Assembly (NCBI GenBank): GCA_035473115.1
Contig: DATION010000005.1
Location: 86,339-150,338, forward strand
Length of the DNA: 64,000 nt
Reading direction: 5' to 3'
Origin: Candidatus Udaeobacter sp.
GTDB taxonomy: Bacteria > Patescibacteriota > Patescibacteriia > Magasanikbacterales > GWA2-37-8
Shown: one piece after another, positions 1-64,000 of the stretch
How the letters are laid out: each line of letters begins with the position of its first letter
Numbering within the stretch: position 1 is the stretch's first letter
The notes under the pieces: model-generated
What the model was told of the DNA's origin: nothing
Seen by the model: only the letters and a program-made list of their open reading frames with translations
Databases searched by the model: none
Program-made: the position numbers and the translations under genes

Positions 1-8248: not shown

Positions 8249-8282
8249 AAAAAATCTCTCTTCACAGAGAGATTTTTTATTA
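8249..8282 (+). terminator. Rho-independent terminator of the micro-ORF
   Basis: 8-bp perfect stem atctctct/agagagat with a 4-nt loop, followed by TTTTTTATTATTT. Confidence 0.6.
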
Positions 8283-8297
8283 TTTGCGCCGAGACAG

Positions 8298-9560
8298 CTA
8301 GAGCAATCTGCTTTGCCTATCACCTAATTTTTGTTTTTCAGGCATAACTTCAACCGAACCAAATACTCCATCGTAACCAGGCTTAACTCTTACATTACCA
8401 CTGCGCATATTACTGATAGCAGTCGAAATATTTTTATCACTTGTATTTTTTTCTATTTCCTCTATACCTGCTTTAAGCAAAATAAAAAATTCACTGCCCA
8501 AATTTTTTAACATTGAATCATACTCCTTTAAAACTTTCTTGCTGCTTGGACCAACTCCAAATACTTTAGAAATAATTTCTTTAAGCGGCACAATATATTT
8601 GTGCGGAATAAATTTGGCTTGATCAATTTTTTCTTCGGCGCGATCAGCTAAATCATCCACTCGGTGCAGCACGCCTACAGTTACCGGTTTTTTACAATTG
8701 GGGCATAAAAACTTTTTTGCTTTGGTTTCTTTTGGTGACAAACAAACTTCGCATACCGCATGTCCATCATAATGATATTTTCCTTCTTCAGGATAAAATT
8801 CGATGGTATATAAAAATTTTTCTTTATTACCGGTTTTAATTACATCCAAAATTTCATTGTAAGTAAAATTATCATTTAAATTAAAAACATTGGCTTCCCT
8901 ACCCAAATTATTTAGACTGTGAGCATCAGAATTAGAAATCAAAGTAATATTATCCAAAGCCGAAAGCTGATGATTCATAACCGGATCACTAGACAGTCCG
9001 GTTTCAACTGCGCGGATATGAGGAGTTAATTCTTCAAAACATTCTTCCAAAGAGTCATAACCGGATTTTGATCCAAAAACTGCAAACCATGGCGTCCAAA
9101 TATGGGCCGGTATCATCATAAATCCGGGGTCAATAGCCAAAATTATCTCTAAAACTGCCTTGGCAGACAAACCCATAATCGGCCGGCCATCAGAGCGGAT
9201 ATTAACGCCCTTGGCCTCTAAAACAGCATTAAACTGATCTATAGCCTCTATACTGGGGGCCAGAACAAGCAAATGTACCCGCCGAGTAGCGTCTTTATCC
9301 TTATAAATACAAGAAATTTCCGTACCTAAAATAAATCTGGTTTGGCTGCTATTATCTTTTAATTTATAAATCCCTTTGCGTTCTTCAACTAAATTTTCTT
9401 TGATATGTTTTACCCAAGCCGGATGAGTAAAGTCGCCAGTCACCACAATATCTATGCCTTTTTGTTCGCAAGCTTTGGCAATTTTTGGCAATTCTAAATC
9501 TGCCGAGCAAGCTCGGGAGTAACGGGAATGAATATGAAGATCAATTATTTTTTCGGACAT
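8298..9560 (-). CDS. PHP-domain metal-dependent phosphoesterase with a C-terminal Cys4 zinc ribbon
   Basis: N-terminal IDLHIHSRYS PHP motif and a C-terminal CEVC...CPNC ribbon. Confidence 0.7.
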   Translation of the reverse strand: MSEKIIDLHIHSRYSRACSADLELPKIAKACEQKGIDIVVTGDFTHPAWVKHIKENLVEERKGIYKLKDNSSQTRFILGTEISCIYKDKDATRRVHLLVLAPSIEAIDQFNAVLEAKGVNIRSDGRPIMGLSAKAVLEIILAIDPGFMMIPAHIWTPWFAVFGSKSGYDSLEECFEELTPHIRAVETGLSSDPVMNHQLSALDNITLISNSDAHSLNNLGREANVFNLNDNFTYNEILDVIKTGNKEKFLYTIEFYPEEGKYHYDGHAVCEVCLSPKETKAKKFLCPNCKKPVTVGVLHRVDDLADRAEEKIDQAKFIPHKYIVPLKEIISKVFGVGPSSKKVLKEYDSMLKNLGSEFFILLKAGIEEIEKNTSDKNISTAISNMRSGNVRVKPGYDGVFGSVEVMPEKQKLGDRQSRLL

Positions 9561-9563
9561 GAT

Positions 9564-10304
9564 TTATAATTTACGATCGGCTTCTCCAATATATTCTGTT
9601 TCGTCTGATTCCAAACGACGCAATCCGACATCGCCCATCATTTCCTCAAAAATATGAGCTACCAAACCGGGGACGCGAGCAATGATAAAAATTCCTTTGG
9701 TAACCTGCCAGGGAAAACCCATATCCAAAAGAATAGCGGCCATAGCACCATCAACATTTAAAGGCAGCGGCTTGGAAGAAATTTTATTCAATTCTATCAT
9801 CACCTCTTCGGCAAAAGCGCAATACTTGCCATAAAAACCTGTTTCTTTGGCAACTGTAAAAACTGTATCCGTACGATTATCATGAGTTAAAACTTTATGT
9901 CCATAACCCGGCAACCTGATTTTTTTGTCTTTAAGAGATCTAACCAGTTCAGCCACATTTTTTTCTGTTATATTTTCTGTAAAAAATTTGGCCGCGTCTT
10001 CGGTGGCACCGCCATGCAACTTGCCCATAGCCAAAATTCCCGCAGCCAAAGACGTATGCAGGCTATTGCCCGATGAAGCCGTAATACGGCTAGTCATCGC
10101 CGAAGCTGTGCCAATACCGTGGTCTATGGCTGCCACCAGCATAGCATTAAGCATTTTGGTTTCATTTTCATTAGGCAAATTTCCTTTTAAAATTAAAAAT
10201 ATAGTTTCCGTAAAACTTTTATTTTTAATTAAACTCTCCAAACTATACCCGCGAACAATCTCTTGGTTATCGGAAACCTTGCTGATAGCTGTTTTCCATT
10301 GCAT
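9564..10304 (-). CDS. Citryl-CoA lyase-like protein (citrate synthase-family C-terminal domain of ATP-citrate lyase)
   Basis: GYGHKV, LNVDG and GIFIIARVPGLVAHIFEE blocks match the ACL/citrate-synthase small-domain pattern. It is downstream of the SucC/SucD-like genes. Confidence 0.6.
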   Translation of the reverse strand: MQWKTAISKVSDNQEIVRGYSLESLIKNKSFTETIFLILKGNLPNENETKMLNAMLVAAIDHGIGTASAMTSRITASSGNSLHTSLAAGILAMGKLHGGATEDAAKFFTENITEKNVAELVRSLKDKKIRLPGYGHKVLTHDNRTDTVFTVAKETGFYGKYCAFAEEVMIELNKISSKPLPLNVDGAMAAILLDMGFPWQVTKGIFIIARVPGLVAHIFEEMMGDVGLRRLESDETEYIGEADRKL

Positions 10305-10308
10305 ACAA

Positions 10309-11202
10309 TTAATTTAAAAATGATTTTACTAAACCTGCCAAGTCCTCATATTTATCAGCAATCTTTACGCCCACTGCCGCCAAAGCGGCTTCTTTTTCCG
10401 CTGCACTTTGGCCGCGGCCAACAATTGCTCCAGCATGACCGATATTCATACCTTGTGGAAAAACATTGGCAAATTTTCCGCCGATATAAATTGCCAAGGG
10501 CTTGGTGTATTCTTTATTTTTAATGGCTTCAACTATCTCAAACTCAAAACTGCCGCCATGTTCACCAAAAATTGCTACGGCTTTGGTTTGATCATCTTTT
10601 TCAAATAAACGTAAAATGTCAGCATAGGTCATTCCCATTAACAAATCTCCGCCTACGTGAATAGCGGCGCTTTGCCCCAAACTGGCTTTGCGTATTTGCC
10701 AAGATAATTCATTGGTCATTCCGCCCGAACGAGAAATTATTCCCACTGAGCCGGGCATAAAAATTTCATCTACCAAAGATCCGCCTACCACACCAATACG
10801 GCCAACTCCCGGAACAATCAAGCCCAAAGAGCTTGGGCCGATAATTTTGATATTTTTTTCTTTAGCTGCTGCCAAGCAATATGCAGTATCTTGAATAGGT
10901 ATTCTCTCTACAATAATATTTATCAGCGAAATATTATTTTCTATCGCCTCTAAAATTGCAGCTTTAGCGGCAAATGGCGGCACATAGATCGCTGTGGTAT
11001 TTATATCAGGAAAATTTTCTTTGGCTTCTTTAATGGAATTAAAAACCGGCTTGCCTTCGACTTCTTGCCCGCCTTTATTTGGCGTCACACCGCAAACAAC
11101 GCTAGTATGATAATCCAACATAGCTTTTGTGGCTTTGGCGCCTTCTTTACCGGTCATGCCCTGGACCAAAACTTTGGTATTTTTATCTATCAAGATGGAC
11201 AT
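10309..11202 (-). CDS. Succinyl-CoA synthetase alpha-like CoA-binding subunit (citryl-CoA synthetase or ACL small-subunit-like)
   Basis: CoA-binding/ligase motifs (GMTGKEG, GPSSLGLIVPG, phosphohistidine loop IGHAGAIV). Confidence 0.75.
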   Translation of the reverse strand: MSILIDKNTKVLVQGMTGKEGAKATKAMLDYHTSVVCGVTPNKGGQEVEGKPVFNSIKEAKENFPDINTTAIYVPPFAAKAAILEAIENNISLINIIVERIPIQDTAYCLAAAKEKNIKIIGPSSLGLIVPGVGRIGVVGGSLVDEIFMPGSVGIISRSGGMTNELSWQIRKASLGQSAAIHVGGDLLMGMTYADILRLFEKDDQTKAVAIFGEHGGSFEFEIVEAIKNKEYTKPLAIYIGGKFANVFPQGMNIGHAGAIVGRGQSAAEKEAALAAVGVKIADKYEDLAGLVKSFLN

Positions 11203-11204
11203 AT

Positions 11205-12350
11205 TTATTCTTTAATCATATCCGCTAAAATTTGAGCCGTGGCGCTCATACTGGTTTCTTTGCCAAACAACTTTATATTTAAATTATTGCGCGCAGCGCA
11301 TTCCTGCATCAAACGCATACCTTCTTCTTCGTATGGCCCCGCGCGGCGAACAACAATCGGAAACTTCGGCTTAATTTCATCTAAAGCATCACAGATGCCA
11401 TGGAAAGTTTCGGCAATATTGGTAAAATTGGCCACACCACCGGCGATCCACAGGCCTTTTAAACCCGGTTTTGCTAAAACAATTTTGGCCAGCTGATAAA
11501 CTTTTTCTCGCGGTGGATTACCGGAATATTCGGTGTAATTGGCCGGACGCAGTCCAGTTTTAAGCAGCGCATCCATATTGGCGATACTGGCGCCGCCACC
11601 GGAAAATAAAACAGCAATATCTCCATCCATTTCAATATATTTACCGGCAGTACCGCGATAATAACCTTCACCTTCATCTATTTTTTTCACGGCCGATTCT
11701 CTTTCGGTTGGCAATCTGCCCAACATGGTGCGCGGCGCTAAATTTTTCCATTCTTCATGACGATAAAAAGCATCTTCATCTAGCGCTACTTTGGCATCAG
11801 TCGCAAACCAGCGACCGTCTACAGTTTCAACCAACGGATTTATTTCTACAACTCTGGCATCTTCTTGCAAAAAGCATTGCCATAAATTTTCTGCAAAACG
11901 GATACCAGTTTCAATATCTTTTTTTCTTATATCTAACGGCATTTTGACTATCTTATCTTCGGCTACATCTTCAATATCCATGCCGCCAGCCGAGCTATAA
12001 ATCACAATCGGTTGCTTAGCAATAGTATCATAGGTAATAGAAAGATAATGTTCGGCAGCGATAGCCAGTTTTTCTTCAATTAAAACCGCAGCCACATATT
12101 GACCATTTACATTACTGGCAAATAATTCCTCACAAGCTTTAACTGTACTGCTAGTATCAGAGCAAAATTTAATTCCATTATTTTTACCGCGTTTGCCAGC
12201 CAAAACTTGAGCTTTGGCAACCACCTCTTTAATACCCAAATTTTCATAAGCTTTAGCAAAATCTTCATCACGATAAACAACTACTCCTTTGGGGATAGCT
12301 ATACCATGTTTGGCAAATAAGTTTTTCCCTTCAAATTCGTATAAATTCAT
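11205..12350 (-). CDS. Succinyl-CoA synthetase beta-like ATP-grasp subunit
   Basis: N-terminal MNLYEFEGKNLFAKHGI ATP-grasp start typical of SucC/AclB. Confidence 0.75.
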   Translation of the reverse strand: MNLYEFEGKNLFAKHGIAIPKGVVVYRDEDFAKAYENLGIKEVVAKAQVLAGKRGKNNGIKFCSDTSSTVKACEELFASNVNGQYVAAVLIEEKLAIAAEHYLSITYDTIAKQPIVIYSSAGGMDIEDVAEDKIVKMPLDIRKKDIETGIRFAENLWQCFLQEDARVVEINPLVETVDGRWFATDAKVALDEDAFYRHEEWKNLAPRTMLGRLPTERESAVKKIDEGEGYYRGTAGKYIEMDGDIAVLFSGGGASIANMDALLKTGLRPANYTEYSGNPPREKVYQLAKIVLAKPGLKGLWIAGGVANFTNIAETFHGICDALDEIKPKFPIVVRRAGPYEEEGMRLMQECAARNNLNIKLFGKETSMSATAQILADMIKE

Positions 12351-12383
12351 AAAAACATTAGTGCATTTAAACTAATTATTAAT

Positions 12384-12458
12384 TTTAGCAGTGCCCATCG
12401 CACCCGCCGCCGCGGGCCATCCTGAGCAAGGCGAAGGCGGTTTGGGCACAAGAAAATT
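12384..12458. repeat. GC-rich structured intergenic repeat, copy 1 (closing stem GTGCCCA...TGGGCAC)
   Basis: Conserved ends ttttRgcagtgSccatcgcaccc ... ttTGGSCACaagaaaatt are shared with copy 2. Confidence 0.55.
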
Positions 12459-12472
12459 AATAATTAGTTTAA

Positions 12473-12805
12473 CTATAAATCCATTCTAAACTCTACGCCA
12501 TAATTTTTAAACCCTAACTTTTCATACCAGGCGCAGACAATGCCTCGGCTGCTTCTGGTAGTGGCAATTAATTTGTAACAGCCGATTTTTTTGGCTTCCT
12601 CTTGAGCAGCTTGGACAAGCTTTCTGCCTACTCCTTTATTTCTTTGGTTTTCTTCGACAAATACATCCTCCAAAAGTCCGTATGGTTCTTTGTGTAAATC
12701 ATTATAAATAATATACAGCCAAGCTCGGCCTACTTCAAGATTGTTATCTGTAGCCGAAATCCTAATGGCAAAACAATCCTTCTTTGTTTCTTTATGTATA
12801 TTCAT
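12473..12805 (-). CDS. GNAT-family N-acetyltransferase
   Basis: Acetyl-CoA binding block QRNKGVGRKLVQAA. Confidence 0.75.
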   Translation of the reverse strand: MNIHKETKKDCFAIRISATDNNLEVGRAWLYIIYNDLHKEPYGLLEDVFVEENQRNKGVGRKLVQAAQEEAKKIGCYKLIATTRSSRGIVCAWYEKLGFKNYGVEFRMDL

Positions 12806-12833
12806 AAATTATATAATCATTTAACCAATAACA

Positions 12834-12897
12834 ATTTTTGCAGTGGCCATCGCACCCTCAGGAGGGCGTCCGCAGGACGTTTGGCCACAAGAAAATT
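12834..12897. repeat. GC-rich structured intergenic repeat, copy 2 (closing stem GTGGCCA...TGGCCAC with compensatory C/G change)
   Basis: Same terminal motifs as copy 1. Internal hairpins ccctc-ag-gaggg and cgtcc-gca-ggacg. Confidence 0.55.
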
Positions 12898-12908
12898 GCT
12901 ATTGGTTA

Positions 12909-13874
12909 TTATAGTCCACTTTTAATTATATTACTCAAAACTACAGCTAATTTTTCTGAGCTTGTACCACCATCAACCGCTTCTAAATCTAGACTTTTTA
13001 TTTTGGTAGTTTTTAAATTTTCTTTATCAAATTCAAACACGCCCCATTTTTTGGTTTGATAAACCTGTTTCTGTTTTTTGTTTAACTTATGATTATTATG
13101 AATTACCAGATCAATATGGTGCGGCAAATATTTTTCCAGCTGCAAAATAAAATCACTCAATCTTTCTGGGCCAGTTTCGCCATCCAAACGATAAGCTCCG
13201 CCGGCAACATAAATTATTTTGGCTTTTTTATTTTTGGCCATGCCCTCTTTAATTCCTTTGGGCAGAAGAGCGGCAATCAAACTGGTATATAAACTGCCCG
13301 GACTAAGTATTATATAATCGGCAGTGGCAATAGTTTTTTGTGCTTCAATATAGGCTAAACAATTTGGCTCAAGCCAAACCTTTTTTATCTTAATACCTCT
13401 ATTATACCTTGGATTATCTATAAACTCTTCAGTTCTAATAATATCTCCATTCTCAAGCTCGGCCACCAAATCGGAATTTTCTAGAGTCGCGGGGTAAACT
13501 TTCCCTTGAGCTTCCACACTTTGCGCCAAAGCTTCCAAAGCATAAAGAAAATTTTTGGAATACTGGCTGGTTAAAGTTAAAAATAGATTGCCTAAATTAT
13601 GACTGTCTAGCTTGCCGGTATTTTTGAATCTTGGTTTATAAAAAATCTGCCTTAACATTTTATAATCGTACTTAGAAAGCGACAAAACAGCTCGCATAAT
13701 GTCTCCCGGAGGCAAGGTACTAAACTCCTTTCTTAACTTACCTGAAGATCCGCCGGAATCACTCATAGAAATGACTGCGGAAATATCAAATTTGCCTGTA
13801 TATTTTTTCAAAGCTTCCAAACAAATTGCCGAACCATTACCACCGCCAATAACAACAATCTTTTTTTTAGACAT
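12909..13874 (-). CDS. YvcK/GlmR-family (CofD-like, UPF0052) gluconeogenesis factor
   Basis: VVIGGGNG and SMSDSGGSSG motifs characteristic of YvcK. Confidence 0.75.
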   Translation of the reverse strand: MSKKKIVVIGGGNGSAICLEALKKYTGKFDISAVISMSDSGGSSGKLRKEFSTLPPGDIMRAVLSLSKYDYKMLRQIFYKPRFKNTGKLDSHNLGNLFLTLTSQYSKNFLYALEALAQSVEAQGKVYPATLENSDLVAELENGDIIRTEEFIDNPRYNRGIKIKKVWLEPNCLAYIEAQKTIATADYIILSPGSLYTSLIAALLPKGIKEGMAKNKKAKIIYVAGGAYRLDGETGPERLSDFILQLEKYLPHHIDLVIHNNHKLNKKQKQVYQTKKWGVFEFDKENLKTTKIKSLDLEAVDGGTSSEKLAVVLSNIIKSGL

Positions 13875-13875
13875 A

Positions 13876-14541
13876 CTAAAATTTAATCCCTAAAAAATCA
13901 TAAATTTTTTTATCATCCAGCTCATTAACAATCAAGTCAGCCGCAGAATAATCGCCATTGCTCCAGCGCTGGTCAAACCTAACTACGCATTTCATACCCG
14001 CTCTTTTGGCTGCGTTAAGACCATTTTCTGAATCTTCAACCACCACGCACTCACTTGGATCTACACCTAACTCTTGGGCGGCATAAAGAAAAATAGCTGG
14101 ATCCGGCTTGCCAACATAATCCACATGATCAGTAGAAACTAAAGCATCAAAATAATTATGCCAACTAAACCGATCAACAATTTTTTTGATACGATCTAAG
14201 CTGGCTCCGGAAGCTATAGCTGTTTTTTTGTCAGCCTGCTGTTTAATCCGTTTTAACAAATCATCCGCACCTAAAAGCGGCAGGGAATGATCTGTGTACA
14301 CCGCTTCGCTGCAATTAATTTTATGATTAATAATATCTTCCAAAGGATTGGGCAAGTTATGAATCTCTTTAAATATTTTTGATGACTCAGACAAACTTTT
14401 GCCGTTTATTAATTTTACCCAGTCATGTGAAAAAGGAACGTTAAATAATTTTAAAAAATTTTTTTCCGCATTAAACCAATGCATTTCGCTATCTATCAGC
14501 GTGCCATCCATATCAAAAAGTATTGCTTTAAAATTAGACAT
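13876..14541 (-). CDS. HAD-superfamily hydrolase, beta-phosphoglucomutase-like
   Basis: N-terminal DxDGT motif (ILFDMDGTLIDSE). Confidence 0.7.
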   Translation of the reverse strand: MSNFKAILFDMDGTLIDSEMHWFNAEKNFLKLFNVPFSHDWVKLINGKSLSESSKIFKEIHNLPNPLEDIINHKINCSEAVYTDHSLPLLGADDLLKRIKQQADKKTAIASGASLDRIKKIVDRFSWHNYFDALVSTDHVDYVGKPDPAIFLYAAQELGVDPSECVVVEDSENGLNAAKRAGMKCVVRFDQRWSNGDYSAADLIVNELDDKKIYDFLGIKF

Positions 14542-14545
14542 AAAA

Positions 14546-16369
14546 TTATTCTACAGTTACCGACTTAGCCAAATTCCTCGGCCGATCCACATCTCGCCCC
14601 AAAGCTACCGCCATATAATAAGCAAAAAGCTGCAAAGGAATTACGTTTAATAAAGGCTCAAGTAATTCCATAGTTGGTGGTACAAAAATCACGTCGCTGG
14701 CCAATTCTTTGGCTTGCTGGTCGCCTTCAGTGGCCAACAAAATTATTGGTGCTTTTCGGGCTTTAATTTCTTCTATATTACTACGCATTTTATCGTATAA
14801 CTGATTTTTGGTCATAATAGCCAAGACAGGAAATTGTGGTGAAAGTAAAGCAATCGGTCCATGTTTCATTTCCCCGCCCGGGTAAGCCTCACTATGAATA
14901 TAAGTAATCTCTTTTAGTTTTAACGAACCTTCCAGAGCTACCGGAAAATTTATTCCCCGTCCTAAAAAGAAAAAATCCTGGGAGTTTTTATACTTTTCCG
15001 CCAACTCTTTAATTTTATCGCTTTGCTGCAAAATAATTTTCATTTTTTCCGGAATTTCTTGCAAAGCGCCGAGCAATCTTTGACCCGTAGCTAAAGAAAG
15101 ATTTTTTAATCGGCCAAACTGCAGAGCGTATAATAATAAAACTGCAGTCATATTGGTAAAAGCTTTACTGGAAGCCACTGCCAATTCTGGACCGGCATGA
15201 ATATAAGTGCCGCCATCGGTTTCTCGGGCAATAGTTGAGCCAACCACATTAACAATCCCGCGCACAAACGCTCCTTTACGTTTGGCTTCTTTTAAAGCCG
15301 CTAATGTATCAGCGGTTTCACCTGACTGAGAAATGCCAAAAACTAAAGTTTGATTATCTATAATCGGATCACGGTATCTAAACTCGCTGGCTACCTCTAG
15401 TTCTGTCGGAATTCTAGCCAACCGTTCAAACATATACTTTCCAGCCAAACCTGCATAAGAAGCAGTGCCGCAAGCGATCAGAATAATCCGCTTAATACTG
15501 TGCATCTGCTCACCGGTCATATTTAGCCCACCCAAATGAGCAGTGCCTTCACTTACATTATAACGACCGCGAATTGCATCGGCAAAAACAGTCGGCTGAT
15601 CAAAAATCTCCTTCAGCATAAAATGAGAAAATCCTTGTTTTTGAGCTTGGGCCTCATCCCAAGCAATTTCTTCTATTTTTTTATTTATACTGACATCTTT
15701 TAAATTTACCGTCTGCATCTGCTCCCGGCTTATTTCGGCCACTTCACCATCGTCTAAAAAAATAACTTTCTTGGTGTAAGCCAGCATTGGCGTGGCATCG
15801 CTGCCAACAAAAAATTCATTATCACCAATGCCAACAACCAGAGGGCTGCCCATACGCGCCACAACCAGAGTGTTTGGATGATCACTATGCATTACCACTA
15901 AACCATAAGTACCGCGTACTTGGCTCAGAGCTTCCAAGACTGCTTTACGCAAGTCACCCTTGTAATAAGATTCAATTAAGTGCGCCAAAACTTCGGAGTC
16001 TGTTTCCGATTTATAAACATGACCTGTCCCCAATTCTCTTTTCAATTCCCGGTAATTTTCAATTATGCCGTTATGAGCCAAGACTATTTTACCGGTACAT
16101 TCGGTATGAGGATGGGCATTAAGTTCGGTAACCCCGCCGTGAGTTGCCCAACGCGTATGAGCAATTCCATATGTGCCAGCTAAATTTTGATTATTTATTT
16201 TTTGAGCCAGATTATCTATTTTGCCAACGGCTTTGGCAGATAAAAATTCTCCATTATTTAAAATAGCCACGCCGGCGCTATCATAGCCGCGATACTCTAA
16301 ACGACGCAAGCCATTTAATAAAATAGGCAAAGCATTTTTATTTCCAATATAGGCAACAATACCGCACAT
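14546..16369 (-). CDS. glmS: Glutamine--fructose-6-phosphate aminotransferase
   Basis: N-terminal MCGIVAY glutaminase nucleophile, SIS domains, C-terminal ...KSVTVE. Confidence 0.95.
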   Translation of the reverse strand: MCGIVAYIGNKNALPILLNGLRRLEYRGYDSAGVAILNNGEFLSAKAVGKIDNLAQKINNQNLAGTYGIAHTRWATHGGVTELNAHPHTECTGKIVLAHNGIIENYRELKRELGTGHVYKSETDSEVLAHLIESYYKGDLRKAVLEALSQVRGTYGLVVMHSDHPNTLVVARMGSPLVVGIGDNEFFVGSDATPMLAYTKKVIFLDDGEVAEISREQMQTVNLKDVSINKKIEEIAWDEAQAQKQGFSHFMLKEIFDQPTVFADAIRGRYNVSEGTAHLGGLNMTGEQMHSIKRIILIACGTASYAGLAGKYMFERLARIPTELEVASEFRYRDPIIDNQTLVFGISQSGETADTLAALKEAKRKGAFVRGIVNVVGSTIARETDGGTYIHAGPELAVASSKAFTNMTAVLLLYALQFGRLKNLSLATGQRLLGALQEIPEKMKIILQQSDKIKELAEKYKNSQDFFFLGRGINFPVALEGSLKLKEITYIHSEAYPGGEMKHGPIALLSPQFPVLAIMTKNQLYDKMRSNIEEIKARKAPIILLATEGDQQAKELASDVIFVPPTMELLEPLLNVIPLQLFAYYMAVALGRDVDRPRNLAKSVTVE

Positions 16370-16372
16370 AAA

Positions 16373-17125
16373 TTAAATACTATGAGCTATTTCCAAATGT
16401 TCTTTAGTGTTAATACCAATCGCTTCTTCTGGATCAATTGAAATATTTGATACTTTATCGGTTTTCATTGCCTGATCAACTAAATCAGTTAAATAATATT
16501 CGCCTTGCGCGTTATTATTTTTTAAATTTTTTACTTCTTGCCAAAACCAATCGGCATTAAAACAATAATAGCAAGGATTGAGTTCATTGCCGTCAGCTTC
16601 TGTAGGGGTGGCATCCCGTAACTCAACTGACTTAGCTATTTTTCCGTTTTCATCTCGAATAATACGCCCAAAATCGTGCAACGCCGCATATTTACCCTTA
16701 AAATCCGGCACAGTAACTGTCATCAAGGTAAGAATATTTTGCTCGCTTACATGTTTTTCGGCCAGCCGTTTTATAGATTCTGCCTTCAAAAAAGGCATAT
16801 CGCCATATAAAACAATGATATTTTCTACTTTGCCTTGCAAAACTTTGGCTGCGCAAGCAGCAGCATGCCCGGTGCCAAGCTGCTTGTCTTGGATTACATA
16901 TATAGCTCGGTCTCCTAAATAATCCTGCACAAATGTATGATTTGGGTTAACAATCACAACCGGTTTTTCACAAACCCCAGATGCTTCAACGTTAGCAACA
17001 ACATACTCAATCAAAGGTTTTCCTTTCAAAAGATTCATCACTTTTGGCAAATCACTTTTCATTCTTTTTCCTTCACCGGCAGCCAAAATGACCACACCGG
17101 TTTTACTTAATTTGTTGGGCAACAT
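16373..17125 (-). CDS. Sugar-phosphate nucleotidyltransferase, GlmU N-terminal-like but lacking the LbH acetyltransferase domain
   Basis: ILAAGEGKRMKSDLPKV signature. Only 250 aa. Confidence 0.7.
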   Translation of the reverse strand: MLPNKLSKTGVVILAAGEGKRMKSDLPKVMNLLKGKPLIEYVVANVEASGVCEKPVVIVNPNHTFVQDYLGDRAIYVIQDKQLGTGHAAACAAKVLQGKVENIIVLYGDMPFLKAESIKRLAEKHVSEQNILTLMTVTVPDFKGKYAALHDFGRIIRDENGKIAKSVELRDATPTEADGNELNPCYYCFNADWFWQEVKNLKNNNAQGEYYLTDLVDQAMKTDKVSNISIDPEEAIGINTKEHLEIAHSI

Positions 17126-17741
17126 AATTTTGTATATCTGTTAAGTTGGTAAAATACGGCACACCTATTTTTGCCGCTTCGACTTCAGAATCACGTTTAA
17201 TATTAAGCTTGGTGACTACCAGAGCCGCAGGAATTTCTGTTTTTACCGATTTATTTTCTTTAAGATTGTCGTTCACAAAAAATATTTTATTACCGACAAA
17301 ATTTCCCACTAAATATTTCGGTTTGCCGCCGCTAATTATAATAACATCATCAAAATTATTATAAATTTTACTGGCTTTTATTTTTCTCAACTGAAAATCA
17401 TAATCCCCGGCCGAAAGCAGCATTACTTTTTCGGAAACTTGTTTTAAAAATTGTAAAAATGATTGGGCTTCGGGAAAAATATAATCTTTAACAAACAAGG
17501 TATTTAGTTCTGCTTCTATACTCTCGGGCAGCTTGTAGCCCAGTTCCCGTAAAAAACTGATATGCTCCGGAAAACTGTAGTCGTATTGATCGGGACTGAT
17601 AGTGCATAGAGACTGACGGAAAGTTTTTTTAATATCCTCAACGGAGGCGCCATATTTGGAAAAAATATTCAAAATATCATTTTTAAACATCTCCGTATCA
17701 TAAACGGTATTATCCCAATCAACAAAGGCAAAATCAAACAT
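17103..17741 (-). CDS. HAD-like hydrolase
   Basis: FVDWDNT (DxDxT) motif at the N-terminus. Confidence 0.55.
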   Translation of the reverse strand: MFDFAFVDWDNTVYDTEMFKNDILNIFSKYGASVEDIKKTFRQSLCTISPDQYDYSFPEHISFLRELGYKLPESIEAELNTLFVKDYIFPEAQSFLQFLKQVSEKVMLLSAGDYDFQLRKIKASKIYNNFDDVIIISGGKPKYLVGNFVGNKIFFVNDNLKENKSVKTEIPAALVVTKLNIKRDSEVEAAKIGVPYFTNLTDIQNYVAQQIK

Positions 17742-17747
17742 AGTTTA

Positions 17748-18572
17748 TTAGCTATTTAAAACGATATCTGAAATTACTTGGAATCTCTGTTTAACTACTG
17801 CCAATAAAAAATTATTTTTTTCTGCTTCGTTTTTATAATCAGATATTTCTTGCCACAAAGCTCGACCGGCCAAAAATCCGACTGCTCCGGCGGCAACAGC
17901 ATCTGTTAACTGCTTTTCAAAAACAGAAAATTTTTCACCTCTGGTTAAAAGAATCCAAGGTGTCGGACCAACTAATTTTGATATTTTTTTACAAGAATCC
18001 AGATCTCCGGGATATTCCAGTTTCCAGACATCCGGAATAATATTATTTTCTAAAAGAATTTCTACTGATCGCAGAACCCATTCGGCTCGAGTCTTGCCTA
18101 ATTCTTCATTGCCATAAGTGACAATTTCCAAAAAAAACGGCAAACTATTCGCATGGCTATCTGCCAAAGCTATTTGAGCAGTTTTTATTTGCTGAGAAAC
18201 ACTGGCCGCTTCCGGATTAAAATATAATAATAATTTTGCTCCGCTTGCGCCCTGTTCTTTTAATTGTTTGGCAGGATATTCTAGCTCGGTAATTTTTTCA
18301 CCGGCATTATCCATGTAACCGCTTTTTTCTAGCGGCAAAAGATAAGGCTTGCTTTTAGATTTATAGCCAGGCAAACCCCAATCTAAATCAATAAGCAAAC
18401 CGCTAAACTGATCCTGAACTGATTCAATAATCATAGCTTTAGCTTGAACCAATTCTTGCTCAGAAGCAGCTTCCGGATTATTTGGGTTTATATATTTTTT
18501 AAAACTTTCCCGGTGATCTAAAGCTAACATTAAAAATTTTCCTTTGGTCTGAAATTTTGTTAAATCAAGCAT
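17748..18572 (-). CDS. Putative class I aldolase-like (LacD/DhnA-type TIM barrel) protein
   Basis: LMLALDHRESF resembles the ALAFDQRG block of tagatose/fructose-bisphosphate aldolases. This is a weak call. Confidence 0.35.
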   Translation of the reverse strand: MLDLTKFQTKGKFLMLALDHRESFKKYINPNNPEAASEQELVQAKAMIIESVQDQFSGLLIDLDWGLPGYKSKSKPYLLPLEKSGYMDNAGEKITELEYPAKQLKEQGASGAKLLLYFNPEAASVSQQIKTAQIALADSHANSLPFFLEIVTYGNEELGKTRAEWVLRSVEILLENNIIPDVWKLEYPGDLDSCKKISKLVGPTPWILLTRGEKFSVFEKQLTDAVAAGAVGFLAGRALWQEISDYKNEAEKNNFLLAVVKQRFQVISDIVLNS

Positions 18573-18619
18573 ATTTTAGCGCTAAAAAGCACCTTTAGAA
18601 TAACATAGAGAAAATCGAG

Positions 18620-18670
18620 CGTCAAACAAAAAAGGCCGCATCTCCCGCCACAGAGATTTGGCCCGACGAC
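18620..18670 (-). terminator. Rho-independent terminator of the GC-rich gene
   Basis: ggcc(aa)atctc...gagat(gc)ggcc hairpin followed by TTTTTTGTTT on the minus strand. A 20-bp perfect palindrome ggtcactcctaggagtgacc lies nearby at 18713-18732. Confidence 0.45.
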
Positions 18671-18747
18671 TACCCGTTCACGCTGTCTCGCGACAGTGCG
18701 AATATTGGGCTGGTCACTCCTAGGAGTGACCAAATGTACTACTTGGT

Positions 18748-20007
18748 TTACTTCTGACTTTCCTGCAGTTCCGCGGCGTTGGAATACCAGAGCGCGATCT
18801 GCAGATCTTCCTCGTTCCTCGCCAACTCCGTATTGTGCGCAGCTGCGAGACGGAATTTACCACCATGCTTCTTCAGAACAGTGGCGGCCAGCTTTTCAGC
18901 CGCCGCTTTACCCAAGTCAGGATTGCTCTTCGTCAGCAGATCAATCATCTGCTGCAGATTTGCGCTCCGAGCTTCGGCTTCAACCTGCTCAGACTGAACC
19001 TGATGATCACACACCTCCTGAGCAGCTTTGGTCTTGGCCACGGCCGCGATCCAGGTTTGCGAACTGGACAGAAGCACCATGTTGTGCTTGGTGGGAAGTT
19101 TGCGCATCTCGGTCTTGAGATCATCGAACTCCGCTGGCGTAGAACGATCGCTGATCTGCTTACCCCAGGCCTTGATGAGTTGGTTAACGAGCTCAATATG
19201 ATGTTGCAACGCAACCCCATACTCGCGCAGGCCATCAGATTCGTTCCTGCGCATCTCACCTTGAACCCACTTGATCCAACTGATAAGCAATCCGCGGAGA
19301 GCGAGCGCATAACCCACACGCCTGAACACAAGGATAGGGAGCTTCTCCCCAATCTGCTTTTCGAGCACCACGACCGCTTCTGGAATCGCAGGCAATGCTG
19401 GCTTCTGAGCGGGCTTGGACGTTGGAGCAGTCGCAACAGCAACCTTCGTCTTGACAGGTTTATCTTTCTTGGTTGGTTCGGGCTGGACGAGAGCATGGTC
19501 CTGCCCACCGACGCGAGAGTCAATCCATTCCTTCAGATCATCGGCCGTTACAGGTCGTGAAGCGGCAACAGCCTGGCGGAATGCTGCTAACTTATCCTGC
19601 CTCTCGCGATCGGCACGCGCTTGAGCAGCCCGTGCCTCACGATCAGCTTGCTCCTGTGCGGCCTTCCGCTCAACAGCTTCCTTGGCGAGCTTCGCCTGCC
19701 GCCGATCCTGCTACGTCTGTCGGATCTCCTTCATGGATCCTTCGTCACCGAGAACATCTTCCACGGTGAGCGCTCCCACCATTTCCAGTCGAACCAACTC
19801 CTCCTGCGCCAACGCACGGAGTTCATCGGACGACGGTTCATCGGAGTTGCTCGCGGTCGGCTCCGGAGGAACCGAAACGAGCTTGGAGATCTCCGTAGCA
19901 GCCTCGCCTTCAACAGGCAGGTTGCCGCGGTTCTCGGTGGAGGAGGTGCCAGTGGTAACAAGCGAGAGAATAGAAACAGTCGTCATGACGAGACCCTGCC
20001 TTTCCAA
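18748..20007 (-). pseudogene. GC-rich (about 62%) foreign-looking gene of 419 sense codons interrupted by one in-frame TAG (plus-strand cta at 19711-19713)
   Basis: The track ORFs 19711..20007 and 18748..19395 are in the same frame. The stretch 19396..19710 is open in that frame with no ATG. Third-position GC bias is consistent with coding. Confidence 0.5.
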
Positions 20008-20375
20008 TTAGCTGCTAAATAAGGCTCTTTTATCCCACTTCTGCAGAATGCAGACTAGGAGAACCTTCCGCCATTAAATATCAAATTAATGATATAAACT
20101 GGCTGAAAATCCTCTTAAAAATAACAGAATAATATATCATAAATTACACTCTATGTCAATGGTTATTTTTTTAACCAACCTCACAAAACTAAGTTGCCAC
20201 TAAAATCAAAGCTTCCGCCCCGCTGCGGCTAAGGGCGGATAGTAAACTGACACAAAAACAATCCGCTTGGGCGGGTTGTTTTTGGTCGTTAACTCGCCGC
20301 TTGAGCGGCATAATTAGCCAGACGGATTTCTCTGCTTGTGCAGATAAATCTCGTCGCTAATTAAAAAAAGACCAT

Positions 20376-20487
20376 TGTCCTGGCGACGGCCTACTTTTGC
20401 ATTTCTGCTATCATCGGCGCTGAGAGGCTTAACTTCTGTGTTCGGGATGGGAACAGGTGTGACCCTCTCGCTCATGTCACCAAGACA
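20376..20487 (-). rRNA. rrf: 5S ribosomal RNA
   Basis: CCTGTTCCCATCCCGAACACAGAAGTTAAGC core and terminal helix CTTGGTGAC/GTCGCCAGG, with an extended flanking processing stem gaccattgtc/gacaatggtc. Confidence 0.85.
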
Positions 20488-20604
20488 ATGGTCTTTTTCT
20501 TTTTTAAATTTATATTTTTAACAACAATTTATAAAACAATAATAAGGTTCTGCTTATAAATTAGACGATAATTTATAAGTTCAAAGCACGTCTTAGTGCT
20601 TCTT

Positions 20605-23637
<3,033 letters not shown>

Positions 23638-24080
23638 GCACGACTAAAGCACTAAAAAGTGCTTCTCCCATTTGCGGATTTCCTATTAAGAATCCGCGGG
23701 ATTAATCGCGTTTGTGTAGTATTACCTACATACCCTATTATTGTTTATAAATTGTCAACGTACACGCGTTGCAACCTTTACTTTCATTTCAATCAAAGTG
23801 AGTCCCGAAGGAGAATCCCATTGGGAAAATCTGCCTTACGGTTCTCGCTTCGCCTGAAATGATTTTTATTTTATCACTTTATAAAACACAACGACCGCCT
23901 GCAAGCGGTCTCTCAAAACTGAGGATTTAACCACTCGGACTAACTGAGTAAAAATTTAATCTGTTTTATCATTTTGATATTTTAGAATAAAATTTATTTA
24001 CCCAGAGGTCCAAGCGATACTTTTTTTGTATTCTACTTGTGGACTTGGTTCGTAATTAAATTACGATTTTGCGTAGGAGC

Positions 24081-24108
24081 ATTATATCACTACCAAAAAT
24101 TTTGTCAA
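24081..24108 (-). promoter_or_regulatory. rRNA operon promoter TTGACA-16-TGaTATAAT (extended -10)
   Basis: Minus strand -35 at 24103-24108 and -10 at 24081-24086, preceded by TGn. It lies about 440 nt upstream of the 23S 5' end. Confidence 0.6.
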
Positions 24109-24139
24109 GAGCCAAAGGCAGGGATAAAATGGGGATAAA

Positions 24140-24421
24140 TCAGTCCTTAAAAACTACTACACAATTACCCTCTTTTACATCAATATCAGCAATGATATCT
24201 TTGAGCTCTTTTGTCTCAAATAAAGCCAAAACTACTTCTCTCATTTTACCCGCTCCGCCGCCATAAATCACCCGTACCATCTCTTTATCCGAATGGTAAT
24301 TTTCTAAAATAAATAATCTGACTTCATCTTCAATTTCATGAGGAAATTTGCCATGCAGATCCAGCTCTGGCATTTTTACACCCAGCTCAGCTGCAAATAT
24401 TTGTGATTCGGATTTTTCCAT
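24140..24421 (-). CDS. Smr-domain protein
   Basis: ELDLHG ... VIYGGGAGKMREV matches the Smr LDLHG / HGKG pattern. Confidence 0.55.
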   Translation of the reverse strand: MEKSESQIFAAELGVKMPELDLHGKFPHEIEDEVRLFILENYHSDKEMVRVIYGGGAGKMREVVLALFETKELKDIIADIDVKEGNCVVVFKD

Positions 24422-24480
24422 ATTTACTCTAAAACTACTTTAGCTCTACAAGGATCATTAAGTTAGTTTTCTTAAGATAA

Positions 24481-25431
24481 TTATTTACCAAGCGCATGTT
24501 CAATTAATACTTTAGAAAACTTTTCCGGCTCATCATAATTAGGAAAATGAGCAGAATGTTCAAAAGTGATAAATTCTTTTTTCCTAGCTTGCAAATGATT
24601 ATAAAACTTAACTGCGATCTCATAAGGAGCGATAGCATCGTGCTTTCCATTGATAAAATGAACTGAAGCGTCAACTTTTTCTATAGTTTTAAATAAATTT
24701 AACATGTTAAATTCTGGCATTAAAGCATTCTGACAGAATTCCATCCCTCGGATTGTTTTTACAATATCTCCAATCTTATAAAATTTAGAGAAAAGCATAT
24801 TCTTGATTCCTGACAATAATAACTGAGCATAACTGAACCCAATTCTTATTCCTCCAAAATCGGTAAGAATTTTGGCTCGTTGTTGAAATCTCTTGCCGCC
24901 AATAATAGGGTTTTTCTTCAGATCTTCTATCTTTTTTATAATTTTCTTATTATTAACTTCTTTGGCTTTCTGCATAGCAAAGTCAAGAGCCAAAACATTG
25001 GCGGTCGGGATATCAATATCCAACCCTACAAGAAATAACTCGCTAAATAAACTACCTTGCTCAGCAGCCGCCATTAAGCTTACGGTAGCACCAACGGAAT
25101 ACCCAACAACAGTAGCGTCCTTTTTATTATATTTTTTTAAAAGATACTGCGTGCACGAAATAACATCTTTGGACAGCTGAGAAAAATTGATTGATTTGGG
25201 ATCAATCTGCTCGTTAAAAGACTTACCGCAACCGCGCTGATCCCAATAGGCTACTAAAAAATTGTTCTCTAGATGAAGCAATTTCTCCATTGTGTCAGCT
25301 TCTGGAATAATCGGTAACCCAGGGCCGGCTTGCACATGAATAAGCAAAGGAGCATCTGTACTTTTTCCACGAATAAGAACCCATTGCTCGCTACCGTTTA
25401 TATTTATTTTTTCTAAACTATTTATTTTCAT
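24481..25431 (-). CDS. Alpha/beta-fold hydrolase
   Basis: GYSVGA nucleophile elbow (GxSxG) and an HGxP-like start. Confidence 0.7.
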   Translation of the reverse strand: MKINSLEKININGSEQWVLIRGKSTDAPLLIHVQAGPGLPIIPEADTMEKLLHLENNFLVAYWDQRGCGKSFNEQIDPKSINFSQLSKDVISCTQYLLKKYNKKDATVVGYSVGATVSLMAAAEQGSLFSELFLVGLDIDIPTANVLALDFAMQKAKEVNNKKIIKKIEDLKKNPIIGGKRFQQRAKILTDFGGIRIGFSYAQLLLSGIKNMLFSKFYKIGDIVKTIRGMEFCQNALMPEFNMLNLFKTIEKVDASVHFINGKHDAIAPYEIAVKFYNHLQARKKEFITFEHSAHFPNYDEPEKFSKVLIEHALGK

Positions 25432-25438
25432 ATGTTTG

Positions 25439-25522
25439 TGCCGCGGGAGAGACTCGAACTCTCATTCTCTTGCGAGAACCAGCTCCTAAGGCTGGCGTGT
25501 CTACCAATTTCACCACCGCGGC
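25439..25522 (-). tRNA. tRNA-Leu (anticodon TAG), class II long variable arm
   Basis: Anticodon arm CCAGC-CTTAGGA-GCTGG, 15-nt variable arm, acceptor GCCGCGG/CCGCGGC. Confidence 0.85.
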
Positions 25523-25692
25523 AACTTGTCCGTCATAGTTCGCTCAAACGAACGGAGACAGGATGCGCATATTTAAACATAAACTAAACAAAAAATCAAC
25601 CCTGTACTAGATCCGCACGGCGGCTCAGCACAGGGCAAGCCCCGAAACAAATAAAGACTCCTGTATTAGGAGTCTTTATTCTAAAATATATT

Positions 25693-27903
25693 TTATCTAT
25701 CTCTTCCACCATGTCCGCGATGAGGCGGGCGTGATCCGCGTTCAAAAGCCGGTTGATCGACAAAGCCTTCTGGTTTTGGCAATAACTGTTTCATGCTCAA
25801 ACTAATTCGGTTCATGCTATCAATTTCTTTCACAATTACTTTTACTTTATCACCCAGACGCATGACATCACTTGGTTTGTTGGTTCTGCTCCAAGCGATT
25901 TCACTCACATGCACCAAGCCGTCTTGGCCAGGAAGCACATTTACAAAAGCGCCAAAGTCTTCTAAACGAACAACTGTGCCATCAAAAACTTCTCCCGCTT
26001 TAACTTCGCGAGTTAAATCCTTTACCCACTGTACAGCTTTTTCCATGCCAGCAGCGTCGGTGGAAGTAACAAATACTCGGCCATCATCTTCAATATCAAT
26101 TGAAACTCCGGTTTCGGCAATAATTTTGTTGATCATCTTGCCTCCCGGACCAATAACATCACGGATCTTTTCCGGATTAATATTGATAGTAATAATGCGA
26201 GGAGCATACTGGGAAAGATCAGCGCGAGGAGCAGCAATTATCTGGCTCATAAAATCCAAAATTTTATGACGCGCTTCTTTGGATTGAGCAAAAGTTTGTT
26301 TAACTATTTCCCAGCTCAAGCCGTGAGTTTTGGTATCCATCTGAATTGCGGTAACACCGTCGCGAGTACCGGCAATCTTGAAATCCATTCCGCCCGGGCC
26401 ATCTTCGACATCTTGCAAGTCAGTAATAACTTTCCAATTGCCTTTATTATCACTGGCCAAACCCATCGCAATTCCAGCGACCGGTTTTTTAATTGGCACA
26501 CCAGCATCCATTAAAGAAAGGGTTGAGCCGCAAACTGAAGCCATAGAACTTGAACCATTGGAACCCAAAACTTCGGAAACTACGCGCATTGCATAAGGGA
26601 ATTCAGTTTCAGCTGGTAGCATTGGTTCTAAAGCGCGTTCAGCCAAAGCGCCGTGGCCAATAGCTCGATTGCCTGGTCCGCGCAGCGGGCCAGTTTCGCC
26701 ATAAGTAGCTGGGGTATCGCTATAATGATGCATGTAGCGTTTAGTACCTTCTTCTTCCATGGTGTCTAAGGTCTGCACATCACCCGGAGCTCCTAAAGTA
26801 ACAACTGATAACACTTGGGTATCACCGCGCATAAACATAGCTGTCCCATGAGTGCGAGGCAGTAAGCCAACTTCACCGCTGAGCGGACGAATGTCAGTAA
26901 TAGCGCGACCATCTAAACGTTGATTATGTTTAATAATCCGTTCGGTAATATATTTTTCTACATAAATTTTAACTCGGCCCAAAACAATCTTGGCAATTTT
27001 TTCATCAACTTCTTTAGCTTTTAGCATTTCAGCAATGGCTTCGCTAAACTTATCTACTAAAGCCACACGTTCACGGCGATCAATTTTTGGAGAATTAAAA
27101 ATCCAATCTTCCACATGGCTGGCAACCAGTTCAACGGCTTCTTGCTCAACTTTCTGCAATTCCATTTCTTTTTCATCTTCGGTTGCAGATAAATTTGATT
27201 TTGTTTGACCAACTTCTTTTTGAATTTTATTTATAAAATCCAAAACCGGAGCCATTGCTTTAGCGCCAAACTGCATAGCTTCGATAACCTTGTCTTCCGG
27301 AGTTTCTTTACAGCCAGCTTCCACCATAATTACTTTTTCCGGAGTGCCGGCCACGACAATATCTACATTGCTAGTTAATCTTTCGGCAATAGTGGTGTTT
27401 ATTTTCCACTGGCCGTTTACCTCGCCAACCCGCACGCCAGCAATCGGCCCTTCCCAAGGAATAGAAGAAATTGTTAGGGCAATCGAAGCGGCGATCATGG
27501 CTGGAATTTGCGAATCAACTTCACCGTCAAAAGAAAGCGCAGTTAAAATAACCTGCACATCATTACGCAGACTTTCAGCAAACAACGGACGAATAGCGCG
27601 ATCTACCAAACGACCAGACAAAATTGCTTCATCGCTCGGACGGCCTTCACGCTTAATAAAGCGACTGCCTTTTATTTTTCCGGCGGCGTAAAGTTTTTCT
27701 TCAAAATTTACCATTAACGGCAAAAAATCTATGCCGTCGCGAGTATTCTTGCTAATGGTGGCTGTAGCCAACAACACAGTGTCGCCATAACGCACTGTAC
27801 AAGAAGAATTAGCTTGCAAAGCAAGCTTGCCGACTTCCACAGACAAGGTTCTTCCTCCCCATTCCATGGACCAATTTTTTACTGCCATATATTTTTTCCC
27901 CAA
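25693..27903 (-). CDS. pnp: Polyribonucleotide nucleotidyltransferase (PNPase)
   Basis: Two RNase PH domains plus KH and S1 domains. 736 aa. Confidence 0.95.
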   Translation of the reverse strand: MGKKYMAVKNWSMEWGGRTLSVEVGKLALQANSSCTVRYGDTVLLATATISKNTRDGIDFLPLMVNFEEKLYAAGKIKGSRFIKREGRPSDEAILSGRLVDRAIRPLFAESLRNDVQVILTALSFDGEVDSQIPAMIAASIALTISSIPWEGPIAGVRVGEVNGQWKINTTIAERLTSNVDIVVAGTPEKVIMVEAGCKETPEDKVIEAMQFGAKAMAPVLDFINKIQKEVGQTKSNLSATEDEKEMELQKVEQEAVELVASHVEDWIFNSPKIDRRERVALVDKFSEAIAEMLKAKEVDEKIAKIVLGRVKIYVEKYITERIIKHNQRLDGRAITDIRPLSGEVGLLPRTHGTAMFMRGDTQVLSVVTLGAPGDVQTLDTMEEEGTKRYMHHYSDTPATYGETGPLRGPGNRAIGHGALAERALEPMLPAETEFPYAMRVVSEVLGSNGSSSMASVCGSTLSLMDAGVPIKKPVAGIAMGLASDNKGNWKVITDLQDVEDGPGGMDFKIAGTRDGVTAIQMDTKTHGLSWEIVKQTFAQSKEARHKILDFMSQIIAAPRADLSQYAPRIITININPEKIRDVIGPGGKMINKIIAETGVSIDIEDDGRVFVTSTDAAGMEKAVQWVKDLTREVKAGEVFDGTVVRLEDFGAFVNVLPGQDGLVHVSEIAWSRTNKPSDVMRLGDKVKVIVKEIDSMNRISLSMKQLLPKPEGFVDQPAFERGSRPPHRGHGGRDR

Positions 27904-28000
27904 AGGGGGGTCCCTTGGGACTTTCTGAAGATGATTTGAGAGCTACAGACCAATATGGTCTATGTGTCCTCAAACCAACTTCTTTAAATAATTAATTTTA

Positions 28001-28624
28001 TTATACTATTTTCTTTGGCAACGGATTCTGTTTTGCCGGTAAATTTGGTTTAGGTGGATAAACTTTTTTATTCGCCACATAACGCTTATCGGCAATCAAA
28101 AACTTTCCTTTTTCTTGACCTAGATCGATAAAATCATCAGCTGCATCTATTAATTTCCCCGAAGTTGTACCGCCAAAAGCAGCCACTTCCACTTGTTTGC
28201 CTTGCGCTCTTAGATACTCAACTAATGGCACATAGTCGCCATCACCGCTAACTAAAACTATGGCATCCAAACTTGGAGAAAAACGAATCGCATCTACTGC
28301 CAAACCAACATCCCAATCGGCCTTTTTTTCACCGCCCAAAAATATCTGCAGCGGCTTATCTTTTGTCTCAATACCTACATTATATAAGGCATCAAAAAAA
28401 GGTTGCTCTTCTTTGCTTTCAGTGCTGACAACATAGGCAATAGCTCGGATAAGCTTTCTGCCTGCGATTGCTTCTTTTACGATGTTACCGAAGTTTACTT
28501 TAGCGCCAAACAAATTTTTGGCGCTATAATACATGTTCTGAACGTCAATAAATACTCCGACCCTTTGGTCAGGATGTTTGAGAGAGTTTCTTTTTTTATT
28601 AAGCTGATTCATGTTTATTGCCAA
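28001..28624 (-). CDS. NYN/LabA-like (DUF88) predicted ribonuclease domain protein
   Basis: VFIDVQN and LVSGDGDY motifs. Confidence 0.65.
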
Positions 28625-28961
28625 TTAAGTCTATCTCATCTACCAGTTCTTCTTCCAAATCAACATGTGAGCCATCTGGTTTAGTAATAACCTTAGCTGG
28701 TTTAATCTTAAGTTTTTTTACCAAATCTTCATAGCTTTCTGGATTTTCTTTCTTCAAATAACGCATTAAGTTGCGGCGGCTGCTTACCTTGTGCAATAAA
28801 CCACGGCGAGAAGAATGGTCTTTAGGATGAATTTTTAAATGACCGGCCAGTTCTTCGATTTCGGCTACCAAAATAGCGATCTGGACTTCGTTTGAACCGG
28901 TGTCGCCTTCATGAGTCTGAAACTTCTTAATTATCTGCTGCTTCTTTTTTTTGTCTAACAT
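28599..28961 (-). CDS. rpsO: 30S ribosomal protein S15 with about 35-aa C-terminal extension
   Basis: [18 protein letters not shown]...[10 protein letters not shown] core. The start is moved to the ATG at 28961 (MLDKKKKQ), which aligns with S15 N-termini; the track start is a TTG at 28988. The 3' end overlaps the NYN gene by 26 nt. Confidence 0.8.
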
Positions 28962-29120
28962 ACAAATTTTGTTTAACGAGCTGGCCAAGAGTATGCTTTT
29001 GGCAGTCCGCCCCCGCTTAGCGGGGTTGATGAATAATATTAAGAACTATAATGGAAAACAGTAAAAATGTCAACCCCTTATCTGCCTTTTGTAAGCTAAC
29101 CAATCGTTAGTTATCGCAAT

Positions 29121-29474
29121 TTATTTTACTAATCTGCCAAAAATAAAAGCCGTCAAACCATAAGAAACCGAGACTAAAATAAACCCGATAATAGCGGCGT
29201 ACATAGCTTCTTTGGCTTTGGAAACAAATTCTTCATTGCCTCGGGCAGTCATCCAACGTAATCCGGCATAAAGAATAATAACCAAAAAAACTAAACCAGC
29301 AATAGACAAGACTATGCTGATGATAGAGCCAATAACTGAATAAATATTGGTATTACTACTATACTGAGCCTTACGAGCAGTATCTTCCAAACCAAAAGTT
29401 TGCGCCCTCACCGGACTTACTGCCATTAATAAAATGGCGAACATTATGGCTGATAAAGCAAACTTTTTAAGCAT
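29121..29474 (-). CDS. VirB2/TrbC-like pilin family protein (signal peptide + 2 TM), paralog 1
   Basis: Signal peptide ...VRAQT, then a conserved ILYAGLRWMTARGNEE...KAK...IIGFIL core. Confidence 0.5.
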   Translation of the reverse strand: MLKKFALSAIMFAILLMAVSPVRAQTFGLEDTARKAQYSSNTNIYSVIGSIISIVLSIAGLVFLVIILYAGLRWMTARGNEEFVSKAKEAMYAAIIGFILVSVSYGLTAFIFGRLVK

Positions 29475-29582
29475 AATCTTATGAATAATATGTTAAATAT
29501 CATAGCACACCTTGATTAATCTGTAAAAATAATGTATGCTATTTGTGCTATACTAAAGTTTCTATAACTAATACTAATTGAA

Positions 29583-29654
29583 GACTCCATCGTTTAATGG
29601 ATAGGACACTAGCCTTCTAAGCTGGATGTGTAGGTTCGATTCCTACTGGGGTCA
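29583..29654 (+). tRNA. tRNA-Arg (anticodon TCT)
   Basis: Anticodon arm CTAGC-CTTCTAA-GCTGG, T-arm GTAGG-TTCGATT-CCTAC. Confidence 0.8.
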
Positions 29655-29694
29655 CAGAGCTTCGCTAAGGCTACGCCCTGCAAGCTAAATACAT

Positions 29695-29767
29695 GGTGGC
29701 CATGGTATAACGGTTATTACGTGAGATTGTGGATCTCGCAACATGGGTTCAACTCCCATTGGCCACC
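29695..29767 (+). tRNA. tRNA-His (anticodon GTG) with G-1
   Basis: Extra 5' G pairing with discriminator C73, anticodon loop TTGTGGA, T-arm ATGGG-TTCAACT-CCCAT. Confidence 0.8.
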
Positions 29768-29811
29768 CAAAAGTTGTTTTTTATAAACAACAAACACTCA
29801 TCTTATCAGGT

Positions 29812-30555
29812 ATGAAACTATCCTTTGCTATACCCGCATATAATGAAGCAGGAACTATTGGCAAATGTCTAGACTCAATACTTAACGAAGTAAAAAAAAA
29901 TTCATACATGGATAATGTTGAAATTATTGTAGTTGATAACGCTTCAACGGATAATACGGCAGAAATTGCAAAAAAATACCCGGGTGTAAAAGTTGTGCCT
30001 GAGCCGCGCAAAGGACTATGTTTTGCCAGACAACAAGGTTACCAGTCATCTACCGGAGATATGATTGCTAACGTAGATGCCGACTCAGTTCTTTCACCAG
30101 GTTGGATCAATAAAGTTTTTGCAGAATTTTCTAAAGATGAAAAACTGGTGGCTTTAAGTGGTCCGGTAATTTATTATGACCTTGGCACGTTTGACAACTT
30201 ACTTACTTCTATTTTTTTACACTTAGGATTTGTTTTACACCTTATCAACCATCACATTCTTCGCAGAGGCTCTATGCTGCAAGGAGGAAATTTTATCTTG
30301 CGTAAAAGCGCTTTGGAAAAAGCCGGCGGCTTTGATCTATCGGTTGATTTTTATGGAGAAGATACAAATATCGCGCGCCGAATCTCTCCTCTGGGCAAAG
30401 TAAAATTTACTTTTCAACTGCCAATTTATACTTCCGGAAGACGATTGCGAGCCGAGGGAGTAATTATGACTGGCGCGCGCTACGCCATCAATCATATTTG
30501 GATACTTATTTTTAATAAACCGTTTACAAAAAAATACCAAGACATTAGGTACTAG
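29812..30555 (+). CDS. Family 2 glycosyltransferase
   Basis: SFAIPAYNEAG ... VVDNASTDNT ... DAD motifs. The start is moved to the ATG at 29812 because the track start overlaps tRNA-His. Confidence 0.8.
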   Translation: MKLSFAIPAYNEAGTIGKCLDSILNEVKKNSYMDNVEIIVVDNASTDNTAEIAKKYPGVKVVPEPRKGLCFARQQGYQSSTGDMIANVDADSVLSPGWINKVFAEFSKDEKLVALSGPVIYYDLGTFDNLLTSIFLHLGFVLHLINHHILRRGSMLQGGNFILRKSALEKAGGFDLSVDFYGEDTNIARRISPLGKVKFTFQLPIYTSGRRLRAEGVIMTGARYAINHIWILIFNKPFTKKYQDIRY

Positions 30556-30607
30556 ATTATAAAAACTTTTTCTAAATTATCTGGTCACGTTTGCAGAAGC
30601 GCTAGAA

Positions 30608-31036
30608 CTAAATGGATCCGGCAGAAGAATTTTTGGTAGTAGCTGAAATTAAAACAGTAATTACGTAAGTTGTTAAAGCGTAAGCGGACAGAATAATTGC
30701 CAAACCAATAACTCCGTTGGTTAACAAGCTTTTGGCTGTGCTTATCTTATCCTCTTCACCGCCGGCAGTCATCCATAAAAATCCGGCATACAAAGCCATT
30801 ACAAAAAATATTATCCCCACAAAACCTAAAGCAAACCGGATAACTGTCGCTACCATTAAACGTATATCTTTTGAGTTTGCGTTTGAAGTGTTAACACCGG
30901 CGGCATTACCGGCTGTTCTTAACTGATCTAAGGCTTCTTGCTGAACGCTAGACGTAGCCGCTACAGCATAATCACTAAAAACAAAACCAACAGTAAGCAG
31001 TAGTAGTGAAAAAAAAGTTATAAATATTTTTTGCAT
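30608..31036 (-). CDS. VirB2/TrbC-like pilin family protein, paralog 2
   Basis: LYAGFLWMTAGGEEDKISTAKS...IGLAIILSAYALT core. Confidence 0.5.
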   Translation of the reverse strand: MQKIFITFFSLLLLTVGFVFSDYAVAATSSVQQEALDQLRTAGNAAGVNTSNANSKDIRLMVATVIRFALGFVGIIFFVMALYAGFLWMTAGGEEDKISTAKSLLTNGVIGLAIILSAYALTTYVITVLISATTKNSSAGSI

Positions 31037-31042
31037 AAAAAA

Positions 31043-31417
31043 TTAAGAAGTAAGCTCAAATGATTTTGATAGAACAAAATAGGTAATGCTATAAGCTGAC
31101 AAAATAATAATTAAACCGATTACCGCAGTCTTTAAAATTCCCATTGCTTTTTCGATATTTTCTTCATTGCCGCCGGCTGTCATCCACAAAGCTCCGGCAT
31201 AGACAGTTAAAGCCAAAAATACTACTCCCAAAGTTCCTAAAATTACTTTGATAAACTTACCAACTGTTTCGGAAAAAGTATTGCTGCCGACAGCTGTTGT
31301 TGAATAACCGCTTTTTTTGGCAATATCTTGAGATAAGTCAGTTTGGGCGTAAATATTTGCAGCCGGAGATAATAATACACCAAACGACACTGCCAGTATA
31401 ATTAAAAATTTTTTCAT
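31043..31417 (-). CDS. VirB2/TrbC-like pilin family protein, paralog 3
   Basis: VYAGALWMTAGGNEENIEKA core. The start is set at the internal ATG (MKKFLIIL) to avoid overlap with the upstream gene. Confidence 0.45.
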   Translation of the reverse strand: MKKFLIILAVSFGVLLSPAANIYAQTDLSQDIAKKSGYSTTAVGSNTFSETVGKFIKVILGTLGVVFLALTVYAGALWMTAGGNEENIEKAMGILKTAVIGLIIILSAYSITYFVLSKSFELTS

Positions 31418-31428
31418 ACAAAACTTTT

Positions 31429-31941
31429 TTAGCATGATGTTAGTGTCCAGACTTCTTGAAAACCGGTGCAATCGGACTGAACACTAGGGATATTTTGACC
31501 GCTGGAAGCATTATGACAGCAGCCAAGATTAGCAGTGTTTACTGGCGGAACATTATTACTTTGCTGATTTGTGCCGGCCACCGCTCCTAATTTAGTAGTT
31601 ACGAAATAAGTGATGGCATAAGCAGACATAATAATAACCAAACCGATAATAGATGCTTTTATAATCTCTTTAGCTTTTTCTACGGGTTCTTCAGCTCCTT
31701 GCGCCGTCATCCACATCACTCCGGCATAGATAGTTAGAACTAAAAATATTGTACCCACCAAAGCTAAAATAGTTTTTATTACGGTAGCGATAGCACTCCC
31801 TAAATCACTTGAAAGCCCAGTTTTGCTTGGGTCAGCGACTTTATTTAAAATTTTACCGGCATCTTTTAATCCCTGAGCCGAAACAAACACCGGGGTCATT
31901 AAAGCCAAAGCTATACTTACAAGAACTATTTTTTTAAACAT
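31429..31941 (-). CDS. VirB2/TrbC-like pilin family protein, paralog 4, with a Cys-rich C-terminal tail
   Basis: IYAGVMWMTAQGAEEPVEKAKE core. C-terminal ...GCCHNASSGQ...DCTGF...LTSC. Confidence 0.5.
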   Translation of the reverse strand: MFKKIVLVSIALALMTPVFVSAQGLKDAGKILNKVADPSKTGLSSDLGSAIATVIKTILALVGTIFLVLTIYAGVMWMTAQGAEEPVEKAKEIIKASIIGLVIIMSAYAITYFVTTKLGAVAGTNQQSNNVPPVNTANLGCCHNASSGQNIPSVQSDCTGFQEVWTLTSC

Positions 31942-31974
31942 ATTTTATTTTCAAAAATTTATTTTAAGCTTAGC

Positions 31975-32502
31975 TTAAGGCACACAACATTGAATATTGG
32001 CTGCTCCCGGACAAGCACCAGGTATGTAGCCGCCTGCTCCAGAACAAGCTATGCTTGTATCCTGACAGACACCGCCGAGATCGGTAATACATCTATTTGA
32101 GCTTCCGGAAGAACTGGTAGAGCCGCTGCTAGTAACCTGGGTAAGACTACTAAAGACAAAGCTAGAAATAGCATAAGCGGCTAAAACAATTGCTAATCCG
32201 ATAGCCGCATGTAATAAAATATCTTTAGCTTTTTCTGCTTTATCGGAAACTCCAAAGGCAGTCATCCATAAAAATCCAGCATACAGAACCAAGATAAAAA
32301 ATATACCGCCCACAAAAGAAAGTGCCACACCAACAACATTTCCGATAAGTTCCGGAATTGTGACTGCCGGAGTTGACTTTGTATTTATTAAATTTGTACC
32401 TTGAGCGGCATCTTTTAAGCCAAAATCTTCGGCCAAAACTAAATGAGGAAGAGTTACTCCTAGTATTGCCAAAATTATAAATACTTTTTTTAATGCCCTC
32501 AT
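31975..32502 (-). CDS. VirB2/TrbC-like pilin family protein, paralog 5, with a Cys-rich C-terminal tail
   Basis: LYAGFLWMTAFGVSDKAEKAKD core. C-terminal 8-Cys tail RCITDLGGVCQDTSIACSGAGGYIPGACPGAANIQCC. Confidence 0.5.
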   Translation of the reverse strand: MRALKKVFIILAILGVTLPHLVLAEDFGLKDAAQGTNLINTKSTPAVTIPELIGNVVGVALSFVGGIFFILVLYAGFLWMTAFGVSDKAEKAKDILLHAAIGLAIVLAAYAISSFVFSSLTQVTSSGSTSSSGSSNRCITDLGGVCQDTSIACSGAGGYIPGACPGAANIQCCVP

Positions 32503-32716
32503 AAATAATGAAGTATTTTATCTTGCCTTTCTGAGCATAGTTGAGGAACTCTTTTTTAAACCGCTAAATAATTAAAAAGTTTCTCTACTTTGATCATAAT
32601 GACAGACGCCGTTTTATACTGTATTTAAACAGGGAATTACGCGCTTGTTTATCATGATATTGTCGACAAAACAAGCGCGCTGTTCTTTATAAAACAAATC
32701 CCCTGCTTTAATTTGA

Positions 32717-33097
32717 TTACGGAGCGGTTGTAGCGGAAACTAAACTGTTGATTACGTAAGTTGCCAAAGCGTAGGCAGACAAAATAATCGCCAAACCGAT
32801 AATACCAGAGAATATGTATCCCTTGGCTTCTCCTGTTTGTTCTTCATTTCCACCAGCAGTCATCCATTTAAAACCACCGATTAAGATAATTACTACGGCT
32901 ACGATACCGAGCAACCCCATAGCGGTTTTAATAATGCTAGCTACTGTGACGCGGATATCTTTTTGGCCCAAACCTGTGGAAGCGCCATATTGAATACCTA
33001 AGTCACTTGGAGTAACTAATGTTTGCGCCATTACCAAAGATGGAGCCATCATACCGATAGCTGCTAAAACAGCAAACAATTTTTTCAATTTCATCAT
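32717..33097 (-). CDS. VirB2/TrbC-like pilin family protein, paralog 6
   Basis: LIGGFKWMTAGGNEEQTGEAKG...IGLAIILSAYALATYV core. Confidence 0.5.
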   Translation of the reverse strand: MMKLKKLFAVLAAIGMMAPSLVMAQTLVTPSDLGIQYGASTGLGQKDIRVTVASIIKTAMGLLGIVAVVIILIGGFKWMTAGGNEEQTGEAKGYIFSGIIGLAIILSAYALATYVINSLVSATTAP

Positions 33098-33195
33098 ATT
33101 TTCACCCCCTTTCCAATATAAAATATATTATAATTTTCCATAAAATTTTTCACAAACCGCTAACTTTAAAATCTAAATTACTATACCATACCCAT

Positions 33196-33579
33196 TTACT
33201 TTTTGCTAGTCAGGTAATCGGTAAATGTAGACAACAATAAATAACTTGAAAAAACAAGAATTACACCGATAATTGCCCAGACCATGGTTTGCGTTCCGGT
33301 TTTTACTTTTTCTGGATTGCCGGCTGAAGTAAGCCATTGGAAGCCTCCCCAAATCAACATTAGCAAAGTTAAAGCACCAATAATTCCCAGAGCTCCTTTG
33401 ATAATAACATTAATTATACCGGTAGCTTCGGTGCCGCTGCTTAATGGGTTATCTAAACTGCAAATTTCTTGACCGCTGGCGTTAAAATTACAATTTTTTG
33501 CGGGAGAAGTTTGAGCCAACACAGAAGCAGGCAAAATAGCTAATCCGATTATATATAAAACTAAAATTATTTTTTTCAT
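33196..33579 (-). CDS. VirB2/TrbC-like pilin family protein, paralog 7
   Basis: IWGGFQWLTSAGNPEKVKTG...IGVILVFSSY core. Confidence 0.45.
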   Translation of the reverse strand: MKKIILVLYIIGLAILPASVLAQTSPAKNCNFNASGQEICSLDNPLSSGTEATGIINVIIKGALGIIGALTLLMLIWGGFQWLTSAGNPEKVKTGTQTMVWAIIGVILVFSSYLLLSTFTDYLTSKK

Positions 33580-33806
33580 AATCGAAATGAATGAGTTGAA
33601 TAATTTTAGATAAAATAATGAGTTTACTCAATTATTTTATCTAAAATTATTCATGAGTGAATGAGTTTATATTTTAATATAATCGAAATGAGTGAGTAAA
33701 ATAGACAGTGAGACATTTCATAGATCGCTTGCGAGCTAGAAATGTTGAATCTGGATATTTTTGAACGAATGAGTTTATATGGGCTTTAGCCCATATAATA
33801 ATATTT

Positions 33807-34598
33807 TTATACTCCTAAAGAGCTAAATATAAAGCTGGCCAAAACATAACTAGCTAACATCATTACTACCCCCAGAGTAGTCCAAACCATTGTGATTTTA
33901 GCTTTTTCTACCTGCTCGCTGCCACCCGAAGCGGTCATCCATAAAAATCCGGAATAAATATATAAAACCAACGCTATTGAACCAATAAAAGCTAATAAAA
34001 TTTTTATGGTTCTATTGATAATATCGGTCGGACCGGAAAAATTAGCTTTATTCAATATTGATCTGGCTTGATTTTTTAAATCTCTGGCACTTGTGCCAGA
34101 CACGCCGCTGCCAGCGGGACAAGGGTCTGAAGTTATATTGCCTTGGCATGATTTCTTGGCCGCTGAATAATACATTGATTCTATATTTTGACAGCCATCA
34201 GCTTGAACACAACCCCACTGTCTCAGAGGGGGCGGACAAGAACTCGAAATAGAACTGCAAAAATCAAAATTATCTCCGCAATAGTTTGCACATATTCTAT
34301 TGGCAGTTTCTACCGAATCAGCTGAAATAGTTTTACATTCTTCGTTTTTAATACAGCCAAACTCTTTTTCCGGCGGGCAAGGCACCGCTAAACGAAGACA
34401 ATTACCGCCAATATTAAGGCTGGCACAGGAATTTTGACAAACAAAAGCGGCAGACTCAAAACTGCCAGCTGTGACATTTTTACAACCCATATTTCCTTGA
34501 CAGCCAAACTCATCCGCTCTTGCTTTATCAGCCTGAGCTGAAAAAAATAAGATACCAGATAAAATAAATAAAATATATTTTCCTCTAAAAATTTTCAT
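33807..34598 (-). CDS. VirB2/TrbC-like pilin family protein, paralog 8, with a roughly 150-aa Cys-rich (26 Cys) mature N-terminal region
   Basis: Repeated G-C / C-x-x-C units (EFGCQGNMGCKN...VCQNSC...) followed by a YSGFLWMTASGGSEQVEKAK core. Confidence 0.5.
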   Translation of the reverse strand: MKIFRGKYILFILSGILFFSAQADKARADEFGCQGNMGCKNVTAGSFESAAFVCQNSCASLNIGGNCLRLAVPCPPEKEFGCIKNEECKTISADSVETANRICANYCGDNFDFCSSISSSCPPPLRQWGCVQADGCQNIESMYYSAAKKSCQGNITSDPCPAGSGVSGTSARDLKNQARSILNKANFSGPTDIINRTIKILLAFIGSIALVLYIYSGFLWMTASGGSEQVEKAKITMVWTTLGVVMMLASYVLASFIFSSLGV

Positions 34599-34610
34599 AC
34601 ATCAATTGTA

Positions 34611-35045
34611 TTAGCCTAACAATGTATAATCTGTTTTTAAACCAACAGCTGTTCCCAAGAATCTGACCAGCATATAAGCGCTAAAAACTATAACTAACCC
34701 GATAATGGCAGCCACCAAAATATCTTTACCTTTTTTTACCTGATCAGAAGATCCTTGAGACAGGATTAAGGTAAACCCACCATAGATAAAAGCCAGCAAC
34801 GCTAAGGCGCCGACAATCGTAAATAAATAACTGACAAACTTTAATAAGAGAATTACAAATATACTTATACTGCGGCATTCACCTTCATCGCTAGGATTGC
34901 CGGTCGGCTCTTTTAAAGCGCAGTCGGGAATAAATTTACTAGTTCCGGATGCTGTATTGGCAGTTTGTGCCAAAACTTGTTTCGTACCAAAAAACAGCGA
35001 TGCGAACATTGTAAAAATTAAAATAACTTTTGAAAAACGAGACAT
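34611..35045 (-). CDS. VirB2/TrbC-like pilin family protein, paralog 9 (most diverged)
   Basis: IYGGFTLILSQGSSDQVKKGKD...IIGLVIVFSAYML core. Confidence 0.4.
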   Translation of the reverse strand: MSRFSKVILIFTMFASLFFGTKQVLAQTANTASGTSKFIPDCALKEPTGNPSDEGECRSISIFVILLLKFVSYLFTIVGALALLAFIYGGFTLILSQGSSDQVKKGKDILVAAIIGLVIVFSAYMLVRFLGTAVGLKTDYTLLG

Positions 35046-35049
35046 AATT

Positions 35050-36414
35050 TTATTGTGTCTGACTAATCTTGGCCGCGGCGCGATTTAAAATTTCCTGTTT
35101 CCATTGCAATTCCTGCTCTGACTGAGGCGCCGGAAGCAACCATTCCCGCGTCATATCATTTAAGGCTTTAACGGCAGTATCATAATCCTTGCCTTTATAC
35201 CAACTATCAGAAACTAAAGCTTGTGAAACAAATGGATAAAGTTCGGTGTTATCCAACTGCATAGCTATATAAGCGCGCAAGGCAGATGGCCGGCCGGATT
35301 GATCTAAGTAATCTTTGGTGGCCTTGGAATGAGCTAAGTAATTTAGCAAAGCCCAAGACTCATTTTTGTTTTTTGATTTTTCTAAAACAGTCTGCACCCA
35401 ATAGTTGGCTGCGTTTACCGGCTGTTCGGGATTAAGCTGCAGCATTGGTAAAATAGAAACATTTAACTGCGGAGCGCGCGCTTTTATGACCGGATAATGA
35501 TAGCTATAACCAAAGAAGAATGCCAACGAACCATTAACGAATTTATCCAGAGCATTGTCCATGCTTTCATTCCAAGAATAGGTATCACGGGCAGGATTAG
35601 CAAAATCGGTATAAAAATCCATTACCGACATAGCTCGGCTAGCCTGATTTTGAAAAATAGCTGAACCGTTTTTATCTACCAAACTGACGCCGCTTTGTTT
35701 GAAAAGAATATAAAGAAGATCTTCAAAGCCGGGAATGTTGTTTCCAGTTCCCAGTCCGGCTCCGGATTGTAAAATTTTGCCTGATTTTTTATCAAATTTA
35801 GTCAGCTGTTTAACCGCCTTCTGAAAATCTTCCCAATTTTTTGGCGGCTCAGCCACACCCGCTTGATCGAGCAGGTCTTTATTATAAAATAAAGCGATGT
35901 TTTCTAAAGATAAAGGCAAGCCATAAACTTTTCCGTCCATTATTACGTCATTTTTAACAGCCTGAACATATTCTTTATCAATTTGAATGGCTGTCGGCAA
36001 ATTTACAGTAGGCGTGTCTATAATAGTCTGAGTTCCTAAAGTTGTTTTTTCTACCCGTACCGTGGCGTCCGGAACTGAAGCAGGCATTGGAGATAATTTT
36101 GGCTGATAAAAACGTAGCCAGCGATTGCGCACTGAAATAATATCCGGCCCTTTATCTTCGGCCAAAGCTTCAAGCAAACGCGGATAAATTTCTTCAGCTC
36201 TAAGCTGTTTTAAATTAACAGTTAAATATGGACGATCAGCTTTGTATTTATCTATCTGCACCTGCAGAGCGTCAACATCATCAAAAACAGTCCAAAATTC
36301 TAAAGTGACTGGTTTGGTAGCTTCTATTTGCTGTTGAGACAAACCTTTACAGCCTAAACCAAACAAAGGCAAAGTAATTGCTATTGCTAGAATAGGAAAA
36401 AGCTTCTTAAGCAT
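35050..36414 (-). CDS. Extracellular solute-binding lipoprotein of an ABC transporter (sugar type)
   Basis: Lipobox LFGLGC after the signal peptide. 454-aa SBP_bac_1-like composition. Confidence 0.65.
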   Translation of the reverse strand: MLKKLFPILAIAITLPLFGLGCKGLSQQQIEATKPVTLEFWTVFDDVDALQVQIDKYKADRPYLTVNLKQLRAEEIYPRLLEALAEDKGPDIISVRNRWLRFYQPKLSPMPASVPDATVRVEKTTLGTQTIIDTPTVNLPTAIQIDKEYVQAVKNDVIMDGKVYGLPLSLENIALFYNKDLLDQAGVAEPPKNWEDFQKAVKQLTKFDKKSGKILQSGAGLGTGNNIPGFEDLLYILFKQSGVSLVDKNGSAIFQNQASRAMSVMDFYTDFANPARDTYSWNESMDNALDKFVNGSLAFFFGYSYHYPVIKARAPQLNVSILPMLQLNPEQPVNAANYWVQTVLEKSKNKNESWALLNYLAHSKATKDYLDQSGRPSALRAYIAMQLDNTELYPFVSQALVSDSWYKGKDYDTAVKALNDMTREWLLPAPQSEQELQWKQEILNRAAAKISQTQ

Positions 36415-36449
36415 AGATAAATTTTATTTTGCTCTAATAGCTTTGGCTA

Positions 36450-37316
36450 TTATATCACACTGCGTAAATAACTTCTAAATTCTTCTGATAATTTTTTATC
36501 GCGCAAAGCAAAATCAACATTAGCTTTAAGGTAGCCAAGCTTTGAACCGGTATCATAATAAACGCCGTCTATCTTTTTGGCGTAAATTGGGCGTTTTTTA
36601 AGCAGTTTGAAAATTGCATCTACTAACCAAAGTTCGCTATCTTTTCCCAACTCGGTTTTTTCTAGAGCTTCAAAAATATCCGGCGTAAAAATAAAACCGC
36701 CCAAACTGGCTAAACGCGAAGGAGCTTTGGCTGGACCAGGTTTTTCTACGATATTTTTAATTTGATAAGTACCGTCTTCGACTGTTAATGCATCTATAAT
36801 CCCATGCTTTTCTGTACCTTTATCATCTACTTCATAAGCGGTAAGGACCGGATTTTCAAATTTTTCATAAACCTCTATTAGCTGTTTAAGCTGCGGTTTT
36901 TTTGGCGCATAAAAAAACTCATCGCCCCACATTACAGCAAAAGGCTCATCGCCAATAATATCTTTGGCGCATAAAACTGGCGTGCCGTTGCCATACGGAC
37001 CTTTTTGACGAATAAAGATAAAATTAGCCATATCAGCAATTTTTTGTACCTCTTCAGCCATTTCATCCTTGCCTTGTTTTTTTAGCCAATTAAATAATTC
37101 ATAATTTGGACTAAAGTGGTCCTCTACCGCCCGTTTACTTGGGCCGGTTACCATTATAATATCGGTAATGCCGGATTTTACAGCATCTTCAACTACATAT
37201 TGAATAATCGGCTTATCTACCACTGGTAACATCTCTTTTGGCTGAGCCTTGGTCGCTGGTAAAAACCGAGTGCCCAGACCAGCTACGGGAATAACTAATT
37301 TTCTGATTTTAGACAT
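36450..37316 (-). CDS. galU: UTP--glucose-1-phosphate uridylyltransferase
   Basis: VIPVAGLGTRFLPATKAQPKEMLPVVDKP signature. Confidence 0.85.
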   Translation of the reverse strand: MSKIRKLVIPVAGLGTRFLPATKAQPKEMLPVVDKPIIQYVVEDAVKSGITDIIMVTGPSKRAVEDHFSPNYELFNWLKKQGKDEMAEEVQKIADMANFIFIRQKGPYGNGTPVLCAKDIIGDEPFAVMWGDEFFYAPKKPQLKQLIEVYEKFENPVLTAYEVDDKGTEKHGIIDALTVEDGTYQIKNIVEKPGPAKAPSRLASLGGFIFTPDIFEALEKTELGKDSELWLVDAIFKLLKKRPIYAKKIDGVYYDTGSKLGYLKANVDFALRDKKLSEEFRSYLRSVI

Positions 37317-37395
37317 AAAAAATTAAATAAAAACTACCTTTCAAAACTCGGTTTATTATACAAACTAAGCCAAAACTTTGCAAATTATAAAAATA

Positions 37396-38829
37396 TTATT
37401 TTACTACTTCCCAACTGATAAGATTGTATTCCGAACCAACCGGAAATCCTGGTGGCGGGCCATAGGTTAGGTTGGCATCATAATTATAAGTTTGGGTCTG
37501 ATACCCGGAAACAACATTATTGCCTGATAACCAAGAAACACCACCCACTTTGTACAAAATTCTTGAACCAAACACATTTAAAGCTGTTTTTACGGGACTG
37601 CCTGAGCCGCTATAATTATATCTTTTGAAAGTTCCGTTCTGAGAAAGCAGAGCGCCATCAATATTCAAAGTATCCGGGCTACTATAAGGAAGTAAGATAT
37701 TTTGATCAGCGATTAAGCCTAAATTATTAGTGCCGTCAGCTGCCAGATAAGTGAGATTGCCATTGATAACCATAAACTTGCCGACTCCACCACCGACTGT
37801 TACTCGGCCTTTTAAAACTCCATCTACCCAAACATTATCATCAACATATATATAGCTACTGGTAGGAATGGTATGCACTGTGGCTGAACCAAATGTTTTA
37901 GCATCAATACACGGCGTTGGATTAACATCAAATGTTGTGCCGGTATCGGGATCTCTATCTTTGCCGGCGTGAGCTGTACAAGTTAAAACTTTTGAGACAC
38001 TGACTGTGCCATTATTTATAAAACGAATTCGCCAGCCCAATTGACCGGAAGAAGATAAATATGGCCAATTCCCTCCGCCTTCAGCCATTGTTGCCGCTTT
38101 AATTTCAGCCAATTTTGCAGTCACAGCCGAAAAATCTTTGGCCGGAACTGGAAATTGCCAATAAGTGGTCGGACCGCCCGCTCCCCAGACACCTGGTTTA
38201 TTACTGCGAGAAGAAGTATTGCCGCTACAATGAATAGTCGGGCAAGTATACGTAGCCATAGCACTCATAACTGGAGCATTAGCCACGCCGTCAAATCTGA
38301 TACCGCCATTAGCCTGAATCTTTCCAAAACTTGGGCCGGTTAAAAATAAATTTGCGTTTTGCAAAACTGCAAAATCAGCCAGGGACGGAAATCCTAAGCG
38401 TGCTTTAATGATCCGCTGACTATTTGTTTGACTGTTAAGCACGCCGGTTGATTGAACGGTAACAACTGTTGAACCGGTGGATGGTTTTGTGATAACCAAA
38501 GAAAATTGTCCGATAACTTTGCCATCTTTATCTTTATAATCATGCACATATGGCCCGGGAGTGCTGGTGCCATGACCATCATAATAATCCGTTTTGGAGT
38601 GAGCTAAATGCCAGCGATAATAATTTATTCCGGCATCGGCTATTTGCAAAGCCATTTCTCGATTATGTTTTCTGTTGGAAGCGGTGTTTTCGGCAACAGC
38701 ATAGCCGGAAAGGCCGAGGACAATTATGGATAAACTAATCGTACCAAAAACCATTACAAACAATAATATATTGCCGCGTTTATTTTTTAAAAATCTTTTA
38801 TAATTTTTTTCTAAAAATTTTAGGATCAT
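37396..38829 (-). CDS. PilX-like pilus assembly/minor pilin-associated protein (PilX_N-type N-terminus)
   Basis: KRGNILLFVMVFGTISLSIIVLGLS hydrophobic segment followed by NREMALQIADAGINYY. Confidence 0.45.
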   Translation of the reverse strand: MILKFLEKNYKRFLKNKRGNILLFVMVFGTISLSIIVLGLSGYAVAENTASNRKHNREMALQIADAGINYYRWHLAHSKTDYYDGHGTSTPGPYVHDYKDKDGKVIGQFSLVITKPSTGSTVVTVQSTGVLNSQTNSQRIIKARLGFPSLADFAVLQNANLFLTGPSFGKIQANGGIRFDGVANAPVMSAMATYTCPTIHCSGNTSSRSNKPGVWGAGGPTTYWQFPVPAKDFSAVTAKLAEIKAATMAEGGGNWPYLSSSGQLGWRIRFINNGTVSVSKVLTCTAHAGKDRDPDTGTTFDVNPTPCIDAKTFGSATVHTIPTSSYIYVDDNVWVDGVLKGRVTVGGGVGKFMVINGNLTYLAADGTNNLGLIADQNILLPYSSPDTLNIDGALLSQNGTFKRYNYSGSGSPVKTALNVFGSRILYKVGGVSWLSGNNVVSGYQTQTYNYDANLTYGPPPGFPVGSEYNLISWEVVK

Positions 38830-38840
38830 ATCCTGCTTAA

Positions 38841-39464
38841 TTAATTATCCTTCAAGTTTCTTAGCAATGCTTTTGATTCAATAAAAAATGGCACCGGAGT
38901 TAAGTGAGGATCTTCGTCAAGCTGCAAAGTAATTTTTACCATTCGCACTTTGGTAATATCTATCGGCATTGGCAAAGAGGCCTGGGCTCCGGAATAGGCG
39001 CTATCATAATAATAAAAAATATTTGTGCTGGTGTTGGCAACATCATGAGCCACTACCGTAATAACCTCATTGCCGGAAGGATAAGTGAGCGGGGTGCCAG
39101 TTGGTTTGATTACACCTTTTTTTAAAGTTCTGTTTGAAAAAAAATACCGCAATCGCTCTCTTAGAGTGTCGCTATCAATATTGCTATAAAAAACTATTGA
39201 TGAAGTGGAAGCCGATTCAATTGGATAGCCGCCAATACTGGAAAGTGAAGCTGTGCGCAATTCATTAACAAAATCCTGCGTCACTTTACGTCCTTCATTT
39301 TGAGTTTTTAATTGTTCCCAAACAATTCCGTTATACCTTGTGCTGGTTAAATAGAGGGCCGAAACTCCTAAAATTAAAAAACTAAATATACCAATAGCCA
39401 CCAGAACTTCTACCAGAGTTAAGCCGCGATTATTAATTTTAAATTCAACAAAAAATTTAGGCAT
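38841..39464 (-). CDS. Type IV pilin-like minor pilin (prepilin-type N-terminal cleavage/methylation motif)
   Basis: NRG|LTLVEVLVAIGIFSFLIL class III signal peptide. Confidence 0.65.
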   Translation of the reverse strand: MPKFFVEFKINNRGLTLVEVLVAIGIFSFLILGVSALYLTSTRYNGIVWEQLKTQNEGRKVTQDFVNELRTASLSSIGGYPIESASTSSIVFYSNIDSDTLRERLRYFFSNRTLKKGVIKPTGTPLTYPSGNEVITVVAHDVANTSTNIFYYYDSAYSGAQASLPMPIDITKVRMVKITLQLDEDPHLTPVPFFIESKALLRNLKDN

Positions 39465-39469
39465 ATATT

Positions 39470-41263
39470 TTAAGGAGACATCTCAACTACGGCTTCGGCA
39501 TTTCCACTGACATCGACAGTGTCATTGGTGGAAGTGTAACCGGACCGAGATACATTTACAGTATACGTATCTGGCGATAAACCGCTAAAAAATATCTGTC
39601 CGGGAGGAATACAGCTGGTAATGTAAGTAAAAGCAACTTCCGAAAGAGTGGGAGTAAAAGAATTATTTGCTGTATTTAAAAATACCTTATATCTTAAATA
39701 CCGGTGGCCATTATGGCCGCTCCAAATTAGCGTGCTAGTCGGGGTATAATAAGTGTCGCTGGCGCCATCTGGTCCGCTAAAATCCCATTGGCTAGGGCTG
39801 CTGGAATTAGTGGAAGCCAATTGAAAAGTAATCGGGTTAACACCTGTCTCGGCAGGCTGAGATAAAGGCGAGAATACGATATTATTGAAATTTGCTGCCA
39901 CTCCCAAATCTATAGTGGCCGACTCTAACCAGCCGCTGCCCAAATAAATACTGCCAACTTTTTTTAATTTTAAATCTCCGTCCGGAAAATTATTTTCTAT
40001 ATTTCCATTGTCGGCAAAATATTGATCCTGATTAAGATAATCCACTTGTCCGGAACCACCGCTCCAATCAGTTTGACGCACAAAACCATAACCGGTTACT
40101 CGGCTTTCGTTATAGCCACTGCCAATAACCTGCACGGTAGCATCGGATAATGGCAAACCGGTACTAGCATCTTTTACTTCTACTAAAAGAGAATTAGCAG
40201 AATGCGGCTGCAAAATAATAGAGGCATTTTGGGTTAAACCAGGCGTCAAATCTATCGGCAATAACGGAGTAGATCCCCCGATAGTATAAGCGGGGCTAGT
40301 AACAGATACATGGTACTTATCCCACTCAAAATTTGAAAAGTTATAATCGCCGCTACTATTAGCGGTTAAATTTTTATTATACTTAAAAACATCCGGACCC
40401 GTACCGATTTTCTTTTCGCCTACTATATTAAACGGTACGCTGGCCACAGAAGCACAGGCCGGACTAATAAAATGCAATCCAAGAGAGCCTGTTTTATCTA
40501 TAGAAAAACTTAGGTCGGTAATCGCTTGACTAACCACATTGGCCGGAGGTTTAACTGGATTTGGTACATCTATACTTACCGGCACAGTATAATCTGAAGA
40601 ATACCCGGACTTGCTGATATTTATATGATAACTTAAAGTGCCGGTAGGAGTATCTATGATCCGTAAAAACCCATCACTATCGGTAACATCGCTAACAACA
40701 ACATTGGGAGTTTGAGCGGTATTAGTTACTGAAACATTAGCTCCAGCTACCGGCAAACCGTTATTATCAAACACTTGGATAAACAGTGCTCCGTTTTGAC
40801 TGGCACCTTCTAGTTGTTTAGGAGAGACAATTGTGCTTAAAATTACTGGCGTTTGCTGCAAACAGCCCAAACAGATGGCCGACATTTCCACCAATTTATA
40901 GTCTGCCGGCGCGGTATCGTTTGGCGTTCCGCCCAGAGTGCCATCAAACGGATCATCTATATTTCTGACGGTGGTAACTAAAGAAAAAATCTGACTATCG
41001 CGGATAGTGCTGGTTACTGCGGGCAGAACACCGCTAGGTATACCATTAATAATACCGACTTGATCATAAGGAAGATTACGAGCTACTTCTAGCCGCTCAG
41101 CCAAAAGCGCAGTTTCCAAAATTTTCATGCGCGACTGATAAACAACTTTAAACACCAAGCTGATGCCAGAGTAAATTCCTAAAGCAAATAACAAAAAAAT
41201 AGCCGAGGCCATTATTACCTCTAGAAGGGTAAAACCTTTTTTGTTTAAAAAAAGTTTATTCAT
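39470..41263 (-). CDS. Large (597 aa) prepilin-type minor pilin / pilus-tip protein
   Basis: KKG|FTLLEVIMASAIF prepilin motif. Beta-rich Thr/Ser/Asn-rich C-terminal domains. Confidence 0.6.
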   Translation of the reverse strand: MNKLFLNKKGFTLLEVIMASAIFLLFALGIYSGISLVFKVVYQSRMKILETALLAERLEVARNLPYDQVGIINGIPSGVLPAVTSTIRDSQIFSLVTTVRNIDDPFDGTLGGTPNDTAPADYKLVEMSAICLGCLQQTPVILSTIVSPKQLEGASQNGALFIQVFDNNGLPVAGANVSVTNTAQTPNVVVSDVTDSDGFLRIIDTPTGTLSYHINISKSGYSSDYTVPVSIDVPNPVKPPANVVSQAITDLSFSIDKTGSLGLHFISPACASVASVPFNIVGEKKIGTGPDVFKYNKNLTANSSGDYNFSNFEWDKYHVSVTSPAYTIGGSTPLLPIDLTPGLTQNASIILQPHSANSLLVEVKDASTGLPLSDATVQVIGSGYNESRVTGYGFVRQTDWSGGSGQVDYLNQDQYFADNGNIENNFPDGDLKLKKVGSIYLGSGWLESATIDLGVAANFNNIVFSPLSQPAETGVNPITFQLASTNSSSPSQWDFSGPDGASDTYYTPTSTLIWSGHNGHRYLRYKVFLNTANNSFTPTLSEVAFTYITSCIPPGQIFFSGLSPDTYTVNVSRSGYTSTNDTVDVSGNAEAVVEMSP

Positions 41264-41354
41264 TATTTATATTATACCATAACTTAACAAGTAAAAAAAT
41301 AATCCCAAAAACATTTTCTGAGACGAAGTTTAATCAGCGCGATAAACAGCAAAT

Positions 41355-41723
41355 TTATTCTAAGTAGGCCTTATTGGCGATAAGCGAGAGTAATTCTTTT
41401 ACTCTACTTTGACCATCTGTTTCGGTTTTGGCGGCCAAAAAAGCATTCCATGTTTGGGTGAGAGATTCGTCATGGATATCGGCAACTGCGTTTTGCAATT
41501 CAACTCTGGTATTAAAATCTACAGCTCCGTTGGCATTTAAAACTTTATCGATAAATAATTTTTGAAATGCCAGGATCTTTTTATTATGAACAGTCCTTGA
41601 AAGCTGGTTTTGAGCTATATCTAATTGTGATTTTTTGGACGCAAATTCAATCCCCCAAACGATATTGGACGCTAACAAAAGAAAGATAACAAATAAGGTC
41701 GTCTTGTTAAAATAATTCATCAT
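41355..41723 (-). CDS. Hypothetical small membrane-anchored protein
   Basis: Single N-terminal TM segment, 122 aa, no recognisable motif. Confidence 0.4.
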   Translation of the reverse strand: MMNYFNKTTLFVIFLLLASNIVWGIEFASKKSQLDIAQNQLSRTVHNKKILAFQKLFIDKVLNANGAVDFNTRVELQNAVADIHDESLTQTWNAFLAAKTETDGQSRVKELLSLIANKAYLE

Positions 41724-41742
41724 ATTTATATTAAAGAATATT

Positions 41743-44700
41743 TTATTTAACTGGTAATGTTTTTCTGGATCGGCGACCTTTTATAAAATCAACCAAAAGA
41801 GCTATGCCAAAAATTATAATGATTAGCATCTTCCAATCAATAAATGTTTTGTACCACTGCCTAATTTCTATCATCTCAATATTAAAATGAACTCCTGCTC
41901 CTTCTTTAACATCAAACTGATCACTCTTATAGGATTTATACCCTTTGGCTTCGGCAGTTATATAATACTTACCCGGCGGAACTAAAAATGAATATTTGCC
42001 GGTATTGTCGGTAATTTGCGGATTGGTTTGGTGATATTTTGCCGCATCCCAAAGAGACGGAGAGTCATTTATAATATTAACTAACGACACCTTAACATTA
42101 TCCAATCTAACCTCTTTGCCTTGAGGATTTTTTTCATAAACATAGCCTTCGGGATCAACTACTGTAATCATTCGCAATTCCTTTGATCCTTTCTCTTTAT
42201 CTTTATAATTTATAACCGTAAGTACTTCATATTCTCCTTCTACTTCTGGCGCAGGAATTTCCGCTGTAAATATTCCATCATGATCCGGATCGGTATATTC
42301 AAATGAAAGAACGAGCAACTCCTGTTCGACTGTCGTTGTCGCCGGCAAAGTTTGCGCTATAGCAGCCTTAACAAAAAGTGCCTTGGCAACTAAAGAATTA
42401 ACCGGGACTTCCAATGCTGTCTTTTCCGGTTTGCGTTTAAAAAGCAGATAACCTTTAATACTTTCGGCAGGGCTTTCCGGCTTTACAGACAGAACAATAG
42501 GCTTACCGGCAATTGTTTCTATTTTTTGTTCTATCTCTCCTTTGGAAGTTAAAGCGATAGACGAGCTTAGAGGAATAAGCCCTTGGCTTCCTTCTGCCAC
42601 CAAAACTTCCGGAGGAATTTTTTCTTTTTCAGTAAATACAGGCAGATTAATACTTGTGTTCTTTAATTTATCCAAGTCACTTATTTTTGTAATTCCAAGA
42701 TTGGCAAAGACTTTGCCGAGCTCCGGAAACTCCGTAGTTAATTTTAAAATATTACTTGGCAACGGAGCAAGAGAAAAATTATAAGCTGTGCTGCTTGATA
42801 GCAGATTCCAGCTTCCTTCCAAAGCTTGCGGCGGTTCCTCTTTGACTACGGGAATTACGGGCTGTTCTAATTCCGGTTTAGGTTCGGGAATTTTAATAAT
42901 ACTACGAATTAAATTTCCAATAAAACCTGTCTTTGTGTTTTGTGGCGGCAGCTGAGGCAGAGAGGAAGAATACACTACTTTGGAAGTGAGTGTTTCTCCA
43001 CAGCGAGAATATTGATTACAGAATTTTACATAAAATGTTTTTTCTCCTACTCCGCCTTGAAGAACCCAGTTAACAGAATCTACATAATCAATATAGGCTG
43101 CCGGAACAAACAAAGAATTATCAGAAATTTCTATTTTCGTAGCATCCTGTCCTCCTCCAAAATGGAAGGTAACCAAGCCATTTGTCGTTGGATTTGGAGT
43201 TATATAAAATATATATCCGCCTTCGGGAGCGCGCGGCGACGGCGGAGTAAATCCGCCACTTCCTCCGCCAACCGACGATGGGGTTGAAACAGGACAAGCC
43301 GCAGTAGTAAATGTCTGATCGCTGCCATATCCTATGCCCGCGCTGTTTCTGGCATAGCTTCGGAAGTGATACTGGGTATCACAAATTAAGGCTGAAAGCG
43401 AAGCGCTAAAAGATCCTGCGCTGTGCGAACCAGATTCGGTTGTGGTTGCATCATAGGCAATAGTATGTCCCCATTCAAATCCGCGAACACTGGCATTTTC
43501 ACCGCCAGTACCATCAATTGAGCCATTTAAAGTGGCAGCTGAATCTGTGACTCCAGACGCAGCCGAAGTAGTTAGAACAGGTGTAGAGGTAGGCAAGGTT
43601 GTAGTTGATTGAATTGATCCATATCCTATTCCAGTTGAGTTTATGGCATAGGCTCGGAAATAATAAGTCGTACTTGGTGAAAGACCGGTAATGCCTTCGC
43701 TAAATGAAGCTGTTCCAGATTGCGCTCCAAGAGTGGAAGTCGCGATTGTTGTGGCTAGTGTAGGTGAGGTTCCATAGGCAAAACCGGATTGGGTCGCATC
43801 AGCTCCGCCAGTGGCAGTAATAGAACCATTTAATGTCAAAGTCGAAGCAGTAACAGAAGAAGCTGGAGAAGTAGTAACTGTCGGCACACAGGCGCTGGTA
43901 GTAAAGGTTACATCAGACCCATACGAAGTGCTTACTGGGTTAGTGGCGTAAGCATTTACATGATAAAGGGTGTTGCAAGTAAGCGAAGTGATTGAACCGG
44001 TAAACGCCCCTGTTGAAAAAGAACCACTTTCAGTTGTGGTTGATCCATAAGAAATACTGGTGCCATAAACAAAACCACGCACAGTCACATTGGCTCCGCC
44101 AGTGGCAGTAATATTTCCATTGCCCGTTGCGGCAGTCGCAGCAATCGCTGAAACTGATTGAGTGGTAACAGTTGGACTGATTGAAATTGTAATAGATAAA
44201 CTTCCCGAATCAGTAGAAGTATTGGCAGCCGCATCAACTTGGAAAGCTTTTATTGAGTGCGAACCTTGCGAGAGCGCGGATGAAGTAACCGTCACTATAC
44301 TGGAAGCACAAGTGCCTGTACCCAAAACAGTGGAGCTTTCTGCCAGAGAAACAGTTGCTCCGCTTTCACAAGAGATAACAAAACTAGGTGTTGTATTAGA
44401 AGTAATATCATCAGTTGAAGATGAGCCGTTATCAGTGCTGGTTGTCATATTAGGAGTGCCCGGGGCTGAAGGCGCGGCAGTATCAATGGTAAAAGCAGTG
44501 ACAGAAAGAGGTGTGGATGTATTGCCCGTAGTGTCGGTAACACTAATCGTACAGTTAGAATGAGTACCATCAGAGAGGGAAGCAAATGTAATTGTGCTTG
44601 TGCCGGCTGAAGTGGAAGTTGTGACGCTGCTGCAGTCACCTCCATAAGTAATTGTCCCGGCTTCGTTTGTATTAAAAATATAATTTGGAGTACTATCATT

Positions 44701-46383
44701 TGTTGGAGTAGTAACCGGAGTAACTTCAGAAACAGTTGGCGGCGTGTTATCAAATGTAACAGCAGTGCTTGTTACTGGATTAGCCAAATTTCCGAAAGCA
44801 TCCTGTCCAGCCAAAACAAAAGTGTACACTGCGCCAGAAACTAAATTTGAAACATCAGCAGTACAACTATTGGTCGTGTCGGAAAGATTTATGGTATGAG
44901 AACCAACATTTAGAGCAGTGCCTTTCAGTACACAGACATGTGGTGAGTTTGAATCGGTTGTGCCAGAAGTGCGGGTGATGGTAGTTGTTCCACTTGCCAA
45001 TGCTTCATCAGTAGTGAAGGTAATTGCTGAAGATGAGGTAACATTTCTGATAAAACTTGAAGAAGCTGGTGTAAAAGCAGAAAAAATCGGAGAAGTTGTA
45101 TCTGTCAACTCAGCGCCAACCGTATAAAAAGTTGATGGTGAATTTTGGTTATTATACTCAGTAGCAATCCAATCAGAGCTGCGCGCAAAATTTGAAATTC
45201 TAAACTCATCCAAACTGCCTGTAAATGGATCGGTAACTCCGGCGCTGGTAAAAGCGCCTAAGGCAGCAGGGTCGGTAAAAAAAGTAAAGGTATTTGCGTT
45301 ATTAACATTGGTTGACGAAGCTACCACAACTCCATCTACATATAGAAAAGCGGATGTTCCAGTAACAGTACCTTCAAGCAAATGGAAATTCCCATCGGCT
45401 ATTGAAGTAGCGCTTTTGATTATGGAAAAAGCATTGGAACCATCTCGATAGCTGAACGCTGGTTTTCCATCATTTGCGTCTCCAGCGCTAGCATCTCCAC
45501 CTATCATAAATGTTGCTTGAGAGGAGTTTGAGACTCGATATAAAGCCATTGCCCGCTGCTCATGAGTATTAGTTGTAGAAATCCAAAGAGCGTAAGTTGC
45601 TTGATTAGTAAGTCCAAAACTATTTGAAGCTGGCAAATCAATATAAGTAGCTGATCCGGCTGAAGTTGCAGCAGCACCATCAAAACGCGCGCCGCCATCT
45701 ATTTTTCCGGCAACAGGTAAGCTGTTATGATTAGTAGCATTTTTGGCGTTACTAGTAGAATCATTTGTAGTTAAAGCTGTGCCGTTTGGCAAATGATATA
45801 CTGCTTTGTAGCCACTATCCCAAACCAAAGTTGAAGAAGATTGGTCCGTGCTAATACTTGAATTACCATAACATAAATAGAAAACCGTATCAGAAGTATG
45901 AGAAAGAGAGCTAACTTTTACCCAATAACTAACTGCTCCGGTTGTAGATGTATAGGTCTCTGTTTCCCAAGACATCTTATTAGTGGTGCTGCAATCGCTG
46001 CTTGTAAAAAATCCAATATCATAACCGGAAGAATTTCTCACCAGCCCACCATTGGCGGTAGTTTTCAGATAGGTATACGTACCGCTGACTAAAACTGGGA
46101 AATTAGACTGATCGGTATTTGGTACCTTGGTGTGGTCGATAGTTATGGAACGAGAATAAAAGAAGCCATTGCCAAAAGCTTTAACTTGACCAGGTCCGAT
46201 TATAAACAGACTAAGTGCCAGCTGTGTAAAAAATAAAATAACTATGGAAACAGAAAAATGTTTTTTAGATATAAAAAAGTACCATATAAAAATAAAGGTA
46301 TGATATATTTTTTTTAAAAATACAAAAATTGAAGAGCGCCACCTGCTCTTTTTTTCGATTCCACTCCTAAAATTTAAAGCCAT
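41743..46383 (-). CDS. Giant (1546 aa) cell-surface protein with LamG/concanavalin-like and Fn3/Ig-like repeat composition and a C-terminal TM anchor
   Basis: N-terminal TM or signal segment, long Thr/Ser-rich repeat region, C-terminal MLIIIIFGIALLV-KGRRSRK anchor. Confidence 0.6.
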   Translation of the reverse strand: MALNFRSGIEKKSRWRSSIFVFLKKIYHTFIFIWYFFISKKHFSVSIVILFFTQLALSLFIIGPGQVKAFGNGFFYSRSITIDHTKVPNTDQSNFPVLVSGTYTYLKTTANGGLVRNSSGYDIGFFTSSDCSTTNKMSWETETYTSTTGAVSYWVKVSSLSHTSDTVFYLCYGNSSISTDQSSSTLVWDSGYKAVYHLPNGTALTTNDSTSNAKNATNHNSLPVAGKIDGGARFDGAAATSAGSATYIDLPASNSFGLTNQATYALWISTTNTHEQRAMALYRVSNSSQATFMIGGDASAGDANDGKPAFSYRDGSNAFSIIKSATSIADGNFHLLEGTVTGTSAFLYVDGVVVASSTNVNNANTFTFFTDPAALGAFTSAGVTDPFTGSLDEFRISNFARSSDWIATEYNNQNSPSTFYTVGAELTDTTSPIFSAFTPASSSFIRNVTSSSAITFTTDEALASGTTTITRTSGTTDSNSPHVCVLKGTALNVGSHTINLSDTTNSCTADVSNLVSGAVYTFVLAGQDAFGNLANPVTSTAVTFDNTPPTVSEVTPVTTPTNDSTPNYIFNTNEAGTITYGGDCSSVTTSTSAGTSTITFASLSDGTHSNCTISVTDTTGNTSTPLSVTAFTIDTAAPSAPGTPNMTTSTDNGSSSTDDITSNTTPSFVISCESGATVSLAESSTVLGTGTCASSIVTVTSSALSQGSHSIKAFQVDAAANTSTDSGSLSITISISPTVTTQSVSAIAATAATGNGNITATGGANVTVRGFVYGTSISYGSTTTESGSFSTGAFTGSITSLTCNTLYHVNAYATNPVSTSYGSDVTFTTSACVPTVTTSPASSVTASTLTLNGSITATGGADATQSGFAYGTSPTLATTIATSTLGAQSGTASFSEGITGLSPSTTYYFRAYAINSTGIGYGSIQSTTTLPTSTPVLTTSAASGVTDSAATLNGSIDGTGGENASVRGFEWGHTIAYDATTTESGSHSAGSFSASLSALICDTQYHFRSYARNSAGIGYGSDQTFTTAACPVSTPSSVGGGSGGFTPPSPRAPEGGYIFYITPNPTTNGLVTFHFGGGQDATKIEISDNSLFVPAAYIDYVDSVNWVLQGGVGEKTFYVKFCNQYSRCGETLTSKVVYSSSLPQLPPQNTKTGFIGNLIRSIIKIPEPKPELEQPVIPVVKEEPPQALEGSWNLLSSSTAYNFSLAPLPSNILKLTTEFPELGKVFANLGITKISDLDKLKNTSINLPVFTEKEKIPPEVLVAEGSQGLIPLSSSIALTSKGEIEQKIETIAGKPIVLSVKPESPAESIKGYLLFKRKPEKTALEVPVNSLVAKALFVKAAIAQTLPATTTVEQELLVLSFEYTDPDHDGIFTAEIPAPEVEGEYEVLTVINYKDKEKGSKELRMITVVDPEGYVYEKNPQGKEVRLDNVKVSLVNIINDSPSLWDAAKYHQTNPQITDNTGKYSFLVPPGKYYITAEAKGYKSYKSDQFDVKEGAGVHFNIEMIEIRQWYKTFIDWKMLIIIIFGIALLVDFIKGRRSRKTLPVK

Positions 46384-46520
46384 ACATTCAAACTATCCTA
46401 CGGATAGGATAACATCATTTGCATAGTCAGGCTAAATGATCTCTGACCTGCTTAAAATTATACCACATAATAAAAGAACAAAAAAATAACCCCGCTAATT
46501 TGGAGTTATTTTTTATTAAG

Positions 46521-46604
46521 TGGTGCCCAGGGCGGGACTCGAACCCGCATGACCGAAGTCGCAGGATTTTAAGTCCTGTGCGGCTACCATTACGCCACCT
46601 GGGC
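46521..46604 (-). tRNA. tRNA-Leu (anticodon TAA), CCA encoded
   Basis: Anticodon arm CAGGA-CTTAAAA-TCCTG, long variable arm, T-arm GCGGG-TTCGAGT-CCCGC. Confidence 0.85.
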
Positions 46605-46654
46605 GTTAAAAGGTAAAAAAATATTATCATTATTGCCAAAAAAAATCAACCCCC

Positions 46655-47200
46655 TTAAACAATTATCTCTTCCTGTTTGTCTCTATAGTTTTCTCGCCGA
46701 GCGGCGGCAAACAAAAAATCACTCAGACGATTTAAATAAATATAAAGCTCCAAACGCAAGCTAAGATTCTGTCCGACCGCTACTAATTTTCTTTCCACTC
46801 GCCGGCAGACCACTCGCGCCAAATGCAAATTAGCTCCAGCGGCCGCACCGCCCGGCAGGATAAAATTTTTTAACTCAGGTAATTCCTGCCAAAACTCATC
46901 AATCAATTTTTCCATCTCTTCCACTCGGCTAAAATTTAATTTCGCTATTTTTTCTTGTACTGCCAGTGGCGCTTGCAAAGCAGCCAGTTCGGCGCCAAAT
47001 TTAAATAAATCGCGTTGAATATCTTGCAAAAATAATTTTAATTTTTCTTCTTTGATAAATAAAATCGATACGCCCAAAAAAGCGTTTAGTTCATCTACTT
47101 CGCCGATCAACTCTATTTCCAGACTATTTTTACTAACTCTTTTACCACCCAACAAACCAGTCTCTCCTTTATCTCCGGTTTTGGTATAAATTTTTATCAT
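46655..47200 (-). CDS. PduO-type ATP:cob(I)alamin adenosyltransferase
   Basis: N-terminal IYTKTGDKGETGL motif of the PduO/MMAB family. Confidence 0.8.
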   Translation of the reverse strand: MIKIYTKTGDKGETGLLGGKRVSKNSLEIELIGEVDELNAFLGVSILFIKEEKLKLFLQDIQRDLFKFGAELAALQAPLAVQEKIAKLNFSRVEEMEKLIDEFWQELPELKNFILPGGAAAGANLHLARVVCRRVERKLVAVGQNLSLRLELYIYLNRLSDFLFAAARRENYRDKQEEIIV

Positions 47201-47280
47201 ACTACAACTATTTTATTTTTTGTCTCTAGCAATTATAAAGGGTGAGAATCAACTCACCCTTTATCTCTGCAATGTTACTT

Positions 47281-50200
47281 TTAGCTGCAACCGGTAGTGC
47301 TGCCGCAGTTTAAACATTTATAACAACTGCCGCTGCGAATCGTGATATGGCCACAAGTTCCGCAAGCCGGCGCGTCACCCATCATACTGGACAACTGTTT
47401 GCCAACTGCATCGGCGCTGACATCTTTGCCTGATTCTATTTTTGGCATATTAGGCAAACTGGTTTGAGTCTCAATTTTTTTTTCTACTTGATCTCCCAAA
47501 GGCATCACATTTTGCCCGCTAGCTTTGGCTGCCATCTGATCAACTTGTTCAGCTTTATTTTTTTGAATACCCATTGGCTTTACTTGCACAAAATCTGTCC
47601 GACCTAAATATTCCATTCCCAGTACTCGGAAAACAAAATCAATAATGGATGTGCATAATTTAACATTTGGATGATCAGTCATGCCGCTTGGTTCAAAGCG
47701 AGTAAAAGTAAACTTTTCAACATATTCTTCTAAAGGCACACCATACTGTAAACCGGTAGAGATAGAAATAGCAAATAAGTTTAGCATGCTGCGGAAAGCG
47801 GCGCCTTCTTTGTGCATATCAATAAATATTTCACCCAGTTTTCCATCCGGATATTCACCCGCTCGCAAAAATACGCTCTGTCCGGCCACTTTTGTTTTAA
47901 TGGTAATGCCACTGCGCTTGTACGGCAATTTGCGCTGCTCGCCATGCACATAGATACGGTTGCCATTATCTGATCCATCGTGGTTATACTTCATTACTGC
48001 CCGGCCATCATCCACTAATTGGTTTACGACTGTTTCATTTTTCGTTGATAAGCTATAACCCTTGGTAATTTCTTCTTTGGCTGTGGCCACTGCGGAATCA
48101 ATTTTATTTTCCACAACTTCTTTCTCTGTTGATTTAGCTTCCGTCTTGTCTTCTTTTTTCTTATCTGATTTTGCCGACAATGGCTGTGATAATTTACTGC
48201 CATCACGATACAGAGCCATGGCTTTGAGAGCTAATTTCCAAGAAGCGACATAGGCTGTCTTTACATCTTCTAAAGTCGCTTCATTTGGCATGTTGATAGT
48301 TTTGGAAATAGCGCCAGATAAAAATGGCTGCACTGCGGCCATCATGCGAATATGTCCCAAGAAATGAATATAGCGCTGGCCTTTCTTGCCGTTTTTATTA
48401 GCAGTATCAAACACTGCATAATGTTCCTTGCGCAGATGCGGCGCGCCTTCGATGGTCATTGCTCCGCAAACAAATTCATTGGCTGCCAAAATTTCTTCAT
48501 TGTTAAAACCAAGAGCAGATAACAGATTAAAGTTTGGATCATTATACTGTTCACTAGAAAAACCTAGACGAGTTAAACAGTCTTCACCCAAAGTCCAAAC
48601 ATTAAATGCAAAGGCCAATTCAAAAACTTTAGACAGCGCTTTTTCCACTTTATCCAAATCTTCGGCAGTGAACCCTTTGGTCTGCAAAGTTTGATGATTG
48701 ATATATGGCGCGTTTTTTAAGGTTGCATGACCGCGTAAATAATTAATAATGTCATTAATTTGAGTTTCAGTATAACCCATTACTCTTAAAGCTACCGGCA
48801 CAGCTTCATTAACAATTTTGAAGTAACCGCCACCAGCTAATTTTTTGAATTTTACCAAAGCAAAATCCGGTTCAACTCCGGTAGTAGCGCAATCCATCAA
48901 TAAACCAATCGTACCAGTAGGAGCTAGTAGTGTAGTTTGAGCATTGCGATAGCCGTACTGTTCTCCCATTTCCAAAGCTTTATTCCAGCTTTCGCGAGCA
49001 GCCACCAGTAAATAGGCCGGCACAAATTCTGGATTAATTCCCATTGGTTTGACTGCCAAACCTTCATACTCTTCATCATCGGCATTGAATGCAGCCCGGC
49101 GATGGTTACGCATGACTCGCAACATATCTTCACGGTTTTTAGAGTACTCAGCAAACGCACCTAAAAACTTAGCCATTTCAGCTGAAGTGGCATAAGATTC
49201 TGCAGTCATAATAGCAGTAATAGTAGCCGCAAAAGCCATTGCTTCCGGAGAATCATAAGGAATACCAGCGGTCATCAGCACACTGCCGATGTTGGCGTAA
49301 CCTAACCCTAAAGTGCGGAAGAGATAACTGTTCTGAGCAATTTCCGGACTAGGAAATTGAGCCATCAAAATACTAATTTCTAAAACAACAGTCCAAACTC
49401 TGGTAGTGTATTTGAAATCTTCAACATCAAAACTTAAATTTTCCGTATCATAATAATGTCCGAGATTTATAGAAGCCAAATTGCAGGCAGTATCATCTAA
49501 GAACATATACTCACTGCAAGGATTGGAGGCATTAATGCTGCCAGATTTTGGACAAGTATGCCAATCATTTATATTGGTATCAAACTGCACGCCCGGATCA
49601 GCGCAAGCCCAAGCCGCGCTGGCAATTTTATCCCACAAATATTTAGCTGGCACAGTTTTAATTATTTTTCCATCTTTACGGCCAGTGAGATTCCAATCTT
49701 TGTTATTTTCTACCGCTTCTAAATAACTTTGAGTAACACGAATAGAATTGTTGGAATTTTGTCCGGAAACTGTTTGGTAGGCTTCGCCTTCATAACTAGA
49801 TTCATAACCAGCCGCAATTAAAGCAGCCACTTTTCTTTCTTCTTTTACTTTCCAATCAATAAATTCTTCGATATCCGGATGGTCAACATTTAATACCACC
49901 ATCTTGGCCGCGCGACGAGTTGTACCGCCTGATTTGATGGCGCCGGCAGCGCGATCACCAATTCTTAACCAACTCATTAAACCAGAAGAAGTGCCGCCGC
50001 CGGAAAGTTTTTCACCAGCCCCGCGTAAGTTAGAAAAATTAGTGCCAGTACCGCTGCCATATTTAAATAATCTGGCTTCACGAACCCATAAATCCATAAT
50101 ACCGCCTGTGTTTACCAAATCATCTTTAACAGACTGGATAAAACAGGCGTGCGGCTGCGGATGAGAATAAGAGTCGGTGGCCGCAGTTAAGACTCCGTTA

Positions 50201-50757
50201 TCCGGATTAACATAATAATGACCTTGAGAAGGACCGTTAATGCCATAAGCCCAGTACAGACCGGTATTAAACCACTGCGGAGAGTTTGGGGCCACGCGTT
50301 GAGAAATTAACATGAAAACTAATTCATCATAAAAAACTTGCGCGTCTTGAGCACTGGCAAAATAACCATATTTTTCTCCCCAATAACGCCAGGTACCGGC
50401 CAAACGATGAGCTACTTGCTTCATACTGTGTTCCGGACCAAGCACCGGCTTGCCGTCAGCGGTAAGCTGCGGAGTGCCGTCGGCATTGTATTGAGGTACG
50501 CCGGCTTTGCGGAAATATTTTTGCGCCAAAATATCGGTGGCCACCTGAGTCCAAGTGTTAGGCACTTCAACTTCTTTCATTTCGAACACAATCTTACCAT
50601 TTGGTTCGCGAATTACCGATGAACGCAGTTCATAGATAAACATATCAAACGGACTAACACCTTCTTTAGTAAAAAGCCTAGAAAAACGCAACCCTTCCGG
50701 AGAGTATTTAAAATTATTGTCTAAGATAAATGTCTTGGTTGCAAGGGCGGTGTTCAT
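47281..50757 (-). CDS. nrdJ: Class II (adenosylcobalamin-dependent) ribonucleotide reductase with a C-terminal Cys-rich zinc ribbon
   Basis: 1158-aa RNR class II architecture. C-terminal CGTCGH...CYKCLNCGSTTGC. Confidence 0.85.
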   Translation of the reverse strand: MNTALATKTFILDNNFKYSPEGLRFSRLFTKEGVSPFDMFIYELRSSVIREPNGKIVFEMKEVEVPNTWTQVATDILAQKYFRKAGVPQYNADGTPQLTADGKPVLGPEHSMKQVAHRLAGTWRYWGEKYGYFASAQDAQVFYDELVFMLISQRVAPNSPQWFNTGLYWAYGINGPSQGHYYVNPDNGVLTAATDSYSHPQPHACFIQSVKDDLVNTGGIMDLWVREARLFKYGSGTGTNFSNLRGAGEKLSGGGTSSGLMSWLRIGDRAAGAIKSGGTTRRAAKMVVLNVDHPDIEEFIDWKVKEERKVAALIAAGYESSYEGEAYQTVSGQNSNNSIRVTQSYLEAVENNKDWNLTGRKDGKIIKTVPAKYLWDKIASAAWACADPGVQFDTNINDWHTCPKSGSINASNPCSEYMFLDDTACNLASINLGHYYDTENLSFDVEDFKYTTRVWTVVLEISILMAQFPSPEIAQNSYLFRTLGLGYANIGSVLMTAGIPYDSPEAMAFAATITAIMTAESYATSAEMAKFLGAFAEYSKNREDMLRVMRNHRRAAFNADDEEYEGLAVKPMGINPEFVPAYLLVAARESWNKALEMGEQYGYRNAQTTLLAPTGTIGLLMDCATTGVEPDFALVKFKKLAGGGYFKIVNEAVPVALRVMGYTETQINDIINYLRGHATLKNAPYINHQTLQTKGFTAEDLDKVEKALSKVFELAFAFNVWTLGEDCLTRLGFSSEQYNDPNFNLLSALGFNNEEILAANEFVCGAMTIEGAPHLRKEHYAVFDTANKNGKKGQRYIHFLGHIRMMAAVQPFLSGAISKTINMPNEATLEDVKTAYVASWKLALKAMALYRDGSKLSQPLSAKSDKKKEDKTEAKSTEKEVVENKIDSAVATAKEEITKGYSLSTKNETVVNQLVDDGRAVMKYNHDGSDNGNRIYVHGEQRKLPYKRSGITIKTKVAGQSVFLRAGEYPDGKLGEIFIDMHKEGAAFRSMLNLFAISISTGLQYGVPLEEYVEKFTFTRFEPSGMTDHPNVKLCTSIIDFVFRVLGMEYLGRTDFVQVKPMGIQKNKAEQVDQMAAKASGQNVMPLGDQVEKKIETQTSLPNMPKIESGKDVSADAVGKQLSSMMGDAPACGTCGHITIRSGSCYKCLNCGSTTGCS

Positions 50758-50931
50758 ATTCGAATTGAATTAAATAAAATTAACTTAATTTACCTTAATT
50801 AGCTTTTTTGCTTCTTAATTTATGAGATCCCGCTAAGCGGGACGAGTTAATGAGAGTATTTCCCCTTTAGCCTATATCGTAGTATAAATTACTTTTAACC
50901 ACAAGATATAGTAAAAAAGAGGGCAAAAGAC

Positions 50932-51020
50932 ATTATACCACTTCTAAAAAAATTACGCCAAATGGCCCGGTTTTGCTTTAAATAAAAGAAAAAAAAGTAA
51001 GGATGTTTAGTTATCCACAC
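50932..51020. repeat. About 90 bp direct repeat, copy 1; carries a minus-strand extended -10 promoter (TGGTATAAT) about 165 nt upstream of nrdJ
   Basis: Near-identical to 51954..52041 apart from about 10 nt, read directly. Two NrdR-box-like palindromic half-sites lie just downstream at 50870-50914. Confidence 0.55.
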
Positions 51021-51354
51021 CTAGTTTTTTTGAAAGCATAACGCTATAAATAACAAAAAAATAATCGAGCCTAAAATTAATTCTATTATACTTAAATTTA
51101 TCCCCACTTAATCCACTTGTTAGAATTCACGCCGGCTGGTATAATTATTTTACTAAAGGAGAACTTCAAAAAATTATAAATTGGGTCAAATCTAGGTGCC
51201 ATGTTAGCCAGATTTAAAAATGAAATATTCAGCATTTAATACTAAGGGTGTTTTTTTGTTGTCTATAAACTATATTGACAGAAAAAGATATAACTGCTAA
51301 GATGCCGCCTTACTTAAAAGTAATAAAAAACCCGTATTTAGTAAGCAAAGTTTG

Positions 51355-51456
51355 TACCCCCGCCGGGACTTGAACCCGGATCGTATCTTCAGAAAGATAG
51401 GCTGTCACGCTTCGGATTACAAATCCGATGTTCTATCCAAATTGAACTACGAGGGC
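51355..51456 (-). tRNA. Atypical tRNA-like gene: Thr anticodon (TGT) with a 32-nt variable region containing a 6-bp hairpin; G1-U72
   Basis: Perfect D-arm (GTTC/GAAC), anticodon arm (TCGGA-TTTGTAA-TCCGA) and T-arm (CCGGG-TTCAAGT-CCCGG). The acceptor stem has two G-U pairs. The 32-nt variable arm is incompatible with a canonical tRNA-Thr. Confidence 0.45.
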
Positions 51457-51553
51457 ACAAATACTGCTTACTAAGCACAGGTACTAAAAAACCAGTGTTT
51501 AAAAAACAGTTATTTTCTCGAAAGGTAGCTGTAAGGTTTCACACCTACAGGAT

Positions 51554-51583
51554 CAAGCGTTAGCGCGCTTGGTTCTTTTTTTT
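51554..51583 (+). terminator. Plus-strand Rho-independent terminator (caagcg-ttagcg-cgcttg + T8) inside the non-coding segment
   Basis: GC hairpin followed by TTCTTTTTTTTT. Confidence 0.5.
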
Positions 51584-51953
51584 ACGTGGGAAGAAACGAA
51601 ACCACTTGCTTTTGGCGAATACGAGTTTACCGTTGCGTTTTACCGCATTACAAATAATTGAACCGTCTTCTGCTTGAAAGCAGAACTGATGCGTAAGCAT
51701 AGTTTAGGGATTCTCCTTTCTGGGCAATACAGCCACAATTGAATTTTCCCTACAGCTACCTTTTAAAAAAACCACCAAAAGCGTCTACCCTGCCTACGTC
51801 TGTTTTTGACAGCCGTCAGCAGTGTTCTAGCACCTGACGAGCCTTTCGGTTCGGCAAGGTAGCACTTTTGATGGTCTATCCATTCTGTGCAAAGTGGATA
51901 TTTATTGACGCTTTCCCTTGGCTAGAAACAAGGAAATAAATTTTTCAATATTA

Positions 51954-52041
51954 TTATACCACTTCTAAAAAAATTACGCCAAATGGCCCGGTTTTGCTTT
52001 AAATAAAAGAAAAAAAACTGCCAGCAATTAGTTATCCACAC
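51954..52041. repeat. About 90 bp direct repeat, copy 2 (same extended -10 promoter, pointing into the non-coding segment)
   Basis: See copy 1. Confidence 0.55.
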
Positions 52042-52115
52042 CATCAAAAAATTTGAATTAATAATTTTAATTTATAATTGGACTTTGTTATTTTTCTATC
52101 GTATAATTTACCCGT

Positions 52116-53150
52116 ATGCAAAACCCAATTGAAGAAGAACAATCCCGCCTAACTACCCCAGAAGCTGACTCCGAAGAAAATGTCTTAGAAGTTACTTTAC
52201 GCCCGCAAAAGCTGGGTGATTTTATCGGCCAAGCGCAAATAAAACAAAATTTGGGGATCTCTATGGAAGCCGCCACGCAGCGCGGTGAAATGCTGGAACA
52301 TATTTTACTCTACGGTAATCCGGGTTTGGGAAAAACTACTCTGGCCAACATCATCGCCCGCGAAATGAACAGTAATATAAAAATCACTTCCGGCCCGGCC
52401 TTGGAAAAAGTTGGCGACTTAGCGGCTATACTATCTAATTTGCAAAACGGAGAAATTTTATTTATCGATGAAATCCACCGCTTAAACAAAACTATTGAAG
52501 AAGTTTTATATCCCGCCTTAGAAGATTATTCACTGGATATAATAATCGGCAAAGGCCCGGCTGCGCGTACTATTCGCATGCCTTTATCAAAATTTACTCT
52601 CATTGGTGCCACGACTAAGATTGGATTAATCTCTGCGCCACTGCGCGATCGTTTTGGCCATACTTTTCATTTGGATTTTTACGAACATGGTGATATTGAA
52701 ACTATACTTTTACGCAATGCCAAAATTTTAAATATGGATATAGAACCAGAAGCTGCGGCCCTGGTTGCCGCTCGCTCCCGCCGCACTCCGCGTATTGCCA
52801 ATCGTTTGCTTAAACGCGTCCGTGATTTTGCCCAAGTACGCCATAATGGTAAAATAGATAAAACTATTGCCGACAAAGCTTTAAACATGTTGGCTATCGA
52901 TCAGCTTGGACTTGATGAAATTGATCGCCGCTTACTGGACACTTTAATAAATAAATTTAGCGGCGGCCCGGCCGGATTAAATACCCTGGCTGCCGCTATC
53001 AGTGAAGAAATGGATACGATTGAAACTATTTATGAACCATTTCTGCTGCAAATGGGATTTTTGGAACGCACTCCGCGCGGACGCAAAGCTACTCCGGCTG
53101 CCTATGCCCATCTTGGCTATAACGCGCCAAAAAAACAAACTTTAATTTAA
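52116..53150 (+). CDS. ruvB: Holliday junction branch migration ATPase RuvB
   Basis: Walker A GNPGLGKTTLA and AAA+ motifs. Confidence 0.93.
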   Translation: MQNPIEEEQSRLTTPEADSEENVLEVTLRPQKLGDFIGQAQIKQNLGISMEAATQRGEMLEHILLYGNPGLGKTTLANIIAREMNSNIKITSGPALEKVGDLAAILSNLQNGEILFIDEIHRLNKTIEEVLYPALEDYSLDIIIGKGPAARTIRMPLSKFTLIGATTKIGLISAPLRDRFGHTFHLDFYEHGDIETILLRNAKILNMDIEPEAAALVAARSRRTPRIANRLLKRVRDFAQVRHNGKIDKTIADKALNMLAIDQLGLDEIDRRLLDTLINKFSGGPAGLNTLAAAISEEMDTIETIYEPFLLQMGFLERTPRGRKATPAAYAHLGYNAPKKQTLI

Positions 53151-53152
53151 AT

Positions 53153-53437
53153 ATGCTAGTTGTCCCTCTCTACACCTTACTTATCGCCTATATTACTTTT
53201 TTGGCAATATTTTTTATTTTTTTTATTACCAATCTTTTGCATATTCTGCTTACCGGCACGACCACTTTTTTCAGCCTAATAATTACTTTTATAATTTTAG
53301 CCTTATCAATTCTGACAATCTATGCCACTTGGTATTATTTACAAGACACCATTTGGACCCAAACTATAACTTTGATTGATATAAATTGGCTTAAATCATT
53401 ACTGGCAAATTTTACCAGTAACCGGCAATATTTTTAA
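53153..53437 (+). CDS. Hypothetical small integral membrane protein
   Basis: 94 aa with 2-3 predicted TM segments. Confidence 0.4.
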   Translation: MLVVPLYTLLIAYITFLAIFFIFFITNLLHILLTGTTTFFSLIITFIILALSILTIYATWYYLQDTIWTQTITLIDINWLKSLLANFTSNRQYF

Positions 53438-53439
53438 TT

Positions 53440-53982
53440 ATGTCTCTTAGATCTCTGATCAAACAAAAATCCTACGAAAAAGTAATGTTCACGGCTCGCC
53501 GCCATCCCATTACTTTTGTTCCTTACGTAATTTTTTTCTTGCTTCTACTGATTGTTCCTTTTGGTTTGTATTGGCTTTTAAATAATTCCAGTCTTAGCGT
53601 TTATCTAATTACTCCCACTGGCCGTACTCTGGGAATTCTGGCTGCCAGCGTCTATTTTTTATCAATCTTCTTATTTTTCTATACGAATTTTGTGACTTTC
53701 CATTTGGATGTCTGGATAGTAACCAACGATAGGCTGCTGGATATGGAACAAAAAAGTTTATTTGATCGCGTTATTTCCGAACTGGATTTATATCAAATTC
53801 AAGATGCCACTTCGGAAATAAGCGGGTTTTTTCCATCTATTTTTAACTACGGAAATATCAGCCTGCAGACAGCGGGGGCGATAGATAGATTTACTTTCAA
53901 AAATGTGGCTAATCCAAACAAACTGCGTGAATTAATTTTGGATCTATCAGCTGAAGATAAAAAATACCACGAAAAACCATAA
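53440..53982 (+). CDS. Membrane protein with a YdbS-like bacterial PH (bPH_2/DUF304-like) domain
   Basis: TARRHPITFVPYVIFFLLLLIV N-terminus followed by a beta-rich domain. Weak similarity. Confidence 0.4.
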   Translation: MSLRSLIKQKSYEKVMFTARRHPITFVPYVIFFLLLLIVPFGLYWLLNNSSLSVYLITPTGRTLGILAASVYFLSIFLFFYTNFVTFHLDVWIVTNDRLLDMEQKSLFDRVISELDLYQIQDATSEISGFFPSIFNYGNISLQTAGAIDRFTFKNVANPNKLRELILDLSAEDKKYHEKP

Positions 53983-54010
53983 AACTAAAAAATCCCTTTA
54001 ATGGGATTTT

Positions 54011-55069
54011 TTAGAACACTCGTTCTACTGTCGTACTGGTATAATAATATTTTAAAATCTGATCATAGGTCCAGCCGTCTTTTAAGGCGTGTTTTTCGGC
54101 ATCATAATTACTCATGCCAAAGCCGTGACCGGACATTTTTTTACCTTTATCATAAATTGCTTTTACACTTTTGAGCCAGGGACGATCTGAACTTTTCCAA
54201 TTTTTAGTAGCGCCGCTGGAATGACTAAAATAAGGAGTGATTACGGGATTACCATTATAAACTACCATTTCACCCGCAGTGTCGGCCGCAGCCTGAGCCA
54301 CTTTGGGCATAAACAATTCCGAATTATAACCCAAATAAAGCTGATCTGCTGTGGTTGGATAAACATCAAATAATCTTTTGTCAGTGGGCGGATTTTTACT
54401 AATCAAAGCATTAGCATATGAACGCGCCGCCACCATTAACGCTTTAACGTATTCTGTGGGAGCGGTATTATACGTTTCCGCCACTCCAGCCACATACTGG
54501 TCAAGCGGTAATTCATTTATAATATACGGCTGCTGGCTTTTCGGCGAATAGCGATATTCAAAAACACCGCGATAAACATTAAAATTTATTTTTCCTCGCC
54601 CTTTTACCGGACGGCTATAACTAACCAAGGTAAAAAAACTTTGCTGGTCCTGAGGAACTAAACGAAAATATTTTGTTGAAGTTACAGTCAAACTTTCACT
54701 TTTAAAACTGTAAGTACCCTTTTTGTAACTGAGAACTGCCGTATCTTGCGCCAGTAGAGTACCAACAATTTCGCCATTTATCCAAACATCATAAATAAAA
54801 TCTGAGCTAAATTTAACCGAATCATTGGTTTTATATAAACCAACCCGAATATTTGGTTCGGAAATAAGTTCTCGCTTAGAATCTAAATTTTCGTCTGAAT
54901 TAATTATATCTCCCGCGCTAGTTGAGGAGCTTAAAACTACAGACACAGAACTTGAGACAGTGTCAGCCAAAACAGGGTTAAGGCCAATAAAAAACAGAGC
55001 CGATAAGGTCAAAAATTTATTTAAAAATGAAAATAGTTTCATATTATTATAGCTGGATAATAATAACAT
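54011..55069 (-). CDS. SpoIID/LytB-domain protein
   Basis: C-terminal SpoIID-like block PYFSHSSGATKN...GHGFGMS. Confidence 0.7.
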   Translation of the reverse strand: MLLLSSYNNMKLFSFLNKFLTLSALFFIGLNPVLADTVSSSVSVVLSSSTSAGDIINSDENLDSKRELISEPNIRVGLYKTNDSVKFSSDFIYDVWINGEIVGTLLAQDTAVLSYKKGTYSFKSESLTVTSTKYFRLVPQDQQSFFTLVSYSRPVKGRGKINFNVYRGVFEYRYSPKSQQPYIINELPLDQYVAGVAETYNTAPTEYVKALMVAARSYANALISKNPPTDKRLFDVYPTTADQLYLGYNSELFMPKVAQAAADTAGEMVVYNGNPVITPYFSHSSGATKNWKSSDRPWLKSVKAIYDKGKKMSGHGFGMSNYDAEKHALKDGWTYDQILKYYYTSTTVERVF

Positions 55070-55203
55070 AAAACCAAGTATATTTCCAGACTACCAACTA
55101 AAAATAATTTGTCTTTAAAAAAACAAACGAGGTACCCAAGGCGCCACTTGAATACCTCCGCGAACTCTCCTTAAACTACTACACCTGTCGCCCAGCCTGC
55201 CTC

Positions 55204-55659
55204 TTACAGCTGAACGTAGCCGTGCTTCACAGCAAACCGCGTAAGCTCGGAGTTGTTGCGCAACCCCAGCTTTTTCATCACATGACCGCGATGCGTATCA
55301 ACGGTCTTGACGCTGATCTCCAGCTGCTCGGCGATCTCCCGGTTGGTCAGGCTTCGCGCCAGCATCTCCATCACCTGCTGCTCGCGAGCAGTGAGAGCGC
55401 TGGCTGGATGACCTTCGGCTGCAACTTCACTCCGCAAGTGGTCCAGCCCTTCGGGTGGTAGAGACAAAAACTCCTCTAGACGATTACTGACAAACTTGTC
55501 CAGAGCGTCTGCAACAGCCTGTTTCAATTCAGGCTGTCTCGCTCTTACCACAATGGCAAAATCAGCCTGCTGCTGGCTGGTTAGCTCAGACAGATCAACC
55601 GAAAACGGTAATGACAACCACGCCGAAGGAACATGCAGAAGTGCGAATCTGACGGTCAT
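55204..55659 (-). CDS. LuxR/GerE-family HTH transcriptional regulator, GC-rich (about 53%)
   Basis: C-terminal LTAREQQVMEMLARSLTNREIAEQLEISVKTVDTHRGHVMKKLG HTH. AGGAAGG SD. Composition unlike the flanking sequence. Confidence 0.6.
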   Translation of the reverse strand: MTVRFALLHVPSAWLSLPFSVDLSELTSQQQADFAIVVRARQPELKQAVADALDKFVSNRLEEFLSLPPEGLDHLRSEVAAEGHPASALTAREQQVMEMLARSLTNREIAEQLEISVKTVDTHRGHVMKKLGLRNNSELTRFAVKHGYVQL

Positions 55660-55840
55660 AATAACCTTCCTGTGTCACAAAGTGACGAGAGCTGTTGAAT
55701 GGATGGTTGGGAGCACTCCAACCTTCTATACAAGAAAGCCTAACAGAAAACCAGCTTTTGTCAATATAACAAACATTGCTATCAAACACCGCAATTGTTA
55801 TACTTAATACTAATAATATAATTGCTAATTTCGCTATAAT

Positions 55841-56125
55841 ATGTCTCTATTTTCCTTTTTCGGTCCAACTATAAAATATCCGCAAGATAAACATCAGGTT
55901 ACCACCGAACAGATAAAACACTTAATGATGCATACCCACTTAACGACTGTTAGCCAAGCTAATAAAGACACGGTGGCTGCGGCTGTGCTGGCCAGACGTG
56001 ACGGTGATGACAAAATTTCTCTGCAAAATATATACGAAGTTTTAACCAAGCTAAAAAATGAAAATCGCATTACCAAACTGGACCGAACTTTATTTATGAA
56101 AATTTTTCAAGATTCTTTAGTGTAA
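55841..56125 (+). CDS. Hypothetical 94-aa protein
   Basis: ORF only. A TATAAT hexamer abuts the ATG. Confidence 0.3.
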   Translation: MSLFSFFGPTIKYPQDKHQVTTEQIKHLMMHTHLTTVSQANKDTVAAAVLARRDGDDKISLQNIYEVLTKLKNENRITKLDRTLFMKIFQDSLV

Positions 56126-56129
56126 TTAC

Positions 56130-57563
56130 ATGTCTCTAACTCGCTCCATTGCCAAAAATACTTTGGTACAAATTATCGGCAAAGCTATCAGCACAATACT
56201 TGGCCTGATAGCCATAGGCATTATAACCCGAACGTTGGGCGCCGAAAAAATCGGCTGGTACTCAACTGCCACCGGTTTTTTACAATTTGTTGGCATTTTC
56301 AGCGATTTTGGTTTTACAGCTATTACTGCCAAAATGCTTTCCGAGCCACAGCTCGATAAAACCAAACTGCTAAACAACTTATTCACCTGGCGATTTCTGA
56401 CAGCTTTATTTTTTCAAGGATTGGCTCCGTTTGCAATTTTATTTTTCCCTTACCCGGCACCAATCAAACTTGCCGTTGCGATAATGTCCTTATCTTTTTT
56501 TGCTATTTCAGCAAACCAAATTTTTATTGGTTATTGCCAATCTGCTCTTAAAATGGCCACCCAAATGACTGGCGAAATTTTAGGAAGGATTATTTTAATC
56601 GTTGGATTAACCATGGTCGCTGCCAAAAATTATGGCTTTCTGCCAGCTATGGCTGTGATTACTTTAGCATCAGTTGTCTACACATTTTATCTCTGGCAAA
56701 AAAGTCCTGGGGTCAAATTTTCTATAGATCCTACTATATCAAAAATTATTTTCCAAAAAATTTGGCCAACTGCCATCACCGTAATTTTTAACGCTTTTTA
56801 TTTACAAGGCGACCGCGTTATTTTACCGCTTTATACCTCACAAATAAATGTCGGCCTTTATAGTGTAGCTTACAGAATTTTGGATGTTGTCGCCCAAACT
56901 GCTGCGATGATTATGGGAATTATGATGCCGCTAGTAACTTTTGCTTGGTCGCGAAATTTAATAGATGAGTTTAAAAGAAAATACCAAATGAGTCTAGATT
57001 TGGTAGCTTTATTCCTTATACCAATGATCGCCGGCATAATTGTTTTGGCCAACCCGATTATGATTTTAATGTATCCGGGTTATAAAAATTTTTCTGACCC
57101 TGGTAAAATTCTGCAAATTTTGTCCGTAGCTATTTTAGGAATCGCTTTCGGCAATATTTTTGGCTACATGGCTTTGGCTATAGACCGGCAACGGCAAGCT
57201 ATGTGGATCTACTTTTCCGATGCTGTGCTAACCACTATCGCCTATTTTATTTTAATACCAAAATACGGCATATTTGGCGCGGCTGCGGCAGCAATTTTTT
57301 CTGAATTATATGCCGGACTAGGCTTGATGCTCCTGGCAAATTACTATGCCAAATTTTTTCCAAAATTAAAAACCCTGGCCAAAATAACTTTAGCCAGCGC
57401 CATTATGGGCGGCCTTCTCTATAAGCTTCAACCCTTAAATAGCCACACTTCGATAAATCTTGTTTTATCCATTATTGTCGGCGCTAGCATTTACGCTTTG
57501 CTTGTTATTGGTCTAAAAGTAATATCCAAACAGACAATTATAGAAGTTATAAAGCGCGATTAA
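56130..57563 (+). CDS. Polysaccharide biosynthesis protein / Wzx-like flippase (MOP superfamily)
   Basis: 477 aa, about 12 TM segments, typical oligosaccharide-flippase composition. Confidence 0.65.
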   Translation: MSLTRSIAKNTLVQIIGKAISTILGLIAIGIITRTLGAEKIGWYSTATGFLQFVGIFSDFGFTAITAKMLSEPQLDKTKLLNNLFTWRFLTALFFQGLAPFAILFFPYPAPIKLAVAIMSLSFFAISANQIFIGYCQSALKMATQMTGEILGRIILIVGLTMVAAKNYGFLPAMAVITLASVVYTFYLWQKSPGVKFSIDPTISKIIFQKIWPTAITVIFNAFYLQGDRVILPLYTSQINVGLYSVAYRILDVVAQTAAMIMGIMMPLVTFAWSRNLIDEFKRKYQMSLDLVALFLIPMIAGIIVLANPIMILMYPGYKNFSDPGKILQILSVAILGIAFGNIFGYMALAIDRQRQAMWIYFSDAVLTTIAYFILIPKYGIFGAAAAAIFSELYAGLGLMLLANYYAKFFPKLKTLAKITLASAIMGGLLYKLQPLNSHTSINLVLSIIVGASIYALLVIGLKVISKQTIIEVIKRD

Positions 57564-57632
57564 ATTGTGAATATCAAAAAAACCTGTTAAACTAATTAAT
57601 AATACAGTGGTTTAATTATCTATTTTTAAAAT

Positions 57633-58700
57633 ATGAATTTTTCCAAATTTAAAGATATTACTTTTTTTAGCGAACTCATCTTGATCAGCATAGCTTTTCT
57701 GTACCTTATCAAACCATTTTTCTACCCTATTTTTTGGGCGGCCATAATCGCCGGGATTTTCTATCCGGTTTTCAAAAAAATAAACTCAAAAATAAAACAT
57801 GCCAACTTAAGCTCTTTAGCAACCATACTTATTGTTTTAGTAATAATCATTATTCCGGTAGCTGTTTTGGGCAGTCTGATTTTAAAAGAATCTCTAAACC
57901 TGTTTACCTCGTTATCAAATAACCAGGGGCCATTTGTAAGTACGGTAAAAAATGTTATCAATTGGACAAAAGATAATCCGATTACTCATAAATTCAATAT
58001 TGACGCCCAACAAATAACTGAAAAATTCACTGAGGTTGCCAAAACAGTTACCGACATACTTTTTACCGCTGCTAAAGATTTAACTCAAAATTCCTTAGTC
58101 TTCTTGGTAATGTTTATCATTATGATTTATGCTCTCTTCTTTTTCCTTAAAGATGGAGAAAGGGCGCTCAAATGGCTATCACGGATTTCTCCTTTAGGGG
58201 ACAAGCATGAAATAATCATGTACAAAAGATTTACTTCCACAGCTCGCGCAGTTTTAAAAGGCACAGTTATTGTCGGCGCTGTGCAAGGATTTTTGGGCGG
58301 AGTTTTATTTTATATTGTCGGTATTGAAAATGCTTTGATTTGGGCAATAATCATGGCTCTGCTTTCGGTAGTGCCAGGTTTTGGTTCTTACATAATCTGG
58401 TTGCCGGCAGCGCTTATCATGTTTGCTCTGGGCAATGTTTGGCAAGCTATTTTAATAATTATAGTTGGCACAATAGTAATTTCCACCATTGATAATTTTC
58501 TTAGGCCAATTTTGGTTGGTAAAGATACCCAGATGCATCCTTTGTTAATTTTACTTTCCACTTTGGGTGGATTGGTTTTATTTGGTATTTCCGGATTCAT
58601 TATCGGCCCGATTATTATGGCTCTATTTTTGTCTTTGTGGGAAATGTACGAAAGTTATTATAAAGAAAAATTAGATAATACTAATAAGGAATTAACATAA
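57633..58700 (+). CDS. AI-2E family (PerM/YhhT-like) transporter
   Basis: Eight-TM UPF0118-type architecture. Confidence 0.65.
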   Translation: MNFSKFKDITFFSELILISIAFLYLIKPFFYPIFWAAIIAGIFYPVFKKINSKIKHANLSSLATILIVLVIIIIPVAVLGSLILKESLNLFTSLSNNQGPFVSTVKNVINWTKDNPITHKFNIDAQQITEKFTEVAKTVTDILFTAAKDLTQNSLVFLVMFIIMIYALFFFLKDGERALKWLSRISPLGDKHEIIMYKRFTSTARAVLKGTVIVGAVQGFLGGVLFYIVGIENALIWAIIMALLSVVPGFGSYIIWLPAALIMFALGNVWQAILIIIVGTIVISTIDNFLRPILVGKDTQMHPLLILLSTLGGLVLFGISGFIIGPIIMALFLSLWEMYESYYKEKLDNTNKELT

Positions 58701-58774
58701 ATAAAATAATTTTCCATAATTAAAGATAAAAAACAAAATCCCTTCCTTAACAGGTTGGGATTTTGTTTTAATTG

Positions 58775-58846
58775 TTGCGGGGCCCGGACTTGAACCGGGA
58801 ACCTCCGGGTTATGAGCCCAGCGAGCTGCCCTTGCTCTACCCCGCT
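58775..58846 (-). tRNA. Initiator tRNA-fMet (anticodon CAT)
   Basis: Closely parallels E. coli tRNA-fMet: GCGGGG acceptor with an unpaired 1:72 position, three G-C pairs closing the anticodon stem (CTGGG-CTCATAA-CCCGG), T-arm CCCGG-TTCAAGT-CCGGG. Confidence 0.8.
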
Positions 58847-58937
58847 ATGTTTGAAGTTAAAAGTCTTAAAGTCCATAAAGTCTAAAGTCGGCGGACTTTA
58901 AGGACTTTAAAAACTTTATGGACTTTCGACTTTTGTG

Positions 58938-59009
58938 AGCAGGTGAACGGAATCGAACCGTCGTCTCGTCCTTGGCAAGGACGCATAATAACCATTATAC
59001 TACACCTGC
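58938..59009 (-). tRNA. tRNA-Gly (anticodon GCC)
   Basis: Anticodon arm CGTCC-TTGCCAA-GGACG, acceptor GCAGGTG/CACCTGC. Confidence 0.8.
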
Positions 59010-59103
59010 AGTGAGTGAAATAGACAATAAAATATTTTTAGATCACTTGTGAGATAAAAATATTTATAGTGGATATTTCCGAGCGAAGGTGAAATATACC
59101 ATA

Positions 59104-59133
59104 GTATACTACACCTGCAGTGAATGAAATTAA
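59104..59133 (-). repeat. Partial duplicate of the tRNA-Gly 5' end (about 25 nt) 110 bp upstream of the tRNA
   Basis: ccatagtatactacacctgcagtgaatgaaat versus ccattatactacacctgcagtgagtgaaat at 58991-59022. Confidence 0.5.
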
Positions 59134-59286
59134 TTTAATTTTTAGTTTCTATACTATACGCAAAATTTTTATTTTTGTCAATAAACCCCGTCTTCCTAAA
59201 CAAAAAACTGAGCTTTTAAACTCAGTTTTTTGTCTTACCTGTGCACAGGATCAGACACCCCTTTATCGTGTGGGGCGCACGCTTTT

Positions 59287-64000: not shown

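Follow-up and report, generated by a model that had tools for sequence, protein, structure and literature searches.

A GC-rich gene with one amber codon in its frame lies between the rRNA operon and a DeoC-family aldolase gene in a Magasanikbacteria-like genome (Patescibacteria/CPR). The question it raises is whether such a gene is foreign and already inactivated, is read through its stop, has been joined to the contig by an assembler, or is a resident of the lineage in decay. The initial annotation of the stretch of DNA analysed here (64,000 nt, hereafter the window) had offered the first three readings.

Anatomy and assembly of the unit

The segment is a self-contained transcription unit with its own promoter, structured leader, ORF, GNRA-capped stem-loop and terminator. 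Its features and those of its neighbours, read along the minus strand, are as follows.

20604-23642 (-), 23S rRNA gene (Rfam RF02541, 2465 bits)
20378-20484 (-), 5S rRNA gene, upstream anchor of the slot (Rfam RF00001, 82.5 bits)
20253-20284 (-), hairpin and T-run (CAAAAACAATCCGC/GCGGGTTGTTTTTG), probable terminator of the rRNA unit (inverted repeat)
20131-20159 (-), sigma-70-type promoter of the GC-rich gene (TTGACA, 17 nt, TATATT, TG extension)
20018-20073 (-), structured 5' leader (covariance model R1, 69.7 bits)
19714-19986 (-), codons 1-91 (translation; N-termini of homologues align in frame)
19711-19713 (-), amber codon 92 (frame translation; same in a second assembly)
18748-19710 (-), codons 93-412 and TAA (HMMER and tblastn matches, alignments)
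18711-18732 (no strand), perfect 22-bp palindrome (TGGTCACTCCT/AGGAGTGACCA) containing CCTAGG, single copy in the window
18670-18709 (-), 3'-UTR three-tier stem-loop with GNRA cap (ctgtc-GCGA-gacag; RNAfold)
18628-18663 (-), intrinsic terminator of the GC-rich gene (GGCCAAATCTC...GAGATGCGGCC, then TTTTTT; sequence inspection)
18597-18625 (-), promoter of the aldolase gene (TTGACG, 17 nt, TATTCT; promoter scan)
17748-18572 (-), DeoC-family aldolase gene (Pfam DeoC), whose promoter is the downstream boundary of the unit

The gene had been described as directly downstream of the 5S rRNA. It does lie downstream, but "directly" is loose, since the terminator hairpin, promoter and leader intervene and the gene begins ~390 nt beyond the 5S. 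The 220-nt spacer around the rRNA-unit hairpin holds further GC-rich hairpins and a leader-like fragment, GGCGGAAGCTT (20209-20219; direct repeat). A promoter scan gave 11 of 12 matches at 20131-20159, with TG preceding the -10 element, and the terminator hairpin that had been annotated for the segment is present, with its T-run. Similar promoters (TTGACAAAAC...TGTGGTATAWT) precede the ORFs at the same position in other MAGs (loci L001-L005, L008, L009, L032 and L033), hairpins with T-runs equivalent to the terminator occur in L003, L004, L032 and L001, and the aldolase promoter (TTGACGCTC...TATGTTATTCT) is kept in L003 and L004 and has a variant form in L032. The palindrome, perfect as annotated, measures 22 bp and not 20; none of 100 shuffles gave a match. 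It sits between the ORF stop and the conserved 3' stem-loop, was not found in the homologous 3' UTRs and is specific to the window copy, where it may mark a rearrangement that deleted the 3' end of the ORF.

The segment is indeed GC-rich, with 55.6% GC over 18610-20040 and 56.4% over the ORF, compared to 39-40% in the flanks and 40% in the genome. The earlier figure of about 62% was too high because 62-66% is reached only in 50-nt blocks around 19600-19950.

Base composition changes abruptly at either end of the ORF, and the NCBI label on the contig's protein, "Candidatus Udaeobacter sp.", indicates that the binning or labelling of the MAG is unreliable. Both observations would suit an artefact, i.e., a contig in which GC-rich contaminant DNA has been fused to a CPR genome, or a TAG that arose as a consensus base error. 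However, the Logan assembly of SRR9656165 (L031, 7915 bp), made by an independent assembler, is 100% identical to positions 12835-20749 of the window, a span that takes in the TAG and the two edges of the GC-rich segment. Around the ORF, the promoter and leader on one side and the 3' stem-loop and aldolase promoter on the other are likewise homologous to those of other MAGs, and the same architecture recurs in MAGs of unrelated projects. A chimeric joint is therefore refuted in practice, an artefact of either kind is highly improbable, and the stop codon is real. Since both assemblies possibly derive from the same reads, a polymorphism in the population (TAG versus a sense codon) is possible.

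The reading frame and its amber codon

Translation of 18745-20010 (-) gave one unbroken frame with a lone internal stop, the TAG (plus-strand cta; context ACG TAG CAG GAT), and a terminal TAA at 18748-18750, which bears out the annotation of a single in-frame TAG in an otherwise open 18748-20007 (-). The probable start is the ATG at 19986-19984, preceded by GGAAAGG, which gives 412 codons with the TAG as codon 92; no ribosome-binding site precedes the TTG at 20007. When the GC-rich segment was shuffled 3000 times with its dinucleotides preserved, 320 or more consecutive codons without a stop were rare (P = 0.0013), as were 419 or more codons interrupted by no more than one (P = 0.001). The GC pattern by codon position is coding-like over the entire frame, including codons 1-91 (GC1/2/3 = 0.63/0.45/0.66). 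Codons 1-91 encode a Ser/Thr/Glu-rich N-terminus and a conserved "EEL...LTVEDVL" module, and codons 93-412 a coiled coil, a linker and a conserved all-helical domain (IPEAV..L....LP..F, FRGW-like, AWG). Homologues align in frame on both sides of the TAG, as expected from the annotated continuity of the encoded sequence, and homology and translation agree on a protein-coding gene with a coiled-coil centre. A structured RNA gene was considered in place of a protein gene and rejected, since Rfam was empty, homology was at the protein level and GC1>GC2 was canonical.

Programmed read-through and reassignment systems (pyrrolysine, suppressor tRNAs, TAG-recoded phages) resemble this gene in having one in-frame TAG in an otherwise intact ORF. 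The search for an amber-suppressor tRNA that had been proposed was run on the 64-kb window, where none of the 9 tRNAs has a CUA anticodon. One tRNA that ARAGORN missed and Rfam found was considered as a suppressor and proved to be tRNA-Thr(UGU). TAG is a working stop in this host, since it ends 6 of 44 long ORFs of the window. Stop usage had also seemed unusual in that TGA ended 0 of 28 long ORFs, but it ended 3 of 44 at a lower length cut-off and is merely rare. In contrast to the programmed systems, the TAG is not conserved: its column, at the start of the coiled coil, holds C, L, R or A in homologues, encoded by differing sense codons. Five homologues have no stop at or near it, so that nothing suggests a programmed, conserved signal. 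Programmed read-through or suppression, as initially proposed, thus finds no support in the window or the homologues.

A broader possibility is that the gene still functions, either because the amber codon is usefully read through or suppressed or because the 91-residue N-terminal module is itself the product. The promoter, leader and RBS are undamaged, as are 320 downstream codons that remain GC3-rich, and the linker in which the TAG falls is not conserved and would accept any residue. It is also followed by C (UAG-CAG), and UAG followed by C is a comparatively weak termination context. However, the window has no tRNA with the needed anticodon, TAG terminates ordinary host genes, and there is no internal start for 105 codons, the first in-frame ATG, GTG or TTG past the TAG being at 19395. 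We consider continued function improbable.

Nonsense inactivation, which the initial annotation had also named, is the best reading of the amber codon, and the window copy is probably a resident orphan gene that a nonsense mutation has recently turned into a pseudogene. Downstream of the TAG the frame has neither another stop nor a frameshift, residues invariant in the family are retained and GC3 is still 0.60. The ORF stops ~70-130 residues short of the homologues' ends and lacks their Lys/Arg/Gly-rich basic tail. A single point mutation would have made the TAG at codon 92, in the simplest case from CAG by a C-to-T change under the AT-biased mutation pressure of the host, and the 3' end coding for the basic tail would also have been lost. 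We infer which way the base changed and that the lesion is young, and the shorter C-terminus could be a natural variant instead of damage. With the TAG at codon 92 and the tail gone, translation should end after 91 residues, leaving a young pseudogene or at best a stump.

The intact promoter and leader and the 320 clean codons also match the look of a still-expressed gene.

A resident protein family and its composition

Intact homologues of 396-510 aa, with 27-45% identity, occupy the same slot in at least five related MAGs. We refer to this group as family A; it comprises the window ORF, P0004 (L004), P0002 (L032), P0003 (L033, also L034) and the copy in L003/L035. The profile search of the joined product that had been proposed was performed as an exhaustive HMMER search of 1.84 billion representative proteins and returned only two homologues, P0002 (E = 3e-7) and P0003 (E = 5e-5), both on Patescibacteria-like contigs; further members came from the slot loci only. 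By tblastn, the window ORF matched L004, L032 and L033/L034 (E = 8e-16 to 1e-9), and L003 joins the family via L004 (E = 3e-19). The ORFs of the L004, L032, L033 and L003/L035 copies are intact. The window copy, with neither an uninterrupted ORF nor the Lys/Arg/Gly-rich tail, is a damaged member of the family.

Searches for the family in Pfam, NCBIfam, PHROGs, PADLOC and PDB sequences gave sub-threshold noise only, and phage, plasmid and viral collections held no relatives. A word-indexed search of 5.8 billion proteins gave no match with the window protein, whose coiled-coil words saturate the candidates, and returned P0004 only when performed with a profile. Genome and viral contig scans with the window protein and P0004 found no relatives, and a metagenome scan with the L004 and P0002 alignment gave no match. 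A further metagenome scan with the leader DNA pattern recovered L035 alone, from the same organism as L003, and no closer relative of the window gene with which to compare the TAG column. The AlphaFold model is all-helical with modest confidence (pLDDT 76, pTM 0.35), and Foldseek found no match to it in the PDB at E<=0.001. Family A is thus an undescribed, fast-evolving group of ~400-510 aa, all-alpha, highly charged proteins. A short conserved module at the N-terminus leads into a long coiled coil and then a helical domain, and intact members end in a disordered Lys/Arg/Gly-rich tail. As a speculation drawn from the basic-tail composition, the strong promoter and the position only, the intact proteins might be abundant nucleic-acid- or ribosome-associated factors.

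The composition of the gene sets it apart from its host. GC by codon position is 0.66/0.42/0.62 in the window ORF versus 0.48/0.38/0.33 in host ORFs (28 long ORFs of the window; GC3 SD 0.037), which puts its GC3 ~8 SD above host genes, and lysine codon use is inverted (AAG:AAA 25:6 versus 40:186). The unit therefore has the atypical base composition of a genomic island or mobile element. It contains no other ORF, and flanking repeats were weak AT-rich chance matches only.

These values are what would be expected if the gene had lately been imported from a high-GC donor, such as an actinobacterium, another GC-rich bacterium or a phage, inserted by the rRNA operon and then knocked out. Such an import would also fit with the presence in the same genome of a clearly foreign GC-rich fragment, a truncated NarL/LuxR regulator at 55204-55659, and with signs that slot content is movable between lineages. 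In L002, a stray 3' fragment of 5S rRNA immediately precedes the cassette; it is of the L005/window type and 97% identical to the window 5S.

The C-terminal half of the NarL/LuxR fragment (55204-55659) is ~80% identical to Kofleriaceae/Myxococcales proteins.

Against an import, no homologues occur outside Patescibacteria-like contigs, either among 1.84 billion representative proteins or in the phage, plasmid and viral sets, which does not accord with the annotated resemblance of the product to proteins of high-GC actinobacteria or phages. Six lineages whose aldolases are only ~70% identical have the position, leader and 3' element in common, and there is no integrase, att site or target-site repeat. 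All slot genes are GC3-rich (0.62-0.91 versus 0.33-0.56 in their hosts), including unrelated ORF families in other MAGs; for the family A homologues the values are 0.76-0.88 versus 0.37-0.56, and for the window 0.62 versus 0.33. GC3 of the slot ORFs scales with that of the host (r = 0.88) and differs from it by a steady +0.29 to +0.43, which is unexpected for independent imports from one donor pool. Divergence also follows the host: in six pairwise comparisons among four loci, aldolase and family identity move together, from 85% with 45% in the closest pair to ~70% with ~30% in the others. Since all members occupy the same slot and both their divergence and GC3 follow the host, the suggestion that the gene was recently acquired is not borne out, and import from a high-GC donor is an unlikely origin.

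In the model of Lawrence and Ochman, a compositional islet is acquired horizontally and then ameliorates. The window gene resembles such an islet in that unusual GC and codon usage are limited to a single gene, with a sharp boundary and a disabling mutation. It differs in having no donor homologues, mobility genes or repeats, in being syntenic in long-diverged lineages and in showing no amelioration, since absolute GC3 moves with the host and the offset stays the same. The segment is therefore native to the lineage. As a speculation, selection acting on the mRNA might maintain the GC3 excess, or else recombination that favours GC at this exchange-prone locus.

The rRNA-adjacent slot across relatives

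Loci L001-L017 all keep the gene order 23S, 5S, slot, aldolase, and the succession of rRNA, GC-rich gene and aldolase recurs in independent MAGs from unrelated projects. Family A members lie between the 5S and a DeoC aldolase or HD gene, on the rRNA strand; the L003/L035 and L032 contigs end just upstream of the slot, as expected at an rRNA operon. Together, these comparisons establish the anatomy, homology and synteny of the unit. The slot spans 0.1-3.3 kb with one to three genes, and its content varies among close relatives, being drawn from families A-D, an HD gene or nothing at all. Families A and B were considered as one, a grouping that we rejected since only a weak N-terminal match was found (hhalign pairwise E = 5e-4, probability 32%); family C showed none.

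Most slot units have a sigma-70 promoter, a covarying structured 5' leader and a mostly GNRA-capped 3' stem-loop with a terminator, and the window copy has both the leader upstream of its RBS and the GNRA stem-loop followed by a terminator. The leader is an extended hairpin with helix P1 (AAGGTTCT/AGAGCCTT), a middle helix, helix P2 (CTGCA/TGCAG) and an A-rich bulge (UAAAA) on the 3' side. Model R1 found it in nine independent slot loci, always upstream of a GC-rich ORF; this count includes a weak partial match in L032, and the duplicate assemblies L031 and L034 are additional to it. In the window, R1 gave one strong match only. In the leader alignment, 90% of cells are paired versus 76% in shuffles (0 of 500 reach 90%), and both sides have changed in 10 of 13 pairs, while slid controls pair at 35-49%. 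RNAalifold recovered the same helices, including the middle one, and MFE z-scores ranged from -1.9 to -6.0. No family for the leader was found in Rfam 15, either at E<=10 over 18400-20650 or at E<=1 for the leaders of five other loci. A match to the leader model near a Y1 transposase in L018 was considered as an IS200/IS605-like hairpin-bounded element and rejected; it falls inside the transposase coding sequence and is due to chance.

The architecture of the 3' stem-loop is common to seven loci (RNAfold), including loci with unrelated ORF families, and in six of the seven it is capped by GCGA, GUGA or GCAA. Its outer helix covaries (CCC/GGG, CCA/TGG, CCG/CGG).

Bacterial cis-regulatory 5' leaders, such as those of ribosomal-protein mRNAs and hairpins that bind proteins or stabilise the transcript, resemble the slot leader in their conserved, covarying hairpin, asymmetric A-rich bulge and location ~15-40 nt ahead of the RBS; the slot leader differs in having no Rfam match. 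It stands ahead of genes for unrelated proteins (families A, B, C and D), which makes it unlikely that each product simply regulates its own synthesis. A common host factor acting on the leader is conceivable, although speculative.

Two known systems invite comparison with the slot as a whole. The HVR2 region of SAR11 "Pelagibacter" is reportedly a hypervariable region between 23S and 5S, an island of ~50 kb with AT-richer content. The slot is similar in that variable genes adjoin conserved rRNA genes, content differs among close relatives and there are traces of rRNA-anchored recombination, here the stray 5S fragment of L002; however, it is small (0.1-3.3 kb), GC-richer than the genome and framed by a conserved promoter, leader and 3' stem-loop. 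Like integron cassettes, slot units are single, mostly orphan ORFs of varied families at one site, each followed by an imperfect palindromic stem-loop. Unlike them, they have no integrase or attC array and each carries its own promoter and leader; by inspection, the 3' element is a GNRA-capped, RNA-like hairpin with a terminator rather than an attC with R and L boxes. In the full-text literature, we found no account of GC-rich genes beside rRNA operons in CPR.

It is conceivable, and we propose it tentatively as somewhat less probable than its negation, that Magasanikbacteria-like CPR keep a post-rRNA "expression slot", in which a strong promoter, the undescribed leader RNA and the GNRA-capped 3' stem-loop frame interchangeable, fast-evolving orphan ORFs of at least four unrelated families, with synonymous sites actively held 0.3-0.4 GC above the genome. 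If so, the slot would point to an unrecognised process, either rRNA-anchored cassette exchange with GC-biased conversion or selection for stable, GC-rich mRNAs under a common trans-acting regulator, and the amber-broken copy of the window would be one turnover event of that system.

The amber codon is ordinary gene decay and by itself a minor finding. Of wider interest is that a clade of ultra-small, AT-rich bacteria has a GC-shifted, fast-evolving orphan gene at a fixed rRNA-side address, with a leader absent from databases. A foreign gene is expected to drift toward host composition. The GC shift is puzzling because lineages with only 70% identity between their housekeeping proteins still show it, and explaining it would bear on a long-debated question, whether bacterial GC is set by selection on mRNA or, at recombination hot spots, by GC-biased gene conversion. 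In practical terms, curators of CPR MAGs should leave such GC-rich segments in place and not remove them as contaminants. The leader offers a new and concrete RNA motif open to test, and the slot would provide a handle on a set of CPR proteins that are probably highly expressed.

The interrupted frame beside the 5S rRNA gene

The interrupted ORF is probably a lineage-specific gene, resident in a conserved rRNA-adjacent slot, that a nonsense mutation inactivated recently and that lacks its C-terminal tail. Translation of the minus strand confirmed that the frame is open but for one TAG at 19711-19713, as the initial annotation had stated, and a plausible start is the ATG at 19986-19984, with GGAAAGG ahead of it, giving 412 codons of which the TAG is codon 92. 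The locus is laid out as follows:

20604-23642, minus strand: 23S rRNA gene, upstream of the ORF (match of 3039 nt to a 2925-position model)
20378-20484, minus strand: 5S rRNA gene, upstream of the ORF
20160-20377, minus strand: 220-nt spacer between 5S rRNA gene and promoter
20159-20131, minus strand: near-consensus promoter (TTGACA, 17 nt, TATATT, with TG extension)
20018-20073, minus strand: conserved leader hairpin, between promoter and RBS
18748-20007, minus strand: frame with the internal TAG
18711-18732: perfect 22-bp palindrome containing CCTAGG, found once in the window
17748-18572: DeoC-family aldolase gene

No 16S gene was found within the 64-kb window that holds this 23S-5S unit, and the rRNA genes of this genome therefore appear unlinked. 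The segment at 18610-20040, earlier put at about 62% GC, measured 55.6% (ORF, 56.4%; window, 40.0%), and values of 62-66% were reached only by some 50-nt blocks within 19600-19950. GC at the three codon positions was 0.66/0.42/0.62 in the ORF vs. 0.48/0.38/0.33 in 28 long host ORFs, a coding-like pattern that persists over the entire frame, and an open run of 320 codons, or of 419 codons with one stop, arose in ~1/1000 dinucleotide-preserving shuffles of the segment. The reported palindrome is present, although at 22 rather than 20 bp; it is missing from the homologous 3' UTRs, and a deletion scar, a protein site and an extra hairpin are candidate origins.

TAG serves as a normal stop in the window: of 44 long ORFs, 6 end with it and 3 with TGA, which is rare yet used. 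None of the window's tRNAs has a CUA anticodon; a 102-nt Rfam match at 51355-51456 (minus strand) that ARAGORN missed is a tRNA-Thr with anticodon UGU, whose variable region carries ~29 inserted nt. Beyond the TAG, no in-frame start occurs for 105 codons. Continued function, either by read-through or with the N-terminal stump as product, seems unlikely. The ORF contains 21 CAG codons, each a single C-to-T step from TAG, and host mutation is, as genome composition implies, AT-biased; the TAG may thus have arisen from CAG by such a step. Since the ORF carries no second lesion, retains the family-invariant residues and still has a GC3 of 0.60 after the TAG, the nonsense event looks recent. An artefact is very improbable: a Logan assembly of SRR9656165 (L031) matches window 12835-20749 base for base, the TAG and both GC boundaries included.

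Family A proteins and their descent

With the residues beyond the TAG as query, phmmer was run exhaustively against 1.84 billion representative proteins and gave three matches: P0002 (411 aa, E=3e-7), P0003 (444 aa, E=5e-5) and the truncated gene prediction of the window itself. Counting those of two related loci, L004 (P0004) and L003/L035, there are five intact homologues of 396-510 aa, which with the window ORF form family A. Their alignment crosses the TAG in frame without a break and takes in an N-terminal 'EEL...LTVEDVL' module, a coiled coil and motifs that include IPEAV..L....LP..F and AWG. At the TAG position the column is variable, with C, L, R or A in the homologues and a stop in none of them. 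Compared with these homologues, the window protein ends ~70-130 residues early, without their Lys/Arg/Gly-rich tail.

Family A had no match in Pfam, PHROGs, NCBIfam, PADLOC or PDB sequences, and no relatives in phage or plasmid records or in IMG/VR viral contigs. From a four-sequence alignment, AlphaFold2 modelled the protein as all-helical, its linker and tail disordered (pLDDT 76.5, pTM 0.35), and Foldseek found no significant match to this model in the PDB.

The aldolase shares ~70% identity with proteins from MAGs of Candidatus Magasanikbacteria and other Patescibacteria, and the window 23S is 91-97% identical, over aligned blocks only, to those of three related loci (L001, L002, L006); the MAG labels 'uncultured Gammaproteobacteria' and 'Candidatus Udaeobacter' are clearly unreliable. 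Identities of aldolase and family A move together (85% and 45% between L004 and L032; ~70% and ~30% in other pairs), a pattern that, over six pairs from four loci, fits a family A that descended with its host while changing much faster.

The slot, its leader and its 3' elements in relatives

Relatives conserve the order 23S, 5S, gap, aldolase, while the content of the gap, or slot, varies:

L006, L007, L016: empty gap, 70-140 bp
L011-L015, L017: HD-domain gene of host-like GC, gap ~800 bp
L001, L002, L004, L005, L008, L009: GC-rich inserts, 0.9-3.3 kb

The GC-rich inserts encode several distinct products, all on the rRNA strand. Slot ORFs were grouped as follows:

Family A: L004; also L003/L035, L032, L033/L034
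Family B: L001 (4091-5701), L010; Cys-rich, three CxnCCDGN...C repeats, KGKGKG tail
Family C: L009 (700-1878); another Cys-rich protein, zinc-finger-like Cys clusters, KGKGKGKGKK tail
Family D: L002 (9025-9480), L005 (695-1147); 150-aa membrane protein
Short slot ORF: L008, about 890-1237

A TruD gene in L004 was the sole Pfam match among the insert products, families B, C and D giving none. In L033, three LAGLIDADG ORFs (1944-4661) lie upstream of the slot gene.

Similar promoters precede the slot ORFs of other loci. A covariance model of the leader, built from two copies, matched nine independent slot loci, one of them (L032) weakly and in part, and the duplicate assemblies L031 and L034; the leader always lies 5' of a GC-rich ORF, regardless of ORF family, and elsewhere in 560 kb the model gave weak chance matches only. 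A match in L018, a Daviesbacteria MAG, was rejected because it sits within transposase coding sequence; this REP-associated/IS200-like Y1 transposase (about 10000-11700, minus strand; motif LMPNHFHLLV) has 'gtattcccac...gtgggaa' hairpins on both flanks. Among eight leader sequences, 90% of cells were paired vs. 76% when shuffled (0 of 500 shuffles reached 90%), both sides change in 10 of 13 pairs, and pairing fell to 35-49% once partners were slid. RNAalifold independently recovered the same helices plus a middle helix. The leader has no match in Rfam 15.

Downstream of the stop lies a three-tier stem-loop whose outer helix covaries and whose cap is a GNRA tetraloop in six of seven loci (GCGA in the window), followed by an intrinsic terminator and then the aldolase promoter. 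Leader and 3' stem-loop are common to most slot ORFs outside family A, the 3' element having been checked there in L001, L002 and L005, and by eye only in L008. Elements with homologues in other lineages thus flank the unit on both sides, which rules out the chimeric assembly joint that had been proposed.

Seven slot ORFs of relatives had GC3 of 0.70-0.91 vs. 0.37-0.56 in surrounding genes; outside family A this range covers the four ORFs measured, those of L001, L009, L002 and L005. Across eight loci, ORF GC3 tracked host GC3 (r=0.88) at an offset of +0.29 to +0.43, smallest in the window. Two candidate causes for so high a GC3 are selection acting on the mRNA and, the locus being prone to exchange, GC-biased conversion. 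Antisense frames stay open over long stretches in slot ORFs of the other families, a consequence of their high GC3.

Apparent exchange at the rRNA anchor and other GC-rich islands

In L002, a stray 3' fragment of 5S (8782-8817) lies directly ahead of the cassette promoter. It is 97% identical to the window 5S over the 36 nt aligned by BLAST, matches L005 by eye over roughly 48 nt (the L005/window type) and differs from the end of L002's own 5S. The module seems to have come in together with a neighbour's 5S end, which implies recombination with its anchor in the rRNA gene. Beside its slot, L011 carries a 5' half-copy of 5S (8967-9020), and the partial 5S duplicates of both loci are recombination scars at this anchor. 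The spacer, about 25-40 nt long in L001, L004 and L005, extends to 220 nt in the window. Several GC-rich hairpins lie in it, along with a repeat of the first 11 nt of the leader (GGCGGAAGCTT, 20209-20219), and it may be the remnant of an earlier, lost cassette.

Two further GC-rich units occur in the window:

55204-55659, minus strand: 5'-truncated NarL/FixJ (NarL/LuxR) response regulator, 151 aa, GerE/LuxR-HTH, promoter near 55764
4428-4930, plus strand: 54% GC unit, promoter TTGACA, 17 nt, TATAAT; small ORFs at 4524-4661 (45 aa) and 4661-4774 (37 aa, hydrophobic)

The regulator (GC1/2/3 of 0.64/0.38/0.61) has as best relatives 206-aa Kofleriaceae/Myxococcales proteins, ~80% identical over the C-terminal half (55%). 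Judged by this similarity, it looks like DNA captured from a GC-rich Myxococcota-like donor; this genome does take up GC-rich DNA. An identical protein carries the doubtful NCBI label 'Candidatus Udaeobacter sp.'. In the 4428-4930 unit the 3' UTR is GC-rich and a terminator lies near 4895-4925; scanning the whole window against Rfam at the gathering threshold gave no match there.

The GC-rich regulator lends some plausibility to a recent import of the slot ORF from a GC-rich donor as well. However, very large databases hold no donor homologue of family A, and synteny, co-divergence and host-coupled GC3 argue for long residence; such an import accordingly seems unlikely. The amber-bearing segment, described as a GC-rich insertion of foreign origin, reads instead as an ordinary young pseudogene, long resident in its slot. 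From the basic disordered tails, which the Cys-rich proteins of families B and C have too, the strong promoter and the position beside rRNA genes, our guess is that the intact proteins are an abundant nucleic-acid- or ribosome-associated factor, and that the shared leader controls or stabilises their mRNA. The locus in which this probable pseudogene sits is of an unusual and apparently undescribed type, marked by a new RNA motif and by an anomaly of base composition that persists.

Follow-up and report, generated by a model that had tools for sequence, protein, structure and literature searches.

Tandem arrays of VirB2-like pilin genes are already known from the Patescibacteria: 441 arrays of 2-11 genes have been described, with a mean identity of 25% and a maximum of 54%, most abundant in Microgenomatia and Saccharimonadia (Quinonero-Coronel et al. 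2025, PMC12102498), and the pilin array of Southlakia epibionticum is essential by Tn-seq (Wang et al. 2023, PMC10633639). The array described here, in a 64-kb window (the whole stretch of DNA analysed, 64,000 nt), is of this kind, which was published in 2025 together with a proposal that the divergent arrays serve variation or host range (PMC12102498). It shares with those arrays the family PF18895, a phylum-level group, and a tandem arrangement that a non-pilin gene can interrupt; its nine genes lie within the range of 2-11, and a paralog identity of 21-46% matches the published mean and maximum. Unlike the arrays of Microgenomatia and Saccharimonadia, it comes from the ABY1/Magasanikbacteria group, and unlike that of S. 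epibionticum, which sits inside a type IV secretion system (T4SS) cluster, this Magasanikbacteria-type array has no T4SS gene within 29 kb.

Each of the nine proteins begins with a hydrophobic signal-like segment, which is weaker in pilin 8, and has two long hydrophobic segments (Table 1). Eight genes are separated by 6, 11, 33, 214, 98, 227, and 12 nt, while the 1133-nt gap before the ninth contains tRNA-Arg, tRNA-His, and a plus-strand GT2 glycosyltransferase gene. An HMM of the nine pilins, searched against the entire window translated in all six frames, recovered exactly these nine (E <= 3e-40) and no tenth copy in the 64 kb, the next match having E = 0.74; chance is thus excluded, and the nine minus-strand genes with signal peptide and two hydrophobic segments, as an earlier note on this DNA had described them, are real.

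Table 1. Features of the pilin array and its immediate surroundings (window coordinates).
Feature	Position	Strand	Description
Pilin 1	29121..29474	-	117 aa; plain; PF18895 36.1 bits
GT2 glycosyltransferase	29743..30555	+	opposite strand; splits array
Pilin 2	30608..31036	-	142 aa; plain; longer signal region; PF18895 26.3 bits
Pilin 3	31043..31417	-	124 aa from ATG; plain; PF18895 37.5 bits
Pilin 4	31429..31941	-	170 aa; PF18895 hairpin and ~47-aa C-terminal tail, 4 Cys
Pilin 5	31975..32502	-	175 aa; PF18895 hairpin, Ser/Gly linker, ~40-aa 6-Cys C-terminal tail
RNA hairpin after pilin 6	32620..32716	-	conserved; MFE -35.7 kcal/mol
Pilin 6	32717..33097	-	126 aa; plain, 0 Cys; candidate major subunit
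Pilin 7	33196..33579	-	127 aa; PF18895 48.1 bits; Cys pair C30, C40
Spacer between pilins 8 and 7	33580..33806	.	227 nt; inverted and direct repeats
Pilin 8	33807..34598	-	263 aa; PF18895 27.7 bits; Cys repeats and hairpin
Pilin 9	34611..35045	-	144 aa; first gene of array; PF18895 38.5 bits; Cys pair C42, C57
Orphan sugar-type solute-binding protein	35050..36414	-	454 aa; SBP_bac_8, SBP_bac_1

The core that the note had called conserved holds as a consensus (YAGFxWMTAxGxEExVxKAK...IIGLxIxLSAYxL), but beyond the initiator Met only five residues are shared by all nine proteins, and pilins 7 and 9 deviate from it (WGGFQWLTSAGNPEK and YGGFTLILSQGSSDQ, respectively). At the end of the signal peptide, A-x-A followed by Gln is found in six of the nine. 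For pilin 3 there is an alternative, TTG-extended ORF reaching up to 31471. The listed ATG of the glycosyltransferase gene overlaps tRNA-His, which makes the Met near 29812 the more probable start; a glycosyltransferase stands at the equivalent position in L004 and in L001, the nearest relative and our reference for ortholog identity and dN/dS, and a different one in L002. With the two tRNA genes it interrupts the array, and any role in the system is only putative. In the spacer that separates pilin 8 from pilin 7 there are a perfect 23-nt inverted repeat (33597-33619/33631-33653) and direct repeats of ~20 nt (33578-33597/33679-33698), none of them found elsewhere in the window; in L001 this junction measures 16 nt, and in L002 it contains a Bro-N gene.

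The assignment to VirB2/TrbC-like pilins, which the note had suggested and proposed to check with two Pfam profiles, is borne out by PF18895 (T4SS_pilin): all nine proteins match (E 1e-12 to 8e-6), the best being pilin 7 (E 1.3e-12), and eight reach the gathering score, pilin 2 narrowly missing it (cut-off 26.6 bits). The other profile, TrbC/VirB2 PF04956, stays just below threshold, with pilin 1 the most TrbC/VirB2-like (26.1 vs 27.9 bits, E 1e-5, profile positions 9-89 of 98), while a profile-profile comparison (hhalign) matches both helices to a VirB2/TrbC alignment at 78% probability (E 1.7e-5). The PF04956 scores under the cut-off count against the T4SS pilin reading, as do fold searches, which returned generic helical hairpins only. 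An identical protein is named "pilin" at NCBI. The array relatives are Magasanikbacteria MAGs, so the host is a Magasanikbacteria-like patescibacterium, which fits the note's guess of an episymbiont.

Like Agrobacterium VirB2 and RP4 TrbC (MPF_T, PF04956), the nine have a signal peptide (in six with an A-x-A/Gln type of cleavage site), two hydrophobic helices with a short loop, a mature core of ~70 residues, and a weak but consistent profile similarity that stays below the Pfam cut-off. They differ in a loop that is seven residues longer and acidic/basic (EE..KAK, against GRASLG), in the lack of adjacent virB1, virB3, and virB4, and in the large outer domains of several members. NCBIfam NF045849, which covers Mbov_0395 and MMCAP2_0565 of Mycoplasma ICEs, is the best NCBIfam match for all nine, although only pilin 7 reaches its cut-off (40.7 vs 40). 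That system likewise belongs to a wall-less or monoderm host and is of MPF_FATA type, a class related to patescibacterial VirB4 (PMC12102498); its pilins, however, are single genes in ICE transfer modules, not a chromosomal array.

The topology suggests that, after export, both protein ends lie outside and the short EE..KAK loop in the cytoplasm, and cysteine statistics support this. Among 683 related pilins, Cys makes up 0.09% of the hairpin core, 3.4% of the N-terminal outer part, and 6.3% of the C-terminal tail; of the outer segments that contain Cys, 329 have an even number and 45 an odd number. With both ends facing outward, the N-terminal modules and C-terminal tails would be disulfide-bonded outer domains, in keeping with the disulfide-module option of the note, whose Cys-rich tails in pilins 4 and 5 are also present. 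The 26-Cys module it assigned to pilin 8 has in fact 16 Cys (residues 33-160), in three ~49-aa repeats of the pattern GC-x5-C-x14-C-x3-C-x8-C-x6-CP, the third having lost Cys 4 and Cys 5 together. Pilin 8 thus runs from signal peptide through the repeats (residues ~29-160) and a linker to the PF18895 hairpin (helices 190-222 and 227-260). AlphaFold predicts the module as three strand-strand-helix-strand mini-domains (pLDDT 87 for the module alone, 78 for the whole protein); no solved structure matched it above noise, and among 1.84 billion representatives just 7 clusters matched the module alone at E <= 1e-3. The pilin 5 tail, with final residues CPGAANIQCCVP, has a CPG..CC ending that recurs in 12 pilins, and alignments to many of the 203 pilin 5 homologs span 93-100% of the query, including the tail. 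The pilin 4 tail is only 40% identical to that of its L001 ortholog (dN/dS 0.33), which is 17 residues longer, also with 4 Cys in a similar arrangement. Pilins 7 and 9 carry their single Cys pair in the N-terminal mature part.

Across many species, as far out as genomes with PNPase ~71% identical, each of the nine genes has a single ortholog at its own position in the array. The order 9-8-7-6-5-4-3-2-1 is exact in L001, L002, L010, L012, L014, L016, L035, and L062 and recurs, with local duplications, in about 25 others, nine being the modal array size. Each position retains its own architecture: position 9 has an N-terminal outer domain in other species (median 94 aa, 8 Cys), with pilin 9 orthologs at the equivalent position in L001, L002, and L004, and position 5 has a tail (median 51 aa, 6 Cys). 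This is the expectation for subfunctionalised subunits, not for interchangeable variants, and we infer that the nine pilins are an old fixed set. The note had instead proposed a rapidly diversifying repertoire, for example for antigenic or host-range variation. On this view, which PMC12102498 also takes, the paralogs would be alternative versions of one pilus subunit that change quickly and so allow escape from host defences or a wider host range. The note's observation of hypervariable N-terminal regions holds between paralogs, but in genes 1-6 these short regions are 78-95% identical to the L001 orthologs. The strong divergence of the paralogs would suit such a repertoire, as would outer domains that vary among species in both length and sequence (the pilin 8 orthogroup ranges from two to about five repeats and includes unrelated Cys-rich domains), local duplications of positions 6, 4, and 3 in some genomes, and tails that evolve faster than cores (dN/dS vs L001 0.13-0.33 vs 0.02-0.13). 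Yet dN/dS is well below 1 in every region tested, and the values for the pilin genes against L001, a kind of check the note had itself put forward, are 0.10-0.17 (neighbouring genes 0.03-0.17), which does not support rapid diversification. Long identical DNA tracts between paralogs were not found, nor was there any sign of silent cassettes or gene conversion. Together with the fixed order, this makes a variation repertoire distinctly unlikely. The VirB2 clusters of Bartonella and Anaplasma phagocytophilum also consist of several divergent adjoining genes in host-dependent bacteria (PMC12102498), but they are read as antigenic variation, whereas orthology here is fixed and selection purifying.

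Within this set, pilin 6 looks like the major subunit, judging from sequence features. It alone in the array has a strong Shine-Dalgarno sequence (GGAAAGGGGGTG), and a promoter-like site lies upstream (TTGTGA-17-TATAAT, 33155-33127). Identity to the L001 ortholog is 94% and dS is 0.33, where the other eight pilins have 0.98-1.87 and neighbouring genes 0.64-1.7; the pilin 6 core is also the most conserved across loci (median 67%). The RNA hairpin directly 3' of the gene (z = -6.7 vs shuffles), whose stem sequence is kept in L001, lacks a typical T-run and may act as terminator, attenuator, or stabiliser.

The array stands among housekeeping genes (galU, rpsO, pnp), and VirB4, VirB6, VirD4, and other T4SS genes are absent from the 64-kb window, as are T4SS genes within 10 kb of the arrays in 88 related loci, which counts against a T4SS role. 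VirB4 is nevertheless recorded for Magasanikbacteria assemblies in Table S1 of PMC12102498. The binding-protein gene lies 4 nt upstream of pilin 9, has no permease gene beside it, and encodes a lipoprotein-like N-terminus (...LFGLGC) with only weak MalE/GanS/UgpB-like matches; a homolog ends <700 nt before a pilin start in 55 of the 58 related loci, among them L007, which is not syntenic. This constant linkage to a surface binding protein, with the missing T4SS genes, would suit hairpins that merely anchor Cys-rich surface domains or small plain proteins, as T4SS-independent adhesins or as an envelope complex with the lipoprotein. So would relatives of 780-2060 aa that resemble anchored surface proteins with the same hairpin, and the fact that pili are not known from monoderm T4SSs (PMC12102498). 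We consider this unlikely, given the homology to TrbC/VirB2 pilins, an S. epibionticum array inside an essential T4SS cluster, a pilin gene near virB4 in 1135/1948 assemblies (PMC12102498), and the near absence of an outer domain to display in five of the nine pilins.

The neighbours are type IV pilus-like (N_methyl) proteins instead of T4SS components, which also counts against a T4SS structure. Two N_methyl proteins and a pseudopilin-like 477-aa protein (37396-41263) are syntenic with the array in ~26 loci, and PilB-type ATPases lie near arrays in L031 and L058. Because these prepilin-type genes lie ~2.4 kb upstream of the first pilin gene, type IV pilus machinery might be thought to handle the nine as its subunits. 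That is extremely improbable: a class III prepilin signal (G/FxxxE) occurs in none of the nine, and all nine have Sec-type signal peptides and two membrane helices, a layout unlike that of type IV pilins; the sequences thus already contradict this reading.

The locus is thus probably a chromosomal VirB2-like pilin array of a Magasanikbacteria-type patescibacterium that supplies fixed, specialised subunits for a T4SS surface structure. After cleavage of the Sec-type signal peptides, the two-helix hairpins of the nine PF18895 proteins would, by homology and published work, form a membrane pool of subunits, from which the Gram-positive-type T4SS of the patescibacterium, with its genes at another place in the genome, would build a pilus-like surface structure, a step supported by the Tn-seq in S. 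epibionticum. Against this, no patescibacterial T4SS has yet been observed to carry a pilus, and pilins are normally missing from Gram-positive T4SSs (PMC12102498). The plain, strongly translated pilin 6 would be the bulk subunit and the others minor or accessory, not interchangeable variants, several with species-specific disulfide-stapled heads for contact with the surface of the host. The orphan sugar-binding lipoprotein encoded alongside may be a partner of these subunits. Outer domains in relatives, from 150 to >1900 residues, count against the pilus reading, since a VirB2-type filament packs its subunits tightly and would hardly have room for such a domain on each one. By analogy, an ordered set with one abundant plain and several specialised subunits would recall type IV pili and type II secretion pseudopili, whose fold and signal type are unrelated, with no shared ancestry implied.

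Position-by-position orthology, the distinct outer-domain architecture of each position, Cys-rich outer domains, pilin 6 as apparent major subunit, the binding-protein linkage, and the confinement of Cys, in even numbers, almost wholly to predicted outside segments are absent from the array descriptions consulted (among them PMC12102498 and PMC10633639). What is less ordinary in this array is that the nine genes form an old fixed set and that several members carry Cys-rich outer domains.

The pilin array comprises nine minus-strand ORFs, lying where the earlier note had placed them: eight are contiguous (30608-35045), and the ninth, pilin 1, is set apart from them by a plus-strand GT2 glycosyltransferase gene and two tRNA genes. 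When all six frames of the window were searched with an HMM of the pilins, it matched exactly these nine (E <= 3e-40), and there is no tenth copy, the next match having E = 0.74. The gaps among the eight contiguous genes are 6, 11, 33, 214, 98, 227, and 12 nt. The repeats of the spacer between pilins 8 and 7 have no copies elsewhere in the window; this junction is only 16 nt in the nearest relative (L001) and holds a Bro-N gene in the more distant locus L002, which suggests either a hot spot for insertions or a regulatory insert.

Positions of the pilin genes and of other features in the window
Feature	Position	Strand	Description
Three adjacent genes	9564-12350	minus	ATP-grasp_2 + Citrate_bind; CoA_binding + Ligase_CoA; citrate synthase C-terminal domain
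23S + 5S rRNA	20378-23642	minus	23S of 3039 nt; the model has 2925 positions, so insertions add up to about 114 nt
Pilin 1	29121-29474	minus	Separate from the other eight
Pilin 2	30608-31036	minus
Pilin 3	31043-31417	minus
Pilin 4	31429-31941	minus	Cys-rich C-terminal tail
Pilin 5	31975-32502	minus	Cys-rich C-terminal tail
Pilin 6	32717-33097	minus
Pilin 7	33196-33579	minus
Spacer between pilins 8 and 7	33580-33806		227 nt; perfect 23-nt inverted repeat and ~20-nt direct repeats
Pilin 8	33807-34598	minus	263 aa, Cys repeats
Pilin 9	34611-35045	minus
Orphan sugar-type solute-binding lipoprotein gene	35050-36414	minus	Next to the array on its upstream side; 4 nt separate it from gene 9
Type IV pilus-like block	37396-46383	minus	Followed closely downstream by galU, the binding-protein gene, and the array
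Rfam tRNA match	51355-51456	minus	102 nt; not called by ARAGORN
Sortase gene and adjoining gene for a 443-aa surface protein	61728-63752	minus	Ice_binding-like + DUF11/DUF7507 repeats

In all nine pilins, a hydrophobic N-terminus with an A-x-A-type site at its end, followed at +1 by glutamine in six and by glutamate in one, precedes two long hydrophobic segments with a short charged loop between them; this hairpin spans about 70 residues, with helices at 190-222 and 227-260 in the AlphaFold model of pilin 8. The conserved core proposed in the earlier note is correct as a consensus, although only five residues past the initiator methionine are invariant and genes 7 and 9 deviate. Its family assignment was right: all nine match PF18895 (T4SS_pilin; E 1.3e-12 to 7.6e-6), eight of them reaching the gathering cut-off of 26.6 bits (27.7-48.1 bits) and pilin 2 falling 0.3 bit short (26.3 bits, E 7.6e-6). 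PF04956 (TrbC/VirB2) ranks second and stays below its cut-off of 27.9 bits, with 26.1 bits (E 1e-5) for pilin 1, the best, and E values from 6.6e-4 down to no match for the remaining eight. The best NCBIfam model for 9/9 is NF045849 (Mbov_0395 pilin-like conjugal transfer protein, Mycoplasma ICEs), whose cut-off of 40 bits is passed by pilin 7 only (40.7 bits; the other eight, 12.9-33.8). Compared by hhalign with an alignment of VirB2/TrbC genes from conjugative plasmids, the pilins gave a probability of 78% (E 1.7e-5) over 64 columns including both helices, a score that membrane-helix composition may inflate; the loop between the helices is seven residues longer in the patescibacterial proteins. 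No solved structure was found by sequence, the profile search of PDB sequences giving one spurious designed-protein match, and fold searches with the pilin model returned generic helical hairpins only and are thus uninformative on family membership. None of the nine has an N_methyl match, and the absence of the class III prepilin signal (G/FxxxE, N-methylation motif) excludes them from the type IV pilins. With a sole PHROG match at E 0.007 and only weak noise from Pfam, an origin from a phage or holin was rejected.

The locus is a true representative of a published class, the patescibacterial VirB2-like pilin arrays, of which 441, with 2-11 genes each, were described in 383 assemblies (2025, PMC12102498). 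Those arrays are tandem or have a one-gene interruption, with a mean identity between members of 25% and a maximum of 54%. With eight adjacent genes, a ninth past one glycosyltransferase gene and two tRNAs, and pilins 21-46% identical to each other, the array in the window fits this definition; the kind of locus is therefore already known, and no new kind of system is added here. The closest homologs and the syntenic loci are Magasanikbacteria/Patescibacteria MAGs, which places the host of the array among the patescibacteria. Proteins identical to those of the window exist in NCBI, named "pilin" and labelled Candidatus Udaeobacter sp. (Verrucomicrobiota), and the best match among genome representatives is 68% identical. 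Since the close homologs and syntenic loci all come from Magasanikbacteria/Patescibacteria, the Udaeobacter label is probably mis-assigned. Many related MAGs carry the title "uncultured Gammaproteobacteria". Gene content and homologs indicate Patescibacteria instead, so both names are likely taxonomic mislabels.

The earlier note saw a rapidly diversifying repertoire in these genes, and PMC12102498 proposes the same host-adaptation idea. The comparison with relatives does not bear this out. The 8 + 1 layout recurs in L001 (a close relative from a Logan assembly) and likewise in the more distant L002/L003 and L004, and best matches pair the pilins position for position. A one-genome-per-species scan gave 553 relatives, from which 80 loci were fetched; arrays of 5-14 pilins are the rule among them, with a mode of nine. 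When 674 pilins were each assigned to the most similar paralog of the window, the order 9-8-7-6-5-4-3-2-1 was exact in eight loci, and about 25 further ones have it with position 6, 4, or 3 locally duplicated. It extends to genomes with a PNPase about 71% identical to that of the window. The nine ortholog pairs with L001 are 63-94% identical and have dN/dS of 0.10-0.17, with synonymous sites near saturation in this comparison; neighboring genes have 0.03-0.17, and the hairpin cores are the most constrained parts (0.02-0.13). No long identical DNA tracts were found between the nine paralogs. Together, fixed order, dN/dS, and lack of identical tracts mark the nine as an old, specialised set of paralogs rather than as a rapidly diversifying one. 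A repertoire for antigenic variation is likewise not supported, with no sign of positive or relaxed selection, of gene conversion tracts, or of non-orthologous copies between close relatives.

One plain subunit is singled out as the likely bulk component. Gene 6 alone among the nine has a strong Shine-Dalgarno sequence; a promoter-like site lies upstream of it and a conserved hairpin 3' of it (-35.7 kcal/mol, z = -6.7). No position is more conserved (94% identity to L001; median core identity 67% across loci) or more often duplicated, and the dS of gene 6 to L001, 0.33, is about three to six times below that of the other pilins and below that of every neighboring gene. These sequence signals make gene 6 a candidate bulk subunit.

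A further unusual feature is the cysteine-rich domains outside the hairpin. A cleaved signal peptide followed by two membrane helices would leave both pilin ends outside, so that the variable, cysteine-rich parts are precisely those expected on the exterior of the cell or filament. Each array position has its own architecture across species (674 assigned pilins): an N-terminal domain at position 9 (median 94 aa, 8 Cys), a larger one at position 8 (median 175 aa, 12 Cys), a C-terminal tail at position 5 (median 51 aa, 6 Cys), and no outer domain at position 6. Over 683 pilins, cysteine makes up 0.09% of the hairpin core, 3.4% of the N-terminal mature part, and 6.3% of the C-terminal tail; the count is even in 329 of the Cys-containing outer segments and odd in 45, and 36% of the pilins have at least four cysteines in an outer segment. 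Such a pattern is what extracytoplasmic disulfide domains would give.

In the window, genes 7 and 9 have one cysteine pair each in the N-terminal mature part. Cys-rich tails do occur in two genes, as the earlier note had it, with 4 (pilin 4) and 6 (pilin 5) cysteines, and the 26 that it had given for the module of pilin 8 become 16 when counted over the whole protein. These sit in three ~49-aa repeats, GC-x5-C-x14-C-x3-C-x8-C-x6-CP, the third without Cys 4 and Cys 5; orthologs have two to about five repeats. A zinc-finger-like metal site (C-x5-C-x14-C-x3-C) is less likely, because the joint loss of Cys 4 and Cys 5 leaves repeat 3 with an even cysteine number. In the comparison with L001, the Cys tails evolve faster than the hairpin cores (dN/dS 0.13-0.33), yet their cysteine counts are kept. 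No Pfam domain was found in the outer Cys regions, and among 1.84 billion representative proteins the pilin 8 module matched six pilins and one spurious repeat protein, P0059 (1529 aa, leucine-rich repeats), rejected as a relative because the match is compositional. A literature search combining Patescibacteria, pilin, and cysteine-rich found nothing. Giant fusions of the hairpin with very long Cys-rich regions occur in three of the related loci (L087 12550, 2060 aa with 105 Cys, and 9866, 900 aa; L072 7071, 1460 aa with 57 Cys; L086 9866, 780 aa). A three-pilin array of another patescibacterium (L005 10469-12272, L006 3079-4882) is directly followed by DsbD-type and thioredoxin-like genes, which hints at a link to extracytoplasmic thiol-disulfide chemistry.

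Around the array, the nearest neighbor upstream is the binding-protein gene, which travels with it: of the 58 loci with a visible upstream side, 55 (the window, L001, L002, L004, L007, and 50 further) have a homolog that ends less than 700 nt from a pilin start, L007 despite otherwise different neighbors. No ABC permease gene lies beside it. Further upstream are galU and prepilin-type (type IV pilus) genes, namely those for a 477-aa protein with a pseudopilin-like N-terminal helix and for two N_methyl prepilin-type proteins (207 and 597 aa), the N_methyl motif being present at 38841-41263. These three keep their synteny with the array in about 26 loci, a count that leaves aside the 1546-aa LamG/Big_13 surface protein encoded in the same block.

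No T4SS ATPase, coupling-protein, or channel domain was found in the 64-kb window (of a 188,981-bp contig), and the three large window ORFs without a Pfam match have neither a Walker A motif nor a polytopic membrane profile. VirB4 is absent among the large ORFs of 88 related loci, which encode SMC, UvrA, FtsH, IF2, Mg-chelatase-like, and similar proteins, with a PilB-type ATPase in two loci; the contexts of five more distant pilins hold only further arrays, again without VirB4, and a scan of viral contigs gave no match. The pilins thus lack the T4SS-cluster placement beside virB1/virB3/virB4, whereas the plasmid virB2 genes that we fetched are flanked by virB1 (another T4SS protein in the plasmid locus L091) and virB3. 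The lack of such linkage favors the main rival explanation, in which the hairpins are mere membrane anchors for surface domains and work independently of any T4SS. Against it, in Southlakia epibionticum a six-gene pilin array is essential and lies inside its own T4SS cluster (PMC10633639). We consider the anchor explanation unlikely. Magasanikbacteria assemblies listed in Table S1 of PMC12102498 are marked "Yes" for VirB4, and T4SS genes of the class ABY1 are located with comF, recG, and radA.

The most likely mechanism is one in which the pilins would be exported by Sec and then inserted as membrane hairpins with both ends out, and a T4SS encoded elsewhere would, we presume, build a surface structure from them. 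The plain gene 6 product would be its main component, and the others would add position-specific, disulfide-rich outer domains. Going further, we suggest very tentatively, as a fairly unlikely reading when taken whole, that the PF18895 genes of Magasanikbacteria, rather than being variants of one pilin, form an ancient, operon-like group that encodes about nine specialised subunits of one composite surface organelle. Its plain major subunit (position 6) would be decorated or capped by minor subunits with lineage-specific, disulfide-stapled mini-domains, such as the triple strand-strand-helix-strand module predicted in pilin 8 and the domains of up to >1900 residues in relatives. In partnership with the orphan sugar-binding lipoprotein dedicated to it, the organelle would recognise a host cell or obtain material from it. 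If this is true, these would be VirB2-family pilins that have adhesin domains fused to them and whose subunit order is fixed; neither feature was found in the T4SS literature searched.

Several features elsewhere in the window deserve mention. There is no 16S rRNA gene anywhere in it, so the rRNA genes are unlinked. Downstream of the 5S rRNA, about 1.7 kb (18600-20300) has about 50% G+C against 36-42% around it and overlapping ORFs in several frames, with no Rfam match at E <= 0.01. The three adjacent genes at the start of the table resemble an ATP-citrate lyase or citryl-CoA synthetase/lyase that has been split, which one would not expect in a reduced patescibacterial genome; the gene region beside them, 6863-7882, weakly matches the catalytic domain of carboxysome carbonic anhydrase. 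The Rfam tRNA match could represent a tRNA that carries an insertion or intron, and the sortase pair is another cell-surface module.

Finally, in the single species in which this was tested, the patescibacterial T4SS and its pilin array are essential. The comparison around this locus narrows the hypotheses on such arrays, and metaproteomics or work on cultivable Patescibacteria can test them directly; for binding studies, the small disulfide modules, which are predicted with confidence, offer convenient handles. In this lineage the arrays resemble a conserved apparatus of several subunits rather than a system for variation.

Follow-up and report, generated by a model that had tools for sequence, protein, structure and literature searches.

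The region between the housekeeping genes nrdJ and ruvB in this uncultured, Magasanikbacteria-like (CPR/Patescibacteria) genome, a divergent control region that was ancestrally compact, holds a 1,021-bp lineage-specific insertion, which consists of 931 bp of unique DNA and a second copy of a 90-bp module. We read the insert as an orphan tRNA transcription unit that would use the duplicated, nrdJ-type promoter, and we give this reading a probability of about 0.5. The features, in coordinates of the window (the whole stretch of 64,000 nucleotides that was analysed), are as follows.

50871–50913, minus strand: two NrdR-box-like palindromes in the nrdJ 5′ UTR, in blocks conserved in alignments A1 and A2
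50932–51021, minus strand: repeat copy 1, the predicted native nrdJ promoter module (repeat and motif scans; invariance in six loci), with −10 TATAAT at 50937–50932 preceded by a TG extension, −35 TTGGCG at 50961–50956, then an A/T-rich upstream tract and a DnaA box, TTATCCACA, at 51011–51019
51022–51324, no strand assigned: AT-rich arm, 28% GC, without significant folding (z = +1.7 minus, +0.4 plus)
51325–51482, minus strand: domain C, a 26-bp leader–trailer stalk with arms at 51457–51482 and 51330–51354 (inverted repeat I1)
51355–51456, minus strand: tRNA with anticodon UGU, which would read ACA (Thr) (Rfam RF00005)
51513–51771, strand ambiguous: domain B, ~245 nt, closed by the long-range inverted repeat I2 (51513–51536 / 51748–51771)
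51549–51584, plus strand: canonical intrinsic-terminator shape, a 12-bp stem at 51549–51576 and then T8 (terminator scan)
51765–51945, minus strand: domain A, the first ~180 nt downstream of the copy-2 promoter, defined by folding
51953–52042, minus strand: repeat copy 2, the duplicated module facing the insert, with −10 at 51958–51953, −35 at 51982–51977 and a DnaA box at 52032–52040
52079–52107, plus strand: predicted ruvB promoter TGGACT-17-TATAAT, outside the repeat and homologous to the ruvB upstream region of the related locus L002 (local alignment z = 15.3)

An insertion in the nrdJ/ruvB control region

Three related loci (L003, L007 and L011) have an nrdJ–ruvB spacer of 217–300 bp with one copy of the module and none of the interior and, because of this, the arrangement found here is an insertion with duplication. 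The initial annotation had allowed that absence of the interior and of one repeat copy in relatives could betray a simple tandem duplication; the relatives do lack both, but such a duplication is excluded because the 931 nt bracketed by the copies (50932–51021 and 51953–52042) duplicate nothing nearby. Nor did we find any internal duplication among domains A, B and C and the left arm. Four parts can be distinguished in the insert: the 28%-GC arm; the tRNA on its stalk; ~430 nt of strongly folding RNA upstream of the tRNA; and, within that RNA, a 24-bp minus-strand helix followed by U7.

In the related locus L002 this position is taken by a different insert, which is bordered by a degenerate second copy of the ruvB promoter segment, and the genes inserted there are ordinary nucleoside-salvage genes. 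The compact nrdJ/ruvB control region takes different inserts in sister species, and a duplicated promoter segment borders the insert here and, less clearly, in L002. Rfam searches of the 11 nearest loci gave tRNA-Leu only, and BLAST found no RNA homologous to the insert near ruvB in 80 related loci. In a search for close strains, five flanking proteins were all singletons at 90% clustering, and NrdJ is not on record elsewhere.

Two other identities were considered and set aside. The inverted repeat 51513–51536 / 51748–51771 could pass as the terminal repeats of a MITE, for which no further copy was found in the window or the loci, and the GC skew keeps its negative sign across the locus, without the switch that would mark a chromosomal replication origin.

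The repeat module

The two copies are identical at 65 of 65 positions (50932–50996 and 51953–52017) and again over a 15-nt block, TTAGTTATCCACACC, at 51007–51021 and 52028–52042. The direct repeat first described is present, with its 65-nt identity, but copy 2 starts at 51953 rather than 51954 and the second block measures 15 nt rather than 14. The 10 nt between the identical blocks differ at nine of ten positions (GTAAGGATGT in copy 1 and CTGCCAGCAA in copy 2), a difference between otherwise identical copies that a simple recent duplication does not explain.

Each copy carries the minus-strand promoter claimed for it, TTGGCG-18-TATAAT with a TG extension (10/12 matches); with hexamers at a spacing of 16–18 nt and a position conserved in relatives, it is a predicted sigma-70-type promoter. 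Its 30-nt core occurs exactly twice in 64 kb, at up to three mismatches, where none would be expected. The 9-mer TTATCCACA, also conserved in position, is a predicted DnaA box, and the perfect boxes at 51011 and 52032 are the sole perfect ones in the 64 kb. In an alignment of six related Magasanikbacteria-like (CPR) loci, −35 TTGG, the extended −10 TGnTATAnT and the DnaA box are invariant upstream of nrdJ, and we therefore take copy 1 to be the native nrdJ promoter, in agreement with the initial annotation. Taken as a whole, the module is predicted to consist of the conserved nrdJ promoter and the DnaA box upstream of it, and copy 2, of the same sequence and facing the insert, points into the interior as proposed.

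The duplicated module spans exactly the stretch from the −10 hexamer to two bases beyond the DnaA box. The palindromes at 50871–50913, which we take to be NrdR boxes from the published consensus, sit just outside the repeat, so that the duplicated module would be without an NrdR-type operator. Across 51953–51456 of the minus strand the promoter scan reported no other promoter-like site; the only others on this strand lie at 51408–51380, inside the tRNA, and at 51202–51173, downstream of it. Of the strong predicted promoters on the minus strand, copy 2 is the only one upstream of the single recognisable gene in the insert. The AT-rich arm, in which the second of these sites falls, also has promoter-like hexamers on the plus strand (51117–51145 and 51275–51303).

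The tRNA gene and its stalk

The tRNA-like gene reported in the interior is matched by the Rfam tRNA model at 51355–51456 on the minus strand over its full length (model positions 1–71), at 59.3 bits and E = 6.6e-12 against a gathering threshold of 29 bits, and its score sits within the 56–69 bits of the window's other tRNAs. The acceptor stem has 7 bp, including G1·U72 and U5·G68, and the D, anticodon and T arms are intact; U8, A14, G18-G19, U33, the GUUC start of the T-loop, A58 and C61 can all be read in the Rfam alignment. CCA is not encoded, A73 being followed by CAA. The variable region, with a 6-bp A/U hairpin in it, is 32 nt long, and 29 nt of it are inserted with respect to the model; normal variable regions have 4–5 nt, or up to ~21 nt in class II tRNAs, and ARAGORN, a standard finder, reported no gene at this locus. 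A class II tRNA of the Leu/Ser/Tyr type was rejected, given the UGU anticodon and the ~10 unpaired nt that precede the hairpin of the arm, and the two class II tRNA-Leu genes of the window have far shorter variable arms. No paralogy was found to any of the window's eight other tRNAs. Since ACA codons are common in the window's ORFs (14.2 per 1000), a tRNA with the UGU anticodon is needed somewhere in the genome.

The 26-bp stalk of domain C coaxially extends the acceptor stem, with the ends of the tRNA lying inside the helix, and is followed directly on the minus strand by U6 (51330–51325). At −26.2 kcal/mol the flank duplex is the strongest among the window's nine tRNAs, and domain C folds with z = −8.0 on the minus strand. 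We infer that this stalk may work as a tRNA-capped intrinsic terminator or as a processing stalk. RNase P acts poorly on an acceptor stem prolonged by a leader–trailer helix unless this helix is cut first. The anticodon loop and domain B share 12 nt (at 51413 and 51644), a match that by our own estimate is to be expected by chance.

Folded domains A and B and the plus-strand terminator

The interior folds far better than shuffled sequence, the z-scores of the strongly folding RNA lying at about −4 to −8, compared with values between −2.1 and +0.6 for coding controls; for domains A and C the minus strand is the better-folding one. Domain A has hairpins at 51913–51936 and 51877–51900 and a 24-bp stalk (51770–51794 / 51853–51876) that closes a three-way junction and is followed by U7 (51771–51765). 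Its folding energy is −67.8 kcal/mol on the minus strand (z = −5.1) versus −57.6 kcal/mol on the plus strand. Four positions of the stalk pair as G·U on the minus strand and are mismatched on the plus strand, and we estimate the chance that four of four non-Watson–Crick positions would be G·U on one given strand at ~(1/6)^4.

Domain B is less clear as to strand, with −76.1 kcal/mol (z = −4.1) on the minus and −83.2 kcal/mol (z = −5.4) on the plus strand. The 16-nt long-range inverted repeat described earlier (51521–51536 / 51748–51763) is there and closes this domain, pairing at 15 of 16 positions by Watson–Crick rules; at 83% it can be extended to 24 nt. The one exception among the 16 reads A·C on the plus strand and G·U on the minus. 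By our own estimate, ~0.007 repeats with 15 of 16 positions paired would be expected by chance within 1.1 kb.

Inside domain B lies the plus-strand terminator of the initial annotation, placed there at 51554–51583 and found here as a 12-bp stem at 51549–51576 with T8. It has the shape of an intrinsic terminator and is predicted to be one. Its stem contains three G·U pairs, which become A·C mismatches on the minus strand. The minus-strand stalks with U6 and U7 have a terminator shape with oversized 'loops', and are hence atypical. The plus-strand terminator conflicts with a single minus-strand RNA; together with the better plus-strand folding of domain B, it suggests that there may be convergent transcription units and not one RNA.

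Coding content and searches for relatives

The largest ORF in the interior encodes 46 aa, in keeping with the earlier statement that none reaches 60 aa. A hidden protein gene was considered for this ORF, which has a Shine–Dalgarno-like AAAGGAG, but it has no Pfam match, no homologue except itself among 5.8 billion proteins, and is not on record in other contigs; an antisense ORF across the tRNA, used as a query, also gave no match. Pfam likewise gave nothing for the interior ORFs in general.

With Rfam, the tRNA was the only match in the insert, whether the region was searched at E up to 1 and up to 10 or the whole window at the gathering threshold; five far-sub-threshold matches (E = 1.5–4.4), all well below the gathering score, were taken as chance. 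At E up to 10 there was no Rfam match to RNase P, tmRNA, SRP or 6S RNA, group I or II introns, riboswitches, or GOLLD, ROOL or OLE, among other families. The first reading had likewise recognised no RNase P, tmRNA or SRP RNA. A by-eye likeness to RNase P (P4 and CR motifs) and to the SRP domain IV loop was dismissed, the motif order being wrong and helices missing, and ARAGORN found no tmRNA.

Limited searches of phage records, plasmids, viral contigs, metagenome contigs, the 80 related loci and the 5.8 billion proteins revealed no relatives of the interior. A phage or plasmid origin was rejected, BLAST giving trivial matches to tRNA arms only, and seven pattern scans of viral contigs returned nothing relevant (L082 and L088 are chance or unrelated matches). 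When metagenome contigs were scanned for tRNAs that combine a UGU anticodon with a long variable arm, five of high GC content (L083–L087) were picked out, which were also rejected: L084 and L087 have an unrelated long-arm UGU tRNA, and L083, L085 and L086 no clear tRNA.

The proposed transcription unit

In the orphan tRNA unit as we picture it, copy 1 would still serve nrdJ and copy 2 would start a transcript near 51945. This transcript would pass through a highly structured leader of ~430 nt, domain A and then domain B, before reaching the tRNA(UGU) atop its 26-bp leader–trailer stalk, and would stop at U6 near 51325. Some transcripts would probably stop earlier, at the U7 after the stalk of domain A, to give an RNA of ~180 nt. 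The expression of the tRNA would depend on read-through, because a 490-nt leader, and the long stalk with U7, lie between it and the copy-2 promoter. To release the tRNA, the stalk would be cut, RNase P would act and the 3′ end would be trimmed, after which CCA would be added.

The interior without a homologue in our searches, the dependence on read-through, the terminator in domain B and the better plus-strand folding of that domain, the obstacle to RNase P and the differing 10-nt block weigh against the orphan-unit reading.

Alternative explanations

The same flanks could have arisen if a ~1-kb circular DNA without protein genes, carrying its own copy of the module, had entered by a single crossover in the 65-nt identity, with the homologous or site-specific recombination functions provided in trans; the repeats would then be attL-/attR-like hybrids and the element might still excise. 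The succession of 65 identical, 10 swapped and 15 identical nt fits a crossover between similar but non-identical modules, and the circle, in the order DnaA box, promoter, structured RNA, tRNA, terminator and AT-rich arm, would be a coherent promoter-to-terminator cassette. Direct repeats at both ends and an empty site in relatives are found, as for att-type elements, and in the independent Logan assembly (k = 31) a contig ends 30 nt into copy 2, which makes the assembly graph also compatible with a circle. However, neither the insert nor its surroundings contain an integrase or recombinase, no second copy exists in the 64-kb window, and neither a recombinase gene nor other copies or relatives of the element turned up in the window, the loci, phage records, plasmids or viral contigs, nor anything related in the metagenome collections searched. 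Moreover, a typical attachment site would be a sequence such as the 3′ end of a tRNA, whereas this repeat is a promoter of the host that is also conserved in relatives. The different insert of L002, with its degenerate border duplicate, speaks for a circular element at this spot, although its nucleoside-salvage genes suggest that the site simply tolerates insertions. We therefore judge such an origin rather unlikely; of the integrated, repeat-flanked element envisaged in the initial annotation, the insertion with duplication and its absence from relatives stand, but the recombinase and a second copy are missing in the places named.

A clearly unlikely explanation is that an ectopic fragment, with a tRNA gene or pseudogene and palindromic sequence in it, was captured during repair of an intergenic break and has no function, the promoter copy being a by-product and the folding signal being due to inverted repeats at the DNA level rather than to selected RNA. 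The orphan, unconserved sequence, the mixed strand signals (a plus-strand terminator in an otherwise minus-strand structure), the unstructured 28%-GC arm, the oversized variable region and the two G·U pairs of the acceptor stem would all be accommodated. The four stems of the tRNA and its conserved tertiary nucleotides are, however, all intact; the G·U pairs of the domain A stalk are confined to one strand, which palindromes at the DNA level would not lead one to expect; U-runs come directly after both long stalks on the strand of the tRNA; and the boundary of the duplication is the exact edge of the −10 hexamer.

Alternatively, the insert might encode a new multi-domain non-coding RNA of ~615 nt whose stalked tRNA-like unit serves for structure or recognition instead of decoding; with a DnaA-box promoter driving it, the amount of this RNA would vary with replication or dNTP status. 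The anticodon arm, which is canonical throughout, and the need for a UGU tRNA imposed by codon usage argue against this, as do the silence of Rfam, including the large RNAs often found beside tRNAs, the lack of a homologue in our searches and the ambiguous strand of domain B. What can be said for it is that three stalk-closed domains follow in series with very low folding z-scores, that an acceptor stem running on into a 26-bp helix would hinder normal maturation of the ends, that the variable region is abnormal, and that the promoter copy retains the DnaA box without the NrdR operator. We regard it as improbable. The structured RNA driven by a duplicated promoter module that was first suggested is borne out as regards the promoter module and the non-coding, strongly folding interior, but not by any Rfam family or homologue. 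It is very improbable that the 1,021-bp unit is a protein-free, RNA-only cassette, moved or maintained as a unit and integrating via its own copy of the promoter module, and transcribed into a new multi-domain RNA that ends in a tRNA-like structure and is tied to DnaA control.

Finally, an assembly artefact in which the interior was wrongly threaded between two occurrences of the repeat is hardly credible: the species is known from a single MAG contig and one sequencing run, and the independent k = 31 assembly breaks at the repeat, but a repeat longer than k is expected to break such an assembly whether the insertion is real or not, and the copies are not identical, so that, with the 10-nt block and all flanks differing, two distinct junction sequences are present in the data.

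Implications of the proposed orphan tRNA unit

If the transcript of the orphan tRNA unit is real, it would represent an unusual mode of tRNA expression, in which a gene is recruited to a compact divergent control region by duplication of a DnaA-box promoter, and in which a tRNA has a 430-nt folded leader and a tRNA-capped stalk as terminator. The combination of a Thr anticodon with an oversized extra arm also raises the question of which synthetase charges the tRNA. These points are leads, not findings, because the insert sequence is a singleton.

Comparison with known systems

The tRNA of the proposed orphan unit resembles class II tRNAs and the 'allo-tRNAs' with non-cognate anticodons, which are reportedly the subject of work by Mukai et al. 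in 2017, in having a four-arm cloverleaf and a long extra arm, together with a UGU anticodon that is normal for a short-arm tRNA. In contrast to these, its 32-nt variable region has ~10 unpaired nt and then the 6-bp A/U hairpin, with no compact stem leaving the core, and it combines a standard 7-bp acceptor stem, 5-bp T stem and A73 with a 26-bp stalk.

As a discrete insert with direct repeats of its target, absent from sister genomes, the unit is comparable to Campbell-type or att-flanked elements, including those that are cis-mobilisable without an integrase. It differs in its size of ~1 kb, in the lack of a recombinase, in a repeat that is a host promoter and not the end of a tRNA or other gene, and in having no other copy where searched.

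Ribonucleotide reductase promoters are known to be under DnaA-box and NrdR control, as in E. coli nrdAB and the NrdR regulon. Here too a perfect, conserved DnaA box lies upstream of a predicted ribonucleotide reductase promoter, with paired palindromes downstream, but in this CPR bacterium the gene concerned is nrdJ, of class II (B12-dependent), and the part with the promoter and DnaA box is duplicated and faces RNA genes without an NrdR-like operator.

GOLLD and ROOL are large structured RNAs that often adjoin tRNA genes, and the insert likewise has several hundred nt of highly structured non-coding sequence beside a tRNA; it differs from them in the absence of any Rfam match at E up to 10, in its single occurrence, and in that the tRNA seems to belong to the same unit. 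In rRNA operons, leader–trailer processing stalks are substrates of RNase III, and here, as there, a stable RNA is enclosed by long complementary flanks. In this case, however, the stalk encloses a tRNA and continues its acceptor stem, and a U-run follows at once, as in an intrinsic terminator.

The repeat and the nrdJ promoter

The segment between the divergent genes nrdJ (ribonucleotide reductase, minus strand) and ruvB (plus strand) is bounded, as the initial annotation had described, by a direct repeat; copy 1 (50932-51021) and copy 2 (51953-52042) are identical at 65 of 65 nt (50932-50996 versus 51953-52017), differ at nine of the ten positions of the block that follows (GTAAGGATGT versus CTGCCAGCAA), and share a further 15 identical nt, TTAGTTATCCACACC, beyond it. 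The minus-strand promoter proposed for each copy was recovered by promoter scan as TTGGCG-18-TATAAT with a TG extension, and a search for its 30-nt core, with up to three mismatches allowed, gave just these two occurrences in the 64-kb window, where none is expected. In the spacer alignment of relatives, the module is present once per genome, and the -35 element (TTGG), the extended -10 element (TGnTATAnT) and a 9-mer, TTATCCACA, the DnaA-box consensus, are invariant; the repeat is therefore the native nrdJ promoter, DnaA box included. The edges of the duplicated piece fall precisely at the -10 hexamer on one side and two bases beyond the DnaA box on the other, and the only perfect DnaA boxes in the window are those within the two copies. 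The GC skew shows no switch at the locus, and a replication origin was therefore rejected. Two conserved palindromes, which we read from the published consensus as putative NrdR boxes, lie downstream of the nrdJ -10, outside the repeat.

An insertion in the nrdJ-ruvB spacer

By its RuvB, the window belongs with the Magasanikbacteria-like Patescibacteria, and its closest related loci are L002 (90% identity), L003 (82%) and L004-L010 (73-76%). L003, L007 and L011 carry nrdJ and ruvB side by side in divergent orientation, as does L009 with a longer spacer; the L003 spacer is only 217 bp. The comparison with relatives that the initial annotation had proposed found the 931-nt interior and one module copy absent there, so the window carries a 1,021-bp insertion (interior plus copy 2) with duplication of the module.

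A different insert, of 3.7 kb, occupies the same place between nrdJ and ruvB in L002 (L002:2126-5900); it encodes a purine-nucleoside-phosphorylase (PNP)-family protein, a PfkB kinase and a nucleoside 2-deoxyribosyltransferase, along with a 336-aa protein for which Pfam gave no match. This locus has one nrdJ module and, at the left border of its insert (L002:2211-2245), a degenerate second ruvB promoter segment that aligns with the ruvB upstream region of the window (z = 5.1). Just upstream of the ruvB -10, TTGTTATTTTT (window 52083-52094) and TTGCTATCCGT (L002, ~5915-5927) align with the DnaA box of L003, which is intact; they look like an older, decayed copy of that box, a hint of earlier rounds of duplication in the spacer. 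The window's nrdJ (47281-50757, minus strand) encodes a protein of 1,158 aa carrying a TSCPD domain at its C terminus, whereas L003 has a 925-aa nrdJ with a separate ORF of 249 aa after it, suggesting a gene fusion or split.

Folded domains of the interior

Features of the interior
51945-51765, minus strand: Domain A, two hairpins, then a 24-bp stalk closing a three-way junction, then U7
51771-51513: Domain B, closed by a long-range inverted repeat
51549-51576 plus T8, plus strand: terminator shape within Domain B, 12-bp stem
51482-51325, minus strand: Domain C, tRNA on a leader-trailer stalk
51324-51022: left arm, 28% GC, unstructured (z ~ +1), promoter-like hexamers on both strands

Folding of 51330-51950 as a whole gave z = -8.2 (minus strand) and -11.0 (plus strand), coding controls lying between -2.1 and +0.6. 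Domain A folds better on the minus strand (-67.8 versus -57.6 kcal/mol; z = -5.1), and the four G·U pairs of its stalk become A·C mismatches when the plus strand is read. Domain B folds more strongly on the plus strand (-83.2 versus -76.1 kcal/mol). Its 16-nt inverted repeat, reported initially, is Watson-Crick at 15 of 16 positions, with the odd pair G·U on the minus strand; the plus-strand terminator reported with it was recovered as a shape, its hairpin having three G·U pairs and the T8 run on the plus strand. This terminator, together with the better plus-strand folding of Domain B, suggests that a convergent antisense unit lies on the plus strand; transcription into it could come from the promoter-like sites at 51117-51145 and 51275-51303.

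The tRNA

The gene first described as tRNA-like scores 59.3 bits (Rfam), with intact stems, conserved nucleotides and the anticodon UGU. Its variable region is 32 nt long, and for this reason ARAGORN makes no call. The acceptor stem runs on into a 26-bp leader-trailer helix with U6 directly after it; of the nine tRNAs in the window, none has a stronger flank duplex (-26.2 kcal/mol), the gene is not a recent copy of any of the other eight, and Domain C folds at z = -8.0. ACA codons are common in the window's ORFs (14.2 per 1000), and the genome therefore requires a tRNA with a UGU anticodon.

A tRNA that also has the anticodon UGU, with a long variable arm of 8 bp, G73 and an encoded CCA, occurs in two soil-metagenome contigs (L084:168-227 and L087:1229-1288; 53-57% GC). 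It joins a Ser-type body to a Thr anticodon, and is unrelated to the Domain C tRNA.

Searches for homologues and hidden genes

No interior ORF exceeds 46 aa, in keeping with the initial statement that none reaches 60 aa. The source record annotates the 46-aa ORF (51560-51700, minus strand; VLK22_03230), inside the structured region, as a hypothetical protein; it has no homologue but itself among 5.8 billion proteins, and is probably a spurious call. The Rfam scan suggested at the outset, taken to E = 10, matched the tRNA and left the rest of the segment without a family: RNase P, tmRNA and SRP RNA, which the first reading had likewise failed to match, gave no credible hit, nor did 6S RNA, introns, riboswitches or large tRNA-adjacent RNAs. 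The structured leader lies outside every described RNA family. Related DNA was not found in phage records, plasmids, seven viral-contig pattern scans, one metagenome scan, the 80 RuvB loci or the remainder of the window. All five flanking proteins (46655-53982) are singletons at 90% clustering, so the species has been seen once.

A proposed transcription unit

Copy 2 alone was found by promoter scan as a strong promoter-like minus-strand site upstream of the tRNA, and on this ground the insert is most likely a tRNA transcription unit using the duplicated nrdJ promoter. Transcription would start near 51945, from copy 2; partial termination at the Domain A stalk and U7 would yield an RNA of ~180 nt, and read-through would cross Domain B and the tRNA to end at the tRNA-capped stalk and U6. 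Cleavage of the stalk would have to precede RNase P and 3' processing, with CCA added last. Copy 2 retains the DnaA box without the NrdR-like operator; if active, it would place the tRNA unit under only part of the control that acts on nrdJ.

As to the origin of the insert, a circle carrying its own module may have integrated by crossover between two non-identical modules, and a swapped 10-nt block between otherwise identical copies fits such an event. The block also fits an older duplication whose 65 nt were homogenised by a gene-conversion tract while selection preserved the DnaA box; it argues against a plain recent duplication. The differing block and its flanks establish two distinct junctions; the k=31 Logan contig stops 30 nt into copy 2, and at that k the graph does not distinguish an integrated insert from a 1,021-bp circle alongside an empty site. 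As a whole, the segment is most likely a tRNA transcription unit of unusual architecture whose promoter was acquired by duplication; all that goes further than the anatomy is drawn from one sequence.

The wider window

The source record, an NCBI third-party MAG contig 188,981 bp long, is labelled 'Candidatus Udaeobacter sp.' (Verrucomicrobia); because the best matches of its RuvB are in Magasanikbacteria/Patescibacteria MAGs, at 73-90% identity, the contig looks mislabelled or misbinned. The 23S and 5S rRNA genes adjoin at 20378-23642 (minus strand), and an Rfam scan found no 16S rRNA gene in the 64-kb window. Other stretches without an ORF of at least 120 aa (4405-4946, 12351-12908, 23643-24480 and 28989-29582; 540-840 nt) gave no Rfam match at the gathering threshold; GC content is 49% in the first of them, compared with a mean of 40% for coding sequence.

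Comparison with known systems

The insert resembles a Campbell-type integration in being an insertion with flanking repeats, but differs from one in the recombinase and additional copies, neither of which was found. The Domain C tRNA is accepted by the covariance model but set apart by the length of its variable arm, and fits neither the class II tRNAs nor the allo-tRNAs. A promoter with a DnaA box and an NrdR-like operator is the usual arrangement for ribonucleotide reductase genes, and in this respect the layout of nrdJ here is ordinary.

Follow-up and report, generated by a model that had tools for sequence, protein, structure and literature searches.

The stretch of DNA analysed (64,000 nt, here called the window) carries on its minus strand a genuine, mildly unusual and currently one-off tRNA gene, predicted from sequence: a tRNA with a UGU anticodon (Thr), referred to below as the UGU tRNA, whose variable region is expanded to 32 nt and contains a hairpin of its own. 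The structural claim, a real Thr (UGU)-type tRNA gene with an expanded variable region, is secure. Long arms on UGU tRNAs are not new; the predicted architecture that is new combines a class-I core, a 10-nt tether and a small hairpin. By comparison with related loci, the gene is predicted to be cargo of a 931-bp segment and to lie outside the conserved core genome. The reading we favour, tentatively and as a good possibility, is that it is an acquired, probably expressed, accessory functional tRNA-Thr whose extra arm is tolerated. Judged by its RuvB homologues, the organism falls among Candidatus Magasanikbacteria (Patescibacteria), although the MAG is labelled 'Candidatus Udaeobacter sp.' at NCBI.

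Core and variable region of the UGU tRNA

The gene was matched from end to end (model positions 1–71) by the RF00005 covariance model, with 59.3 bits and E = 2.8e-10 for the whole 64-kb window, which is above the gathering score of 29 bits over the full model. The eight ordinary tRNAs of the window scored 56.3–69.4 bits with RF00005, a range in which the UGU tRNA falls despite the penalty for its insertion. In the Rfam alignment and the MFE fold, the acceptor stem is GCCCUCG/CGGGGGU with the G-U pairs G1·U72 and U5·G68, the D stem is GUUC/GAAC (4 bp), and the anticodon arm (UCGGA-UUUGUAA-UCCGA, loop UUUGUAA) and T arm (CCGGG-UUCAAGU-CCCGG) are perfect. On the alignment, the nucleotides for tertiary contacts are complete (U8, A14, A15/U48, G18, G19, A21, G53-C61, U54, U55, C56, A58, U33 and A37), Thr-type elements are present (C2-G71, G35, U36 and A37) and no core defect was seen. 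CCA is not encoded 3′ of the gene (the next bases are CAA), as for several native tRNAs of the window. A preliminary description, made from the sequence alone, had proposed a tRNA-like gene with a UGU anticodon and a 32-nt, hairpin-bearing variable region, perfect D, anticodon and T arms, and two acceptor G-U pairs including G1-U72; the Rfam score, alignment and fold bore this out, and its coordinates were exact.

The variable region reads AGCGUGACAGCC-UAUCUU-UCUG-AAGAUA-CGAU, and at 32 nt it lies outside the lengths of both class I (4–5 nt) and class II (~10–24 nt). Ten unpaired nucleotides, the tether, lie between position 45 and the extra-arm hairpin (alignment, fold), and the hairpin occurs once within the window. 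When 27 nt between G45 and G46 were deleted, ARAGORN returned a canonical 76-nt class-I tRNA-Thr with the variable loop AGGAU, which fits the AGGNY loops (AGGUU, AGGCC) of ordinary tRNA-Thr(UGU) in L008, L020 and L034. Normally, tRNAs accept an extra arm at position 45/46 only, and class II tRNAs carry their arm there; the insertion sits exactly at 45/46 and is self-pairing, and a chance landing there is a ~1-in-15 event. For the intact gene ARAGORN made no call, and tRNA-Thr(tgt) was called once the variable region was trimmed to <=26 nt, so the miss reflects a length limit and not a defect.

Two further possibilities for the variable region were dropped. A K-turn was rejected on inspection, as no proper C stem could be drawn with the G·A pairs set against it. 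Pairing of the tether (UGACAGCC) with GGCUGUCA in module A, one of two structured modules upstream of the tRNA, was not significant (12/300 shuffles equal or better), and for the whole variable region against module A 103/300 shuffles were as good. Features are listed in Table 1.

Table 1. Features of the UGU tRNA locus, numbered from the first letter of the window.
Feature	Position	Strand	Basis
tRNA gene, UGU (Thr), 7/4/5/5 cloverleaf, A73	51355–51456	-	RF00005 full-length match; MFE cloverleaf; ARAGORN after trimming
Variable region, 32 nt, AGCGUGACAGCCUAUCUUUCUGAAGAUACGAU	51380–51411	-	Insert columns of Rfam alignment; direct reading of sequence
Inferred 27-nt insertion between G45 and G46	51383–51409	-	ARAGORN on deletion construct; comparison with canonical tRNA-Thr(UGU)
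Extra-arm hairpin UAUCUU-UCUG-AAGAUA, 6 bp, 4-nt loop	51384–51399	-	MFE and centroid fold
5′ leader arm of ~26-bp helix prolonging acceptor stem	51457–51482	-	Inverted repeat I1; duplex energy
3′ trailer arm of leader-trailer helix	51330–51354	-	Inverted repeat I1; duplex energy; fold
U6 tract directly after leader-trailer helix, terminator-like 3′ end	51325–51330	-	Read from sequence
Module B, ~260-nt multibranched structure, 5+16-bp closing stem, then U-rich runs	51510–51770	-	Inverted repeat I7; fold
Module A, ~105-nt structure, ~24-bp closing stem, then U7	51771–51876	-	Fold of 631-nt stretch
ORF-less insertion, 931 bp	51022–51952		Only in this genome among loci recovered
Repeat copy 1, native nrdJ promoter and DnaA box (51011–51019)	50932–51021	-	NrdR-box-like palindromes downstream
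Repeat copy 2, promoter-like site (51953–51982) and perfect DnaA box (52032–52040)	51953–52042	-	Repeat and motif search

Insertion locus and predicted transcript

The segment lies between nrdJ (class II ribonucleotide reductase, minus strand) and ruvB (plus strand). No ORF >=50 aa was found in this interval (50757–52088), hence no recombinase or transposase in the segment. The only protein annotated in the insert in the NCBI record is HSR89378.1 (46 aa, inside module B), which had no homologue among 5.8 billion proteins and is probably a spurious ORF. The segment is bounded by a perfect 65-nt direct repeat (50932–50996 and 51953–52017) that extends to ~90 bp at 91% identity. Placement of the gene in a repeat-bounded non-coding segment downstream of the copy-2 promoter, as proposed in the preliminary description, was upheld by this repeat and by the lack of ORFs >=50 aa; the leader-trailer helix, modules A and B, and the status of the segment as an insertion missing in relatives were absent from that description.

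In relatives of the locus (RuvB 87–95% identical) the nrdJ-ruvB pair is conserved. In L038, L042/L043, L044 and L045 the spacer measures 285–313 bp and contains the repeat once, and in L037, L039/L040 and L047 it contains unrelated small ORFs. Every relative has one conserved nrdJ promoter on the minus strand (TTGGCR, 18 nt, TGnTATAAT), with NrdR-box-like palindromes downstream and a perfect DnaA box upstream. No part of the insert or of the UGU tRNA was matched in any related locus (L037–L047) by blastn or nhmmer, and searches of the window, related loci, phages, plasmids and IMG/VR yielded no second copy of the insert. Flanking direct repeats of ~90 bp and empty sites in relatives, both hallmarks of an integrated mobile element or genomic islet, are present. 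The two repeat copies differ completely in a 10-nt block that is also variable among relatives; simple tandem duplication is disfavoured because of this difference, which argues for a putative origin by recombination with DNA carrying its own copy of the nrdJ promoter region. A replication origin was rejected: perfect DnaA boxes occur in the window just twice, once in each repeat copy, as copies of the box conserved upstream of nrdJ, and the GC skew keeps its sign. A MITE with target-site duplication around the tRNA module was also dropped. Family D5 similarity (79% over 28 nt) flanks the module, is AT-rich and may be due to chance.

From 51988 onwards the window is matched at 100% identity by an independent k = 31 assembly of SRR9656165, whose end lies inside repeat copy 2 by exactly 30 nt (k-1), as expected at a true repeat. 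The break supports a true repeat with two right-hand contexts, and does not distinguish an insert in the chromosome from one on a small circle or in a second strain.

Each repeat copy contains a minus-strand promoter-like sequence, TTGGCG-18-TATAAT, preceded by TG. The upstream copy is identical to the promoter conserved before nrdJ in all relatives; in the promoter motif search it was the only promoter-like site upstream of modules A and B and the UGU tRNA, and none lay closer to the tRNA. The 631-nt stretch from this promoter to the U-tract folded at -212.8 kcal/mol (z = -9.9), and in it the UGU tRNA is the third and final long-stem module. The 26-nt leader pairs with the 25-nt trailer and the discriminator, such that A73 (51355) pairs with U-1 and the acceptor stem and leader-trailer pairing together form a ~33-bp helix. 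The leader-trailer duplex had an energy of -24.8 kcal/mol, against -7.9 ± 2.8 for shuffles; for the other eight tRNAs of the window, leader-trailer pairing was no better than in their own shuffles. A search of 50700–52200 with Rfam at E <= 10 returned no family for module A or B and no intron, ribozyme, 6S, SRP, RNase P, ROOL, GOLLD or HEARO match. The fold of module B had z = -4.1 on the minus strand and -5.3 on the plus strand, and the plus strand of the 631-nt stretch folded at -199.9 kcal/mol, less stable than the minus strand. The plus strand also has a good promoter-like site (51117–51145) and a strong terminator-like hairpin (51549–51576) followed by T8, which suggest possible antisense transcription across the segment.

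Searches and comparison with known tRNAs

A search of 185,579 species genomes with the anticodon arm and T loop (gap 18–48) gave 26 matches, none related to the UGU tRNA: 22 were class-II-shaped tRNA(UGU), three were artefacts produced by neighbouring genes or N-runs, and one was in L016. The 22 class-II-shaped genes, which ARAGORN calls as tRNA-Thr, come from 22 species (Acetobacteraceae, Succinivibrionaceae, Eremiobacterota/Vulcanimicrobiota and two archaea). In JGI metagenomes (gap 27–57) there were nine matches, of which only L030/L033, one case in two samples, was comparable; L035 was an archaeal intron-containing tRNA whose intron matched by chance, and L027, L029/L032 and L031 were not tRNAs. 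Scans of IMG/VR for the UGU tRNA found nothing. BLAST with the whole insert gave only generic tRNA-arm matches in GenBank phages and nothing in PLSDB plasmids. A search for spurious ORFs called over related tRNAs or inserts found only the 46-aa ORF of the source MAG itself. The architecture of the UGU tRNA (a small hairpin on a 10-nt tether, attached to a class-I core) is thus far represented by this one gene, and across the collections searched there is no conservation or covariation support for it.

The soil tRNA(UGU) in L030/L033 (Ga0302222, Ga0302324) resembles the UGU tRNA in its class-I core, C2-G71 and ~30-nt variable region with a hairpin; it scored 51.8 bits with Rfam and was also missed by ARAGORN. 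It differs in its unrelated sequence, its origin in a high-GC bacterium, an 8-bp hairpin right after position 44, G73, an encoded CCA and the lack of a long leader-trailer helix. An RNase P RNA gene lies 1.6 kb from it. With this case and the 22 species above, the earlier statement that such a variable region is unprecedented for tRNA-Thr proved too strong.

Canonical bacterial class-I tRNA-Thr(UGU) shares the cloverleaf, C2-G71, A37 and the AGG..U ends of the variable loop, and the Myxococcota tRNA-Thr in L020 has an identical anticodon arm; the UGU tRNA departs from the canonical form in its 27 extra nucleotides at 45/46, G1·U72, the 26-bp leader-trailer helix and the strain-specific insertion. 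Class II tRNAs are defined by a Leu, Ser or Tyr anticodon, a 3-bp D stem and an arm whose stem begins no more than about 2 nt from position 45. Like the class II tRNAs (Leu, Ser, Tyr, Sec), the UGU tRNA has an extra stem-loop at 45/46, but its variable region is 32 nt, compared with ~13–14 nt in the two tRNA-Leu genes of the window, and its anticodon (UGU, not Leu/Ser/Tyr), 4-bp D stem and ten unpaired nucleotides before the hairpin exclude a class II tRNA (Leu/Ser/Tyr). An ordinary class II Leu, Ser or Tyr fold with another anticodon arm, which the preliminary description had considered, was returned neither by ARAGORN nor by the alignment.

Allo-tRNAs are irregular soil tRNAs (Mukai et al. 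2017) with 8/4 or 9/3 acceptor/T arrangements, G73 or U73, and Sec-like D arms (PMC5389517). They and the nematode nev-tRNAs (PMC3333845) share with the UGU tRNA a long arm combined with a non-class-II anticodon, and are often accessory genes; the canonical 7/5 arrangement, A73 and class-I core set the UGU tRNA apart, the first two excluding an allo-tRNA. Some Patescibacteria tRNA genes carry self-splicing group I introns in the anticodon loop, which hide them from annotation tools (PMC13011429). They come from the same phylum and are likewise hidden from ARAGORN by inserted sequence, but their introns are group I introns of canonical length, whereas the insertion in the UGU tRNA is 27 nt, lies in the variable region and has no ribozyme. 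Engineered tRNAs with hairpin aptamers on a long variable arm are still active in translation in E. coli (PMC7590224); they share the hairpin grafted onto the variable arm, and differ in being synthetic, in using an allo-tRNA chassis and in having the hairpin cap an arm that is already long.

Interpretation and competing explanations

As an accessory functional tRNA-Thr, the gene would have arisen as follows. The 931-bp segment would have entered the nrdJ-ruvB spacer through a recombination event inside the nrdJ promoter, after which a copy of that promoter flanks it at either end, and the variable loop would have been expanded from 5 to 32 nt by the 27-nt insertion at 45/46, which puts a hairpin on a ~10-nt single-stranded tether. 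The upstream promoter copy would drive a ~0.6-kb structured minus-strand transcript (module A, module B, tRNA) in which the tRNA is carried on the ~33-bp helix and followed by the U-tract. A nuclease specific for double strands, such as RNase III, would release the tRNA. After the action of RNase P and RNase Z and the addition of CCA, the mature tRNA of ~105 nt may be charged by ThrRS and read ACA and ACG, with the extra arm facing the solvent as class II arms do.

A working tRNA is inferred from the intact core, the insertion at a tolerated and self-pairing site, the Thr-type elements and the demand for ACA and ACG decoding. Together these two codons make up ~26 per 1000 codons in the genes of the window, so the UGU tRNA has decoding work. 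Expression as a unit may be read from the full copy of the conserved promoter upstream and from the dedicated leader-trailer helix and U-tract, which would end the unit. By analogy, tRNAs with aptamer hairpins function in translation (PMC7590224), as the UGU tRNA may. Against function, no homologue was found, the copy is probably redundant because relatives without the locus must decode ACA by another gene, and G1·U72 would replace a ThrRS determinant. In E. coli, G1-C72 and C2-G71 are the ThrRS acceptor determinants; by these rules, from which those of Patescibacteria may differ, C2-G71 is present and pair 1-72 is G·U. Class II synthetases such as ThrRS approach the tRNA from the variable-loop side, and a 27-nt arm might clash with the enzyme. 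The U-tracts after modules A and B could end transcription before the tRNA, and the plus-strand promoter-like site suggests antisense transcription. Ordinary bacterial tRNAs are not made via a 26-bp extension of the acceptor stem, and this extension fits at least as well a tRNA-like module in a larger RNA, or the inverted repeats of mobile DNA.

Two other readings of the locus, a pseudogene and a tRNA-derived RNA, both listed in the preliminary description, are serious rivals. The UGU tRNA may be a neutral passenger or young pseudogene, that is, an extra, now disused tRNA-Thr that came in with a small palindromic insertion or was struck by one, and that would look intact only owing to the recency of this event. 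A singleton without relatives, a probably redundant copy, flanking repeats that are 100% identical over 65 nt and thus indicate a young arrangement, and an acceptor stem weakened by G1·U72 and U5·G68 would all be expected of it; the insertion nevertheless occupies the single tolerated site and folds into a hairpin by itself, the rest of the core is defect-free, and the dedicated helix, U-tract and complete promoter copy resemble an expression unit. We regard this reading as unlikely, with a chance that has to be reckoned with. The cloverleaf could instead form the 3′ end domain of a larger structured non-coding RNA composed of modules A, B and C, and serve outside translation as a processing or stability signal, its ends being set by RNase P and RNase Z as in the MALAT1-mascRNA pair, or as a protein handle. 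Three successive long-stem modules (z = -9.9), a tRNA held within a 33-bp helix as no other tRNA of the window is, an extra hairpin that could be a binding site, and an NCBI record that annotates here only the probably spurious 46-aa ORF without homologues agree with such a module. A processing signal has no need of a perfect anticodon arm, U33, A37 and a sense anticodon, however; no family, homologue or covariation speaks for modules A or B, and inverted repeats fold equally on both strands, which means that a high z is no proof of RNA function. We consider this explanation rather unlikely.

The remaining alternatives concern the assembly or the fate of the long arm. It is quite improbable that the context is an artefact in which a 1,021-bp unit (the insert and one repeat) is a separate small circular or tandem element, or part of a co-occurring strain, threaded in via the shared 65-mer: exact repeats bound the unit, the SRR9656165 k = 31 assembly breaks at the repeat and the repeat copies differ in the 10-nt block like two alleles, but assemblers do not usually work with k-mers of 65 nt, some molecule must contain the junction of the insert with repeat copy 2, and the tRNA is real either way. 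The preliminary description had also suggested a recoding tRNA, and a long arm that recruits SerRS, LeuRS or TyrRS would cause ACA and ACG to be misread occasionally. A73 and A15-U48, both present in the UGU tRNA, are also features of bacterial tRNA-Leu. SerRS recognizes G73 and an arm starting at position 45, and A73 and C2-G71 speak against it; TyrRS requires G34, which is missing from the anticodon, the D arm is of class I (4 bp), and the hairpin, ten unpaired nucleotides from position 45, would have an undefined orientation. Long-armed tRNAs with non-cognate anticodons do exist (allo-tRNAs, PMC5389517; nev-tRNAs, PMC3333845), as do the class-II-shaped tRNA(UGU) of 22 species; given the Thr-type C2-G71, G35, U36 and A37, the A73, the 4-bp D stem and the 10-nt tether, recoding is very improbable. 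Hardly any weight attaches to the intron-like insertion of the preliminary description, by which the 27 nt would be removed after transcription to leave a normal 76-nt tRNA-Thr. Precise removal does restore the canonical AGGAU loop and Patescibacteria tRNA genes do carry self-splicing introns (PMC13011429), but those are group I introns of hundreds of nucleotides in the anticodon loop. No intron family was found at E <= 10, 27 nt is far below group I or II size, and on inspection the would-be 3′ exon start GAUCCGG finds nothing to pair with where the insert begins at its 5′ side, so that a bulge-helix-bulge cannot form. We know of no bacterial enzyme that cuts out such a segment.

If the accessory tRNA-Thr is not functional, the locus amounts to no more than an odd and young copy of a tRNA at an intergenic site that varies. 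If it is functional, a class-I tRNA with a 27-nt arm on a flexible tether would pass ThrRS, EF-Tu and the ribosome, and the design principle would be the same as in the hand-built aptamer-tagged tRNAs of synthetic biology. A broader proposal, which we rate as decidedly unlikely, is that the segment represents a new ORF-less, promoter-carrying RNA cassette of Patescibacteria that integrates by recombination inside a housekeeping promoter and encodes a three-module RNA with a naturally 'tagged' tRNA, whose arm would be a protein- or RNA-pairing handle that protects, sequesters or redirects it. For annotation, the gene marks a blind spot, as ARAGORN drops tRNAs with a variable region of more than about 26 nt. 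In the reduced genomes of Patescibacteria, apparently missing tRNAs are read as biology, and genes with long variable regions would escape notice.

Structured modules and a candidate antisense transcript beside the tRNA gene

The two structured, non-coding stretches upstream of the tRNA-Thr(UGU) gene, modules A and B, are listed with the other features in the table. Module A is ~105 nt with a closing stem of 24 bp followed by U7, and module B is ~260 nt with a closing stem of 5+16 bp. When both modules and the tRNA were folded together, z was -9.9; an Rfam search (E ≤ 10) returned no match for either module. An annotated 46-aa hypothetical protein, HSR89378.1, lies inside module B, no homologue was found in a search of 5.8 billion proteins, and the annotation is probably a spurious gene call. 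On the strand opposite to the tRNA, a promoter-like site and a strong terminator-like hairpin would together yield an antisense transcript of ~430 nt that runs through the tRNA.

Coordinates of features in the window and in related loci
Feature	Location	Strand	Remarks
Modules A + B	window 51510-51876	-	
HSR89378.1 (VLK22_03230)	window 51560-51700	-	
Promoter-like site	window 51117-51145	+	TTGTTA-17 nt-TATAAT, TG before TATAAT
Terminator-like hairpin	window 51549-51585	+	T8
nrdJ promoter + perfect DnaA box, two copies	window 50932-51021 and 51953-52042		DnaA box TTATCCACA
23S rRNA match	window 20604-23642	-	
Class-I tRNA(UGU)	L033:1201-1299 and L030:157-255		G73-CCA, 8-bp hairpin in ~30-nt variable region
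bAvd / 23S_rRNA_IVP-family genes	L039:11950-12324, L041:2144-2467		a few genes away from ruvB

Other tRNA(UGU) genes with long variable regions

Among the matches from the genome scan (L001-L026), class-II-shaped tRNAs of 83-92 nt with a UGU anticodon were present in 22 species, including Acetobacteraceae, Succinivibrionaceae, Eremiobacterota/Vulcanimicrobiota, Thermoplasmatales and others. These genes were labeled tRNA-Thr by ARAGORN, and part of the set has a Thr-type acceptor stem (GCCGAC...). The class-I tRNA(UGU) from the metagenome scan, identical in two JGI soil metagenomes (L033 and L030), was not called by ARAGORN and is 1.6 kb from an RNase P RNA gene.

nrdJ promoter, 23S rRNA gene and source genome

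Each of the two nrdJ promoter copies includes a perfect DnaA box, and the 64-kb window has no other perfect one. Relatives carry a single copy of the promoter and DnaA box, with NrdR-box-like palindromes downstream, an arrangement that suggests control of nrdJ by DnaA/NrdR. The match to the 23S rRNA model, which has 2,925 positions, covers 3,039 nt, and the gene thus contains ~114 nt of extra sequence. The source MAG is labeled 'Candidatus Udaeobacter sp.' (Verrucomicrobiota) at NCBI; because Magasanikbacteria/Patescibacteria account for all close RuvB relatives and for the conserved gene order, an error in binning or taxonomy probably explains this label.

The nrdJ-ruvB spacer in relatives

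Genes of the bAvd / 23S_rRNA_IVP family, which accompanies diversity-generating retroelements, occur near ruvB at two of the relatives' loci (L039 and L041); they have no counterpart in the window. Cargo of the nrdJ-ruvB spacer itself differs between relatives, with small ORFs of 207, 126 and 142 aa across L037, L039/L040 and L047, none of which has a Pfam match. Since different small cargo occupies one intergenic site, the spacer is, judged from these sequences, a variable insertion spot in the Magasanikbacteria-like lineage.
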